Positions 1 to 62,225 of a stretch of DNA of 62,225 bases are shown in pieces (within the stretch, counting starts at the first letter, position 1; every line of letters starts with the position of its first letter). A program made the translations under genes and the position numbers. Under the pieces are notes generated by a model that saw only the letters and a list, made by a program, of their open reading frames with translations, was not told the origin of the DNA and searched no databases. The DNA comes from Macrostomum lignano (lineage: Eukaryota), in assembly GCA_002269645.1 (NCBI GenBank), contig NIVC01004060.1, positions 1 to 62,225 on the forward strand, given 5' to 3'.

Positions 1-2476
1 GTTTTACGGAAAGCCTCGAACACATCCGCCAGAAGCAGCACGTCCAAAGACAGGTATGCTGTTGTGTAGTCCCGCAGGCTGCGGCAACCGAATTCTTGCC
101 AGCTTTTTTCGGCCCGGGCGTAGTCCTCGAGCGAGCAGGGCTCCTCCCTGCAGTGTGGTCAAAAACGCCTCTCTGGTGGGAGACGCGTAAACTGAATCTA
201 TTTTCTCAAAAGAATCCGCAAATGAAGTACGGATAGACTCCTTTTTGGCAAACAGAGTCGTTTCGCTCGGACGGATAGAACTTTAGAAGCTCCCTTGTAC
301 AGATGAGTTGATCTGGTTGAAGGCGCCTGCCAGGCTCGCCAGGCTTGACGGTAAATAGGCAAATGAGTCTTTGAATACAAATTTCAAACCACGTCTCGTC
401 AAATCCCATCCGTGCTGGTGCTGCCTCACTGCAGTCGAAACTTAATGGAAAATGTTTTAAGCCGCTCACGGTTTTTCCGGCAAGACATTCAACGAATGTC
501 CTTGCTGGTGCCTGAGAAAGTCTCGTAGATCTCTCGAATGATAATTTCGAATCGAATTTTCAGGTTGTGCATAAAAAACTGTTATTTTTCGGCGTTGTAA
601 ACTTAGTTTTGATTGCAAGAGCAACATAAAAACAGCACGAGGACGGCCTGTCAAATGGCAGTGATCCAAAAACAGCTTGATCTTCTTCTTCTCCGGGTCC
701 GAACTCCCGCAGACACAACTGGCAATTTGTCGCTGCCTGCAGCACTAGTTTTCGTGCGGGAAGAAACTTTCTCATCAGTGGTTTGTGGAGTTCTAGCCGT
801 CCATAGTGCATGATTTCCGAAGCTAGTTGGCGTAATTTTAGAAGAAACTGGCTCCGCAAATTGAGCCCGGCCGAGCTCTGAGACTAGAATACAGCACCTC
901 ACACGGCTTTCCAGCGCAATAGGAAGGCAGCTTGCTTTGAAGTCTTGCGGCTGGGTAACCAATCTGTAGCCCAGGCAGAGTGGTACGAGTACTTCGCACA
1001 ATACCGCTGCCAAGTTTGGGAACCGGGTGACCGTGCAGCCGCCTGTTCCGGACTCATTGCAATCGTTTCTAGATCTGAATAAATAACAAATAAAGCAGGT
1101 AGTCGAGTCTCATCGACTGTGAAGCGCACAAAAGCCTCCTCTTTAGCTGCATTTCTTCACGCGGAACAAAGCGGATCTCGCGAAAGCTGACCTTCCGGTT
1201 CAGACTGCCATACACAGCCCCTTGGTTGAGCTGCAGGCTCGGTTGAGGCACGGACGTGCCAGTACAGCAGTGCTCGTTCAAGATGAAGTCCCAGGACACA
1301 GTGTGATTAAATGGCGCTAAACAGTCGGGACAGAAACGCCGTCGCCGCGTGTTAGAACTTAGCAGGCTTTGCAAATTCTTGATAGGCACATAGTGCCCAA
1401 ACTTGAAGCTTGAATAAGGTGGTATGAACAGGCAATTTGCCGTGTAGATAGCTTCTGGTGTTTTTTTCGAAAAAAACAAGCTAGCAGATTTGCTTTCGTG
1501 ATCCCAGACAAACATGCGTAAGCCAAGAGTGGGATTTTTTCTCAGAAACTTTTTGTAGCTGTGTGCATTGTGCCGTTTAGGACCGGATGGATTTCGACCG
1601 AAATCGAAAACTTGCAACCATCGCTTGTAGCTGGCTCGTCTAGCCGGTCGGGCCACATCTTTTTGAAAGACGCTTGCTACTACAGCATAGCAAAAACAAT
1701 CCTGCTGGTTCGCATTGTTGGTTTTAGAAGTAGCACAGATCCAGCTTTTTTCGCCAGTGACAGCGGAATTTTGAAAGGTGTGGCCGCCGCCGCCGCGCCG
1801 CCGCCGCGCCGCCGCGCGTTGCTCCAGCTCCTGCCCGCGCTGTACAGACGCTCTCGCACGAGAGCGTCTGTACAGGGCGAGTAAAAAATCAACTGTTCCA
1901 CCGCCTCGAGATGCCAATTGCTGCCTTGTTTTTGAAATTTTCCAGTCGAGTGACAAGATCGCCAACAGCGCGCAAAAACCACTGGTTAAAGGCGTCGGGC
2001 GAAAGAAGAGCTCCAGCAGCAGCAGCAGACTCTTCGTCAATTGTTATCGTGAAGATATTGGTATTGAAATAAACTGAAATCTCCTGTTGTTGCAGCGTTG
2101 GCTGGTCGGCATCACTAGCAGCAGCAGCTGCTGGCATCAGACGACTTAGCTTACACTTTAAATGAATGCAAGTTCGCATTAGTAGATCTGGCTGCAGTAA
2201 CATACTGAAAAGTCTGTAGATCGGCTGTTGAAGTGAAGCGAGCACCTCAGAGATCCCGTTGTTGTTGTCGTTGCCAGTGCCGTCAGCAGTGGGAATAAAT
2301 TTTAGAAAATTAGCTCTTCCATGCAGCGCTGATTCTTCCAGAACCGCATTCCAGCCACTAGGCGGATTGCTAATCAACGATTCCAGAGGGTGAAAACAAG
2401 CACCGTGCGAATGCGCATGCAGTGCTGCCTGGGTTCCGAATCATTTGCCGCAAACGCGGCACTGAATCCGTGGCAT
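1..2476 (-). pseudogene. Protein-primed family B DNA polymerase (Polinton/Maverick/adintovirus type) with N-terminal C2H2 finger and endonuclease VII insert; frameshifted, and continues beyond the left edge
   Basis: ATG at 2476 gives MPRIQCRVCGK*FGTQAALHAHSH (C2H2 finger with in-frame TGA at 2441-2443). Pieces in ORFs 1889-2377, 1069-2040, 899-1129, 560-859, 466-669 and 206-469 carry NNANQQDCFCYAVVAS, GHYVPIKNLQSLL..FCPDCL..F....EHC, IYSDLET, CQLCLREF..DHCHLTG (Endo VII) and KGVYPY. Nt 59-1 translate to AYLSLDVLLLADVFEAFRK. There are multiple frameshifts. Confidence 0.85.
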
Positions 2477-2689
2477 TTGCCGCCGACGAGCTGTGATTTA
2501 AGTATTACATGAGTTAATTAGGAGCAGGAAACTTTCTTTCTACTAATACAAGTAGTAAAAAATTAACTTGAACGCCGATTTGGTTTCATTATTTGACAAT
2601 AATGAAATGATGGTTGCAAATTTTTTTTTTCTTTCAGAGTAGTCGACTCAGTATGCACAAATTAAATATTCAAGAATTAAGCTTTGATT

Positions 2690-3425
2690 TCACATCACTG
2701 CCTCGATAAAACCGCCACTAGGAGGCGGTTGACGCGAGCCTTGCACCAGGTCGCGCACCAGCCGGCTCAGATCTTCGACTGTTGATGATTCTGTAACCCT
2801 CAGTTGAACCACAAACCCGTAGCTTGGGAATGTGGCTTGCTGCGCCGCAGCCAGCCCTTGAAGATAGGCCAGGTCGATGTTGGCTTCTTCAGGCCGATTT
2901 CGTTGGCGAATGCGCTGCAGTGCCAGCTCCGGGTCGATTTCAGGGTACACCAGAGACCAGAGTGCAATCCTCTCGAGATGTAACCGTCTTTGTCTTCTTT
3001 TCTAAGACCTGCAGCTGATTAACGAGAATTGCTTGCTGGGTACCATTCAAACGCCCTTGATGTTTTAGATGCGTTAAAAATGCATAGCAGCTGCCCAGGT
3101 GTCGGTCTGCCACAATAAACCGATGCGTGCCTTTTGCAGCGATTTTGCGGAGCTTCATGTCGCGTCTCACCATCTCGTGCGACACATGGACTTGAAATTC
3201 AAAAGCGGACAAGTCACCATCGTAAAACTGCTGCAGCAGATTCTGCTCCGTGTAACGGTGCTTTCGGTAGTATTCCACCGGCTCCCGAGCAAACTCGTAC
3301 CCTCCTTTCCAACATTCCAGCCGAGCCATCAGAGCCAGATTGCGGACAAGGGAAGATTTTCCCGCCCCAATTAGACCTTCGGTCACGTAAGTTCGAGTCT
3401 GAGCACGGAGTTGGGCGGCAATTTG
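2690..3425 (-). pseudogene. Deoxynucleoside (thymidine) kinase, dNK family; one frameshift near 2950-3000
   Basis: P-loop TEGLIGAGKS, EPVEYY, DRHLGSCYAF, then in the next frame PELALQRIRQRNRPEEANIDLAYL (lid motif). The frame is open from a ttcatttcag acceptor at 3426 and has no ATG before the P-loop. Confidence 0.88.
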
Positions 3426-3438
3426 CTGAAATGAATAA

Positions 3439-4003
3439 TTAGACGGCTGCTTGGGGCAAATGTTGGAAAACCTTCAACACTTGCTTCAGTTCCTCGAGAT
3501 TTTGAGGACCACAGACTATAAATTTCCGACTAAAGAACAGGTTCAGGAACAGCCTCGGGTTGCACTGAAGCCTGCAGGAGATTGCTATAGGGAAATTTTC
3601 CTTATCCATGCTTAAACGATAGCCGCTCTCCAACTTCAGTGTAGTGGTATCCGAAAAGAGGGACTCCAGGAGGGGAGTGCGGACAGATGAATCTAGGCCT
3701 TCTGCATAAGTACTTGTCTGCACACACACAGACTCATAGTCTAATCCACCGCTGCATAGCTCGTTTATGAAGCACAGGCACCTTACTGCTTGAATTTTAG
3801 AATTGGAACCAAAAATTTTTACTTTCCCGGCCATTGGGATATAGCTTAACAGAACAAACACAAAAGCGGGTTTTAAGCATCGAAGGGCGCCCACGATAGA
3901 GTTTTGACTCCCGCTAGGCAGAAATTAGCTTAGACTTTAACAGATCCAGCTGCCCGCCTGGTGGAGTGACTAATCGAGCCCCCACTACATGTTGCAGCCG
4001 TCT
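3439..4003 (-). pseudogene. TATA-binding-protein-like (two TBP repeats), with an in-frame TAG at 3914-3916 and a frameshift at ~3830
   Basis: Repeat 1 reconstructs as RRLQHVVGA..GGQLDLLKSKL..LYRGRPSMLKTR..SVKLYPNG/KVKIFG (cf. TBP LQNIVST..LDL..IFASGKMVVTG). Repeat 2 is CVQTST..SMDKENFPIAISCRL..PRLFLNLFFSRKFIVCGPQNLEEL (cf. YEPELFPGLIYRM..PKIVLLIFVSGKIVLTGAKQREEI). Confidence 0.75.
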
Positions 4004-4098
4004 CTGGAAGAGACAAGGAACAAGAAAAACACATTTCTTGATTTCTGTAAAACAATGAGATGTTACACGTTTATTTGACTTGCATTTGAACTTCAACT

Positions 4099-4225
4099 CA
4101 AGGACTACTTAACAACACAGGACGTTACACTTGCAAATATTGGCAGAATTCTAACATGCCGCTTTGAATGTATGTGTCTTTGGATATTTGCAAGTGTAAC
4201 GTCCTGTGTTGTTAAGTAGTCCTTG
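4099..4225. mobile_element. 127-bp MITE with perfect 42-bp TIRs and an 8-bp TSD (P-element-like termini CAAGG)
   Basis: 4099-4140 is the exact reverse complement of 4184-4225. CTTCAACT flanks both sides (4091-4098 and 4226-4233). Confidence 0.9.
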
Positions 4226-4406
4226 CTTCAACTTTTGGTTAAAAAATAGCGCGGGTTAACTAGTTTTCAGACTAGCTAGCTTTCTGACTAACTAGCCAGG
4301 CAAAAATCAATGGTCAAGCATTTAGATAGGACCATAACAATAGTTCATTTTTGTTTTTCTTGGTTTTGAAGAAGTCACTAAAGCGCCCGATCTAAGCTGA
4401 TGCTTT

Positions 4407-6395
4407 TCAGGTAAAAGCGTCAAAGGGCGGTGACAAATCGCGGTCCTCCACTAGGTCATCAGTTTCCTCCTCCGAGCCGTCAGCAGAAGCTGAAAGCGGG
4501 CTCTGCGGGGCTCGCATTCTTGGCTTTGTGGGCGCTTTTCGCCCAGACGGACGACTCACGAGCTGCTCTATCGGCGGCTTGCAGACCTCCATGAGGTCCT
4601 GCGCAATCGCTTCAACGATACGTATTTGAGTCCGAGCTGTCAGCAGCAGAGGTGGCCTTCCGCTTGCGAATCCGCGGCAACTTCTTCGGCGGCGGCATGG
4701 TCCTGTCATCCGGATATCATCAGTCTGCTTGCTGACCGTCTTTGTCAGCGGCTGTTGGTGGTTGTGGTGTTCTTGAGTCAGCGTCCGGGTGAGTTGAGGT
4801 AGAAATATCTCAACCGGGAGTTGATCAGGTGATGGTTTCAACTTGGAGGCGTGCGTGACCATTGGTGGAGCATTCAGCTTGTTGATGTCCTGTATTAGAG
4901 CGTTCTGCGGTGATACCCGCTTGAGGAGACGGAACGGTCCTCGATAAGGGTTAGAAAACTTTGAGGCTTTTTGTCCGGAGATCTCTAGGTAGCAGCGAGA
5001 ACCAGGTTGTAGTCGGTAAGTCGTTGGTGGAGTCTCCTCATTATGTCGTCGGGCTCGCTCCTCTGCAGTAGCGTGGAGGTAATGGAGGGCGACATCTTGA
5101 GCCAGAGTAATGCTGGAGCAAATGGTTTCCAATGGTTGTATGTTGTCGGAGTAAACAGAGATCTGGTGATCAAGGATTCGCGTGCTCGGAGCTTGGAAAT
5201 CGCGAGCAAAGAATAGGTAAAATGGTGATTCGCGCATCACAGTGTGGGCGCAGTGTTGAGGGCGAGCGTCACTGCCGGTAGGTGCTCTGTCCATTTGTCT
5301 GGCTGGTCGTGCACGAACGTGGTGAGTGCCTGCTTCAGTGTTCGGTGCGCTCTTTCGACGAAGTTGCTTGACGGCTGATAGTAGGAGGTATAGATTAGTT
5401 TAATTCCGAGGGCTGCCATATAGTCTGAATTCCGTAGAGATGAACTGTGGTCCGTTGTCTAGGATGATGTTAGCAGGTATGCCAGCGAGTGCGAAGACAT
5501 GGCGAAATAGGTGTTCACACACCGTTGACGATGTTGTGTCAGCTAGTGGGATTGTGAAGAGAAATTTGCTAACTCCGCATTGTGCCGTCAAGATGTACTT
5601 GTAGACGTCTCGCTGATGGTGTGCAGATGGTAGTGGACCGACCAGGTCGATGGTTAGGTGTGAGAAGACGTTAGCGAACTTAACTGCTCTGAGTTCAGGG
5701 TGGACTTTTCGACCAGGTTTCGCTCGATGGCAGATTTCACATTTCTTGACGTAGTCCATGGTGTCATTGTAACAGTTCGGCCAGTAGTAGTATCGAGAGA
5801 GCCGGTACCAGGTTTTTTCAAAACCGAGGTGGCCGCCAAACGGTGAACTGTGACTCTCATTTAGTAGGGCCTGCTGATATTCGGTTGGGATTACTAGTCG
5901 CAGGTTGGAATTGCCCTTTGCTGACTCATAGTAGAGTGTTTCGTTCGCGTAATGGTAATTGTCAATGTGATTCCGTACTCTCAGCTGTCCGCCTGCACAT
6001 TGCACGTGAAGTGAGTGTGGTGCGATCTTGGCGTTCAGTTTCTGTGCAAAAGCCGGTGAGATGCAACTAATTGAGGCGCCGCTGTCGATGAGAGCCGTGC
6101 ATTTGTGTCTTGTCGCTGGAGGCATAGTGCACCATAGTGCTATCAACGTGCGCGTGGTGAGATGTTTTAGGACGGTGTTGCATGCGATCGGCCATGGAGG
6201 AACCGGTGGTTTAGGCGCTGGTAGTGGTTTCCTCGTTGTCGTAGAAGGTGTTGGTGTTGGTTCGGTCTGCTGTGCTGTCGAGGTTATTTCGATTGGCGGT
6301 GCTGACGGGGCGGCCGGCGGAGCCCGTCGTGGCGGTGATGAGTTTAATAGTACCATTGGTATTTGGTTTGGAGCCGATCGGATGCAATGATGCAT
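4407..6395 (-). pseudogene. Ty3/Gypsy-type partial aspartic protease fused to integrase (H2C2, DDE core, GPF motif); no RT/RNase H; two frameshifts
   Basis: LIDSGASISCIS (protease active site); HSSPFGGHLG...CEICHRAK (zinc finger); TIDLVG, ILDNGPQF and VERAHRTLK (D,D,E); YRGPFRLLK (GPY/F). Spread over ORFs 5400-6395, 5237-5419 and 4407-5294. Confidence 0.92.
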
Positions 6396-9300
6396 GGCGC
6401 CGTCTATTCCTTGGGCTATCTGTTGTTCGGAGGACCATCAGACGGTGCGTACGTCCGTATCGTACCGTGGTCGCGACGCAGAAACGACCAATATTGCAGA
6501 TGAAGATTAGTAGCGCGGCATATACAATGACCGCGGAGCTGAACAGAAAACGTTCCATGTGGTTGTCGCGGAATCGTTCCCAATTAAAGATGGTGGTGCT
6601 CCAGAGATTCTTAAATGCTTGTGTAGCGTCCAGTCTGAAGCTTGAGGCGTCCGCCAGCAGTTCTTGGCGGGTTTTGTTATTGTTCAGCTTAAAGACAGTA
6701 ACTAGGAAGTCTCTTGTTTGCATGAATTTTTCCATCATGTCTGTTACGGTGACCGGACTTCGCAGAGTGCTGTAGTTGACATCGCCAATGGGTGTGAAAA
6801 TGCTCCGTCTCAGGTCGCTATAAAGTGATTGTAGAAGGTACGTTTCGTCGGTGACCTGATGTGAGTCTAGTTCGCGAATGTCGCTGAAATTGGTCGTTGC
6901 TTTGAAGATAGAGGTATCTTTCGGTAGATAGTATCCATCTTGATATTCGCACGGTATTAGTGGTGGTTTGGCGGTTGAGACGATGAGCGTGGTGGTATCC
7001 AGATAAGCTAGTACGCTCCTGTTTTGTAGTTGAAATTTCATAGGTGGTCGCGTATAACATCTATTGGACTTGTACTCCGGTTGGACGAATGTGAAGTCGT
7101 AAAGTGGTTTGCACTGATGTACGAAAAAGTGACCAGCAATCGACTGAGCGTATAAGAAGCGGTCGTTGAAGAGTTGTCGTGCAGCCAGTGTCGGATTGGT
7201 GTAGTACAGTGTGCGACTGTATCTCAGGTTGAGGGCGTACATTTTGCATTGTGTCTTAGTAAGTTGCGTGTGTACTGTCTTGAGGTCTTGGTGTAATTTC
7301 ATCTCGAGGGCTTGTAGGCGGCTGGAAAGTAATTCTGCTGAGGCCAAGTTTGTAGATAGTTGAGGTGCTGATTGGTTGTCGGCTGGCGTTTCACTTGAGC
7401 GTCGAATACGTACTTTGTCTAACGTCGGCGCTGCGTCTCGTTGTAAATATGGTATTGCCAGTGGATCATATTGATATTCTTCGGTTTGTGGTGTTGTGGC
7501 GTCCGTTGGCGGATCGATTGACATTGTGTGGGTTCTTCGGCTTGTCAATGGAGTTAGAGCAGTTTCCGTTAATCTTGGAGGTTCTGATGTCGTCACTGTC
7601 GATGTTTGCGGTTGCGTCGTGGTTGTGGAGGCCACCAATTGTGTCGTTGGTGTAGGACTGTCCGTGATTGGTTTCGTCGTGGTCGTCTCTTGCGTTGTTG
7701 GATCAGTTTTCGTCGTCGTTTGGTGCGTAGTCGTTCGGGTCATGTCAGTCGTCGATTTTACGACTGTCGTTGTAGGACTTGTTGTAGGGTTGGTTGATGT
7801 CTTCAGCGCATCTGTTGTTGTTCGTGTGGTCGGCGTCTATTTCAGCGTGGTTGTGCTGGTGGCTGTCGTGGTGGTACTCGTCCTTAGATTTGTTAATGTT
7901 GTCGATGTCGTCGGTGTCGTTGATGTTGTCGGTGTCGTCGTCGTTGTCGATGTTGTCGATGTTGTCGGAGTTGGGGAAGTTGTCGGAGTTGGGGAAGTTG
8001 TCGGAGTTGGGGAAGTTGTCGGAGTTGGGGAAGTTGTCGAAGTTGTCGCAGTTGTCGAAGTTGTCGCAGTTGTCGAAGTTGTCGCAGTTGTCGAAGTTGT
8101 CGCAGTTGTCGAAGTTGTCGCAGTTGTCGAAGTTGTCGCAGTTGTCGAAGTTGTCGCAGTTGTCGAAGTTGTCGCAGTTGTCGAAGTTGTCGCAGTTGTC
8201 GAAGTTGTCGCAGTTGTCGAAGTTGTCGCAGTTGTCGAAGTTGTCGCAGTTGTCGAAGTTGTCGCAGTTGTCGAAGTTGCCATGGCGATTTGTTTGTAGG
8301 GTAGTGAACGGCTAGGACGGGATTTCGTTTCTGCCGTATTGGGAGTGGCGTCCGATGACTGGTTTGTCTGAGCAGTCGGAGTTGGAGGTGTTGGCCTTAT
8401 CGCATTAAGGAAGTGTTGTTCTTGTTCAAGTACTTCGACGTAGAGTCCTTGCTCGGAAAGGTAAAGCTTTTTGGTGCCAGCGGAGCAGCTAAGAGTGTGC
8501 TGAGGCGGTGTAGCTGCAAATGTTAAAGCTAGCGTTTGGTCGTCGTTGATGAAAAAGTTGGAGTGCTGTAGTCCATTCAGAGCGCGGAACGGTATTAATG
8601 AACAATCTGATTGTGGTGGTACATTCCAGGACAACGTTAGTTTTCGCTCGCCTGCTGCGTGGAGAGTGGCGACGGCCGGTGGAGTTAGTTGTGTCCAGGC
8701 CTCTGTCAGAAGCTGATGTGGTAGATTAAAACGCATCATCTGTTCCACAGTTGTCGGGATGGTGCAGCCTTTTGTTGAATAGACACAATGTTTGATCGGA
8801 AACGCCAGTGATTCCATCGGATCTGTTGGACTAGCAAAAGCGGCGATGCTAGTAATCAAGGTGGATGCCGTTATCGTTTGAGTACGAGAGGCGAGGCAGT
8901 TGTCCAGCAAAGTTGTCTGTATGGCTGACCGGAATAGTTGTTGGCCAGAAACTGTGGCTACTATTTGTAGTTGGCCATCAGGTGAATTTCTGGACACGAC
9001 CCATTGTAGACAAGCGAGTGGCGTTGTCGGTTTCGGTTTCACAGTTATGTGAGCTTCACGAAAAGTGCGTAGGTGTGAGCCAAGACGATTGCAGTTGATA
9101 GTTATCTCTTCCCGATAACACATGTTCATCATTATCCGGGTCTTTGCTAGGTTAGAGGTGTAGAGCCGTAGACGCATTGGGATAGCTCTTGTTTCTTGCG
9201 GGTTGAAGGACTCGCACCGTATTTCGGTAGGGATCTTGAAAATTCGAACAGGGCCTTTGAGCGGGCAGACCATTGGTGTATCGACGAATGTTGGGTGATC

Positions 9301-10063
9301 GAGTGATGCCGTTCCGTTACGTGTTCCGATCAGAGTGGTGATCAGTAAACCAAGGAGTAATACGCCTAGTTGACCGTGAGTGTTTAGATGAGTCGTCTTG
9401 CGGGTCGGTTGTCTCAGAGAACGCTGAGTTGTGGGCGCGCAGTCCGGGCAGTTGGGAGTCCAAGGGACGACCTGGATGCCCATGACTTCGGCCTTGGTGC
9501 TCTGCTGTCGGCGCATAAGGGCACGCAGGAGGTTGTATTGCGGTCCAGTCCCGGTGAAGTAGTATGGTCCACTACTTACTGGAGTAGACACATTGACTTC
9601 CGGCTTTGATTCCATGGCCTTGTCGGCACCCGTCGGCTGCTGTTGTTCAGTGCTGGGGGGGGGGTGCGCTTGTCGTTACGACCTGTAGGGCGTTCAGCGA
9701 GGCTGCTGGGGCTCGCGGTGACGGCGATCGTGAGTGGCTTCCGTTTGATCTGTTTGGTCCATAGGAATTTCTGTTGGAGAAGCGGACCTGTCGTCTGTCT
9801 GAGTGTTGATTGGCATCCATGATGATTTCCGGTACAAACGGATGGGCTGGTGGTGAATAACCAGAGGGCCAAGCAGTTGGTGAAGTAGTTACGTCGGGAG
9901 TAGAGCCGGAAAGTCGTCGGGTACTCGAGGTTGTGTTGTCAAGTGCTTGGTCTGTGTCAGCGGCTGGCGCTGAGTTTCGTTGCAATTCGCGCGATTTAGC
10001 TGTAGGGGATTGTGATGCTGCTCGTCGACCAGAGCGTAAGAGCATGCAGGATCCTGCTATCAA
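6211..10063 (-). pseudogene. Envelope glycoprotein of herpes gB / chuvirus G (class III fusogen) type, with long N-terminal leader, internal signal sequence, mucin-like Thr repeat and C-terminal TM
   Basis: ORFs 9647-10063, 7837-9615 and 6211-7743 join through a G-homopolymer frameshift (~9656-9665) and one in-frame TAG (7837-7839). Motifs: hydrophobic LGVLLLGLLITTLIG; Cys-rich ectodomain; RPSR furin-like site; TNPTLAARQLF..AQSIAGHFFVHQC (cf. gB NP..I.SA..G..V.AR..GDV.AV..C); CYTRPPMKF...LIPC (cf. HSV gB CYSRPLVSF...IEPC); TM FSSAVIVYAALLIFI. Confidence 0.8.
7961..8280. repeat. Coding 18-bp tandem repeat (TTSPTP x~4, then TTATTS x~13 on the minus strand)
   Basis: Units gttgtcggagttggggaa and gttgtcgcagttgtcgaa, in frame within the glycoprotein ORF. 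Confidence 0.95.
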
Positions 10064-10964
10064 AAGAAGTGGTTCTGGGTTATAATAAGAGTATGAGAGA
10101 TAATTTAATTAAGCAATATTTTGAGAATACACTGAGCATTATACCAGGGTACCATCTGGGTCGTGTTTATCTGGACTATCCCTTTGGTCATTATTTTGTA
10201 ATATCGGTATGACATGTAATGAGAATTCTGACATGTATGCACACGAGTGACTACTGCTTAAGTAGTATCAGACGATAATCAAACAGAATATATGTGTATC
10301 AGCGTATTGATCAAAATTGTAGGCTGTGGAGCCTGTAGACTTTTTTGTAAACGAATACGAGCATCTATTGCAAAATAGGCTATACGACAGGGCCACAGAC
10401 TACAGTGTGGGCTTGTTAGGAAACGGTACGGCGGATGCCACAGGTGCGTTTGTGGGCTTATTGCGCGAGTTCGGTGCACGAACTGTAATGTGTGATGAGT
10501 TGCCGGCCAGGAATGAATGTCGCGGCAGGGCGACCGTCGCAGCTTGTGTGACCTTTTAACCGGAATCGCCGATTTGCGATCTCCGACCAGCTCTTCGGGC
10601 ACAGCTTGTGTGGCCGGGTTAACAACTGAGTGCCACTACCGAACTAGTGGCCGCCACGACTGGGTGGCTTAACGTGGGCCCACGTTTTTACTCTCTATGC
10701 TACTAGTAGCCCTCTGTGTCAAGCGTCGTTGAGAAAGAGAGAAGAAAAAAGGGACAGAACGAAGAAAAGGCGGTCTATATATTTTGTGTTTTTTGTTTGT
10801 CAATTTTCTGTAAGACCGCTAATAAGAGAGTGAGATGTAGTTCGTTGTACTTATATTTAGAAATTTATTTGGAGTAGAGCATTGAAGGTGAAGTAGTATG
10901 TCATTGTCAGATAAATAGCATAGCGATATACGAGCTAGTGGTGTTAGTTAAGGGACGTTCGTAT

Positions 10965-11630
10965 TCAGAAGTGTTTAAGGACGTCAATGCGAGACTGGTA
11001 TGAGCCGACGAGCAGGCGGCGGTAGGCGGGTGGAAGTTGTTTCACTTGGTTGCGGAGGTGTTCGTGGAGGGGGAAACCCCTAGTAACCCTCCACGTATGG
11101 TGGAAGGCCATTTGGGCGAGGTGGGCAAGGCTGGGTGGGGAGAAGGGCGGCTTGGCGAGTGAGCCGATGTCGGCGGCGACGCAGGAGCGGCGAGCTTCGT
11201 TGTCCGTAGCCAGGTGTTCTGGGCGTGTGCCCGCAACCACCAACTCCAAGTGGAGGAGGAGGGGTGCGAGCTCCTGGTACTCCAAGACGACCTTCCAGAC
11301 AGGGGTGCGTAGACGCGGCAACCTCGTCAGGAAGCGGGCCACCAGGTAGAGTGCCGTTGGCTTGTCATTCGAGCCTTTCAGGATGTAGATTATCGTATTC
11401 TGAATGGCGCGCTCAGATCTTCGGATGGTGTTTGCCGGGAGTAGGGCATACCATGACATCAGGCCATCTAAGACCCGTAGGTCGCCCTTGTTCAACCGCG
11501 CCAGTTCCTCCTCGTCGTCCCATTCGAACACGGTGTCTCCACAGGCCAAGTCGATGAGTCGGGCAACGGCTGGGTAATCGTAGCAAAGATGGTAATAGGG
11601 GAAGGGTGGTTGAAGATAGGGCTGGACAAA
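10965..11630 (-). CDS. Orphan protein with a C-terminal SOCS-box-like motif
   Basis: PPSLAHLAQMAF (BC-box-like) followed by QLPPAYRRLL (cullin-box-like). The frame is open from a ttttag acceptor at 11631 with no initiating ATG. A diverged paralog at 23014-23236 supports coding status. Confidence 0.55.
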   Translation of the reverse strand, partial: FVQPYLQPPFPYYHLCYDYPAVARLIDLACGDTVFEWDDEEELARLNKGDLRVLDGLMSWYALLPANTIRRSERAIQNTIIYILKGSNDKPTALYLVARFLTRLPRLRTPVWKVVLEYQELAPLLLHLELVVAGTRPEHLATDNEARRSCVAADIGSLAKPPFSPPSLAHLAQMAFHHTWRVTRGFPLHEHLRNQVKQLPPAYRRLLVGSYQSRIDVLKHF

Positions 11631-13814
11631 CTAAAATCGTGAGGATCAACCTCCGGGATTAAGCGAAAGGTGCAGAGGGGATTGGAATTGGGCCTAACGA
11701 AAGGTGGTGGAGATGGTCAGGTAGGTTGGAGATAGGTAGCCATAGGGGTTCACGGTCTCGAAGCTGGGAACAAAAAGCGGCATAACTCGTCGGGGAATAC
11801 ATGTCGGTGGACGGCTCTAGAGAGTGGAAAATTAGGATATGAAACTAGTGGATGGCTGGTGTAGTAAGACTAGGAGCTTTGGAAGGGGAGCAATGAGGGG
11901 GGGACGGAAGATCGGTCTTTATTACGAGGCGCTGTGGGGGATGGGGAACCGCAGACATCCTGACTGAAGAGGCTAAGAAGTGGAATTTGTGATGATTCAA
12001 CAGACGCTAGACACTGGGCAGAACCGGCAGTTGACTGCCACGGAGAGACCCCCAGCATAAACAAAGAATGGGGAGGAGGTAGGAGAGTGCCAGCATTTGG
12101 AGGCGAAATCCATCCTACTTCCCAAGGTCCATCGATGAGGGGGATGCCTGCCGGGTGGTAGCATGTTAGCTGGGTTTACTGGCGTGTGACTGGCGGCGGC
12201 GTTACGTCAATCGAATAGTTACAGGCGCGGAGCCTCTGTGTGCTGGAGCGGATCCAGGCTTATTGCGTGGGGGCTAGATCATCCCTGAAAGCAGAACAAT
12301 ACAAAGCATGGGGTCTGACCCATTGGGACGAATCCAGGTTGACTGACAAAGGGCTGTGTTGGCCGTTTAAACAATAGATAATACCGTTAGTAGAACGTGC
12401 CTGCGTAAGATGCTGAGTGGAGTGGCGCAACGAATTCGGCAATTGGGCTGGAGGCATATGTTCTTGCAGGTAGGAAGTGGGGTGCTTGTCGGTGTCTACA
12501 GGATAGAGGGAACGAAAGTAATCGATTGGGTGCCTAATTAGGAAGAGGGGGAGGCACCCTAGAATTGGATGGGCAGATAGGCTGAAAGGGGAGCGCGGGT
12601 AACAAAGCGCGGGGGGGGCCAAGTGGGAAGCTCGATGCACGAATATCGAGCGATGTCTGAGGGGGCAGAGAGGCTGGGAAGGAATGTCCCGTGCCGATCT
12701 GTGTACTTCAGCGAAAGCCAAAAGTCAGTATTCGACGAAGACAGACCAGACTGTACTGTTAAAGTAGACTTCTGGGGAAGGATGGATCGAAAGGGGATAG
12801 TCCAAAGGGTGAGAGCGGCCGTGGGACGAGAAAGGGCTGCACTGTCCAGGCATTCCAGAACTTCTAAATGTCAGCCGTAGCCCCCAAAAGGACGAGGTGG
12901 CTGATGCACTATCCAGCAACAAGTCTACAGCAAATGTCAGAGGAGTGCCTTTCGCCCAAGCGCAAATGTCAAGCCTGCAATTCAGTGCAATTCCTCCGTC
13001 CCGGGGAAAGTTCTAAGGAAGCTGTTAAGATGGCGCATGAGTCTACACAGGCATCGTAATACAAAGGTGTTTGTGACATGAAGCAACGATACAAAGAAAG
13101 AAGAAAATGTTTTTGTTTTTCATTTTTTGAATAGAGTGGTGCGCACATTTTTGTGGTTTTGTAAATATTTCAATGTTTTAATTTTAAAATTTTTTAATTT
13201 TTTATGTGATGACCTCAGGGATATCCTACACGCCCATAGCTAAGCTCAGTTGCTGTTTACCCCAACATGCAGTGGGGTGCCATGTTGGGAGCAGAACACG
13301 GCAGGAAAAAACGGTCAGGGAACCAATGTAATACTTTTAATTGTTGTTTCAGCTCTCTTTCGGATCTGCGTCCGAGTATTCTAAGATTAAACAATGAGCG
13401 GCAAGTCCGACTGTGTTTTCCTGCGGTGTTAAACCTTCTCTTGAGATGGTATATTTCCAATCTAAATCACTGATGGAGTTCACGTAAATACAAAGGATGT
13501 AAGCTTCTTAAGTACGAAGTATGAAGCAGTCAGAAACGGAAAATATCGATACTTATCAGTACTCTCGGCTGATCTGGTGTTCGAGGCTATGCCTGTATTG
13601 CTTGTCGATCGGGTGTGAACTGTAGATTTGATTGGTTTGGTTTCTATCAATGTCTTTAATTATTTTGCCAATGAGTCGGAAGTAGAGGAAATGGATAAAG
13701 GGTCTGTGAGCTGGCTAGAGTGTAAGAAGTACAAGGGGAGTTCCAAGAGAGGTCTAAGGACTGCTTCGTACTTTCGTGCATTGAAATACAGCGCGATGTT
13801 AGGCTGCTATTGGC

Positions 13815-14807
13815 TGATGTGTTCCTTATTACCAGTCTTTTGATAATCAAGGAACCACCACTTCTAGCTATTTAGCTAGGCAACCCAGTTATCAACAAGG
13901 TATTACTTACCTCGACTTTCCTCAGAGATATCTCTTCTTAATTCGCGCGGTAGATTCTCGTTGATCTCGTCTGTAGATCCTTCGGCGATCTCGTAGATCA
14001 GGTTCTGTGTGTCTCCTGTTTCGGGCCCTTTGCTTCTTTTTTACTTCCGATGAAGTAACTTCCGGTCGGTAATGTAGTCAGGGCCAATCAGATTCTTCTT
14101 GTCGACAATGGGATCCCTGCGCCAAATATAGCGGTTTCTCTTAAGCCTTCTTCTTCTAGTGGTGCTTCTCTGCACTCTACTAGGTATGCTCCGGATATCG
14201 CTAGTAGGTCCTCTGCGATCTACTAGGGTAGTCCTTCGGGAGACTACGACCACAGGAGTCTCAACAGACTCAAAAGTCTCAATAGACTTAATTAAACTCA
14301 AGTCTCAACAGACAAGAGCGAGCCGGCTCTAACAACAATAGGCGCAATTAAGAAAGGCTTACCGCAACTATCAGACCAAGTCTTAGTTGACTGGTTAACT
14401 AGTATGTCGTTCTATCGACACACTCTTCGGAGCGCTCCTCTTCCGTGGGGAGAATGACTCCGGTGCCGCTCTGGGCCACTTATATTTATAGGCATTTTGT
14501 CCATGAGTCACGTGTTGCGCTGTAAGGTGAAATAAGATTGATTGTGGTTAAATATAGTAACATGACTCATGCTGTTACTATAAATAGTAACATGAATCAT
14601 TCTGATGCTATAAATAGTAACATGAATCACTATGTCGCCATATGTTGCAACATGATTCATCCGCTATAAATAGCCACATGATTCATATGCTATAAATAGC
14701 AACTTACATCATTTTCTATCTTAAGTGCGCATGCATGCACTTGCTTACTTACAGTAGTATCTATGATTTTTACTTTTTACTTTTATCGGGAGGTAGAACA
14801 CTCTACA
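13815..14807 (-). mobile_element. Solo LTR copy A (subfamily 1), 993 bp
   Basis: TGATGTGTTCC...AGAACACTCTACA termini; flanks TGGC/TGTC (4-bp TSD, 1 mismatch). The paralogous empty site is at ~23675-23700. TATA box (CCTATAAATA) on the minus strand. Confidence 0.85.
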
Positions 14808-14924
14808 TGTCCTGCGTTTAGCGAACCAGCAGATGAAAGTGCATAGATGGAGTTTTGTGCTAAAACGCATGCGGTGGAAATGGCTACATTTCAAAAGTTA
14901 GTTACGTATTACAAATAACTTAAA

Positions 14925-16289
14925 TTACCTGATGCATTCGAATGTGGTTTCACAGAACGTTTTTGTCGCGAATGTGACACTCATGCCATCTCGGCGCCAC
15001 AGCTCCGAGCCGCTGTATGGACTGTGTCCTTCATCTGATGTGTTCCTTATTACCCGACTTCGATAATCAAAGAACAATCACTTCTAGCTCTTTAGCTAGG
15101 CAACCCAGTAATTCAAACGAAGGTATTCAATTACCTTGACTTCTTATGAGATATCTCTCCTTGTTTGAGTCCTTTGTAGATCTCGTGTAGATCTCGATCT
15201 GTAGCTCAGGCCTGAATTCGACTCGACTTGTAGTCCTGGTCCGAGTTTCTTTTTCTTCTTTTGCCGGCCGGTATCTGTCGTTCGGACCAATAAGAAGCTT
15301 CCAAATTAACAATGGGTACCCTGCGCCAAACTGCGGTTTAATATAAGCCTACTCCTTCTAGCAGTGCCTCTATGCCTCTATGCACTCTAGGTATAGCTCC
15401 GGAAACCACTGATAGTCTTCTAAGATCTATCAGGGGCAGTCCTTCTGGAGACTGCAACCAGTAGAGTCTAAACAGACTCAGGAGTCTCAACAGACTCAAA
15501 CTAAACTCCAACGAGACGTCTCAAAACACAGGCGCAAATGAGTAAGGCTTACCGCAAGAACTCGACGAGTCTTCTGTAGGAAGTCCTGTAGTGGCTTCCT
15601 CTTCGGAGCTCTTCTCCTTCCGGAGGAATTGTTGGCTCTGAGTCCGTTCCGGACCACTTGTATTTATAGGCGTTCAGACCTCTCTCGAGGTCGTTAATCA
15701 CTGTCTTCGCAAATGTCAAAGGGTCACGATTCGGTGGCTGTCAAGCATGACAAGGTAGAAAGTTGCGCAACTAGTCTACTGTAAAAGCGCATGATTGGTT
15801 ACCGTAGCTGGTAGACTTTGATTGGTTCATCCGGGTGCAACCCGAGTGCAAACCAAATGATGACTTGAAGGTGGGGTTTGAATTGACAGTTGTTGGTCGC
15901 ACGTGATTGGGTGATTTCTAAAATTAGCATGCTCGAGATTTCTCTCTTTCTATTGGTTAATTCGAATATATGTATGGTTCAGCGCATATCCTTATACATG
16001 CTCCTCAAATTACTACTATTTAAGTAGTACGTTAACAATTTTCAATAACTTTTCTGGGAGATATAATACTCTACACATCTCGGGTGATGCCGCGAAAGAC
16101 CTCTACCGGCTTTGTGGTCTGAAAAACGAGCGGAAGCAGCTCCCGGCATGTAGAACTGGGTCTCCAGGCCAGAGTTCGCAGTCCGTTTTCGTGTTTGTTC
16201 CACTTTTCTGCCCTGCCGAAGATAATTGCGGCATCCTTGCGTTCGAGGGCCTCCTTCGAGACAATCGCAGCTTCAGGGAAGAACGCCAT
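14925..16289 (-). pseudogene. 106-aa orphan ORF split by solo LTR B
   Basis: Removing 15036-16075 plus one CATC copy joins MAFFPEAA...FRGITRD to EGHSPYSGSELW...TFECIR* in frame (214+107 = 321 nt). Confidence 0.6.
15036..16075 (-). mobile_element. Solo LTR copy B (subfamily 2), 1040 bp
   Basis: TGATGTGTTCC...ATACTCTACA termini; perfect 4-bp TSD CATC. Confidence 0.88.
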
Positions 16290-16946
16290 CTCGGTCAGCC
16301 AGGTTGCTGTTCGTGGCGGCTGTGGGACTAGTGCCTTATATAAGCCTCAGCAAATGGCATGTAGCTGTAGCCCGGATGAAAAAACAACATTCCGCATGCT
16401 TTTACCAAAATGTCAAAAGGACAACCCGCGCCCAGATTTTTTCAAATTTTGCATGCCAGTAGCAAGACGATAATTTTTTCATTTTAATGGCGAATGACAG
16501 TTGGTCTTCTAAATCCTGTAAATAGCAATGGTCTACTAATGGAAAGGGGGATGATAAATGCAGTCAAGACTGAAACAGTTGGTGCCAAGGCTGAAAATGC
16601 CACTAGGGGAACTGTGTCAGCTGTTGTATATACAAAAGTTAGTGGGATTAAAACGAAGAAGGCAGTTGAGACAAGAGATAAAGAAGATGGGGGTGATCGC
16701 TCATTCCTACAGAATCAATCAACCGCACGCTCCGTTCGATATCGGTTGGGTTGCTGGCCGTGATGAGCCACTCTGTTGTGAAGAATGAAGACGGTAAATA
16801 TAGCCAATCCTAAACAAAGAACTTCACTTTCGATATAAGCTTAGACGGCAAGGGAGCTGTATCCGAGAGGATCCACTCTAAAAAAGCGCAATCTCTATTG
16901 TATAGCAGTATCAATATAGCTTAACTTCTTAAATTTTGTTTGAGTT

Positions 16947-17533
16947 ATGAGCGAGAATCTAAATCATTTCGGACGCGCTGCTGAAGCTGTTAACGACCCT
17001 AGACGGGGCCGTTCGCGTTCGCGAAATGGACACCATATAGATACTTTATATTTTAATAGTTCGTCACAATTTCCGGAGTTTGACGAGTTTCCGGATGCCG
17101 ACTACTTAAATGAACTATGCCGGATCCCTGAAGAGGGTAAGTTTGGTACCTGCTTGGTTATGTTTTAATTTATCCTCATTGAAATAAACATCTAGTGTTG
17201 CGACTTTCCTCCGCAGATGCCATCAGTCCTGAACCGCAGGGTGATCATGGACGCTGGGCACCGTGGACGTGGGTGTCGAGTGCGTGGACGTGGGCGAGGG
17301 CCCTGTGGAATAATATATATGGCGCTGCGGGCGGAGACAGCGATGTTGAATCTAGCCTTCAAAGTGATTCTGGCGAGGATATTCTGGCGAGGATGTTCGA
17401 CCGACCGCTGCGATGCTCGAGTCTTCCGTCCTGGGCGAGGGCCGTGGGCGGCGGAAGCGCTGTGCAGTCCGACTTGGTGAGCGAGCCTTCTAGACCAAGC
17501 GAGAGCGTCGCGGGGGGGCGGCAGCCATCGTGA
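16947..17533 (+). CDS. Two-exon orphan gene antisense to gag (exons 16947-17136 and 17217-17533)
   Basis: Donor G|gtaagt at 17137 and acceptor ttcctccgcag at 17216 give an 80-nt phase-1 intron that joins ORF 16947 to ORF 17195-17533 in frame. AATAAA at ~17945. Confidence 0.55.
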
Positions 17534-17600
17534 GATTGGCTCCGTCGAGGCTCGTGTTTGTCGACAGTCACGGGATGGACCTAGCCGGAGCGAAGGCGCT

Positions 17601-17849
17601 ATGAGCGGCGACAATCCTCGCTGGTACTCATTTCTTAACCATCGTCACGCATCTCACGTCTACGCCCGACATCGCCCTCTTGATGGGCGCGGGCATGGAC
17701 GGGTGCGTAGTAACGGCGAGAATTGGGTAATCATCGCCGAAGAGCCTTCGCTTTATGGTCCATTGCGCATACTGGTTAGAGAGAATAGGCCTGGTCCGCC
17801 TATTCGACGGGCGACTTCTGACTCGTACTCGGGCCTCTGTGAATTTTAA
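17601..17849 (+). CDS. Orphan 82-aa ORF, possibly a frameshifted continuation of the spliced gene
   Basis: ATG-initiated ORF with GC-balanced coding-like composition, followed by an AT-rich 3' region. No recognisable motif. Confidence 0.3.
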   Translation: MSGDNPRWYSFLNHRHASHVYARHRPLDGRGHGRVRSNGENWVIIAEEPSLYGPLRILVRENRPGPPIRRATSDSYSGLCEF

Positions 17850-18934
17850 GCATTGTGTTTACGCGCCCGCCTAATAACTAATAACGTTACAGCCGTTACA
17901 GAGAATGCAAGCCCGTTGCATTGAGCATGTGCGAATGTATGTGAAAATAAATATTAATCGCTTTCAGTGTTACTTCAATGCGATTATAATACCGTGTTCT
18001 TAATTTGTGCAATACTTAAGTTTCTATCCAATGCTTAATACGTATTGTGGCACGGCAAACTTAGAACAGTGTTTAGATCTTACACTAGAACTAATACGGC
18101 GAGCTTAAACCTAGATGTAGTAATTTTCTCTACGAGCCTTTGAGTGAATAACAGAGTCTAAAGACCAAGACAGTTTAACGATTAAGATTAACGAGATTTC
18201 ATTTCATACATGGAGTTAGTTGAGAATGAAAAATTATACGTTTAATGAAGCAAAAACATGAGATTAGGAGATATAGAACACCAAACAAAAACACTCAAAT
18301 TTAGTCTTAGCACCAACGCGTAAATATTATAAAACTAAAAAATAATAATGGGAAAGTTAGCATCGATGGCGATAAAGTGTTAAAAATGAAGAATGGGCAA
18401 ATGACATAGCATCAAGCACACGGAAATTACATTTAAGCATTAAGCTACAATTTAAAGTAAAGTAAAGTAAAGCAGTATGAAGAGTTACAGAAGATAGGCG
18501 GCGTCTGCTGATCGCAGATACAAAAATATAAATAAAAATTTAAAAAAAATTGCACCGTGTGTTAGTACCGTTACATCAATGCCAATAGTTCAATAAATTG
18601 TGGTTCCTATCACACCAGAGCCTGGGCAGTGAGGCCTTGCATCCGCTGCGATGGAACGCTATCTAATTCTATTGACTCTCCAGTTTGATTTGGCGACTCT
18701 CGTCCCTCATTGATACTCTGCAGGGGAATCGCGTGCCATTCGCGTTGAGGGGTCGATCCGTGGGGATAGTGCAGACCTGTCTCTTGGGTTGGTTGTCCAC
18801 TTGCTGAGATTGAAGGCGACTGCGGTGGCGTTCTTGATCGAGCCGCGCGCGATGCGCTGATGTTAAAAAAAGGATGAAACAATGAAACAAAACTGGAGAA
18901 CATGAGTTGAAATATTCACATAGGCAATTTAAAC

Positions 18935-19189
18935 CTACCAAAACTTGTAGCAGCGAACAACCCACGATACTAGCGAATAGATGAACACAACAACAACTAG
19001 GGCTGTTAGCAGTCCGACTGGTTTTTCAGTGCCACTGAATGATGCGGACTGCAACTGGTGCTTTGAAGTGCGACTCAGCGGCTGTGTAGAGCCATTGAAT
19101 TTTGACTGGAGTGCCACAATAGCTCGAGTGAGTGCGCGCATCTGCTTAACCTGGTTCCTTAATGCAATGATAATCTGTTGTTGAATCAT
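18935..19189 (-). CDS. Small orphan membrane protein (84 aa)
   Basis: ATG start, N-terminal amphipathic/coiled segment and C-terminal hydrophobic stretch LLTALVVVVFIYSLVSWVV. Confidence 0.35.
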   Translation of the reverse strand: MIQQQIIIALRNQVKQMRALTRAIVALQSKFNGSTQPLSRTSKHQLQSASFSGTEKPVGLLTALVVVVFIYSLVSWVVRCYKFW

Positions 19190-19254
19190 TGTCTTGCTTT
19201 AAATGCGATTTTAGCGAAATACTCCTGTCCTACACGGCTACACTCCTAAACTTC

Positions 19255-19644
19255 TTAACACAGTGATTTAAGCGATTTTAGAGAGCGAAAGAGGTCTTTC
19301 TTATGAGATCGATAACAGGGGACGAAGAATAACAGCGGGTGTACGCTGGCGCAGGCGAGAGGCAGACTGTTGAATAATGTACATTTGTGCTGGGGGCGGG
19401 GGTGATAGGAAAAGTCGTTAAACCCACTGACTGTGAGAGGATGGGCTAGTGGATGAGAACGAGCCTCTAGCCTAAGAAGACGAAACGGACTAGCTGCAGT
19501 TAAGACAAGACGCTTAGAAGGATGGAATGATGCGAAAACTTGTAATTTTTGAACAAACTGGTATAGGGCGGGTGTGAGAGGCGAGCCTGGAAAAAGAAAG
19601 GAATCCAGATTTAAGACAAACCATACTAAGCTTATTTTTTCCAT
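19255..19644 (-). CDS. Orphan ORF, 129 aa
   Basis: ATG-initiated ORF co-oriented with gag; no recognisable domain. Confidence 0.25.
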   Translation of the reverse strand: MEKISLVWFVLNLDSFLFPGSPLTPALYQFVQKLQVFASFHPSKRLVLTAASPFRLLRLEARSHPLAHPLTVSGFNDFSYHPRPQHKCTLFNSLPLACASVHPLLFFVPCYRSHKKDLFRSLKSLKSLC

Positions 19645-20249
19645 CTGCGGACCAGTGCTAGTGCAACACGGTCTGAATTGAGAGGTGTTTGGTATTGGGA
19701 CTTCGGCGTGGAGGCAAACATAACTGATGCAGGGTGTCAGTGACTATTCCTAATAGCACATTGTTTCTGAATTTGCGCATGAACATTGAAAAGACTTCTC
19801 GAAACCAAAAGTTCTGTTGTGCTATAAGAACAAAAAAGAATCAGTTGAAGCGGACTTTCCCAGCACCCGAACACTCGCGCATTTAGCTAAAGCGTCGAAC
19901 CACATCACTATAGCAAAGCAAAAGTTAGGAATCTAGGAGAGAGTGGCCGCGAGCCTAGCAATAAAGTGGTGGGGAAAAGTGGTGGGACGAGATTAGGCAA
20001 ACGCGCCTGGGTAGGATAGAAATTCATCGTCTAGTGGCTGAGACTTCCTATTGGTTTTGCTATGCAAAAACAGGCTATGCGTGTATCCCATTGAAATAGT
20101 GCTTGGAACTTCATATTACTTTCGCCATGGAAAAACGAGCTATGGGCGTAAAAAACGCTTACTACTGGTCTCTTCCATTTTGATCATGCCGATTCCATTT
20201 GCTTTTTCTTTGTCGTCCTTGTTGTCCTCGTTTGTCTTCTTCCTCTCGA

Positions 20250-21287
20250 TCATGATGATACCAAGTTCCGGGTCCGTAAAGTCAATCTCCATGTCGTCGA
20301 TTGTGAAGACGTGCTGTTCATGTTGCTCATTTTCCCTAGTGTACGTGATGGCATTTGCGTATCGTTGCATTGCTTGTGTCGGCTGTTTTGGTGGTACTTG
20401 GCGTTGCGTGGCCTGTAGCCATCATTTCCGAAGCGCATCGTGCCTTGTTGTTGCCGATTTTGATATTGCTTCCATGGCTTTTGAGGTTTCCGACTGTTGA
20501 ATGGTGGCCTTGGCTTGTCATATCTGGTCGAACGATGAGGACAATTAATTTGATAATGGTCTTCTTGTCCGCAGTAGTAGCATCTGACTTGGGCGCGTTC
20601 ATTTCTTATTTTCTGTTCGGCGATGGCGGCTATTTGATGTTGCATTAGCTTGTTTAATTGTTGCGTCAACTTCTGCACTTCTGTGTTGCTTGCTGTCGTT
20701 AATGGGGCACTGGCTTCCCATTGCATCCCGCACCGCAAAAGGTCTTCCTCGGTTTCGATGTTCTCGCGCAAAAGTCTATCCCGAAGTGACGGCTGTGCAT
20801 TGTTTATTACGTGCAGGATGAGGTTTTGTTCTCGATCCATCTATCGTTGTCATTCTCTAGCGGCTAGTTCCGCTGCACCTAGGGGTGGTTGGTCCGCAGC
20901 TTGCAGCGTTGGCTGATGCAGTGCCTTAATTATTTGGCGGATATCATCCACAAAGGCGAGGAAGGATTCTGTTGCCTGCATCCTTCTGTTATGTAACTTG
21001 TGCAACAGCACTGATCTGTTTGTGCCACAGCGATTGAAGTGCGCGCGCAGTTGAATGAATAATCCTGGATAATTTTGCTGTGTTGCCGCATCCAGGTTGC
21101 CGTAAATTTCTCGTGCAGTACCTTGGAGAAGAGGTGGTAGCAGCTGTGCCTTCTCTGGATTTTGCAGATTGTATTCCCTGCATACCAGGTCAAAATGGTC
21201 GACAAAGGTGTTAAAATCTTTCTCCCTCGAGAAGGTACCCACTGTTTCTTTGATTTCCATATACACCGTTGGGTTGCGCCGCGCCAT
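20250..21287 (-). pseudogene. Gypsy-type Gag (copy 1) with CCHC zinc knuckle; two in-frame stops
   Basis: FSREKDFNTFVDHFDLVC..KAQLLPPLLQGTAREIY..L..HF (retrotransposon Gag capsid signature); VRCYYCGQEDHYQINC knuckle. ORFs 20850-21287 and 20250-20840 are in the same frame, separated by TGA-CAA-CGA-TAG. Confidence 0.8.
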
Positions 21288-21952
21288 GTTGTTGATGGGG
21301 TAGAAAAGTAGTTCGAGATCTGGATCGATTTGTAATGGATCGTCCAGTATGGTGTTTGCTTCGGAATAAACCTCGACTGTAACGAATTGTCTTGTAGCGT
21401 CGATCTGTTATTTGCTGGCTTCGAATGGAGTTGTGGCTTGCTGCCACTGGCTGTACTCAAATGAACTTGTTCTGTTTGCTGGTTGGCTCAGCACTTATGC
21501 GGCGTCCCGCAAAGTGTATCTTCCACTTGCGTCGAAGTGTACTTGTCTTCTTGTTTTTTTACGGACTTTTTTCTTCTTTGATTCTCTTTCTTTCGTCAAT
21601 TAACTTTGTTCTCGACGAAGTATCAATTAATTTCGGTTTTGTTTTAGTTTGCGTCGACGATTATTTACTTTCGGTTTGTTTTCAGTGTACCGACGAAGTT
21701 AATTTTTGGATTTTTTTTTAGATTTACACTTTCTCGAGTTCGTTAAAACAAAAATTAATACGCGTGCTTAAACTGTACTCAAAATTGACAGGTTCTCAAG
21801 CCTGTATACCAAAACTGTATTCGAGTTTCAAAACGTACAAAACTCGAAAAGTGTTAACTCTAACACGTGTGCGCAAAATTAATGAAGTCGCTCTCTCGTC
21901 ACTTTTACAATAGCTTGATCAGGGCTATTGCTCAAAATTTGAGTAGTGCCGA

Positions 21953-21970
21953 AAGGGCGAGTTCACCAAT
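21953..21970 (-). promoter_or_regulatory. Primer-binding-site-like sequence
   Basis: The minus strand reads ...CATCA|AT TGGTGAACTCGCCC, i.e. TGG 2 nt after the LTR end and upstream of gag. The cognate tRNA was not identified. Confidence 0.6.
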
Positions 21971-23013
21971 TGATGTGTTCCTTATTACCAGTCCTCAACT
22001 GTAATCAAGGAACAATCACTTCTAGCTCTGTAGCTAGGCAACCCAGTAAGTCAACTGCAGGTACTCAATTACCTTAAATCCGGTTGAGCTGTTCTCTTCC
22101 TCGAGTAGTTCTCTCAATAGGTCTCTCAGTGGATCCGTAGGTCTCGCTTATCTTCCGGAAGACTTTGTTGCTCTGGTCCGATTTCTTCTTTGTGTCTCGC
22201 CGGCCGGTATCTGTCGTTCGGACCAATGGGAAGCTTCCAATTACAATGGGTACCCTGCGCCAACTGCGGTTCAATATAAGCCTCCTTCTTCTAGCAGTGC
22301 CTCTATGCACTCTAGGTATAGCTCCGGTATTCTCTAGCAGATCTTCTAAGATCTACTAGGATAGTCCTTCGGGCGACTACAGCCAATGGAGTCTCAAATG
22401 GACTCAAGAGTCTCAACAGAATCTAACACTATATCACAAGTGAGTCGACCCAACAACAACGGGCGCGAATAAGGAAGGCTTACCGCAAGTCACTCGACGG
22501 AGTCTCGAGTTGCTTCAGGAAGTCTGCTGCAGAGCTTCTTCTTCGGAGCTTTCTCTCTCGGAGAACTTGTTGACTCCGGGTTCGCTCCGGACCACTTGTA
22601 TTTATAGGCAAATGGATCCACATGAGATCACGTGAGTTAGACTTTTCAACTGTCAAAAAGGTCACGGATTGGTTGCTGTCAAACATGGCAGGTTAGGAAG
22701 TTACTCCATTGGTTTAGTGTAAAAATGCATGATTGGTTATCGCATTCGAGTTATTTATTTTTAGTTACATTTGATTGGTTCACGTGAGTGCTGTTGAATG
22801 ATGCATCTCTCCTGGGGAGTTTGACAAGTGCGGGTTACACGTGATTGGGTGATTTCTAAATTTAGCATGCTCGAGGTCTCTCTCTTCCTATTGGTTAGTC
22901 AGAATATACGTATAGCTCAAAGCATACCTTTATACATGCTCTTCATTTTACTACTATGCAAGTAGTACGTTAGCCATTTTTTATGATTTTTGCAGCAGGT
23001 AGAACACTCTACA
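21971..23013 (-). mobile_element. LTR copy C (subfamily 2), likely the 5' LTR of the gag-1 element
   Basis: Same termini as A and B; no TSD (CAAT/GGCG); adjacent to the PBS and gag. Confidence 0.85.
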
Positions 23014-23236
23014 GGCGCGCTCAGACCTCTGGGTGGTGTACATTGGAAGCAGGGCGTACCATGACAACAGTGCGTCTAGAACTCAGTAGGTCACCCTTGT
23101 CGAGTCGCGCCAATTCGTCGTCATCGTCATAGTCGAAAACAGGATCACCACAAGCCAAGTGGACAAATTGGGCAACGGCTTGGTAGTAGTCGTGGCGGAG
23201 ATAGTAGAATGGGAATGGGAAATTAAAGATAGGGTT
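23014..23236 (-). pseudogene. Truncated paralog of the SOCS-box ORF N-terminus
   Basis: HLACGDPVFDYDDDDELARLDKGDL/VLDALLSWYALLP..RSERA versus DLACGDTVFEWDDEEELARLNKGDLRVLDGLMSWYALLP..RSERA. It is cut by LTR C exactly after ERA. Confidence 0.8.
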
Positions 23237-23239
23237 TCG

Positions 23240-23768
23240 GCTCTCTGTTGGATCTGCGTCCGAATACTCTAAGATTAGACAATAAGCGGCAAGTCTAACT
23301 CAATGTTTTCCTGCGGTGTTATACCTTCTCTTTGGATGTTATATTTCAATCTAATTCACCGGTGATGTTCGCGCAAAATACAAAGATGTAAACTTCCTAA
23401 ATACGAAGTATGAAGCAGTCAGAATAGAATGTATAGCAATACTTATCGGTACACTCGGATGATCTGGTGTACAAGGCTAATGCCTGTAGTTGTTCGTCGG
23501 CCGAGTGCGGACTGTGGACTTCATTGATTTGGTTTCTATCGAAATATTTGGTTACTATGCTAGTGAGTCTGAAGTAGAGGAAAAGGATAGGGGGTCTGCG
23601 AGGTTGCGAGGTTTCGAAGGTCTAAGGACTGCTTCGTACTTTCGTGCATTAAAATACAGCGCGATGTTAGGCTGCTATTGGTAGCCTGCGTTTAGCGAAT
23701 CAGCAGATGAAAGTGCATAGATGGAGTTTCGTACTAAACGCATACGGTGGAAATGGCTAAATTTCACT
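23240..23768. repeat. Diverged duplicate of internal segment ~13350-13814 plus 14811-14890 (without LTR A)
   Basis: Shared blocks such as ggatctgcgtccga.ta.tctaagatta, ggactgcttcgtactttcgtgcatt.aaatacagcgcgatgttaggctgctattgg and cctgcgtttagcgaa.cagcagatgaaagtgcatagatgg. Confidence 0.85.
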
Positions 23769-25400
23769 ATCAGGGTAGTCCTTCTGGAGAGTACAACCAA
23801 TAAGTCTCAACAGACTGAGAATCTCAACAGACTCAAACACCTGGCGCAAATGAGTAAGGCTTACAGCAAGAACTCGACCGAGTCTCGAATTACTTGGTCG
23901 GAAGGAAGTCCTTTGGAGGCTTCCTCTCGGAGCTCTTCTTCCTTCTGGAAGGCAAAAATCTTGAGCTCCGGTCCGCTCCGGACCACTTTTATATATAGGC
24001 AATCGGACCCCACATGAGTCATTGAGTTCATTGTCTTAAATGTCAAAGGTTCACGGATTGGTTGCTGTCAAACATGGCAGGTTAGAAAGTTACTCCATTG
24101 GTTACGTGGGAGCATGCATGATTGGTTACCGCAGCTTGATGTGTTCCTTACTACCAAGACTTTCTCAGTAATCAAGGAACAATCACTTCTAGCTCTGTAG
24201 CTATGCAACCCAGTTATCAAGTGAAGATATCACTTACCTTGTCTACTTCTTCTGGGAGATCTCCTCGGTGACTCTTGTCAGTGAGTATTACCGCTGGTTG
24301 CGTTCCTGTCCTTCAAGAAGTGTAGACGTCTAGAATATGTTGATCTGGTCCGATATCTCTTGGTACTTCCGTTGAAGTAGATTCCGGCCGGTATCTGTCG
24401 TTGGACCAATCAGAAGCTTCGATTTAACAATGGGTACCCTGCGCCGAATAGCGGTATCAATTTAGCCTTCTTCTTCTAGTAGTGCCTCTATGCACTCTAG
24501 GTAATGCTCCGGATATCTCTAGTAGTTCCTCTAAGATCTACTAGGGTAGTCCTTCGGGAGACTACGGCCACGGGAGTCTCAACAGACTCAAAAGTCTCAA
24601 TAGACTTTAATAAACTCGAGTCTCAATAGACTAGAGCGAGACGTCTCTAACAACAACTGGCGCAAATAAGAAAGGCTTACCGCAACAATCAAACCAAGTC
24701 TCGATTGACTGGTGAACTAGGATGTTTTTCTAAAAACATCCTCTTCGGAGCTCCTTCTATCGTCGGGAGTTGACTCCTGTGCCGCGTTGGGCCGCTTGTA
24801 TTTATAGGCATCTTCACTTGTTGCGCTACAAGGGGAAATAAGATTGATTGCATTTAAAAATAGTATCATGACTCATTTTGTTACTATATATAGTAACATG
24901 AATCATTCTGCTGCTATAAATACGAGTAGCAACATGAATCACTCTGTCGCCATGAATAGCAACATGACTCATTCGCTATAAATAGGAACATGATTCATAT
25001 GCTATAAATAGCAACTTGCATCATTTCCAGGTTTAAGTGCGCATGCATGCACTAATCTACTTACAGTAGGCTCTATCATTTCTACTTTTTACTTTTAACG
25101 GGAGGTAGCACACTCTACAAGCTGAGTTATTTTTAGATATCTTTTAGATTGGTTCATCCAAGTGCAGACTGAATGATGCATCGCAACTGGGGTTTGAGCT
25201 GACAATCGCGGGTCACACGTGATTGGGTGATTTCTGAAGTTAGCATGCTTGATTGAGGTTTCTCTCTTCCTATTAATTGATTCAAATATATGTATGGTTC
25301 AGTGCATATCTTTATACATGCTGCTTAGTATACTACTGAATAAAATGTGTGAGTAGTACATTAACAATTTTGTCACTCGCGGGTGGTAGAACACTCTACA
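23769..25400 (-). mobile_element. LTR copy E (subfamily 2; left ~400 bp missing), interrupted by copy D
   Basis: LTR-homologous sequence at 23769-24136 and 25120-25400, ending AGAACACTCTACA. Confidence 0.8.
24137..25119 (-). mobile_element. Solo LTR copy D (subfamily 1) nested in copy E
   Basis: TGATGTGTTCC...AGCACACTCTACA termini; perfect TSD AGCT. Confidence 0.88.
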
Positions 25401-25659
25401 GTGGCCCTGTTGTTGAAGTGATGGGCGATGACGGACGTCCCTCTCGTGGTTCGCCATTAAGCTCGGGAGAGCCCCGTAATATTAGTTTCTAGACGGTCGC
25501 AAACTAAGAACTTACATATGATTAAGAATGACTACCTCTCTCAGCCTTTTGCTGGTCATCATCTTTACTAAAGAAAACACATTAAAGCATTATATTTTGA
25601 ATAAATGATCCGTTGATCTGATAACTTTAACTATACATTTATATAGTGGTTTTTAAACA

Positions 25660-26860
25660 TATTGACAAGCGTATATGAGTAAACTAAAGCAAGCATTAAA
25701 CGCAAAGGATAAGACTGATGCAGTATCGTCTAACTACGAGTAAAAACCAATGCTAGTTTTATGCTACAAATAATCTGCTATTCTATTCAAGCTTATACAT
25801 AGCTGGGCTTGTTAGGTCGAAAACCCTTAATCATAGCAATAAGTCGTGGTAGTGCTCAGTCTTACCTTTGATTTGATGTGTTCCTTACTACCAAGACTCT
25901 CTCTTAGTAATCAGGGAACAATCACTTCTAGCTACTGCTAGGCTAATGAAGGTATTTATTATCTTGACTCCCTGATCAGTTGGTCTCTTCCTAAGAGCTG
26001 TTCTCGCACTTAGTCTTGTTCCTTGTCTTCCGGAAGATTTGATGTCTTAAATCTGTTGTCCAGGTCCTGGTTCCTCTTGTACTTCCAACGAAGTGTTTCC
26101 GACCGGTATCTGTCGTTCGGACCAAAAGGAAGCTTCGAATTAGCAATGGGATCCCTGCGCCTTACTGCGGTTTCAATTAAGCCTTCTCCTTCTAGCAGTG
26201 TCTTAATACTAAGTTATAGCTCCGGTAATCGCTGATAGACTTCTAATATCTATCTAGGTACTCCTTCTGGAGACTACAACCAATGGAGTCTCAATAGACT
26301 CAACAACAACAATAATGAGTCGACTCAAACAACGGGCGCAAATGAGTAAGGCTTACCGTAAGAACTCAGCCGAGTCTCGATTGACTTGGTCTGCAGGAAG
26401 TCCTCCTAAGGAAGTCCTTCTATATATGGCTTCCTCTTCGGAGCTTCTCCTTCCGGAGGTTCGGTTGTTGGCTCCGGGTCCGCTTCGGACCACTTGTATT
26501 TATAGGCAAACGGACCCCTCTCGAGGTCGTCCATCACATTTTCGTAAATGTCAAAAGGGTTACGCTTTGGTTGCTGTCAAGCATGACAGGGTAGAAAGTT
26601 AAGCCACTAGTCTAGTGTAAGCGCGCATGATTGGTTACCGTAGCTGGGTTATTTTGGGCTTTCTTTGATTGGTTCATCCGGGGGCAAGCCGAATGATGAA
26701 TCGCAGATGGGGTCTAAACTTGACAATTGTAGGTCACACATGATTGGTCGGTTGCTACGAGTAAAAATAACATGTTCGACTTTACTCTCTTGTGATTCAG
26801 TTTTTAATCTTATACGTGCTACTTACTATGCTACTGAATAAAAATGTTTAAGTGGTATGT

Positions 26861-26895
<35 letters not shown>

Positions 26896-27124
26896 CTTTT
26901 TAAAAATATAACGAGCGTATTAAAGCAAGCATTAGACGCAAAGGATAAAACTGAGGCAATCCACCTATACTAAATGTCTAAGATTCGTCTAACTAAAAAC
27001 CAATGCTAGTTTTATGCTACAAATAATCTGCTATTCTATTCAAGCTTATACATAGCTGGGCTTGTTAGGTCGAAAACCCTTAATCATAGCAATAAGTCAT
27101 GGTAGTGCTCAGTCTTACCTTTGA
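25660..27124. repeat. ~200-bp direct repeat (25660-25872 and 26910-27124) flanking LTR F
   Basis: The block taaaaaccaatgctagttttatgctac...gctcagtcttacctttgat is nearly identical in both copies. Confidence 0.85.
25874..26864 (-). mobile_element. LTR copy F, right end lost at an (AT)n tract
   Basis: TGATGTGTTCC start and internal homology to B/C/E; stops ~45 bp short of the canonical end, followed by (AT)n at ~26865-26890. Confidence 0.78.
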
Positions 27125-27889
27125 TCCATATGGGTCAGCAGAAGCTTAGGTTAGTAAAAGACCTAGAACGAATTTGGAGATAACGACAAGCATGTAAAAT
27201 TAGATATTTGTTCACACAACTTTCAATCCTTATGTAGCCTACAAGTTCTCACTACAACGACAAGCCCAAAGGACACCAGCCTGTATCAAGGGTAGTACGC
27301 CAAACGTACACCTCAGTCGATAGTGTAAAACAAAGAAATGCGAACATGAGCATAATCGTATTAATTCTCAATGTTCACGACGCACGAAATTTATTTGGAC
27401 AAATCCCAAAACTTTCGCACAATATAGCGAGAGTCAGGCGGCGAGAGAGTTAACACGTATCGATGGAGCGATACGTGTTCAAAAGTTAGAATTTCCCGCT
27501 GTCCCACTTGAGGGTTGGGCAGGCCAACGAAAAACACTTGTGCCATCCCAAGTGTCCAGATTGCTTCTCCTCGTGATAATTTTGTAGCAAGGCAAGTCAT
27601 ACATTAGGTACTTATGTATCGTATGCTTACTTATACTTATGCCATATTTCACTCGGTATTGATGGACACTTCTCCTGTATGGTCTCTCCTTTTGGCCCTT
27701 ACGAGCCTCCAGGTAACAATGTGGTCCTTCTAATTTCGATTCTTCCGAAGGACCCGTACCGTTGGCTGGTGATGCTCCACAACAGTTCCCGTCCAGCCTC
27801 GGCCAGGTTACACGACCAGGTGCCCTAACCTAATTCCCATTCCTAATCCTATGAGCATTTTAGCTCAAATGAGCATCCAATGAATCATC

Positions 27890-29520
27890 CGCGACTTGCG
27901 TGCCAATTTTTCTATATAGCGGCTTCCTCTGCTACAATGCCATTCTTCTCGGGTCCGTTGGCTGGAAATCGGGCAAGATTATAGATTCCTTCGGGTTCTG
28001 CATCTTTTCCAATCTGTTGACGTGTACCCGGATTGGTTCCTTGTTCTTGTCATCCGATCGAATGGCCGCATTCGTTTCGTTGAATTTCCGAATCACTCTA
28101 TACGGTCCCGAGAATCGTGGTTGATGTTTTGCAGTTCTTAGTGGTTTTGTATTCTTGACTCTGTCACCTACTTGTAGAGTCGTTTGCTGTCGCCCCTTGT
28201 TACGAGCTAGTTTGTTTGTGCGTTCGGTTTTGTGCTGAAGAGTTTGATCGGGTGGTGATCAGTCTCCCGAAGACTCCCACTTCCAGACCCTAAGCCTGGG
28301 AACAAAATTTAGTGATCACTTACTGTTGCGGGCTCCTCTTCTTTGTCGCGCGTGTCTGTAGAGCTCGTCTCCGTAGAGCTGTTCCTCCCGGGGTAGTCTT
28401 CTTGAAGTCTAAAATCGGCCGAAAGTGAGAGCGTAACAATTTAATCCGTCGACGTCGCAGTATTCCTCGAATGCAGAAATCAATATAGGCCTCAGATTCA
28501 GAAATCAATATCAACGATGCGCCCTAATAACAAAGTCAACTTTCTATAACAATAACGAGGTCCTCCAAAAAGGGCGTCTTCTTCTAGAAATAACGGAATC
28601 GGAGTGGTGTGCTCCTATCGGTTACTCTAGGATAATCCAAATCAATAAATCAATAATCCTCTAAGGGTATCGGAATCGGTCCACAGATCCTATCCAATCC
28701 CTTAGGAAAATGGGAGGCCTCAAATTCAATGAACTCAGTTAAATCAACTGATCAATAACGGCCGGCAATAAAATCGCTCTCGGTAATCCAAATAACAAAA
28801 GCTCGAACAAAGGCTCACCAATTGGTTTACTTCTCCCTCAGATATGTAGCCTCGATTAGCTTCTGCAGTATGCCCAAGGTGTTTTGAGGCTGCTCCGAGT
28901 CTGAGATTTTTAGCTCGGATTTTGGCTTGTATTTAATAGGAAAATCTTGCGGAAAACTGCTTATTTTTAGTAGTTGACAGTTTTGCGTTTTAAAAATTAG
29001 ACCCTTTAGAATACACTAGATTTGAGCATCGAATACTCGTACCATATTCAGAGTTCTAAATTTAAATGTTGCAAAAGATGATCATTTGTTGCTTTCGTGG
29101 TCTTAAAAAAAGAGTGTGACAATTTGGAATTTTAAGCTTTCGAGTTTTTCCGCATTTTTACGTTACTACTGATAGTAGTTTACTTTGCACTGTATTTTGG
29201 AAATCTCTACAGTGCTTCCCGTAGATTGTGTCTGGTGATTTCTCGAGTGTTAAATGTAATCGTTCCATAAAGTTGCTCCTCGGTGAGTATATGAACACAG
29301 TATGTGTTTGACTGCCATCAGTGCGAAAGCTTCTCCTCCAACAGTTTCGCTGTAAATTTCCGTCCGTTGTCTTTTGTCACTTCTCTAGGTATACCAAATA
29401 TCCTGAATGTCTCGGACAATGTCGTAGCTGTTGTCTGTGCTGTCAAGTCTGGTACGGCTCGTGTCATTGCAAACTTGTGAAACAACAGATCATCGTCATG
29501 ATGTGTGTGTACATCTCTCC
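27890..29520 (-). pseudogene. Second, degenerate Gypsy-type integrase, interrupted by LTR G
   Basis: Core HKFAMTRAVPDLTAQTTA..FRIFGIPREVTKDNGRKF (29318-29520); C-terminus LQVGDRV..HQPRFSGPYRVIRKF..IRVHVNRLEK (27980-28255). Confidence 0.8.
28256..29211 (-). mobile_element. Divergent solo LTR copy G (956 bp)
   Basis: TGATC...AATCTCTACA termini; flanks GTGG/GTGC; contains cttgtatttaatagg like the family's TATA block; splits the integrase. Confidence 0.6.
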
Positions 29521-29832
29521 TCGAACTGACGTAGGTAAAATGGTTCCGTTTTTGTCCATTTGGAATCGCCACCTTGTTTGACGTTTGCGTCTCCTGTGAC
29601 TTAATCGTCGTGCCTGTTGGCTTGACCAGGTCCTGCATTACGGCTTCTTTTCGTTCGTCCAGTTCCAGAATCTGTAGTTTTTTGGTCTCCTCTAACGCGA
29701 CATAGATCGTAGACTACTTTTTTGTTTAGCCTTTTACTTCGCTCTCGGCGTTCTTCCACAGTGGGTTCTGTCCACTGGGTTTTCTCGGTCGGTTCCGTTG
29801 TACTTACTTTCTCTTGTCTAGCGATTTCTGGT

Positions 29833-30617
29833 TTACTCGGCGTACCCTGGATGGGTTTTTGGATTTTTGGCTCTTCCGTCAAAACGGCTGTCCTTCAAAA
29901 TCCGCTTGGTAAACGCTTTGTCTTGTTGCTCTTGTTGTTTGGGCGCTCGACAGTTGCGCACTGTGTCCCATCTTGTTGCAGTTGAAGCATATCTTGTCGC
30001 TGCGACAGGTTTTTGCGGTGTGACCAAACTTCTTGCACTTATCACATCGGACCTGTTGTCGGCCGTGGCTTTGTTGATAGCCAGTGGCTCCAGTGGTTGC
30101 TGTTCGTTCTTCAGCTTTCGGCAATCGGATTCCTTGTGTTCTGTCGCACCACTGACATGTGATTCCAGCATTGTCTTCTTTCGCATTCAACGTTGTTAGC
30201 GTCTCTTCTAACTTTTGACGTTCAGTTCTCATTTTTCGACTACAGCGATGAGTTGACGCTTAATGTTTTCCTCTTCATCATACTCTTTCATAGATTGCCA
30301 TAGTGCAAACTTCAGCAAATCCTCTGTTGCTCTTATTATCTTGGACATCAGGTGACGTCGCAGTCCCGGTAATGCATTCTGTTTGACCGTGGAGATCAGC
30401 GCATCTTGCAAAATCTGCTGGTTTCTGGCTATTCGTGCCCTTCTATTTCCGCTCCTTCTTCTCCTTCTGGTGCAGCCTCTTGGTACACCGCGTTTTCCAC
30501 CAATCGTCGAATGTCAGTTATCAACTTATTGACATCTTCATCGTGTGCCATCCTGCATGTCCAGAGTTGCGCTTGCGCAGCCTGGCCGTTGTCGGTTTTC
30601 GTGTCGTAGGTCGTCAT
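29833..30617 (-). pseudogene. Gag copy 2 with two CCHC knuckles, fragmented
   Basis: VRCDKCKKFGHTAKTC and CFNCNKMGHS. NALPGLRRHL..ATEDLLKFALWQ aligns with NAQPSLRDRL..TEEDLLRCGMQW of gag 1. Confidence 0.75.
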
Positions 30618-31375
30618 TAAAGTTTTTGTTAGCTGTCTACGAGCGTAGTCGTTAGTCGTTTAGTCGCTAAGCAGTGTTAATCGTTTAGTGTTAGTCGTTT
30701 CTGATGTTTTCCGGTTGTTCTACGTGTCGTAAGTTTTCAGTGCATCTGGCTGCAGGAACGCTGGTAGAATTCGAGCTTTCTCAGCGTCCGTCAATCCGTA
30801 TGTGTAGTGCACTGCTATTGCGGGTCTCTCCTCCGCTCTCTCACTTTAGCCTTCCCCCACGTGCGTGTACGCCCTCGCACTGTTACGCAACAGTGGCACG
30901 TTGTGCTCATTAGCTCGTTGTGCTCACTACTATATATATGCTTTAAATATACGGCCATGAGAGGCCAACTTCTGCACTTACACAAGCGCACTACAGTATG
31001 TTCTCATCATCAGATCGTGTACTCGGGGTTGACTGCTTTCTTTTAAACGAGTATATCCCACTCCTGTCACTAAGTCGTCCCAGAGTTTTGCTTGTTCGTT
31101 CTTAGAATTTACTTGATTTCCTAGAAATCTTTGGTAGTGTTGAATGCTCGATCGGTATGACATTGTATTTCCAATTAAGTCCGGAATTATGGCGTTTCCT
31201 GAGACCAAGGGTGTCCAGCAGTAGGCGTCAATCTATTAATATCTTCACGATTTCTTTATTTCAATCCTAAACATTTCCTATGCTTACAATATTTCACCTA
31301 ATTTCCTAATACCTAATCCTAAGTTTAGCCTTCACGGCTTGTAACCTTGAGTCTTCACGACTTCTTAATATCAAT

Positions 31376-32119
31376 ATGTTGTGTGACTGAGCAGTGTGTG
31401 ACTCAGTATGTTGTGTGATTGAGCAGAATGTGGCTCAAGATGCTGTGTGATTGAGCAGTGTGCCTGTAGATTGTGTGTGATTGAGCAATATGTTACTGGA
31501 AACTGTGATTTAGCATTGTGTGACTGACAACTGTGATTTAGCATTGTGTGACTGACAACTGTGATTGAGCAGTGTGTGACTGACAACTGTGATTTAGCAT
31601 TGTGTGACTGACAACTGTGATTGAGCAGTGTGTGACTGACAACTGTGATTGAGCAGTGTGTGACTGACAACTGTGATTGAGCAGTGTGTGACTGACAACT
31701 GTGATTTAGCGGTGTGTGACTGACAACTGTGATTGAGCAGTGTGTGACTGACAACTGTGATTTAGCAGTGTGTGATTGACAACTGTGATTTAGCGGTGTG
31801 TGACTGACAACTGTGATTGAGCAGTGTGTGACTGACAACTGTGATTGAGCAGCGTGTGACTGACAACTGTGATTGAGCAGTGTGTGACTGACAACTGTGA
31901 TTGAGCAGTGTGTGACTGACAACTGTGATTGAGCAGTATGTGACTGACAACTGTGATTGGGCAGTGTGTGACTGACAACTGTGATTTAGTAGTGTGTGAC
32001 TGACAACTGTGATTGAGCAGTGTGTGACTGACAACTGTGATTGAGCAGTGTGTGACTGACAACTGTGATTGAGCAGCGTGTGACTGAAAACTGTGATTGA
32101 GCAGTGTGTGACTGACAAC
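31376..32119. repeat. 28-bp minisatellite
   Basis: Unit gtgattgagcagtgtgtgactgacaact. Confidence 0.95.
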
Positions 32120-32675
32120 TAATGTGAGAATGTCACTCTGAAGTTTTATTCAGCAAAAAATTTAATAAATTTTAACCATTACTACAGAAGGCTGTGAAAT
32201 GCCATTGAGGATTTTGTTGAACTCATTTCAATCAATAAATATAACTGGACTCCTACAAACGCCTCACGCCACAGCCAGTTCCAAGGACAAACAAGGTTAT
32301 CTAGTGTATTTACTGTGGGTGAGTACAGTAGCGATCTCATATTCATATATGATACACTGAACAATAGCGGAGCAAACTGAAGAAGTCTCAAAAATTCAAT
32401 ACGGGACCAGCGAGTTCCCGGCAGATAAGACAAGGGAATCGCGGGAACCGTGAGCCTAAACTGCTGTGAAATTGCTCGATTTAAACAAACAACAGCTAAG
32501 CAACAAGCGAGAGTGCTGGACCCGGAGACTGCAGGCTGAAGATGCTTGGAGAGGAGAAAGATAAGAAGAGGTGAAACTCATTTAAATTGCTCAGACCTCT
32601 TCGAGACAGAGGCACATCCTTATTAATCATTTGTTCAGAGATAATTATTGGCAAAGATATTTTGATTTTGGCACT

Positions 32676-33185
32676 CACCCCCACCAAGCCAACCCCCACC
32701 AAGCCAACCCCAGCAGCCAACCTCCACCAAGCCAACCCCAGGACCCACCCCCACCAAGCCAACCCCCACCAAGCCAACCCCACCAAGCCAACCCCAGCAG
32801 CCAACCTCCACCAAGCCAACCCAGGACCCACCCCCACCAAGCCAACCCCAGCACCCACCCCCACCAAGCCAACCCCAGCAGCCAACCTCCACCAAGCCAA
32901 CCCCAGCACTCACCCCCACCAAGCCAACCCCAGCACTCACCCCACCAAGCCAACCCCAGCACTCACCCCCACCAAGCCAACCCCCAGCAGGCCAATCACA
33001 GAAGCCAACCCCCACCAAGCCAACCCCAGCACTTACCCCCACCAAGCCAACCCCCACCAAGCCAACCCCAGCACTTACCCCCACCAAGCCAACCCCCACC
33101 AAGCCAACCCCAGCACCCACCCCCACCAAGCCAACCCCAGCATCCACACCCACCAAGCCAACCCCAGCACTCACCCCCACCAAGC
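32676..33185. repeat. C/A-rich compound minisatellite
   Basis: Units ccccaccaagccaaccccagca(c/t) and variants. Confidence 0.95.
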
Positions 33186-33373
33186 CTAATATAAACGACT
33201 ATAACGGTTAGTAGGCGCTGCACTCATTTATACGATTGTGGACTCTCCTGCACTCCTAGGGAGTTAAATAGTCGATGGCTCGAGCCCCTGGTCATAGGAG
33301 GCTTAGACAGAAAAGATAGGGAGAGGGGAGATTGAGAGAGAATCAGCAGCGCAGTGGAGGGTCAGTTTTGCGG

Positions 33374-36300
33374 TCAGTAGAGGCTCTTCCCGCTGGCAAT
33401 CCAGGCTTTCCGCATGGGGTGCATCTTGGGGTCGATCCACTCCATGTTGGCGGCGGCCCGCAGCCGCTCCAGCTCGCGCTCCCGCTCCTGCCGGAGCCGC
33501 TCCTCCTCCTGACGGCGCTCCTCCTCCTGCAGCTGGCGCAGGTGCTCGTTGAAGTTGATCTGCGCCTTCAGCTCTTCACCGAAGTTCAGATTCTTCTGAT
33601 GACGGGCGGCCGCCTCCTCGCGCTCCTCCACCTTCATGGCTTCGATGCGGGCGAGGATTTCCGCCTTCTCCTCGGCGGCCTCCCGCTGCCGCCGCTCGTT
33701 GGCCAGCAGGCGCTCCTGGATCTGCGTGCGCCGCTCCGCCATGACCTGCTCCAGCAGCTGCCGCCTCGCCTCCTTCTCGCGGCGCCACTGGTCCACTCGC
33801 TTCTGCCACTGCTGCTGGATCTCCGCGTCCAGAAGACGCTCCAGCTCCGCCTCCCTGCGGGTTTGGGCGCGGATTGTTGAGTGTGCGGGATTGGTGAGTG
33901 TGCGGGATTGGTGAGTGTGCGGGATTGGTGAGTGTGCGGGATTGGTGAGTGTGCGGGATTGGTGAGTGACTGTGCGGGATTCGTGAGTGTGCGGGATTGT
34001 TGAGTGTGCGGGATTGGTAAGTGTGCGGGATTGGTGAGTGTGCGGGATTGGTGAGTGACTGTGTGGGATTCGTGAGTGTGCGGGAATGTTGAGTGTGCGG
34101 GATTTGTGAGTGCGCGGGATTCGTGAGTGTGCGGGAATGTTGAGTGTGCGGGATTTGTGAGTGTGCGGGAATGTTGAGTGTGCGGGATTGGTGAGTGTGC
34201 GGTAATGTTGAGTGTGCGGGATTGTTGAGTGTGCGGGATTGGTGAGTGTGCGGGATTGGTGAGTGTGCGGGATTTGTGAGTGCGCGGGATTCGTGAGTGT
34301 GCGGGAATGTTGAGTGTGCGGGATTTGTGAGTGTGCGGGATTTGTGAGTGTGCGGGAATGTTGAGTGTGCGGGATTGGTGAGTGTGCGGGAATGTTGAGT
34401 GTGCGGGATCGTTGAGAGTGCGGGATCGGTGAGTGACTGTGCGGGATTGGTGAGTGACTGTGCGGGATTGGTGAGTGACTGTGCGGGATTGGTGAGTGAC
34501 TGTGCGGGATCGGTGAGTGACTGCGGAATTCGTGAGACAGATGCTGGAGTGTGAGACTAATTCCAGGGAAACCCACCTGGCCTTCTCCTCCTCCATCATG
34601 TTGCGCAGGTACTCGCGGTATCTGCGGTCCTCCTCCCTCATCGCCAGCTTCCTGGCCCGGGTGTTGGCCTCCTCCACGCGGCTCTCCTCGGCCAGCTGCT
34701 CGAGGATCTTCATGTCGAAGGCCAGCTCCTCCTGGGCCTCGCGGGCCTTCTGGCGCATCCGCAGGCGGATGTTGCGGTCCAGCATCCGGCGAGTCTCCTG
34801 CTCCTTGCGGCGCCGCTCCTCAGCCGCCTGAGCCGCCTCCACCTGCGGGTTCGAGTCAGTGTTTTTCCCTGGGAAATGCTCCGGGAGAAACCTGGGCTGA
34901 CTTGGGGCTGGTGAGCTGTGCAACCCTGCTCACCTTTCGGAGCTCCTCCATCTCGCGGACCAGCTGAGCCTCCTCCTCCTTCAGCTTGAGCTCCTCGTCG
35001 CGTCTGGCCTTGAAGGCGGCCCGCTGTTGCTCCAGCACCGCCACCGTCTCCATCTCGCGCTGCTTGCGCTCCGCCAGGTCCCGCTCCTCACGCTCCGCCT
35101 TGGCTGCCAGCTCCTCCTTCCACAGCTCGTGAAAATAGCGCTCCTCTGCCTGGCGCTGCGCCTCCAGGCGCTTCTTCAGGTGCACCTGCGGATGCGATGG
35201 CGGTGAGACAGTTAGCGGGTGAGACAGTTGGTGGGTGAGACAGTTGGGGGTGAGCCAGTTGGTGGGTGAGACAGTTGGCGGGTGAGACAGTTGGTGGGTG
35301 AGACAGTTGGCGGGTGAGACAGTTGGTGGGTGAGACAGTTGGTGGGTGAGACAGTTGGTGGGTGAGACAGTTGGTGGGTGAGACAGTTGGCGGGTGAGAC
35401 AGTTGGCGGGTGAGACAGTTAGTGGGTGAGACAGTTGGTGGGTGAGACAGTTGGTGGGTGAGACAGTTAGTGAGTGAAACAGTTGGTGGGTGAGACAGTT
35501 AGTGAGTGAGACAGTTAGTGAGTGAGACAGTTGGTGGGTGAGACAGTTGGTGGGTGAGACAGTTGGCGGGTGAGACAGTTGGTGGGTGAGACAGTTGGCG
35601 GGTGAGACAGTTGGTGGGTGAGACAGTTGGCGGGTGAGACAGTTGGTGGGTGAGACAGTTGGTGGGTGAGACAGTTGGTGGGTGAGACAGTTGGTGGGTG
35701 AGACAGTTGGCGGGTGAGACAGTTGGCGGGTGAGACAGTTAGTGGGTGAGACAGTTGGTGGGTGAGACAGTTGGTGGGTGAGACAGTTGGTGGGTGAGAC
35801 AGTTGGTGGGTGAGACAGTTAGTGAGTGAGACAGTTTGTGGGTGAGACAGTTGGTGGGTGAGACAGTTGGTGGGTGAGACAGTTGGTGGGTGAGACAGTT
35901 GGCGGGTGAGACAGTTGGCGGGTGAGACAGTTGGGGGTGAGCCAGTTGGTGGGTGAGACAGTTGGCGGGTGAGACAGTTGGCGGGTGAGACAGTTGGCGG
36001 GTGAGACAGTTGGTGGGTGAGACAGTTGGTGGGTGAGACAGTTGGTGGGTGAGACAGTTGGTGGGTGAGACAGTTGGTGGGTGAGACAGTTGGTGGGTGA
36101 GACAGTTGGTGGGTGAGACAGTTGGTGGGTGAGACAGTTGGTGGGTGAGACAGTTGGCGGGTGAGACAGTTGGTGGGTGAGACAGTTGGTGGGTGAGACA
36201 GTTGGTGGGTGAGACAGTTGGTGGGTGAGACAGTTGGTGGGTGAGACAGTTGGTGGGTGAGACAGTTGGTGGGTGAGACAGTTGGTGGGTGAGACAGTTG

Positions 36301-37834
36301 GTGGGTGAGACAGTTGGTGGGTAAGACAGTTGGAGCTTGCTAAGACGGTCACCTGATTGTCCCGCTCGGCGATGACCTCCGCCAGGTGCCGCTTCTGCAG
36401 GTTGGTGCGCAGCTCCTCGCTCTGCTCCCGCCACAGCTCGTTCATCTTCTGCTCAACCAGCTGCTGCCGCTCCGCCTCTTTCTCCTCCCTGAGCTGCTTG
36501 GCCCGCTCGCGCATCTTGGCCTGGCGCTCCAGCACCGTCTCCTGGCTGGCGTCCATCTCCTCCAGGTGGCGCCGCTCGTCAGCCTCCAGCAGGGCGCGCA
36601 GTCGGTCCCGGCGCTCCTCGATGCGCATCTCCATCTGGCGCCGGTACTCCTGCAGCCGGCGGTTGACGGCCTTGCGCTGCAGCCGCTTGTTGGTCTGCTG
36701 CTCCCAGTCGCTGCGCATGTCCATGAGGGCCTGGGCGCGGACCTCGGCGTCCCTCTCCGCCCGGCGGGCGGCCTCCTCCCGGCTCTGTTGGATGATCCAG
36801 TCGCCGCCGCCGCTGCCCGGTGTTCGGCCCAGCTACGAAAATAGATGGATTTGCTTTAATCCTGCCGTTTTAGGCGAATTTTTTCGAATTCTTTTAATTT
36901 GCTTTGGACATGACTGTGAGCAGCGATTCCTCAAAGAATTCGATAGTGAAAGAATCGCTTCATTCTTCTTCGCTTTTAATTAGAACAACTTCGCTTGATT
37001 TCAAGACAATCGACAATTAATTATCTATTCGCTGCTCTTTATGTGTTTGGGGTTATAAATTTTTGTTTACTTGTAATACACATTTTGTGTCATTGAGTAA
37101 AAAATGTTTATTTATGTTCTTATAAAGTTATAAATATTAAAAACCATAAAACAATTTTCGCTAATAGTCCCATATATGAGACATTTAAAACAATATATTC
37201 TGTACTTTATTAGCCATCTCTTCAAAAATTTGAAAGTTATAAAGTCCTGATTTAGAGACACTATATAATTCAGAAGGAAACAGCATTCTGATTTTTATTT
37301 AGAGATTAGACATACACTAAAAATTTCTTGAAAGTGGAGGTAAAGCTACTTTGAATTTGTTTTCCAGCATTTGTATGGCCTTCAAAATTGGTAGTTTTAA
37401 TGAGTGAAAAGAAGAAAGACTTTATAAATTTTTAAAAACTTAAAAAGTTTGCATTTATAACTTTTTAAAATTTATAACTTTTATCTTAATTTAAAACAAT
37501 AAATTTCAACTCAGATTTAAGCATAACATTAGCACAATAACAATTGACGCGTATTTTTCATTAGAGTTCGCCCATTAATTTTCTTTTTTAAATAATGTTA
37601 AAAATGGGTTATCTTGTACTTCGCATTCTCCAAGGCTTTTGTAGTTACAGTCGTAGACGTTTCTTGTTCTATTCATTTTGCCGAAACTATTGGGTAAATC
37701 TAAATATAGACTATACATACTTATAGATGGAAGAAAAAAAGTTAAGATATTTATTCACTTACAATTCCAACGCTGTTGGGCTCCGGCCCACGAAATTCCC
37801 TTTGGCGCGTCCTCCTTTTTTCTACTGTAAGCAT
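33374..37834 (-). CDS. CFAP53: Cilia- and flagella-associated protein 53 (CCDC11); exons 37763-37834, 36353-36832, 34934-35185, 34577-34842 and 33374-33854; 516 aa
   Basis: All four introns are GT-AG with consistent phases; total 1551 nt. N-terminal QREFRGPEP, IEERRDRLRALLEADE..E...QETVLERQAKMRERAKQLREEKEAERQQLV, and C-terminal HPMRKA. Confidence 0.9.
33878..34522. repeat. 17/21-bp intronic minisatellite (CFAP53 intron 4)
   Basis: Unit gtgagtgtgcgggattg and variants. Confidence 0.95.
35203..36330. repeat. 16-bp intronic minisatellite (CFAP53 intron 2)
   Basis: Unit gtgggtgagacagttg. Confidence 0.95.
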
Positions 37835-39059
37835 TCTGATACGAGGAACAATACCAAAGCGTACAAAACAGGCGAATTTGTGAAAAGTTAAAAATTGAAT
37901 TGATAAACCCTAAATCTTTTACTATGGTTCCAATTAGCTAGGGCATATGATTATTAATTTTTAAAAAAAAACCTTTTTTATAATTTTTTAAGACGAATTT
38001 TTACGTGGATTGAAAGCTCTTGATTCGATCTAACTAAAAGAGAGAATTAATTTGTTATAGTTTTTGTGACGATAAAATTTTTCCGGAAAACAACATACCA
38101 TAGTAAAGTGTTAGAAGAGGCTAATTATGCCTAACCCTTGTGAAGAGACATGAGAGGGGTAGGGTAGTATATTTAGAGCGTCAGACTTTAAAATCCCACT
38201 AGTTTTATCGTTTCTTTACTTATTCAGCGAAGCAGGAGTGGTCTTCATGGGACTCGTTTCTGATGTACCCACCGATGTAGTGGCAAAAATTGAAATGGCG
38301 ACTGATATTAGGGATATTTTTCGTTCATGTTCATGGAAATTAAAAAAAATCGCTGCAAAGAAAGATAGCGGAACTGTCTCCAAAGCTTACCTCTTATATG
38401 AGGTAAACTAAATCTAGCTGCAAGACAATGAATGCTACAAGCTTTTATCAAGGACCACTGTATATAGCTATATACAGTGGTCCTTAGCTTTTATCAAGAT
38501 AACCTGGATTTTTAACAACAGAGTTCTTTTTTTTGGTAGATTCGAAAAGAAATTAAGTTGCTCTTAAAGATTGAGCTGTTGTGTTTCGAAACATATACAA
38601 GTACATAAATACTTTACTGTACGAAATTATAAGAAGTTTTCTGGAATATTAATTATAGAAGGCAAGGATATAGGATTAACTTATTAAAATAGAACATGAA
38701 TAGTACGTATCACGCTAGTCATTCGCAATTACACCCTACAGCAAAGTATCTATCTTAACAACATTCGAGTGAATATGCCCTGGAAAAATTTAAAGCGACA
38801 AGAGATTATGTTTACAATATAGCGCTATTGCTACAGTCTGTTTTCAGACTCTATTTTAAAATTGATTTGAGCATGCATGTTTGTGGAGAGTTTATGTACA
38901 GTACGAGCTTGTACTAGCGAGGTAGTGAATCATAGCGTTAACAAGTGCAATTCTAGGGGTGGCTGTTAACTGTTTTTTAATGCGATTGATATGATACGAT
39001 CATCATCGTACTATCATTTCATCATGTATGGTATCATACCGTATGATACCATACATGAT

Positions 39060-39462
39060 CAGGCGCGTCGCCACCGGGGGGGACAGGGGGGACAGGGGGG
39101 ACATATGTGTCCCCCATTAAAAGCTATGGGGGGACATGCCAATGCATTGTCCCCCTCACCCACCACCTCGTGACTCGTTGTGGTAATAAATAATTTTTCT
39201 TGAGGGCGCTAAAATATAGCGCCTTTGGCGCCAAAATGAGTGCCTGCGGCGCTAAAATGAGTATCTACGGCGCTAAAAGGAATGCCTGAGGCGCTAAAAT
39301 GAGTTATCTACGGCGCTAAAAGGAATGCCTGCGGCGGCGCCAAAATGAACGCTGACAACACGCTTCTCAAAATAATGGAAATGTAGGAATTTGGTCATGT
39401 ACATGTTGAATTCTTGGCTTTGTGCCCCCCCCCACCATATAAAATCCATGGCGACTCCCCTG
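39060..39462. mobile_element. MITE-like element with imperfect TIRs
   Basis: Left CAGGCGCGTCGCCACC versus right (reverse complement) CAGGGGAGTCGCCATG; internal ~20-bp repeats (ggcgctaaaa...); no clear long TSD. Confidence 0.55.
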
Positions 39463-41344
39463 ATCATATCACATCTTATCTACATGTATCTATTGATGTA
39501 CATGTAACCCGTGCGACTATAGGCTCTGGCTCCGAACACCCCTGCTCCCTCGAACTACGAGTTTCTTTCCTTAGTTCATAGTGGGTTGCTTGTGGTGTGG
39601 CTGAGTGGCAAAGGTCCCTCGAACCAAACTGAGGCTGCGGGGTGTTTTATATAGGTACACGCCAAAGGCGTGGGCGCCTCCAGCCTTCTGCGTAGAAGTA
39701 AGTGGCGCCCGGGGACCTTTCACTAATGAGACTGAGCTCCCAGCCTGCTACGGGCAACGAATTTAAGGGACTCTATGCGAAGTATCAATGAAGTAGTCCA
39801 GACTAATGCCAAAACGAGGATTCTTTCGACCCTGGAGCGCGGTATCCCAAGGGCTTTACTATTTCCTAATTCCCCGCGACTCTCGTATGGTTCTGGAGAT
39901 GTGACAGCGATAAGACTGTGATTTCCTCTTCAACTAGCGCTTGTATGCGCTATTTCGATTAAGTACACTACGTGGTATCCAGACTCCGTAGTGATGCACG
40001 GTGGTCTCGGAGCTTATATGTACTTTTTTAGTCGGGCATATTGTATTGGTGGTAAATTTGCTAATTATACATTACCTGAACTTCAGTTTCTCCTCTATAT
40101 CTGCAGCACATCACTTTACTCTCGCAGCTTAACCTTAAGGCAGTGGCAGCTTACGACTGGACATCAATTTGACTAACTAAAAGCAATGGCCAAGAAGTTT
40201 AGCTCCCGCAATAATTAATCATACAAATAAAGACTCTCGACGCTGTTGTCGTTGAGGATTCGAATTGAGGTTGTCGGAGGGTCGACTTCCGGATCATTGA
40301 TGGAGTTAAATCAATCAGGTATTGGGATTTGACGAATTAGCTAGGTGAGGATCGAATACGCGATCTCGCAGGTTGACTTCAATTCGGGGATGAACTGCTG
40401 GTGATCCTAGGGAACTGGTTTCTCGTCCAGGGTGAGGGTGCACGGGTCCCGAAAGTGTAGAGCGTCACTAGCGTCACGTCCTAAAGTGTCACTCGCGGCT
40501 CCGAAGGTCGGTGGGAAAACGAGCTGCTTAAATAGCGCTGAGATCATGCGCGTGACTCGTGATGCACAGGAGATGCACAGGACCTTGAACTGCCCTTGAC
40601 CGGCGTCGCCAAGCAACCGAGTGACGTCACCTGACTAGCCTTCATCGTGATTGGCTATTAAAATGAGGTGGGTGTACGGTCTAGTAATGGGGCCAATTGG
40701 GGGCGTCACGAGACATGGGAGTGGAGTTCTTTTCAGTGATTTTGAACAAAGGAGCTCATACTCACAATCTTGCTGGGCCTCCCGCTCCTTTCAGCCTCAA
40801 ATCAGCGTGAATGTGGGATAGGATCTAAGGTACTATACCTAAGAAAGGTAGTGAAAGGATGGGCTAATCCGAAGATTAAGGCCAATACATAAAATCTGGC
40901 AAAATTTGGCCACGTGTCAGTCTGTTATACATTCAATTAGGAATTAAATAGAGCTCGTTGGTCATTTCTTTTGATGTGGTCTTTGGATCTGTAAGCCTGG
41001 CTAAAATTTTGAGCCGCAAAACAGCATTTTGCGACAGCATCTCTGCGGCCTTAATTAGGTAAGCTAAGCCTCGAACTCAGCCGCATCATGACGGATTGCT
41101 GTGTTCTTGACGGTGAGTGAAAACTTCTGTAGATCTTGCTCAACCCTGTCACACACAAGAGTGACAGGACTGCAAACAGAAGATGCTAAAGTAAATCTCC
41201 GTTCGACATGCGGATTGGTTTTGGCCTTGCAAATTACAGAATTATTTTTTCTTTTTCCTTTATCCTGCTCATCTGGGGTGTCCTGAGCTAAATTCCAGTA
41301 AACCTCAGCTTGGAGACGCCTTGCGTAGATTGGAATTTATTTCT

Positions 41345-43352
41345 ATAAGGTAGAGTGATAGGAGGGTAGAGTGGGGACAGGGTAGAGTGGGGACAGAGTG
41401 GAGTGGGGACAGGGTAGAGTGGGGACAGGGTAGAGTGGGGACAGGGTAGAGTGGGGCAGGGTAGAGTGGGGACAGGGTAGAGTGAGGACAGGGTAGAGTG
41501 GGGACAGGGTAGAGTGGGACAGGGTAGAGTGGGGACAGGGTAGAGTGGGGACAGGGTAGAGTGGGGACAGGGTAGAGTGGGGACAGGGTAGAGTGGGACA
41601 GGGTAGAGTGGGGACAGGGTAGAGTGAGGACAGGGTAGAGTGGGACAGGGTAGAGTGGGGACAGGGTAGAGTGGGGACAGGGTAGAGTGGGGACAGGGTA
41701 GAGTGGGGACAGGGTAGAGTGGGGACAGGGTAAAGTGGGGACAGGGTAGAGTGGGGACAGGGTAGAGTGGGGCAGGGTAGAGTGGGGACAGGGTAGAGTG
41801 AGGACAGGGTAGAGTGGGGACAGGGTAGAGTGGGGACAGGGTAGAGTGGGGACAGGGTAGAGTGGGGACAGGGTAGAGTGGGGCAGGGTAGAGTGGGGAC
41901 AGGGTAGAGTGAGGACAGGGTAGAGTGGGGACAGGGTAGAGTGGGACAGGGTAGAGTGGGGACAGGGTAGAGTGGGGACAGGGTAGAGTGGGGACAGGGT
42001 AGAGTGGGGACAGGGTAGAGTGGGACAGGGTAGAGTGGGGACAGGGTAGAGTGAGGACAGGGTAGAGTGGGACAGGGTAGAGTGGGGACAGGGTAGAGTG
42101 GGGACAGGGTAGAGTGGGGACAGGGTAGAGTGGGGACAGGGTAGAGTGGGGACAGGGTAAAGTGGGGACAGGGTAGAGTGGGGACAGGGTAGAGTGGGGA
42201 CAGGGTAAAGTGGGGACAGGGTAGAGTGGGGACAGGGTAGAGTGGGGACAGGGTAGAGTGGGGACAGGGTAGAGTGGGGACAGGGTAGAGTGGGGACAGG
42301 GTAGAGTGGGGACAGGGTAGAGTGGGGACAGGGTAGAGTGAGGACAGAGTAGAGTGGGGACAGGGTAGAGTGGGGACAGGGTAGAGTGGGGACAGGGTAG
42401 AGTGAGGACAGGGTAGAGTGAGGACAGGGTAGAGTGGGGACAGGGTAGAGTGGGGACAGGGTAGAGTGAGGACAGGGTAGAGTGAGGACAGGGTAGAGTG
42501 GGGACAGGGTAGAGTGGGGACAGGGTAAAGTGGGGACAGGGTAGAGTGGGGACAGGGTAGAGTGGGGACAGGGTAGAGTGGGGACAGGGTAGAGTGAGGA
42601 CAGGGTAGAGTGGGGACAGGGTAGAGTGGGGACAGGGTAGAGTGGGGACAGGGTAAAGTGGGGACAGGGTAGAGTGAGGACAGGGTAGAGTGGGGACAGG
42701 GTAGAGTGGGGACAGGGTAGAGTGGGGACAGGGTAGAGTGGGGACAGGGTAGAGTGGGGACAGGGTAGAGTGGGGCAGGGTAGAGTGGGGACAGGGTAGA
42801 GTGGGGACAGGGTAGAGTGAGGACAGGGTAGAGTGAGGACAGGGTAGAGTGGGGACAGGGTAGAGTGGGGACAGGGTAAAGTGGGGACAGGGTAGAGTGG
42901 GGCAGGGTAGAGTGGGGACAGGGTAGAGTGGGGACAGGGTAGAGTGAGGACAGGGTAGAGTGGGGACAGGGTAGAGTGGGGACAGGGTAGAGTGGGGACA
43001 GGGTAGAGTGGGGACAGGGTAGAGTGGGGACAGGGTAGAGTGGGGACAGGGTAGAGTGGGGACAGGGTAGAGTGGGGCAGGGTAGAGTGGGGCAGGGTAG
43101 AGTGGGGACAGGGTAGAGTGGGGACAGGGTAGAGTGGGGACAGGGTAGAGTGGGGACAGGGTAGAGTTGTGACAGGGTAGAGTGGGGACAGGGTAGAGTG
43201 GGGACAGGGTAGAGTGGGACAGGGTAGAGTGAGGACAGGGTAGAGTGGGGACAGGGTAGAGTGGGGACAGGGTAGAGTGGGGACAGGGTAGAGTGGGGAC
43301 AGGGTAGAGTGGGACAGGGTAGAGTGGGGACAGGGTAGAGTGGGGCAGGAAA
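41345..43352. repeat. 2-kb G-rich 16-bp minisatellite
   Basis: Unit gggtagagtggggaca, about 125 copies. Confidence 0.97.
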
Positions 43353-43977
43353 GAGTGGGCCGTGCATCAACTGTGCCAACTTGCCAGAATGTTCCTGACT
43401 AGAAGTTCTGATTGAACAAGATTTAATCATCAACTTAAGAGTGAAGTTTCTGAACACGGTCGCGCGAGTGAAAAACGACACGAAATTGCTGAATTTTGGC
43501 CACTTGCTGGTGCTTAAAAGTAAATGAAGAATTAACAGCAAGAAAGCCGGACTCAGGACGCTAATCTGCAAAGTGAAATCGGACTGTATTCCGGGCTTCC
43601 GTGAACAGATTAAGGTCTTCATTTGTGAGAAGATTCCCTGGAGCTCCGATAAGCGGTTCAGCCTTTGCGGCTTTATTTAAGCAATCCATTAAGAAATTTT
43701 TGCATTCCTTTTGAGCGCACTTCTTTATGAAAAAGCTACTCTTTCAGGCGACAATTTCAATTCGCACGAACTAGAGAGCTTTATTAACACGCTTTGAATT
43801 TACTTCACGAGTGCAAAAGAAAATCCACAACAAGTAATCACCAATGCAAGCCCGCTACAATCGATAACAGTTGTTGCAGACACTGCTTTACCTATATTTA
43901 AGGTATCAGAAACTCTGAGATCTCAGCCGCCTCTTAAAACTTCTTAATCCAGATAGGTCAATGCCGTCCCTTTAAGT

Positions 43978-45323
43978 CTAAATATCATTCAAAGATCGGT
44001 CATCGCGCAGCTCCTTTGCTGCTGTCGCTGCCGCCGCGTCCAGCACGATTGCGTCTCTGGGACGGCTGCGGCGACCGCGGGATGAGAAGGCGGCGCTGAG
44101 GGAGTCGCCCCCCGCTGCCATGAGTATCGCCGGGGGCAGGCGCAGTTGACCCCCTGGCCGGTGGTCTCGCAGGCTGCCGCAGAGCAGGTGCCGCCTGAAC
44201 TGGCTGTTTGTCACCACGTAGCCCAAAAAGTTGAGCACCGAGTCAGCCACGATGCAGACGTTGCTGACCCAGAACAGGCTGCCGCCCATCTCAGCAAAGT
44301 GCTCAAGGTTGTACAGTACAACCACTGGCAGCTCGCAGATCAGGAATATCACGCACAGGTAGACAACCAGGACGTAAACTCGATCTGAACTGTCCTGGCC
44401 GTCTGAGTTGTCCAGATCCTCTTGAAGTGCAGCAGAAGCTGACGTAGCTGACTGGACATTAAGGGGTCATGAAAAACTCTAGGATTACGAGCCGGAATCA
44501 GGGCTTCACTCAAGCCTACCGATCTCTGAGCTTCACTCAAGCCTACCGATCTCTGCTCTTCACTAAAGGCTACCGATCTCTGCTCTTCACTCAAGCCTAC
44601 CGATCTCTGCTCTTCACTCAAGCCTACCGATCTCTGCTCTTCACTCAAGCCTACCGATCTCTGATGCGGGTGGCGGCGCAGGCCAGCGCGCGTGTTGGCC
44701 CGCTGTCGAGACACCAGGCGGATGGCGGCGGCGCCAGAAAGCCCAATGACGCAGAGCAGCGGGACGATGGTCTGCAGGAGGCCGCAGAAATGCGCCTCGA
44801 AATAGAAGAACCACGGACTTTGGTACAGGTGCGGCAGGACCACAGCTTGGCCGCTGCCCTCTTCGTCGCAGTACACAGCTTTCGTGCGGAGAGCGCGCAC
44901 CGCGCTCACGCCGAGGCCGATTATTGCCATGGCAACCATCAAAAGCAGGCTGCGACGTCGGTTTAAAAGGCGCCGGCTGGTAACGCGCAGCACCGCCTCG
45001 AATCGGACGAGGGCGAGAGCGGCAAACGTCCAGTTGCGGAAGAGCAGCGCGGCAAGGGCCAGGGTCTGCACGACGCCGCCCAGGTGAAACATGGCAACGG
45101 TTGCCGGGTCGGCGCTGTAGTGCGGAAACTCGTCGCAAGGTCGGGCGGCCAGGTAAAAAATGAAGTGCGCCATCAGGCAGGTGTTCAGGCAGATCTCGCA
45201 GGTGCAGAGGCTGCAGATCCAGAGCAGCATGGTGCTGTTGGCGGAGATGTGACGCTTGAAGATGGCCAGCGCCCACGAGTTCAGCAACAGGGCCAGCAGG
45301 GTGAGGGGCAGCATCAGGCAAGC
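43978..45323 (-). CDS. Class A GPCR, FMRFamide/peptide-receptor-like; predicted intron 44452-44654; N-terminus probably on upstream exon(s)
   Basis: TM1 LLALLLNSWALAIF; TM3 NWTFAALALVRFEAV; TM5 LQTIVPLLCVIGLS; TM6 YLCVIFLICELP; TM7 DSVLNFLGYVVTNSQFR. The frame switch is resolved by TCG|gtaggc ... gtccag|TCA (phase 0). Confidence 0.82.
44505..44662. repeat. 27-bp tandem repeat overlapping the GPCR intron donor
   Basis: Unit (minus strand) agatcggtaggcttgagtgaagagcag, ~6 copies. Confidence 0.9.
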
Positions 45324-45802
45324 CTATTGTGGGTCGCGAATGGGGATGAGGTGAATGACTTACGATTGAACAACTGACTGAAAACAGCAAAGTCACCTCA
45401 TGCTAATGCAAGGTGTCCCTCTTTCCAAGCTTGAGAATTATGATTTTAATTTTCTTTTACGCTTTTCTGATTGCCCAGAGAAGAATTCACATCCAAATGC
45501 AAATTTTACGGGTTGGCACTGATCTCTATCGCCCTGATACACGGGCGAGCCGAACTACTCAAAGGGAGCACACAGGAAGTGTGTTTGCTTCCAGGCTTTT
45601 ATGCTTGCCCTGATTAGACTTGAGATCCCATTGTGCTGCAGCCGGGAAAAAAGCAACCACGTTAATAAATCTGATCTTTACTGCATGGAAGTCAATGCTT
45701 AAGCCTGATTTCTATGGAATGGGGCTGCAGCTGGCATCCTTCTTTGTCCTGATGTCTATGGCCGAATCGTCAACTTGCTGCTAAATGGGAATTCCGAATC
45801 TC

Positions 45803-46142
45803 TGTCCCCTCTTCTTTGTCCTCTTCTCTCCCCTCTTCTCTCCCCTCTTCTCTCCCCTCTTCTCTCCCCTCTTCTCTCTCCTCTTGACTCCTCTTTTCTC
45901 TCCTCTTTTTCTCCTCTTTTCTCCCCTCTTCTCTCCCCTCTTCTCTCCCCTCTTCTCTCCCCTCTTCTCTCCCCTCTTCTCTCCCCTCTTCTCTCTCCTC
46001 TTGACTCCTCTTTTCTCTCCTCTTTTTCTCCTCTTTTCTCCCCTCTTCTCTCCCCTCTTCTCTCTCCTCTTTGACTCCTCTTTTCTCCCCTCTTTTCTCC
46101 CCTCTTCTCTCCCCTCTTCTCTCTCCTCTTCTCTCCCCTCTT
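45803..46142. repeat. Polypyrimidine 12-bp-type repeat
   Basis: Unit tctcccctcttc. Confidence 0.9.
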
Positions 46143-47309
46143 CTATTACTATCTTGACAAAGTCAGCACAGAGCACAAGCGTACATAGCAAGGCCGTGTT
46201 GCGTAATTTTATGAATTTGTTCCTATAGATCAGTCTGGAGGTCATTTAAAGGTCAGCGATACCTCAAAGTCCAGCGGCTGCGGGCAGTGGGCCCAGCTGT
46301 AGTTGCCAACTGAGCTGCAGTTTAGCATCTCAGCGATGATCGGCAGCGGCAGCATTGGTCGGCTCTGACAAGAATTGGTGATTGAGTTCGATGATCTTCG
46401 TACAGACTGTGCACCTGCGCTCTCTGTAGCACGAGTCAGCCGCCCAAGCTGGGAATTAATGGGGCGCGAGTGAAGATCGCATCTGGTTTATAAATCCAGA
46501 ACGGGCAGGAGTGACGGATCACTGCTCGGCAGCCATTGGCTGCACAGGGGAGCTACTTGAGAACTGAGCTCATCATCATTTGCTGACGTCAGCCCGATTC
46601 TAGACCCCAGAGTCTCTGGTTTTTCCCCACTCGTATTTGGTTCAATCTGCTAATGCAGAATGGCTCTCCCATCTGCTTTCTATTCTCGATTCAAATCTGG
46701 CATTTCCGGGTTGTCCCAAAAGTTCCCGGAATGTCTCTTTCACTAATCAATGTGTAAATAAAATTTTACACAGCAAAAACTTTACTGTTGACTCTCAAGT
46801 CTCAAGTCTCTCAACCCCCCCGGTATCCGCGGGTTGCCAGAATTTCCAGTTTCATGCATGATACGAGCTGGACTCGTGTAGCTCGATGAAGCGTTTCCCT
46901 TTGTCTCGATTTTATCTGACTCTTTTAACAGTAGAACTACCAAGAAGGGGGGGGGGGAAATTCCCCCCCCCCTGACAATTTTTTTAGCTGCGCCGGAATG
47001 GAGCAACGCAGGTACACGAAATTCAAGAACACGGGCTAACTTTTTGTTGCGCACCTTCTCAAACAAGAATCAGTCGCCAGCCCTTCGGACCGTCGAGATA
47101 TTCGACGATTCTGCCAGAAGGTCGGATTTTTCCCATAAGCGCTAGTGTATTCAGTGCACCCCTGTGCGCCAATCAGCACTGCGCCTCAGTGCAGCCTTGC
47201 CAAGCCTCCAAATTTCATCAGCACGTCGAACACATGTGTCTGCATCAGTTCTGACTTCGTTGGTCACTAGCCTTCACATGAAAAATCACGCTCAGGTGTC
47301 CTTACTCCC

Positions 47310-47783
47310 CTGGTGCCACCTGTTGAAGGTGCCGACGGCGTCCGGGTGATGGCTGAATGCTTGACTGACTAGCTGAGAATGTCCAGCAGTTGAGGTTTGC
47401 TCATTATTGAAGCTTGATAAGAAAAACCTGACATATTTGCAACAGGATGTCCATAGTCACCTGGTGTAATCTGTTGAAGGAGCCGACGGCGTCCGGGTGA
47501 TGGCTGAATGCTTGACTGACTAGCTGAGAATGTCCAGCAGTTGAGGTTTGCTCATTATTGAAGCTTGATAAGAAAAACCTGACATATTTGCAACAGGATG
47601 TCCATAGTCACCTGGTGTAATCTGTTGAAGGAGCCGACTGCGTCGGGATGATGACGAAATGCTTGAGAGACTAGCTGAGAATGTCTGGCGGTTGATTCTT
47701 GCCCACTGTCGAGGCTTGATCGGCGAAACTAGAGAAATCCGCATCAGGGTGTCCATAGTCACCTGGTGCCACCTGTTGAAGGT
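47310..47783. repeat. 151-bp tandem repeat (~3 copies, the last diverged)
   Basis: gccgac recurs at 47331, 47482 and 47633. Confidence 0.85.
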
Positions 47784-48164
47784 CTAGAAGCTCCGTCTCG
47801 GTGAAGGCCAGTAACCAACGAAGTCAGAGCTGATGCAGACACATTTCTTCACATCCTTGACACTTCAGTTTAGCAGCTTCTTTCACAACTCCGACTCTTC
47901 ATATCTCAGTTAGGGTTAGGGTTTAGCTGGTAGGAAATGGGAAGCGTCGGAAATATGAAGTCGAAGATGAGAAAGCAGCCTCCCCTACAGGAAGGCTAAT
48001 TGCACGAGCAGAGCCAAGCCGAGATTCCAGTAATAGCCCAAATTAATTTTTCTGCACTTGAAATCAAGCCACGCTGGACCCACTATGCTACGCCCCCCCC
48101 CCCGAATGACATGCTAAGCAGAATTTTAAAAATTGAAATTTATAACTAATAGACATTTTGAGCA

Positions 48165-48752
48165 TTGGTTGCATTGGTTAAATACCGGTACATCTTTTGC
48201 ATGAGCAACGGTGATGGTTGCATTGGTTACATACCGGTACATATTTTGCATGAGCAACGGTGATGGTTGCATTGGTTACATACCGGTACATATTTTGCAT
48301 GAGCAACGGTGATGGTTGCATTGGTTACATACCGGTACATCTTTAGCATGAGCAACGGTGATGGTTGCATTGGTTAAATACCGGTACATCTTTAGCATGA
48401 GCAACGGTGATGGTTGCATTGGTTACATACCGGTACATCTTTAGCATGAGCAATGGTGAAGATGGTTGCATTGGTTAAATACCGGTACATCTTTAGCATG
48501 AGCAACGGTGAAGATGGTTGCATTGGTTACATACCGGTACATCTTTAGCATGAGCAACGGTGAAGATGGTTGCATTGGTTACATACCGGTACATCTTTAG
48601 CATGAGCAACGGTGATGGTTGCATTGGTTACATACCGGTACATCTTTAGCATGAGCAACGGTGATGGTTGCATTGGTTACATACCGGTACATCTTTAGCA
48701 TGAGCAACGGTGATGGTTGCATTGGTTACATACCGGTACATCTTTAGCATGA
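48165..48752. repeat. 49/52-bp tandem repeat (~12 copies)
   Basis: Unit ggttgcattggttacataccggtacatctttagcatgagcaacggtgat. Confidence 0.95.
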
Positions 48753-50028
48753 ACAAATTTTTCAACAAGCGCTCGGCTTACCCAAGACTCTGCGACGCCT
48801 CCCGAGGCGATCAAGCCTGGGAGTAATCACGCGATCGGCCTCTCAAGAAATTATCCTTATTACTGACGCGAACGTCAGAGCACGAGCTGAAGATCTCAAC
48901 GGCTGCTTTCGACTTGATGCTCGCACTCGTATGTCTGCGTTGCAACATGTAATTTCATTGGCTGTCCCAAGTGTCGCCTTTGATGTGAAATGCAGATGGA
49001 TGCTGGCCCGGAGTCTTATCTGCTGAGGCCAGGAGAATTCCGCCGAACTCTTACTCCGCCTGACACTGCCGATATCTTTCATGCTGCTGCAGTAGTAGGA
49101 ATCAAACAGCATGCTTGAGCATGCAAATTAATCTGACAGGACAGCTGAAGTCGCTTGCTTTGATCATTTTTCATCAGCAATACCGCCAATACTAGCTGTG
49201 TCTGGGGCGTGTGCCTTTGAACGGTGCAGTGCAAGCTGGATCCGTGCTTGCAGACACTGTAAGACAAATCAATATCAGCAGAAAAGAAGGCAGACACTGC
49301 AGACAGCTACAGTCAGTACAGAGCAATCTGAGGATAAAAATCTCATGAGGATCAAAGGGTCTCATGCTGTCTACAATCGAAATCTTCTTCTTGTTTAACC
49401 TCCCTAACGATGGTCGAATTGCTAATGAAGTGCGCGAAGAACGGCAAGAAGGCACGCGCGTGCAGACGTCAGAAAGAACTTTTTTGCCTTCTCCGCTCCG
49501 CTATCTATGCGTAAACAATCATAGACGGGTTCTTGATTTCTCACGAACTGCAAAGCACTCATTTTTCTCTGCTGTATTTGTCTTTTTAAAGTTTCGCTTT
49601 GTGAAAAACCCTCTTAAGTGGGTTACTCTTGCGAGCTGAAAAGCCGCTTGGATTTGGACGAGAATCAGCCTCAAGTCTGCTTTGAGAACGCCCTTTCGTA
49701 AAGAGATTACTTGATTCGATAAGCCACGTCAATGTAGGCTGACTGTCGGATCTGTCAAGTTGATGCAGACCCTTACATTCCATATAAAATGCTGTACTTT
49801 TACTTTGTATATCATCTGTAGCGCGCATATAGGCACGCTATATGCTCGTAGGCACGCCTGTCCGTATACATGTAGACGTACGAAGGGCGATCTTCCAGTT
49901 TACCGCTCTAAAATATTTTACACGTAAAAACGCATTTCAGCAAGGACAAAATGCCAGCAGGACGTCCACCTGCTTCAAGCAACATTGTTCCACCAGGAGA
50001 AATGTGACCTACAAATGAGCTCTGTGAC

Positions 50029-50510
50029 ATGGACACCAACCATCGAGATTTGGTAGTACTACTGCCGGATGCTGATGCAGCTATGCGATGGCTTGCCAAG
50101 TACCACCTTCTGAAGAACACTCAGAAGTGTGATGTCTGCAGCATTGCCATGAGGCTACAACGTCGACAGGAAGCTGAGTATGTTAATGGCTGGTGCTGGT
50201 CCTGCAAGGAGTGCAAGCGACATCGATCAAGTCGCCGTGGGTCATTCTTCGAAGGGAGCCATCTATCGCTGGTACAACTAATGGATGTTGTGTACTTCTG
50301 GTCACCAAATGCCAAGCTTGCTGACATTGTGCATGAAGTCCGGATTAGTCACACAACTGCTGTAGACTGGCTCAGCTTCATTCGTGACGTCTGTGCGCAG
50401 TACATCATTGACCATCCAATGCAGCTGGGCGGTGCTGGCATTGATGTAGCAATCGATGAAAGCAAGTTCATGCACCGCAAGTATCACCAAGGGCAGTACC
50501 GAGAAGGCTC
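50029..50510 (+). mobile_element. Truncated Merlin / IS1595 (ISXO2-like) transposase
   Basis: Zinc ribbon C..C...M...W.W.C..C; RRGSFFEGSHLSL; GGAGIDVAIDESKFMHRKYHQG. Homology ends after GQYREG. Confidence 0.85.
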
Positions 50511-51774
50511 ATATGGAACATACTCTACTGGATTTCCCATTACTATCCCATGTGAAAACTCTTTGGTTGGTGCCCCCTATACTTTGACTGCACCAAGTTA
50601 CTGCAGGAGTATACTGCACTAGTTAGTTATCTTGGCGCTAATCGCTGATGACCCGCTGACCTGCTAACTCTAAAAAATGACGAAGCAACTTCACTCTGAG
50701 CGGTCAACGATTATCCAAGCTCATTAGAGATGCCTTCACAGTACCCAATTGCTTCACTTCCGCTGGTGCTTGTGGATCACAAACCCAAAATATCACAGCA
50801 CCGAAAACGCTTTACCAACAATGCCCATCATAAATCCGAAATATCATAACACCAAAAGTGCTAGCAATGCCCTTTATAGGACCGATGCTATTCTAGTTTT
50901 CAGCGTTATGATGTTTCGGATTTGAGATGGCGACCCGGCTTTGTCGGGGTTAAATGCATCTTATGGCTCCTTACTCAGTGATGTAGGAACTTCGTCCAGA
51001 GGAATTCTGCACCTCACCTATCCGGCAAAATTTTTGAGATGATTGAATGCAAAAAGGCAGCAAAAAACAGCGAAAAAAAGGACGCGCCAAGCAGGCAAAA
51101 TTGAAAAAATTACAGTAAAAGTTCCTCCAAAATTTTGTCTTGATTTAATTTGACAGTTTCAAAATTTGCCAAGAGCCTCTGCTTTCACATCTGTATTTAC
51201 AGTCCTATACTGCATGCAGGGACACTTCGTTTCTAGAAAATTGGAAGACTTACCAAAGTTTTGAGCTTAAAAGTTGATTAGATGGCATCTTAAGAGTACT
51301 TATAAGACAAGCAGACCTACTTATAGTAATACATAGTTTTATGGCTATTACAGCTTCTAATTGAAATCCAAGAGACAGTAAAATGAGCCAAGTGCCAATC
51401 CTACCCCAGAATCACCGGAGAAGGAGGTCCGACAACCGGAGGTTACGGCTAAGCTGGTTTGAACCATAGTTTCCTACCGGCTCAAGAATCCCAGTTATAG
51501 CTCCCGGGACAGTCGATGAGTTCTGTTCGACCGTAGAATCGCCGACGCTACTGACGGAGCATTCGATGTTTTCGATGTTCATGTTCAGGGAGATGCCGAC
51601 ATTCGATGTTCAGGGAGATGCCGACTCCCCTGAGCAGGCATACAATTAAGGGCGCGGATACGTACGCAGGCACACACTCACACAGGAGTGTACAGTGGCC
51701 CTAACTTTATTTTATCGTTAGGCATGTACACTTCACTGCGCCTTGGGGGGGGGGGGGGTTGGCTCTCAAAGCCG

Positions 51775-51897
51775 TTAATTGCACGAGCAGAGCCAAGCCG
51801 AGATTCCAATTCAGCCCCAAATTAATGTGACTGCACTTGGAATCGAGCCTGGGTCGCTGGTACATCAGAGCCTGCGCTAGACCACTGGGCTACGGCC
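51775..51897 (-). mobile_element. tRNA-derived SINE-like element; a partial second copy lies at ~47995-48090
   Basis: Minus strand GGCCGTAGCCCAGTGGTCTAGCGC (A box)...GGCTCGATTCC (B box); the body aattgcacgagcagagccaagccgagattcca is shared with 47998-48030. Confidence 0.6.
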
Positions 51898-52329
51898 AAA
51901 TTCAGCATACTAATTTTTTATACTGTAGTTTATATATGTATTTTCTGTTGTTTTACTTTTTATTATATTGTTTTACGTTTTACTTCTATAATCTATAAAG
52001 ATTTTTTCAACTTTAAATGCATGTATTTCTGAGAATCTTTAGTTTAACATTCATTTTAAATCAAGTCACGAATCACGATGTCTGAACTGAACTGAACATG
52101 CAGTGAAAATGACTGAAAATGACATGACATACAGTGAAACACGGAGTGGAGCTTATATTGAGGTGCTGCACGCAAATTAATTGCAGCTATAAGCTATTTA
52201 GTGGATTTGTCAGAGGATTCTCAGAAAAAAATGTATAAGTAACATTCAAAATTATACTATCTAGATACTTCAAACTTGTAGTACCTTTGCTTTACAGGCT
52301 TTATATATTTAGTAGTAGTGCCTAGAGGC

Positions 52330-52680
52330 ACTATATTGAATGAATCAATTTCCCAGAAATGTCATTGGCACTGAAATTAATAGATTCATCTCTAATAAAA
52401 TGACAGACAAACCAAGCTTTGCTTCTGATAAGGATGTGTTAAAAACTTGCCTGAGCATGGTCTTGCCTTTCTATGGTAGCTGCTCTAACCTGTTGAAGAA
52501 GAAAATTGAAAAAAAGCCTCTGTAAATTCTTTAACACACCTATTAAGATAGTTTTCTGCGCTGCTAAGGTCAGCCAATATGTTAGTAGACTGAAATCCCA
52601 TGTTCCTCTTGCTCTGGTGGCAGGTGTTGTGTATAAGTTCTCTTGTTCTGTTGACCAGAACATTACCTATATAGGTAAGG
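52330..52680 (+). mobile_element. Penelope-like retroelement fragment (RT thumb to the start of GIY-YIG)
   Basis: NQFPRNVI; LPFYGSCS..L; IVF..K..KSHVPLALVAGVVYKFSCS...ITYIGK; frameshifted and truncated. Confidence 0.72.
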
Positions 52681-53645
52681 TAAAACTAAAAGGCACTGGT
52701 ACACCAGAGTCAGAGAGCATTGGTTGAAAAATTCGGCTATCTAAGACCAACTGCTCTGTTGCAACAGCTGTTGCAAAATTGAGCAAACTCAGCAGTTCAA
52801 CATTATTGATTGGTGTAGGACTGACTTTAGGCTTAATATACTTGAATCCATGTACATTAAAAACCAAAAACCAAATCTGAATATTCAGCTCTCCCATAGT
52901 GGTGCAGGCCATTTGCTCAAGGTGTTCTAAGTGAAGGCACAAACCTGAACAATGTACTTGTAATCTCTGCTCATTTACTTTGAAAATTCTGCCCATGATC
53001 TGCCCCTTGCACTGTACAGTAAACATTTGTTTGCTTATCTCTTATAAAAGTTGTTGTGTGACTAAAAATACACCAAACCTGAAGATTGTTGGACCAAAAC
53101 GCATTGAAAGAATATATAATCTATGTTGATTTTCAGTTTTATCTTTCTTTACCTTCTAAAGCATGCTAGCTTACCTCAACTTTAATTTTAAAATCTCAAA
53201 TTTGGACCTTAGATGCCAAATTGGCAACCCATTTTTCCAAGCTAATTGTCACTTAATTTTAAATTCCATATTTTTCTATAGTTTATATTTTGATTTAAAG
53301 TAAGCATATTAATACTTTTAGAATTATTAGGATTCTTAAGATTTCAAGCTTCTATCAATTGTCAAATTTGAATAATCTATAAACTTAAAGTTTGCAGAGT
53401 TCTACAATTTTGAGATGCTTAAGATAGAGTTATTTATATCTTATTTAATGTTAATTTTTCTACTAATGCCAGCTAGCATCTGGGTTTTCAATTGGGCATC
53501 CCAAATTTCAGTTTAAATTTAAACCCAGGATCTCAGTGATTCTATTGCTTAAAATTTTAAAATGCAATTAAGATTATTAGGCTATTATTATCCACAATGA
53601 GATCACTTTGAGCCATAAAACCACCCCAATGGCCAACCAAAACTC

Positions 53646-55512
53646 ATGGCGGGCAAATCAAAGAGGCGGCGGCAGCCAATAAAAAGCAGCAGCAAGCAGA
53701 AGCAGCAATCAGCTGCACAGTTGGCAGTGAAGAAGCCGGCCAAAGCCAAGCCAGTGCAGGCGGCCGCAGCCTGGCAGCGCTGGCTGATCAAATCCGAGCC
53801 AGAGAGCCGCATCGAGGCCAATGGCGAGGAGATGAAGTTCAGCCTTGACGATCTCAGGCAGCAGCCCGATGGCACAGCCGTCTGGGACGGTGTCAGGAAC
53901 TACCAGGCCAGGAATTTCCTGCGTGACAGCATGCAGCCAGGCCACCTGGCCTTCTTCTACCACAGCAACTGCAAGCAGCCTGGCATTGTTGGCATTTCCC
54001 GTATTGTTAGGTGAGTAGCCTGCTTTTGTGATTGCAGAATCCCCCCCTCAAGCTGCATCCAACTGGAATCCGCCCCCCTCCAGCTGCATCCAACTGGAAT
54101 CCGCCCCCCTCAGCTGCATCCATCTAGAATCCGCCCCCCTCAGCTGCATCCATCTAGAATCCGCCCCCCTCAGCTGCATCTATCTAGAATCCGCCCCTCC
54201 TCAGCTGAATCCAGCTAAAATCCGCCCCCTCAGCTGCATCTATCTAGAATCCGCCCCTCCTCAGCTGCATCCATCTAGGATCCGCCCCCCTCAACTGCAT
54301 CCATCTAGAATGCGCCCCTCCTCAGCTCCATCCATCTAGAATCCGCCCCTCCTCAGCTGAATCCAGCTAAAATCCGCCCCCTCAACTGCATCCATCTAGA
54401 ATCCGCCCCTCCTCAGCTGCATCCATCTAGAATCCGCCCCCCTCAGCTGCATCCATCTAGAATCCGCCCCCCTCAGCTGCATCTATCTAGAATCCGCCCC
54501 TCCTCAGCTGAATCCAGCTAAAATCCGCCCCCTCAGCTGCATCTATCTAGAATCCGCCCCTCCTCAGCTGCATCCATCTAGGATCCGCCCCCCTCAACTG
54601 CATCCATCTAGAATGCGCCCCTCCTCAGCTCCATCCATCTAGAATCCGCCCCTCCTCAGCTGAATCCAGCTAAAATCCGCCCCCTCAACTGCATCCATCT
54701 AGAATCCGCCCCTCCTCAGCTGAATCCAGCTAAAATCCGCCCCCTCAACTGCATCCATCTAGAATCCGCCCCTCCTCAGCTGAATCCAGCTAAAATCCGC
54801 CCCCTCAGCTGCACCAGCTGCATCCAACTGGAATCCGCCCCCCTCAGCTGCATCCATCTAAAATCCGCCCCCCTCAACTGCATATATCTAGAATCCGCCC
54901 CCACTCTCAGCTGAATTCAGCTGGAATCCGCCCCCCTCAGCTGCATCCAACTGAAATCCACCCCCTCAACTGCATCCAGTTGGAATCCGCCCCCCTCAAC
55001 TGCATATATCTAGAATCCGCCCCCCTCAGCTGCATCTATCTAGAATCCGCCCCCCCCCACTCTCAGCTGCATCCAGTTGGAATCCGCCCCTCAGCTGCAT
55101 CCAACTGGAATCCGCCCCCCCCAGCTGCATCCATCTAGAATCCGCCCCCCCTCAGCTGCATCCATCTAGAATCCGCCCCATCCAACCGGAGTCCGCCCCA
55201 TCCAACCGGAATCCGCCCCTCAGCCGCGGCTACCCGGACCCGACCCAGTTCGAACCCGGACGGGCGCACTTCGACGCAGCCTCCCAGCCGTCCAATCCGC
55301 GCTGGTTCGCTGTCGACGTGAAATTCGAGTCGGAGCTGCCGCGGCCGCTGCCCCTGGCGGAGCTGCGCGAGCTGCACCTGGCGCACAAGCAGTCCGGCGG
55401 GCCGCTGCGCAACCTGGCACTGTGCACCTGCCCCAGGCTCTCTGTGCAGCCAGTCAGCGATGAGGAATGGCGCTTTCTCACCCAGCTTGCTGGCGTGCCA
55501 GAGAAGGATTGA
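53646..55512 (+). CDS. THYN1: Thymocyte nuclear protein 1 (EVE domain); exons 53646-54010 and 55224-55512; 217 aa
   Basis: WLIKSEPESR..KFSLDDL..WDGVRNYQARNFLRD.MQPG.LAFFYHSNCKQPGIVG; exon 2 YPDPTQF..NPRW..VDVKF..PLAEL..GGPL..PRLSVQPV. The phase-2 GT-AG intron is consistent. Confidence 0.93.
54038..55223. repeat. ~30-bp intronic minisatellite (THYN1 intron)
   Basis: Unit gaatccgcccc(t)ctcagctgcatccatcta. Confidence 0.95.
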
Positions 55513-55794
55513 CCTTTGGCAGCTGAGTGATTGATTGACTTTTTTAACTCCTGCATTTTCTCAACTCTGCAATATGCGCTAACTACTGTTTAATAAACCC
55601 GCTCAATGCATTCGCGTGTTAGTTTTATTGTTCTTAAAAACCGTTCAACACTACTAATGATCAGTAGTTTAATTGTTACAATTGGCTTTTTATTCTTTAA
55701 AAACTCTTTTTCTTTGTTGTACCAAAATTCACAAGAATGCCACGACGATCAATGCTAAACCTCGCAGCTGTGTAACCAGGGGCGCTCACGACTG

Positions 55795-56870
55795 AGATGA
55801 GGTAGCTAGGCGCTCACTGAAGCGAATGAGATGAGGTAGCTACATGTAGAGGCGCTCACTGAAGCTACTGAGATGAGGTAGCTAGGCACTCACTGAAGCT
55901 ACTGAGATGGAGGTAGCTAGGCGCTCACTGAAGCTACTGAGATGAGGTAGCTAGGCGTTCACCGAAGCTACTGAGATGAGGTAGCTAGGCGCTCACTGAA
56001 GCTACTGAGATAAGGTAGCTAGGCACTCACTGAAGCTACTGAGATGAGGTAGCTAGGCAACTCACTGAAGCTACTGAGATGAGGTAGCTAGGCGCTCACT
56101 GAAGCTACTGAGATGAGGTAGCTAGGCACTCACTGAGGCTACTGAGATGAGGTAGCTAGGCACTCACTGAAGCTACTGAGATGAGGTAGCTACATGTAGA
56201 GGCGCTCACTGAAGCTACTGAAATGAGGTAGCTACATGTAGAGGCGCTCACTGAAGCTACTGAGATGAGGTAGCTAGGCACTCACTGAAGCTACTGAGAT
56301 GAGGTAGCTACATGTAGAGGCGCTCACTGAAGCTACTGAGATGAGGTAGCTAGGCACTCACTGAAGCTACTGAGATGAGGTAGCTACATGTAGAGGCGCT
56401 CACTGAAGCTACTGAAATGAGGTAGCTACATGTAGAGGCGCTCACTGAAGCTACTGAGATGAGGTAGCTAGGCACTCACTGAAGCTACTGAGATGAGGTA
56501 GCTACATGTAGAGGCGCTCACTGAAGCTACTGAGATGAGGTAGCTACATGTAGAGGCGCTCACTGAAGCTACTGAGATGAGGTAGCTAGGCACTCACTGA
56601 AGCTACTGAGATGAGGTAGCTGGGCGCTCACTGAAGCTACTGAGATGAGGTAGCTAGGCACTCACTGAAGCTACTGAGATGAGGTAGCTAGGCACTCACT
56701 GAAGCTACTGAGATGGAGGTAGCTTGGCGCTCACTGAAGCGACTGAGATGAGGTAGCTAGGCACTCAATGAAGCGACTGAGATGAGGTAGAGGCGCTCAC
56801 TGAAACGTCTGAGATGAGGTAGAGGCGCTCACTGAAGCGTCTGAGATGAGGTAGTAGCGCTCACGACAAA
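55795..56870. repeat. 30/38-bp minisatellite
   Basis: Unit ggcgctcactgaagctactgagatgaggtagcta, with an optional catgtaga insert. Confidence 0.95.
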
Positions 56871-57369
56871 TGAGGTACATGTAGTTGCGCTCACGACTTT
56901 ATGTGAAATGGAAATTTCTACTGAGATATTTTTAGAAAATTTTGGTACCGACTTCAAAACAAGCCAAGTTGCACCGATTCGCCTCTCTATCACACCAAAG
57001 CTAGCGCTGCACTTAGAAAATATAGCACCCGAAAGTGTCCATTCTGTCTCTCTCTCCAACTGTACTCCCAGAGCGCCAATGGCGTCACTCGGCCTGAAGA
57101 CCGCTGCAGACCGATCTAATTTTAGCAGCCGTTCGGCTTTGCCTAACTTTGGAATTCCGCTTGGCGTGGCCCTCTCCTCTCCCGCTCATGCATGGCTCAT
57201 GCGCTAAAAATAGCGGATAAAATTAGCAGCATGAGTCAGCCAGCGGGAATACCCTATATAATACTGGCCAAGATCTTCAAGGCTCTTTCCCCAAGCCCAA
57301 GCAGAATACGCCGGGAAATCCAGAGCGAAAGCTACACTAACAGAAGACTGAAAGCAACCGCTTGCCACC

Positions 57370-58164
57370 ATGGTGAAAAGTCTGAAGTTCCTGCGACACC
57401 GCCGCACCGACACCGGCTACTTCAGCGAGTTCCTCATCGCCAAGACGCCGAACGATCTGGAGAATCGCGAGCCTCAGCAGCAGATTGTGCTGGCGGCCGC
57501 CCCGGCAGTGCAGCAGCCGCTCCAGCATCAGCAGCTGGCGATGGTCCCCGCTGCCATCGACCTGCAGGCCTGGCCAGCCAGCCAGGAGGTCGTCATCAGC
57601 TCCGCCGCCGCCGTTGCTCCGCAGGTGCCGCCTCAGCAGGCGCCGCGACCCGCGGCAGCTAGCCTGAACTCTTACCGTCTGGCCAGGCGGCGCGAGCGGA
57701 ACCGGGCCGCGGCTGCCAAGTGCCGGCAGCGCCGTCAGGACCGGCTGGAGACGCTGGCCGACTGTGTCAGGGATCTGGAGGCGGCCAACGGGGACCTGGA
57801 GGCAGAGGTGGCCGAGCTGGCCGCTGCCAGGGCCCAGCTGGAGGCGCAGCTGAGGTCGCACCGGGCGCACTGCCAGTTGCCCGGCCCGATGGCCGCGGAC
57901 GCCGATGACTCGCAGTTCCTCTCCTCGTCGCCCTCTTCGCCTTCGTCTGTCTGGCTGGCGGCGCCGCCGACACCGCAGACTCCACATGAGCCGCCGCAGG
58001 CCCGCAGGCCGGCGAGTCTGTCGCTGCAGCCGGCGCCGCCACCGGACTCCGAGCTGCCTTCGCTGACGACTCCCAGGGGTTGCGGCAGCGGCCTGACGCC
58101 CTTTCTGCTGACGCCGCAGTCCGCAGTGAAGCTGGAGACGGCGTGTATGCAGCTTTCGCACTGA
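57370..58164 (+). CDS. Fos/ATF3-like bZIP transcription factor (264 aa, intronless)
   Basis: RRRERNRAAAAKCRQRR basic region, a heptad Leu zipper and the Fos-type terminal HRAHC. Confidence 0.88.
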   Translation: MVKSLKFLRHRRTDTGYFSEFLIAKTPNDLENREPQQQIVLAAAPAVQQPLQHQQLAMVPAAIDLQAWPASQEVVISSAAAVAPQVPPQQAPRPAAASLNSYRLARRRERNRAAAAKCRQRRQDRLETLADCVRDLEAANGDLEAEVAELAAARAQLEAQLRSHRAHCQLPGPMAADADDSQFLSSSPSSPSSVWLAAPPTPQTPHEPPQARRPASLSLQPAPPPDSELPSLTTPRGCGSGLTPFLLTPQSAVKLETACMQLSH

Positions 58165-59355
58165 TTGTAGATGAGCAATATGGCACTGCAGATTAACTAA
58201 CTGACACCGAATCATAATCTTCACTGCGTCTGTTTAATCCTTTATACACTAAAGTACTATTTTTCATTTGTCGGTGGCATTCGTTTGTCCCGGAGCATTT
58301 TTACTCGTAAGATGCGTGATACATGTACGCAAAACCCTGGTATTGTGCTTGCTCGAATTCTATGAAATATACATCATTAATTTAAGCTGAGTTAAAGCCT
58401 TATCTCAGAAGTTTCGCATTAGTTAAAATTTCACAGTCTTATCGACTACGTGAACTTTTTGAGCTTTAGGAATTTTATCTTTTTTTTGGGTACTCAAGCA
58501 GTCCCAGTCTGGCCTCAACAAGGGCCTGAGCGGCTGCAGTGCTGAGTGCTTGTTGTGAGAAGGGTTCACTATTTTTAGTCACCTGGATTTTAACTGCGTC
58601 ACAGACTTCAGGTTAGAGCTATATGGCGGTCTATGTACATTGGACTCTCTCTCCCCCATATCTCTCTCTCTTGCCAAGTGCAGTACAAGAAACAAGCAGG
58701 TTTTCGGTGTACTTTTTGAAGTGTACACTGACTGCTCGGCTGGCCGTACGAGCTACAAAATATATGTAATAAACATTATAGCCTACTGTGAGTAGGTCAG
58801 TTTGAACTGGCGATTCTTTTCAATTGACAGTTTGCTTCACAAAATATAATGCTGCTCGCACTTTGGGAATTCCCCGACTTGAGATTTTGTTCTAACGAAA
58901 ACTGTTCACTGTTTATGGCACATTTTGTTGGATTTTGTTGCCAAAGTTCCAGAATAGCCATTTGGTAACAGTTTTGGAGAGACGCCTATCTGGTTTGTTT
59001 TTTACCTTATTCATGCAGTACGAGCATTTGCAAACAGATTGTGAGTTGAAATTAGTGTACGCTCATACTAGTATTTTCAACTAAACGACTTGTGTGGGCG
59101 TCACGAACACAAATTAGACATGAGCCACAATGGAATCTATTTTCGAATCTGAGTCACATTCCTGCTGAATTGCTTTACTAAGTTAATCATTAATTTGCTT
59201 ATGATTTTATTAACGAAGTATTTGGCCTTTGCAGATTACTTCATCGCTATTTATAAATTTCTTTCAAAGGTGCTCAACAATAGCGCAGGGGAGTGTCAGT
59301 TTGGCATAAAAAGTCATTGTTACTCAGAGTGCACCAGCCAGACATTGCACCAACG

Positions 59356-60594
59356 ATGAAGCACTGCCAAGCTGCCGTGGCGCCTGCAGCTCAAACTGCC
59401 GAGGACGCCAGGCGGAAGAAGAATCGAGAGGCGGCTCGGCTTTGCCGGCTGAAGAAGAAGCAGAGGCAGCAGCGGCTCAAAGAGGTACTCGGCTTTGTTT
59501 AGTTGCTATGGGGGAAGCTATTGCCTATTCGAATCCGTCTGTAGGTCTCTAGATTAATGTCGGTGTCTCTAGATGAATATCGCGTCTCCAAATGAATATC
59601 GGTGTCTCTAGATAGATTTCGGGGTCTCTAGATGAATATCGGCGTCTCTAGATGAAAATCGGTGTCTCTAGATGAATATCGGTGTCTCTAGATGAAAATC
59701 GGTGTCTCTAGATGAAAATCGGTGTCTCTAGATGAATATCGGTGTCTCTAGATGAATATCGGTGTCTCTAGATGAATATCGGTGTCTCTAGATGAATATC
59801 TGTGTCTCTAGATGAATATCGGTGTCTCTAGATGAAAATCGGTGTCTCTAGGTGAATATCTGTGTCTCTAGATGAATATCGGTGTCTCTAGATGAATATC
59901 TGTGTCTCTAGATGAATATCGGTGTCTCTAGATAGATTTCGGGTCTCTAGATGAATATCGGCGTCTCTAGATGAAAATCGGTGTCTCTAGATGAATATCG
60001 GTGTCTCTAGATGAAAATCGGTGTCTCTAGATGAATATCGGTGTCTCTAGATGAATATCGGTGTCTCTAGATGAATATCGGTGTCTCTAGATGAAAATCG
60101 GTGTCTCTAGATGAATATCGGTGTCTCTAGATGAATATCGGTGTCTCTAGATAGATTTCGGGGTCTCTAGATGAATATCGGCGTCTCTAGATGAAAATCG
60201 GTGTCTCTAGATGAATATCTGTGTCTCTAGATGAAAATCGGTGTCTCTAGATGAAAATCGGTGTCTCTAGATGAATATCGGTGTCTCTAGGTGAATATCG
60301 CTATATTCATATTCACATCGGTATCCTCATTGCCATTAACCCCTCACGCACGACTCAGCCCTGCTCCTTGCCCACTCGCAGGCTTTCCAGAGTCTGACTG
60401 AGAGAAACCGGCACTTGTCGACGATCGCAGAGAAACTCGGACGACTTTACGCGGCGAGCCTGGCGTACCATGCCAGCCAGAGCGCCTTCCTCGCCTACTT
60501 GAAGCGAAACCCGGGGCTGGTGCGCGACCCGGACACGCGCCCGCTGCTGCAGCACTTCATGGGCGGCCCTTTTCACAGACTGTTGGCTTGCTGA
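59356..60594 (+). CDS. Small spliced bZIP protein (exons 59356-59484 and 60382-60594; 113 aa)
   Basis: RRKKNREAARLCRLKKK basic region. Splicing GAG|gtactc..cgcag|GCT gives L-KEAFQS-L-TERNRH-L-STIAEK-L, a perfect zipper. The donor is weak. Confidence 0.65.
59560..60300. repeat. 20-bp intronic minisatellite
   Basis: Unit gtgtctctagatgaatatcg. Confidence 0.95.
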
Positions 60595-60764
60595 CTGCAA
60601 ATCCACACAAACTGAATGTCTATGATTTTTCCTATGCAGTGTACTTACTATGTCTTTTTACATACATGTCTTTGTTTGTTTAGATCTTGTAAATTTTTCA
60701 TACATACTAGATATTTGATACCTATTTTTTACACGAGGTGATCGATGCTGTCGCCTATTTTACA

Positions 60765-60870
60765 GCTGGGTGAACTGAAGCAATGCAGAGTTGAGTGTCT
60801 TGGTCAAGGACACAAATTGTTCCGTCGAGTGGGTCGAGAATCGAACTCCCGACCTCGAGAATCGAGCGCA
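60765..60870 (-). mobile_element. SINE-like remnant
   Basis: gggtgaactgaagcaat...gtcttggtcaaggacac...gagaatcgaactcccgacc resembles the reverse complement of tRNA-derived invertebrate SINEs. Confidence 0.4.
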
Positions 60871-62225
60871 TGGCTGCGGGCCAAATTATTAAAAAGGAGA
60901 GGAGAAGAGAGAGAAAAAGAGGGGAGAGGAGTGGAGAGGGGAGAGAGGAGAAGAGAGCTGAGAAGAGACACGAACCCCGAGCGGGCAGGATTGCTGCTTT
61001 TGAAATTTCAGAGGACCCTCGGGCCGGATAGAGAGGCTTCGTGGGCCGCATGTGGCCTTCGGGGCGCAGTTTGCCGAGTCCTGCTCCAACCACTAGGCTA
61101 CAACCCTGGAACCCACAATTAAATCTTATTCGATCCCAGTCAGTGAATTTCCTGGGCGACAACAATTCCCCAGCTGCTCTCTGATTGGCCACGAACGTAC
61201 AGCATTTGCAGCGCCAGCCCCATTTTTTCTTACCCCCCAGCCCTGACTGATGGCGCGGCGCACGCTGATTGGCCAGCTGCGGCCCTGTCTATACATGCAC
61301 ATGTACTATGCTGTGTGCCTGCAACCCTGACAGCTAAGCCCAGATCATTGCTGTGGGCCAGATGAGAGAGGAAAGGAGAGGGTATAGAGAGGGAAGAGGA
61401 AAGAGATGAGAGGGGAGAAGAAACGAGAGGAGAGAGCTGAGAAGAGACACAAACCTTGAGCGGGCCGAATTAGCCATGGTGAAGTTTCGAAGGACCCGAG
61501 GCACCTACACCCGTATTTTCATATTAGAATTTAAAGCGAGTCAAACACATTGATGAGGAAGTGCTCAGCGGTATCCAACTAATTCAAATAGTGCTTTGAT
61601 AGATGCCAAAAATATATTTATAATATTGCATATGCAATCAAGATTTGACAGATACATGTATATATAGGATGCAAAGCTAAAAAGGTGAAAGTGAGTCACG
61701 TGACTGATTGGTTAGATTAAAACTCGCCAGTTAGTGCTGTTTTCTGTTGCAATTTCGAACAAAAGCTTTGTGTTAAAAAAACTAGGAGACTAAAAAGCCA
61801 GGGCTGGCGACTGAGGGCGTGAAACTGTGAAGGACAGCTCGATAATTTCGATAAGTAGCAGCGTATAAAAGTCCATCTGTCGAGTTTCGCTGAATCATAT
61901 TGCCGTAATAATGATATTAACTATAGCTTACTAATATAGTCATTAAATATGCAAATGCCGCAGGCGCGCTAGTGAGACTGGCTTAGCAGGTAAAACACAG
62001 TGGGCGGATTGGAAACGACTTACGTCACCTGTCAGTCAAATCGACTCGGCAATTAATGTACTTTTAGCCAGCCAGGGTCAGTGCACTTAGCGATGCAAAA
62101 GCAGCTGAAAAAAAACAAATCGAGCCCCCCTTAGCTCGCCGGCGGCCAGGCCCGCTGGAAATTGTGCCGCTTTCCGCGAAACGCAGCGGCTTGGAACAGC
62201 TGGAACTGCCGGTCCTCCTTGTGCG

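Follow-up and report, generated by a model that had tools for sequence, protein, structure and literature searches.

A decayed Maverick and the retroelement inserted in it

The window, a stretch of 62,225 nucleotides of Macrostomum lignano DNA (contig NIVC01004060.1), contains a decayed Maverick/Polinton with an unrelated env-bearing retroelement inserted within it. Its features are listed below; in motifs, a slash marks the splice cut.

19984 to 20166, no strand: left-end terminal inverted repeat (about 184 bp) of the Maverick, matching both ends of the C1680 copy in inverted orientation
16335 to 16342, minus strand: TATA-like box, a putative early promoter judged from its sequence, about 50 nt 5' of the SSB-like gene
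14929 to 16289, minus strand: first exon of the SSB-like gene; it spans about 105 codons and begins with an ATG of its own at 16289
14893 to 14928, minus strand: what remains of the 5' end of intron 1 (phase 2) in the SSB-like gene, severed by the retroelement insertion
4705 to 14892, minus strand: retroelement nest with a protease and integrase remnant, an env-like gene, a SOCS-like ORF and LTR-like pieces, not part of the Maverick
10965 to 11802, minus strand: SOCS-like ORF within the nest; it has an ATG of its own (11802) and, relative to its paralogs, two frameshifts in the window
4407 to 4704, minus strand: surviving 3' end of exon 2 of the SSB-like gene, with linker, acidic tail and stop
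4554 to 4560, minus strand: putative internal phase-0 donor, L/GTGAGT, cut between 4560 and 4559
4099 to 4225, no strand: hairpin insert confined to the window lineage, its two arms pairing perfectly over 42 bp
4070 to 4075, minus strand: AATAAA, which from its sequence probably serves the SSB-like read-through mRNA as poly(A) signal
3439 to 4003, minus strand: TBP-like exon with a phase-0 acceptor (AG at 4005-4004)
2690 to 3425, minus strand: dNK gene (Pfam dNK), with an acceptor-like site 3 nt 5' of the start-codon position
1 to 2490, minus strand: 5' part of pPolB, with an acceptor-like site before 2490 and its own ATG at 2476 (M-P-R-I-Q-C)

The SSB-like, TBP-like, dNK and PolB genes are co-oriented, as the preliminary description of the locus had stated. 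We compared the window, which belongs to family F1, with related loci of six diverged families (F1 to F6). In the C1680 copy the terminal inverted repeats of about 184 bp lie some 18 kb apart, and TATA-like hexamers were found about 55-100 nt 5' of exon 1 in the families scanned (F1, F3, F4, F5 and F6). In the window, a solo-LTR-like insert (15035-16075) splits SSB-like exon 1, the TBP-like exon is broken by a frameshift and by a stop at codon 30, and pPolB is frameshifted and runs off the contig; the stretch 4226-4704, which includes the surviving end of SSB-like exon 2, retains 85% identity to positions 1683-2126 of the sibling copy L021. Sibling copies encode a protein-primed PolB (PF03175/DNA_pol_B_2, E 1.8e-25, in L020), a retroviral-type integrase (PF00665, E 7e-9), which in the window's own copy lies past the contig end, and a putative packaging ATPase with a Pox_A32 match below the cut-off (E 0.002). 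The ORFs that we take from their motifs to be the Maverick capsid and protease are present, with no Pfam match.

The retroelement nest is missing from the sibling Mavericks L021 and L025. It matches Pfam rve, Integrase_H2C2 and aspartyl protease, and its env-like gene gave a weak Monjiviricetes_fusion match below the cut-off (E 0.002). The preliminary description had counted a SOCS-box frame of this region among the viral genes of one transcription unit; since that ORF sits in an insert absent from the sibling Mavericks, it belongs to the inserted element and was rejected as a member of the Maverick unit. Nor does the frame open at an acceptor, as had been claimed: in the paralogs L016 and L017, coding sequence (D-F-S-L-S-S-P-I-F) runs through the supposed acceptors at 11630/11621. 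The seeming lack of an ATG is mutational decay of this copy. Neither the whole ORF nor its last 71 aa matched a SOCS box in Pfam, and the likeness is by eye only.

Pfam returned no match for the SSB-like protein either, and its label has one language-model search as its sole basis, with atlas scores of 0.92-0.95 to clusters in which 10-17% of the members carry DUF2738, DUF5871 or Pox_I3. These three families have an SSB role, and the candidate identity is an NCLDV-type SSB, with an OB-type fold and an acidic tail. The predicted structure of exon 2 was poor (pLDDT 49) and unusable for fold comparison. Intron 1 is predicted in all six families and is joined in the UniRef models of F2, F3 and F4. 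For expression we used assembled contigs of runs labelled 'RNA?' (probable RNA), of which X1-X4 are from one study, and in contigs of three of four such runs L021 carries the joint 2595-2687, which removes a 91-nt intron 1 with GT..AG ends. Thus the Maverick employs the host spliceosome. The annotated models P0147-P0149, representing three families, and the models retrieved with them are read-through forms.

Frames that open at an acceptor

The preliminary description had placed acceptor-like sites on the minus strand before 4003, 3425 and 11630/11621 and a further one upstream of the ATG of PolB; the letters are as placed, and 13 nt indeed separate the TBP-like stop (3441-3439) from 3425. Its claim that the frames behind the first three sites begin at phase-0 acceptors and have no ATG held for the TBP-like exon and failed for the dNK and SOCS-like genes. 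A phase-0 YAG/R starts the TBP-like exon in 21 of the 22 loci examined, against a background of such hexamers in spacers of 0.004 per nt; the sole miss, L042, is an indel-shifted extrapolation, and the site itself is present there. The families are 29-41% identical to F1 in this exon. An upstream in-frame Met is absent from all 16 loci of F2-F6, and in F2 an in-frame TAG lies at the acceptor and the first Met is residue 44. In F1, three of six loci have no in-frame Met 5' of the acceptor, and four of seven copies have an in-frame ATG 12 codons upstream, so F1 could start TBP without splicing. As far as sequence can tell, the TBP-like exon cannot start itself, five of the six families having no start codon for it.

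The model of a sibling TBP-like exon (pLDDT 84) matched TBP in Foldseek (E 1.4e-8), and its two-repeat saddle gave 44 PDB matches at E <= 0.001, all those listed being TBP (TM 0.56-0.71). The fold begins at residue 2. Two unrelated metagenome relatives, seen as proteins only, have Q directly before the first R/K and unrelated sequence upstream. A profile search of 1.84 billion representatives gave four close relatives of 143-257 aa, none of them a long TBP fusion; protein searches for TBP-like forms found none, which is weak evidence, and searches of viral and of metagenome contigs yielded no related locus.

For dNK, the absence of an ATG is specific to the window copy, which has lost the start codon and shifted frame. 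Of the nine remaining F1 copies, eight carry an in-frame start codon (ATG) placed 3 nt behind the AG; L002, the one exception, duplicates the window without a difference. An ATG-less dNK was rejected as mutational decay. In-frame ATGs in paralogs were a refuting condition named in the preliminary description, and both dNK and the SOCS-like ORF fall under it. The TBP and dNK frames had been described as separate, and in F5 they share one fused frame, an outcome set beforehand as refuting. The acceptor-to-ATG distances of dNK are 2, 3, 5 and 9 nt, and dNK, which has its own ATG throughout, is probably trans-spliced or reinitiated.

PolB had been set aside in the preliminary description on account of its own ATG in the window copy; its sister families make the best case for borrowing of a leader AUG. 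TTCCAG stands at phase 0 before PolB in all 19 copies of F3-F6 in which the zinc-finger start was found. In F3, F4 and F6 it lies four codons 5' of the Cys, at the very place where F1 and F2 have the ATG, so that the opening is precisely one Met shorter than in the ATG-bearing families. No upstream Met exists in any of the five F4 and seven F5 copies, among which are frames that stay open over 1272 and 1482 aa, and in the four copies checked the next Met is 107-113 codons downstream. At the starts of the structural module an acceptor hexamer was found in 1 of 17, with about 10% expected.

Could these frames dispense with a spliced-in start and instead be translated from in-frame ATGs upstream, from near-cognate codons or through reinitiation, the sites being pyrimidine-rich spacers? 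F1 does have upstream ATGs for TBP, and four of five F3 copies and both F6 copies have one for PolB, 19 or 40 codons 5' of its Cys. Against this stand the in-frame stops at, or two codons 5' of, the acceptor (F2 TBP, F4 PolB) and a position and phase fixed across families far above the spacer background. We regard this explanation as very improbable.

Predicted splicing partners of the TBP-like and PolB frames

A phase-0 donor, K-x-L/GTRAG, lies inside the SSB-like gene at 19 of 22 loci and in all six families, 270-620 nt 5' of the TBP-like acceptor, which is the nearest in-frame acceptor to it. Without exception its Val is encoded by GTR and its Ser by AGY, for which the ORFs of the element show fractions of 0.49 and 0.43; in the TBP alignment used for comparison only 1 of 10 invariant four-fold columns is all-purine. 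Against this, the K-x-L-V-S peptide may persist for protein reasons: some conservation extends into the tail that follows, V-S pairs overall are coded GTRAG in 12 of 49 cases, the donors themselves counted, and all six families descend from a common ancestor. A cis-spliced SSB-TBP fusion, from the conserved donor to the TBP-like acceptor, appears likely, and with such a cis donor conserved, borrowing of a leader AUG ranks second for the TBP-like exon.

As the preliminary description had supposed, the host, a flatworm, has a spliced leader that terminates in AUG: leader genes ending in ATG/GTAAG gave 30 matches and the control 0. Most Maverick acceptors match the host trans-splice motif [T/C]TNCAG given in the available text of PMC8629364. 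It is conceivable that all downstream acceptors, including the TBP-like one, are leader trans-splice sites of one operon, the leader AUG starting both TBP (M-R-L-V...) and PolB and the internal donor being incidental or otherwise used; this is the main idea of the preliminary description, shifted to the TBP-like and PolB genes. It agrees with a TBP fold complete from residue 2 and with an AATAAA 72-76 nt 5' of the TBP acceptor in F1 and F3, near the spacing of about 100 bp of M. lignano operons (PMC8629364, in the text available). However, no AATAAA lies between SSB and TBP in F4-F6, a donor kept in six of six families needs a partner, which the TBP acceptor offers, and trans-splicing requires an acceptor without an upstream cis donor (PMC8629364). 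We consider a leader origin of every start unlikely, if still worth weighing.

The other extreme is a purely cis, adenovirus-like scheme with no trans-splicing, in which the SSB exons would be a shared coding leader joined alternatively to TBP or, in F3-F6, to PolB as an SSB-PolB fusion. In F3-F6 the SSB donor shares phase 0 with the PolB acceptor and is hence frame-compatible with it, cis splicing is the only kind seen, and adenovirus E2 encodes SSB, pTP and Pol with rare E2B mRNAs (PMC7851563, from its available part). In F1, however, joining the SSB donor to the PolB acceptor would break the reading frame, and this mismatch together with the dNK spacings means that the donor cannot yield PolB or dNK; F1/F2 PolB and F4/F5 dNK would be out of frame or stopped. 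Such a scheme also leaves unexplained why the acceptor falls exactly where the Met of F1/F2 ends, and lacks a conserved ATG/GT mini-exon; we think it quite unlikely. A shared non-coding viral 5' exon of the adenovirus type, which had been offered as the alternative to the spliced leader, was rejected, since neither a conserved ATG/GT site nor a 5'UTR donor was found, the stretch from the TATA-like box to the ATG of exon 1 holding no GTRAG in F1, F3, F4, F5 or F6.

On L021 1-1800, the X1-X4 contigs cross the TBP, dNK and PolB acceptor sites unspliced and show no joint at them, although contigs cannot show absence, and 0 of 7 loose ends resemble the leader (contigs, F1 only). X5, X6 and X7 have zero cover at these acceptors. 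X1 covers all 30 bins and may contain DNA or pre-mRNA. One X2 contig terminates about 10 nt past the equivalent of the AATAAA, a weak hint of poly(A) use. A 99-280 skip was rejected as an intron because it resembles a deletion in the paralogs L007/L010.

Taken together, we lean towards a host-transcribed unit of the co-oriented SSB-like, TBP-like, dNK and PolB genes that would be resolved by splicing, with TBP-like joined in cis to SSB and F4/F5 PolB started from the leader. The short intron would first be removed to join SSB-like exons 1 and 2, as seen in the run contigs. Most transcripts would then end at the poly(A) site and give an SSB-like protein with an acidic tail, and a minority would use the internal L/GTRAG, in frame to the TBP-like exon, to give an SSB-linker-TBP fusion, a step we hold to be fairly probable. 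Finally, cleavage of read-through RNA past dNK would be followed by trans-splicing to the PolB acceptor; in copies with a phase-0 acceptor and no ATG, the terminal AUG of the leader would yield M-P-x-x-x-C. This we favour mildly. Both partners, SSB-TBP and leader, are predicted junctions resting on sequence conservation. Accepting F4 and F5 as the clearest cases, PolB likely takes its start codon from the host spliced leader.

Relation to known elements and implications

Virus-encoded TBP is known from herpesviruses (KSHV ORF24, EBV BcRF1), and the Maverick resembles these in having a TBP fold, predicted to form one domain within a larger protein, and in the late-gene box that its elements share; here, however, the predicted partner would be an SSB-like domain, attached by alternative splicing. 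In adenoviruses Pol and pTP obtain their Met from a small exon, and we know of no TBP-like exon there. The available part of PMC7851563 shows an E2 unit that, as predicted for the Maverick, is resolved by splicing; its first product is an abundant ssDNA-binding protein and its last message, for the polymerase, is rare. The Mavericks, by contrast, yielded neither a shared viral leader nor a mini-exon with a start codon.

The Polintons/Mavericks (adintoviruses) of PMC8502044 likewise have pPolB, rve integrase and terminal inverted repeats; the A32-like ATPase and the capsid-like and protease-like ORFs would be further features in common. In the part of that article available, TBP is among the gene labels of a figure legend on non-animal elements and 'splic' does not occur; here, by contrast, the replication genes appear to be organised by spliceosomal introns and start-codon-less exons. 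Initiation at a leader AUG in flatworms (Cheng et al. 2006, as cited in the available text of PMC9851317) and M. lignano operons (PMC8629364, in part) share with the Maverick an AUG-ending leader, a phase-0 acceptor without a start codon, short spacers and co-oriented genes. The reported cases are host genes, whereas the predicted recipient here would be a viral replicative polymerase. Gene expression of Mavericks has been little described, and we found no splice map for any Maverick in article text, though supplement tables could list junctions.

Annotation from ATG to stop misses or truncates the TBP-like and PolB genes. With less than even confidence, we propose that some flatworm Mavericks are unable to make their polymerase without the host leader, whose terminal AUG would be its only start codon, which would lock them to hosts with AUG-ending leaders, and that they carry a splice switch from SSB to an SSB-TBP fusion. 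If so, the fusion would couple late-gene activation to replicating DNA, and Maverick TBP would be a replication-coupled factor rather than a stand-alone one. Likewise, a leader-supplied start codon would be a new form of host dependence of a viral polymerase and a testable limit on horizontal transfer.

Probable spliced-in start of the TBP-like exon

The window spans contig C4060 from end to end. The element in it is a Maverick (Polinton), as identified by its PolB, integrase and terminal repeats. A sibling on contig C1680 extends about 18 kb from terminal repeat to terminal repeat and encodes pPolB, dUTPase, ATPase, integrase and capsid- and protease-like ORFs, with the core genes on the same strand. 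A protein search of the Macrostomum lignano genome with the TBP-like exon returned 80 matches, and these were sorted by eye into six families (F1 to F6). The window's copy belongs to F1, and the TBP-like sequences of the other families are 29-41% identical to it.

In 21 of 22 loci, the TBP-like frame starts at a YAG in phase 0 with Arg as its next codon, and an in-frame upstream Met is absent in all 16 loci outside F1. In the large family F2, the TAG of the acceptor itself stops the frame, and no Met comes before residue 44. A structure model of the exon predicts a complete TBP saddle starting at residue 2. F1 is the exception: an ATG lies in frame 12 codons before the acceptor in 4 of its 7 copies. 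Because the frame opens at a phase-0 acceptor and the upstream Met is missing outside F1, most families must acquire their start by splicing. The need of the TBP-like exon for a spliced-in start is well supported, in agreement with the preliminary description, which had this frame opening at a phase-0 acceptor without its own ATG.

Two exons, separated by a 91-nt GT..AG intron, make up the gene upstream of the TBP-like exon. The corresponding joint appears in contigs of 3 of 4 probable-RNA runs (three studies), an in-frame intron is predicted here for each of the six families, and the F2, F3 and F4 models in UniRef splice the two exons at this position. We call the gene SSB-like, a lead and not a result, because its product resembles nucleocytovirus clusters (10-17% of whose members carry DUF2738, DUF5871 or Pox_I3) and terminates in an acidic tail. 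Near the end of exon 2, K-x-L is followed by a phase-0 GTRAG donor in 19 of 22 loci, 270-619 nt upstream of the TBP acceptor. The window has the variant E-Q-L at 4560|4559; its sister copy (L043) and a degraded locus (L009) account for the remaining two misses. The donor codons are invariably GTR and AGY, even at a divergence that has largely saturated synonymous sites. Judging from this conservation, the donor is probably cis-spliced to the TBP-like exon, which would produce an SSB-TBP fusion; we stop at probably because of the common ancestry of the families and because the motif may be kept for its role in the protein itself. Neither SSB-TBP nor leader junctions occurred in the assembled contigs, a blank that decides nothing as it covers F1 only and has no positive control.

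Decay of dNK and the SOCS-like ORF

The dNK and SOCS-box frames had likewise been described as opening at acceptors without an ATG. Both were rejected as start-codon-less genes and are attributed to mutational decay. For dNK, 8 of the 9 other F1 copies carry an in-frame ATG 3 nt past the AG, and among F1 copies it is lost only in the window and its identical duplicate. The Met is also present in F3, F4 and F5; F2 has no dNK, and F6 gave no match to the P-loop pattern used. Nor are TBP and dNK separate ORFs throughout, since in F5 they share one reading frame. This 460-aa frame (L070 from 3251, oriented; L107; L108) retains an internal acceptor-like site and a Met ahead of dNK. Although F2 lacks dNK, one of its loci (L050, ~2230-2260) keeps an acceptor ahead of a 7-codon ORF that resembles the dNK start.

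The SOCS-like ORF lies in DNA inserted into the Maverick. Among the parts of the window are:

1-4704, 14893-15034, 16076-17991 and 19383-20166: left part of the Maverick
4705-14892: inserted retroelement nest, absent from siblings
5400-11802: inserted retroelement, with the SOCS-like ORF, an env-like gene containing a long repeat of Thr/Ser, and a protease fused to integrase, in this order
13346-26791: at least five related LTR-like repeats, nested, 68-79% identical
23014-23266: second SOCS-like remnant
33320-36983, 43978-45323, 53619-55512 and 57352-58164: host-like genes, named by eye as coiled-coil, GPCR-like, EVE-like and bZIP-like

The SOCS-like ORF has its own ATG at 11802. Its supposed acceptors are uninterrupted coding sequence in the paralogs L016 and L017, relative to which the window copy has two frameshifts. 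Start-codon-less ORFs at acceptors therefore stand for the TBP-like exon and fall for these two genes; the earlier observation is partly confirmed and its interpretation partly supported.

The retroelement at 5400-11802 gave no reverse transcriptase match, and its env-like part weakly matched Monjiviricetes_fusion. Introns of the host-like genes are packed with tandem repeats. On contigs C2285 (L031, 5957-7860) and C3805 (L039, 1814-3708), which hold window-lineage copies, window 16507-18241 and the terminal repeat reappear inverted a few kb past PolB. Next to two F1 copies lie clustered small ORFs (L023, 869-5612; L037, 2000-7322), paralogous to one another and marked by an NCEHFV motif, which we take to be LRAT/NlpC-like.

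PolB and the host spliced leader

PolB had been set aside as having its own ATG. This holds in F1 and F2, where the protein starts M-P-R-x-Q-C, and fails in F4 (5 copies) and F5 (7 copies), where no upstream Met exists even in frames open for 1272 or 1482 codons. A phase-0 TTCCAG is present in all 19 F3-F6 copies in which the zinc finger was located (of 16 stretches fetched for added copies, 3 had no zinc-finger match and one was F2). In F3, F4 and F6 it lies four codons ahead of the Cys, exactly where a Met would end. In F3 and F6 a Met lies farther upstream, within non-homologous sequence; it is in frame except in one F3 copy. The need for a spliced-in start is well supported for F4/F5 PolB.

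The host was confirmed as a flatworm with an AUG-ending leader: one related protein matches a Macrostomum lignano UniRef entry with 100% identity, and the genome gives 30 matches to leader RNA genes ending in ATG plus a donor, against 0 for the control. In Schistosoma, the leader AUG is reported to start over 40 cDNAs (PMC9851317). A partner adding AUG alone, as the AUG-ending host leader would, fits this whole pattern of PolB starts; PolB is therefore the best case for leader use among these genes. The SSB donor shares phase 0 but is unable to yield PolB in F1/F2 or dNK in F4/F5. We infer the partner's identity for both the TBP-like and the F4/F5 PolB starts, and for PolB we lean slightly towards initiation at the leader AUG.

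The gene logic of this replication-side unit is like that of the adenovirus E2 unit. The proposal of one shared 5' exon cis-spliced to each gene, as in adenovirus, was not borne out, as no shared viral leader was found across the Maverick families examined. Among the papers listed by literature searches on Polintons with splicing, leaders, TBP or Macrostomum, no title or abstract opening describes spliced-in starts, and Polinton papers searched for 'splic' held nothing on them.

Unlike the replication-side genes, structural-module starts have an acceptor hexamer in only 1 of 17 cases and an ATAAG box at many. This ATAAG/TATAAG box lies 20-70 nt ahead of many structural-gene ATGs (L020, L023, L079; F1 and F2). 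The ORF directly after PolB has an acceptor hexamer 22 nt before its ATG (F1 dUTPase, L020 5601-5623, minus strand) or 8 nt before it (F3, L032 7573). Because this next ORF also has the hexamer, the unit may reach beyond PolB.
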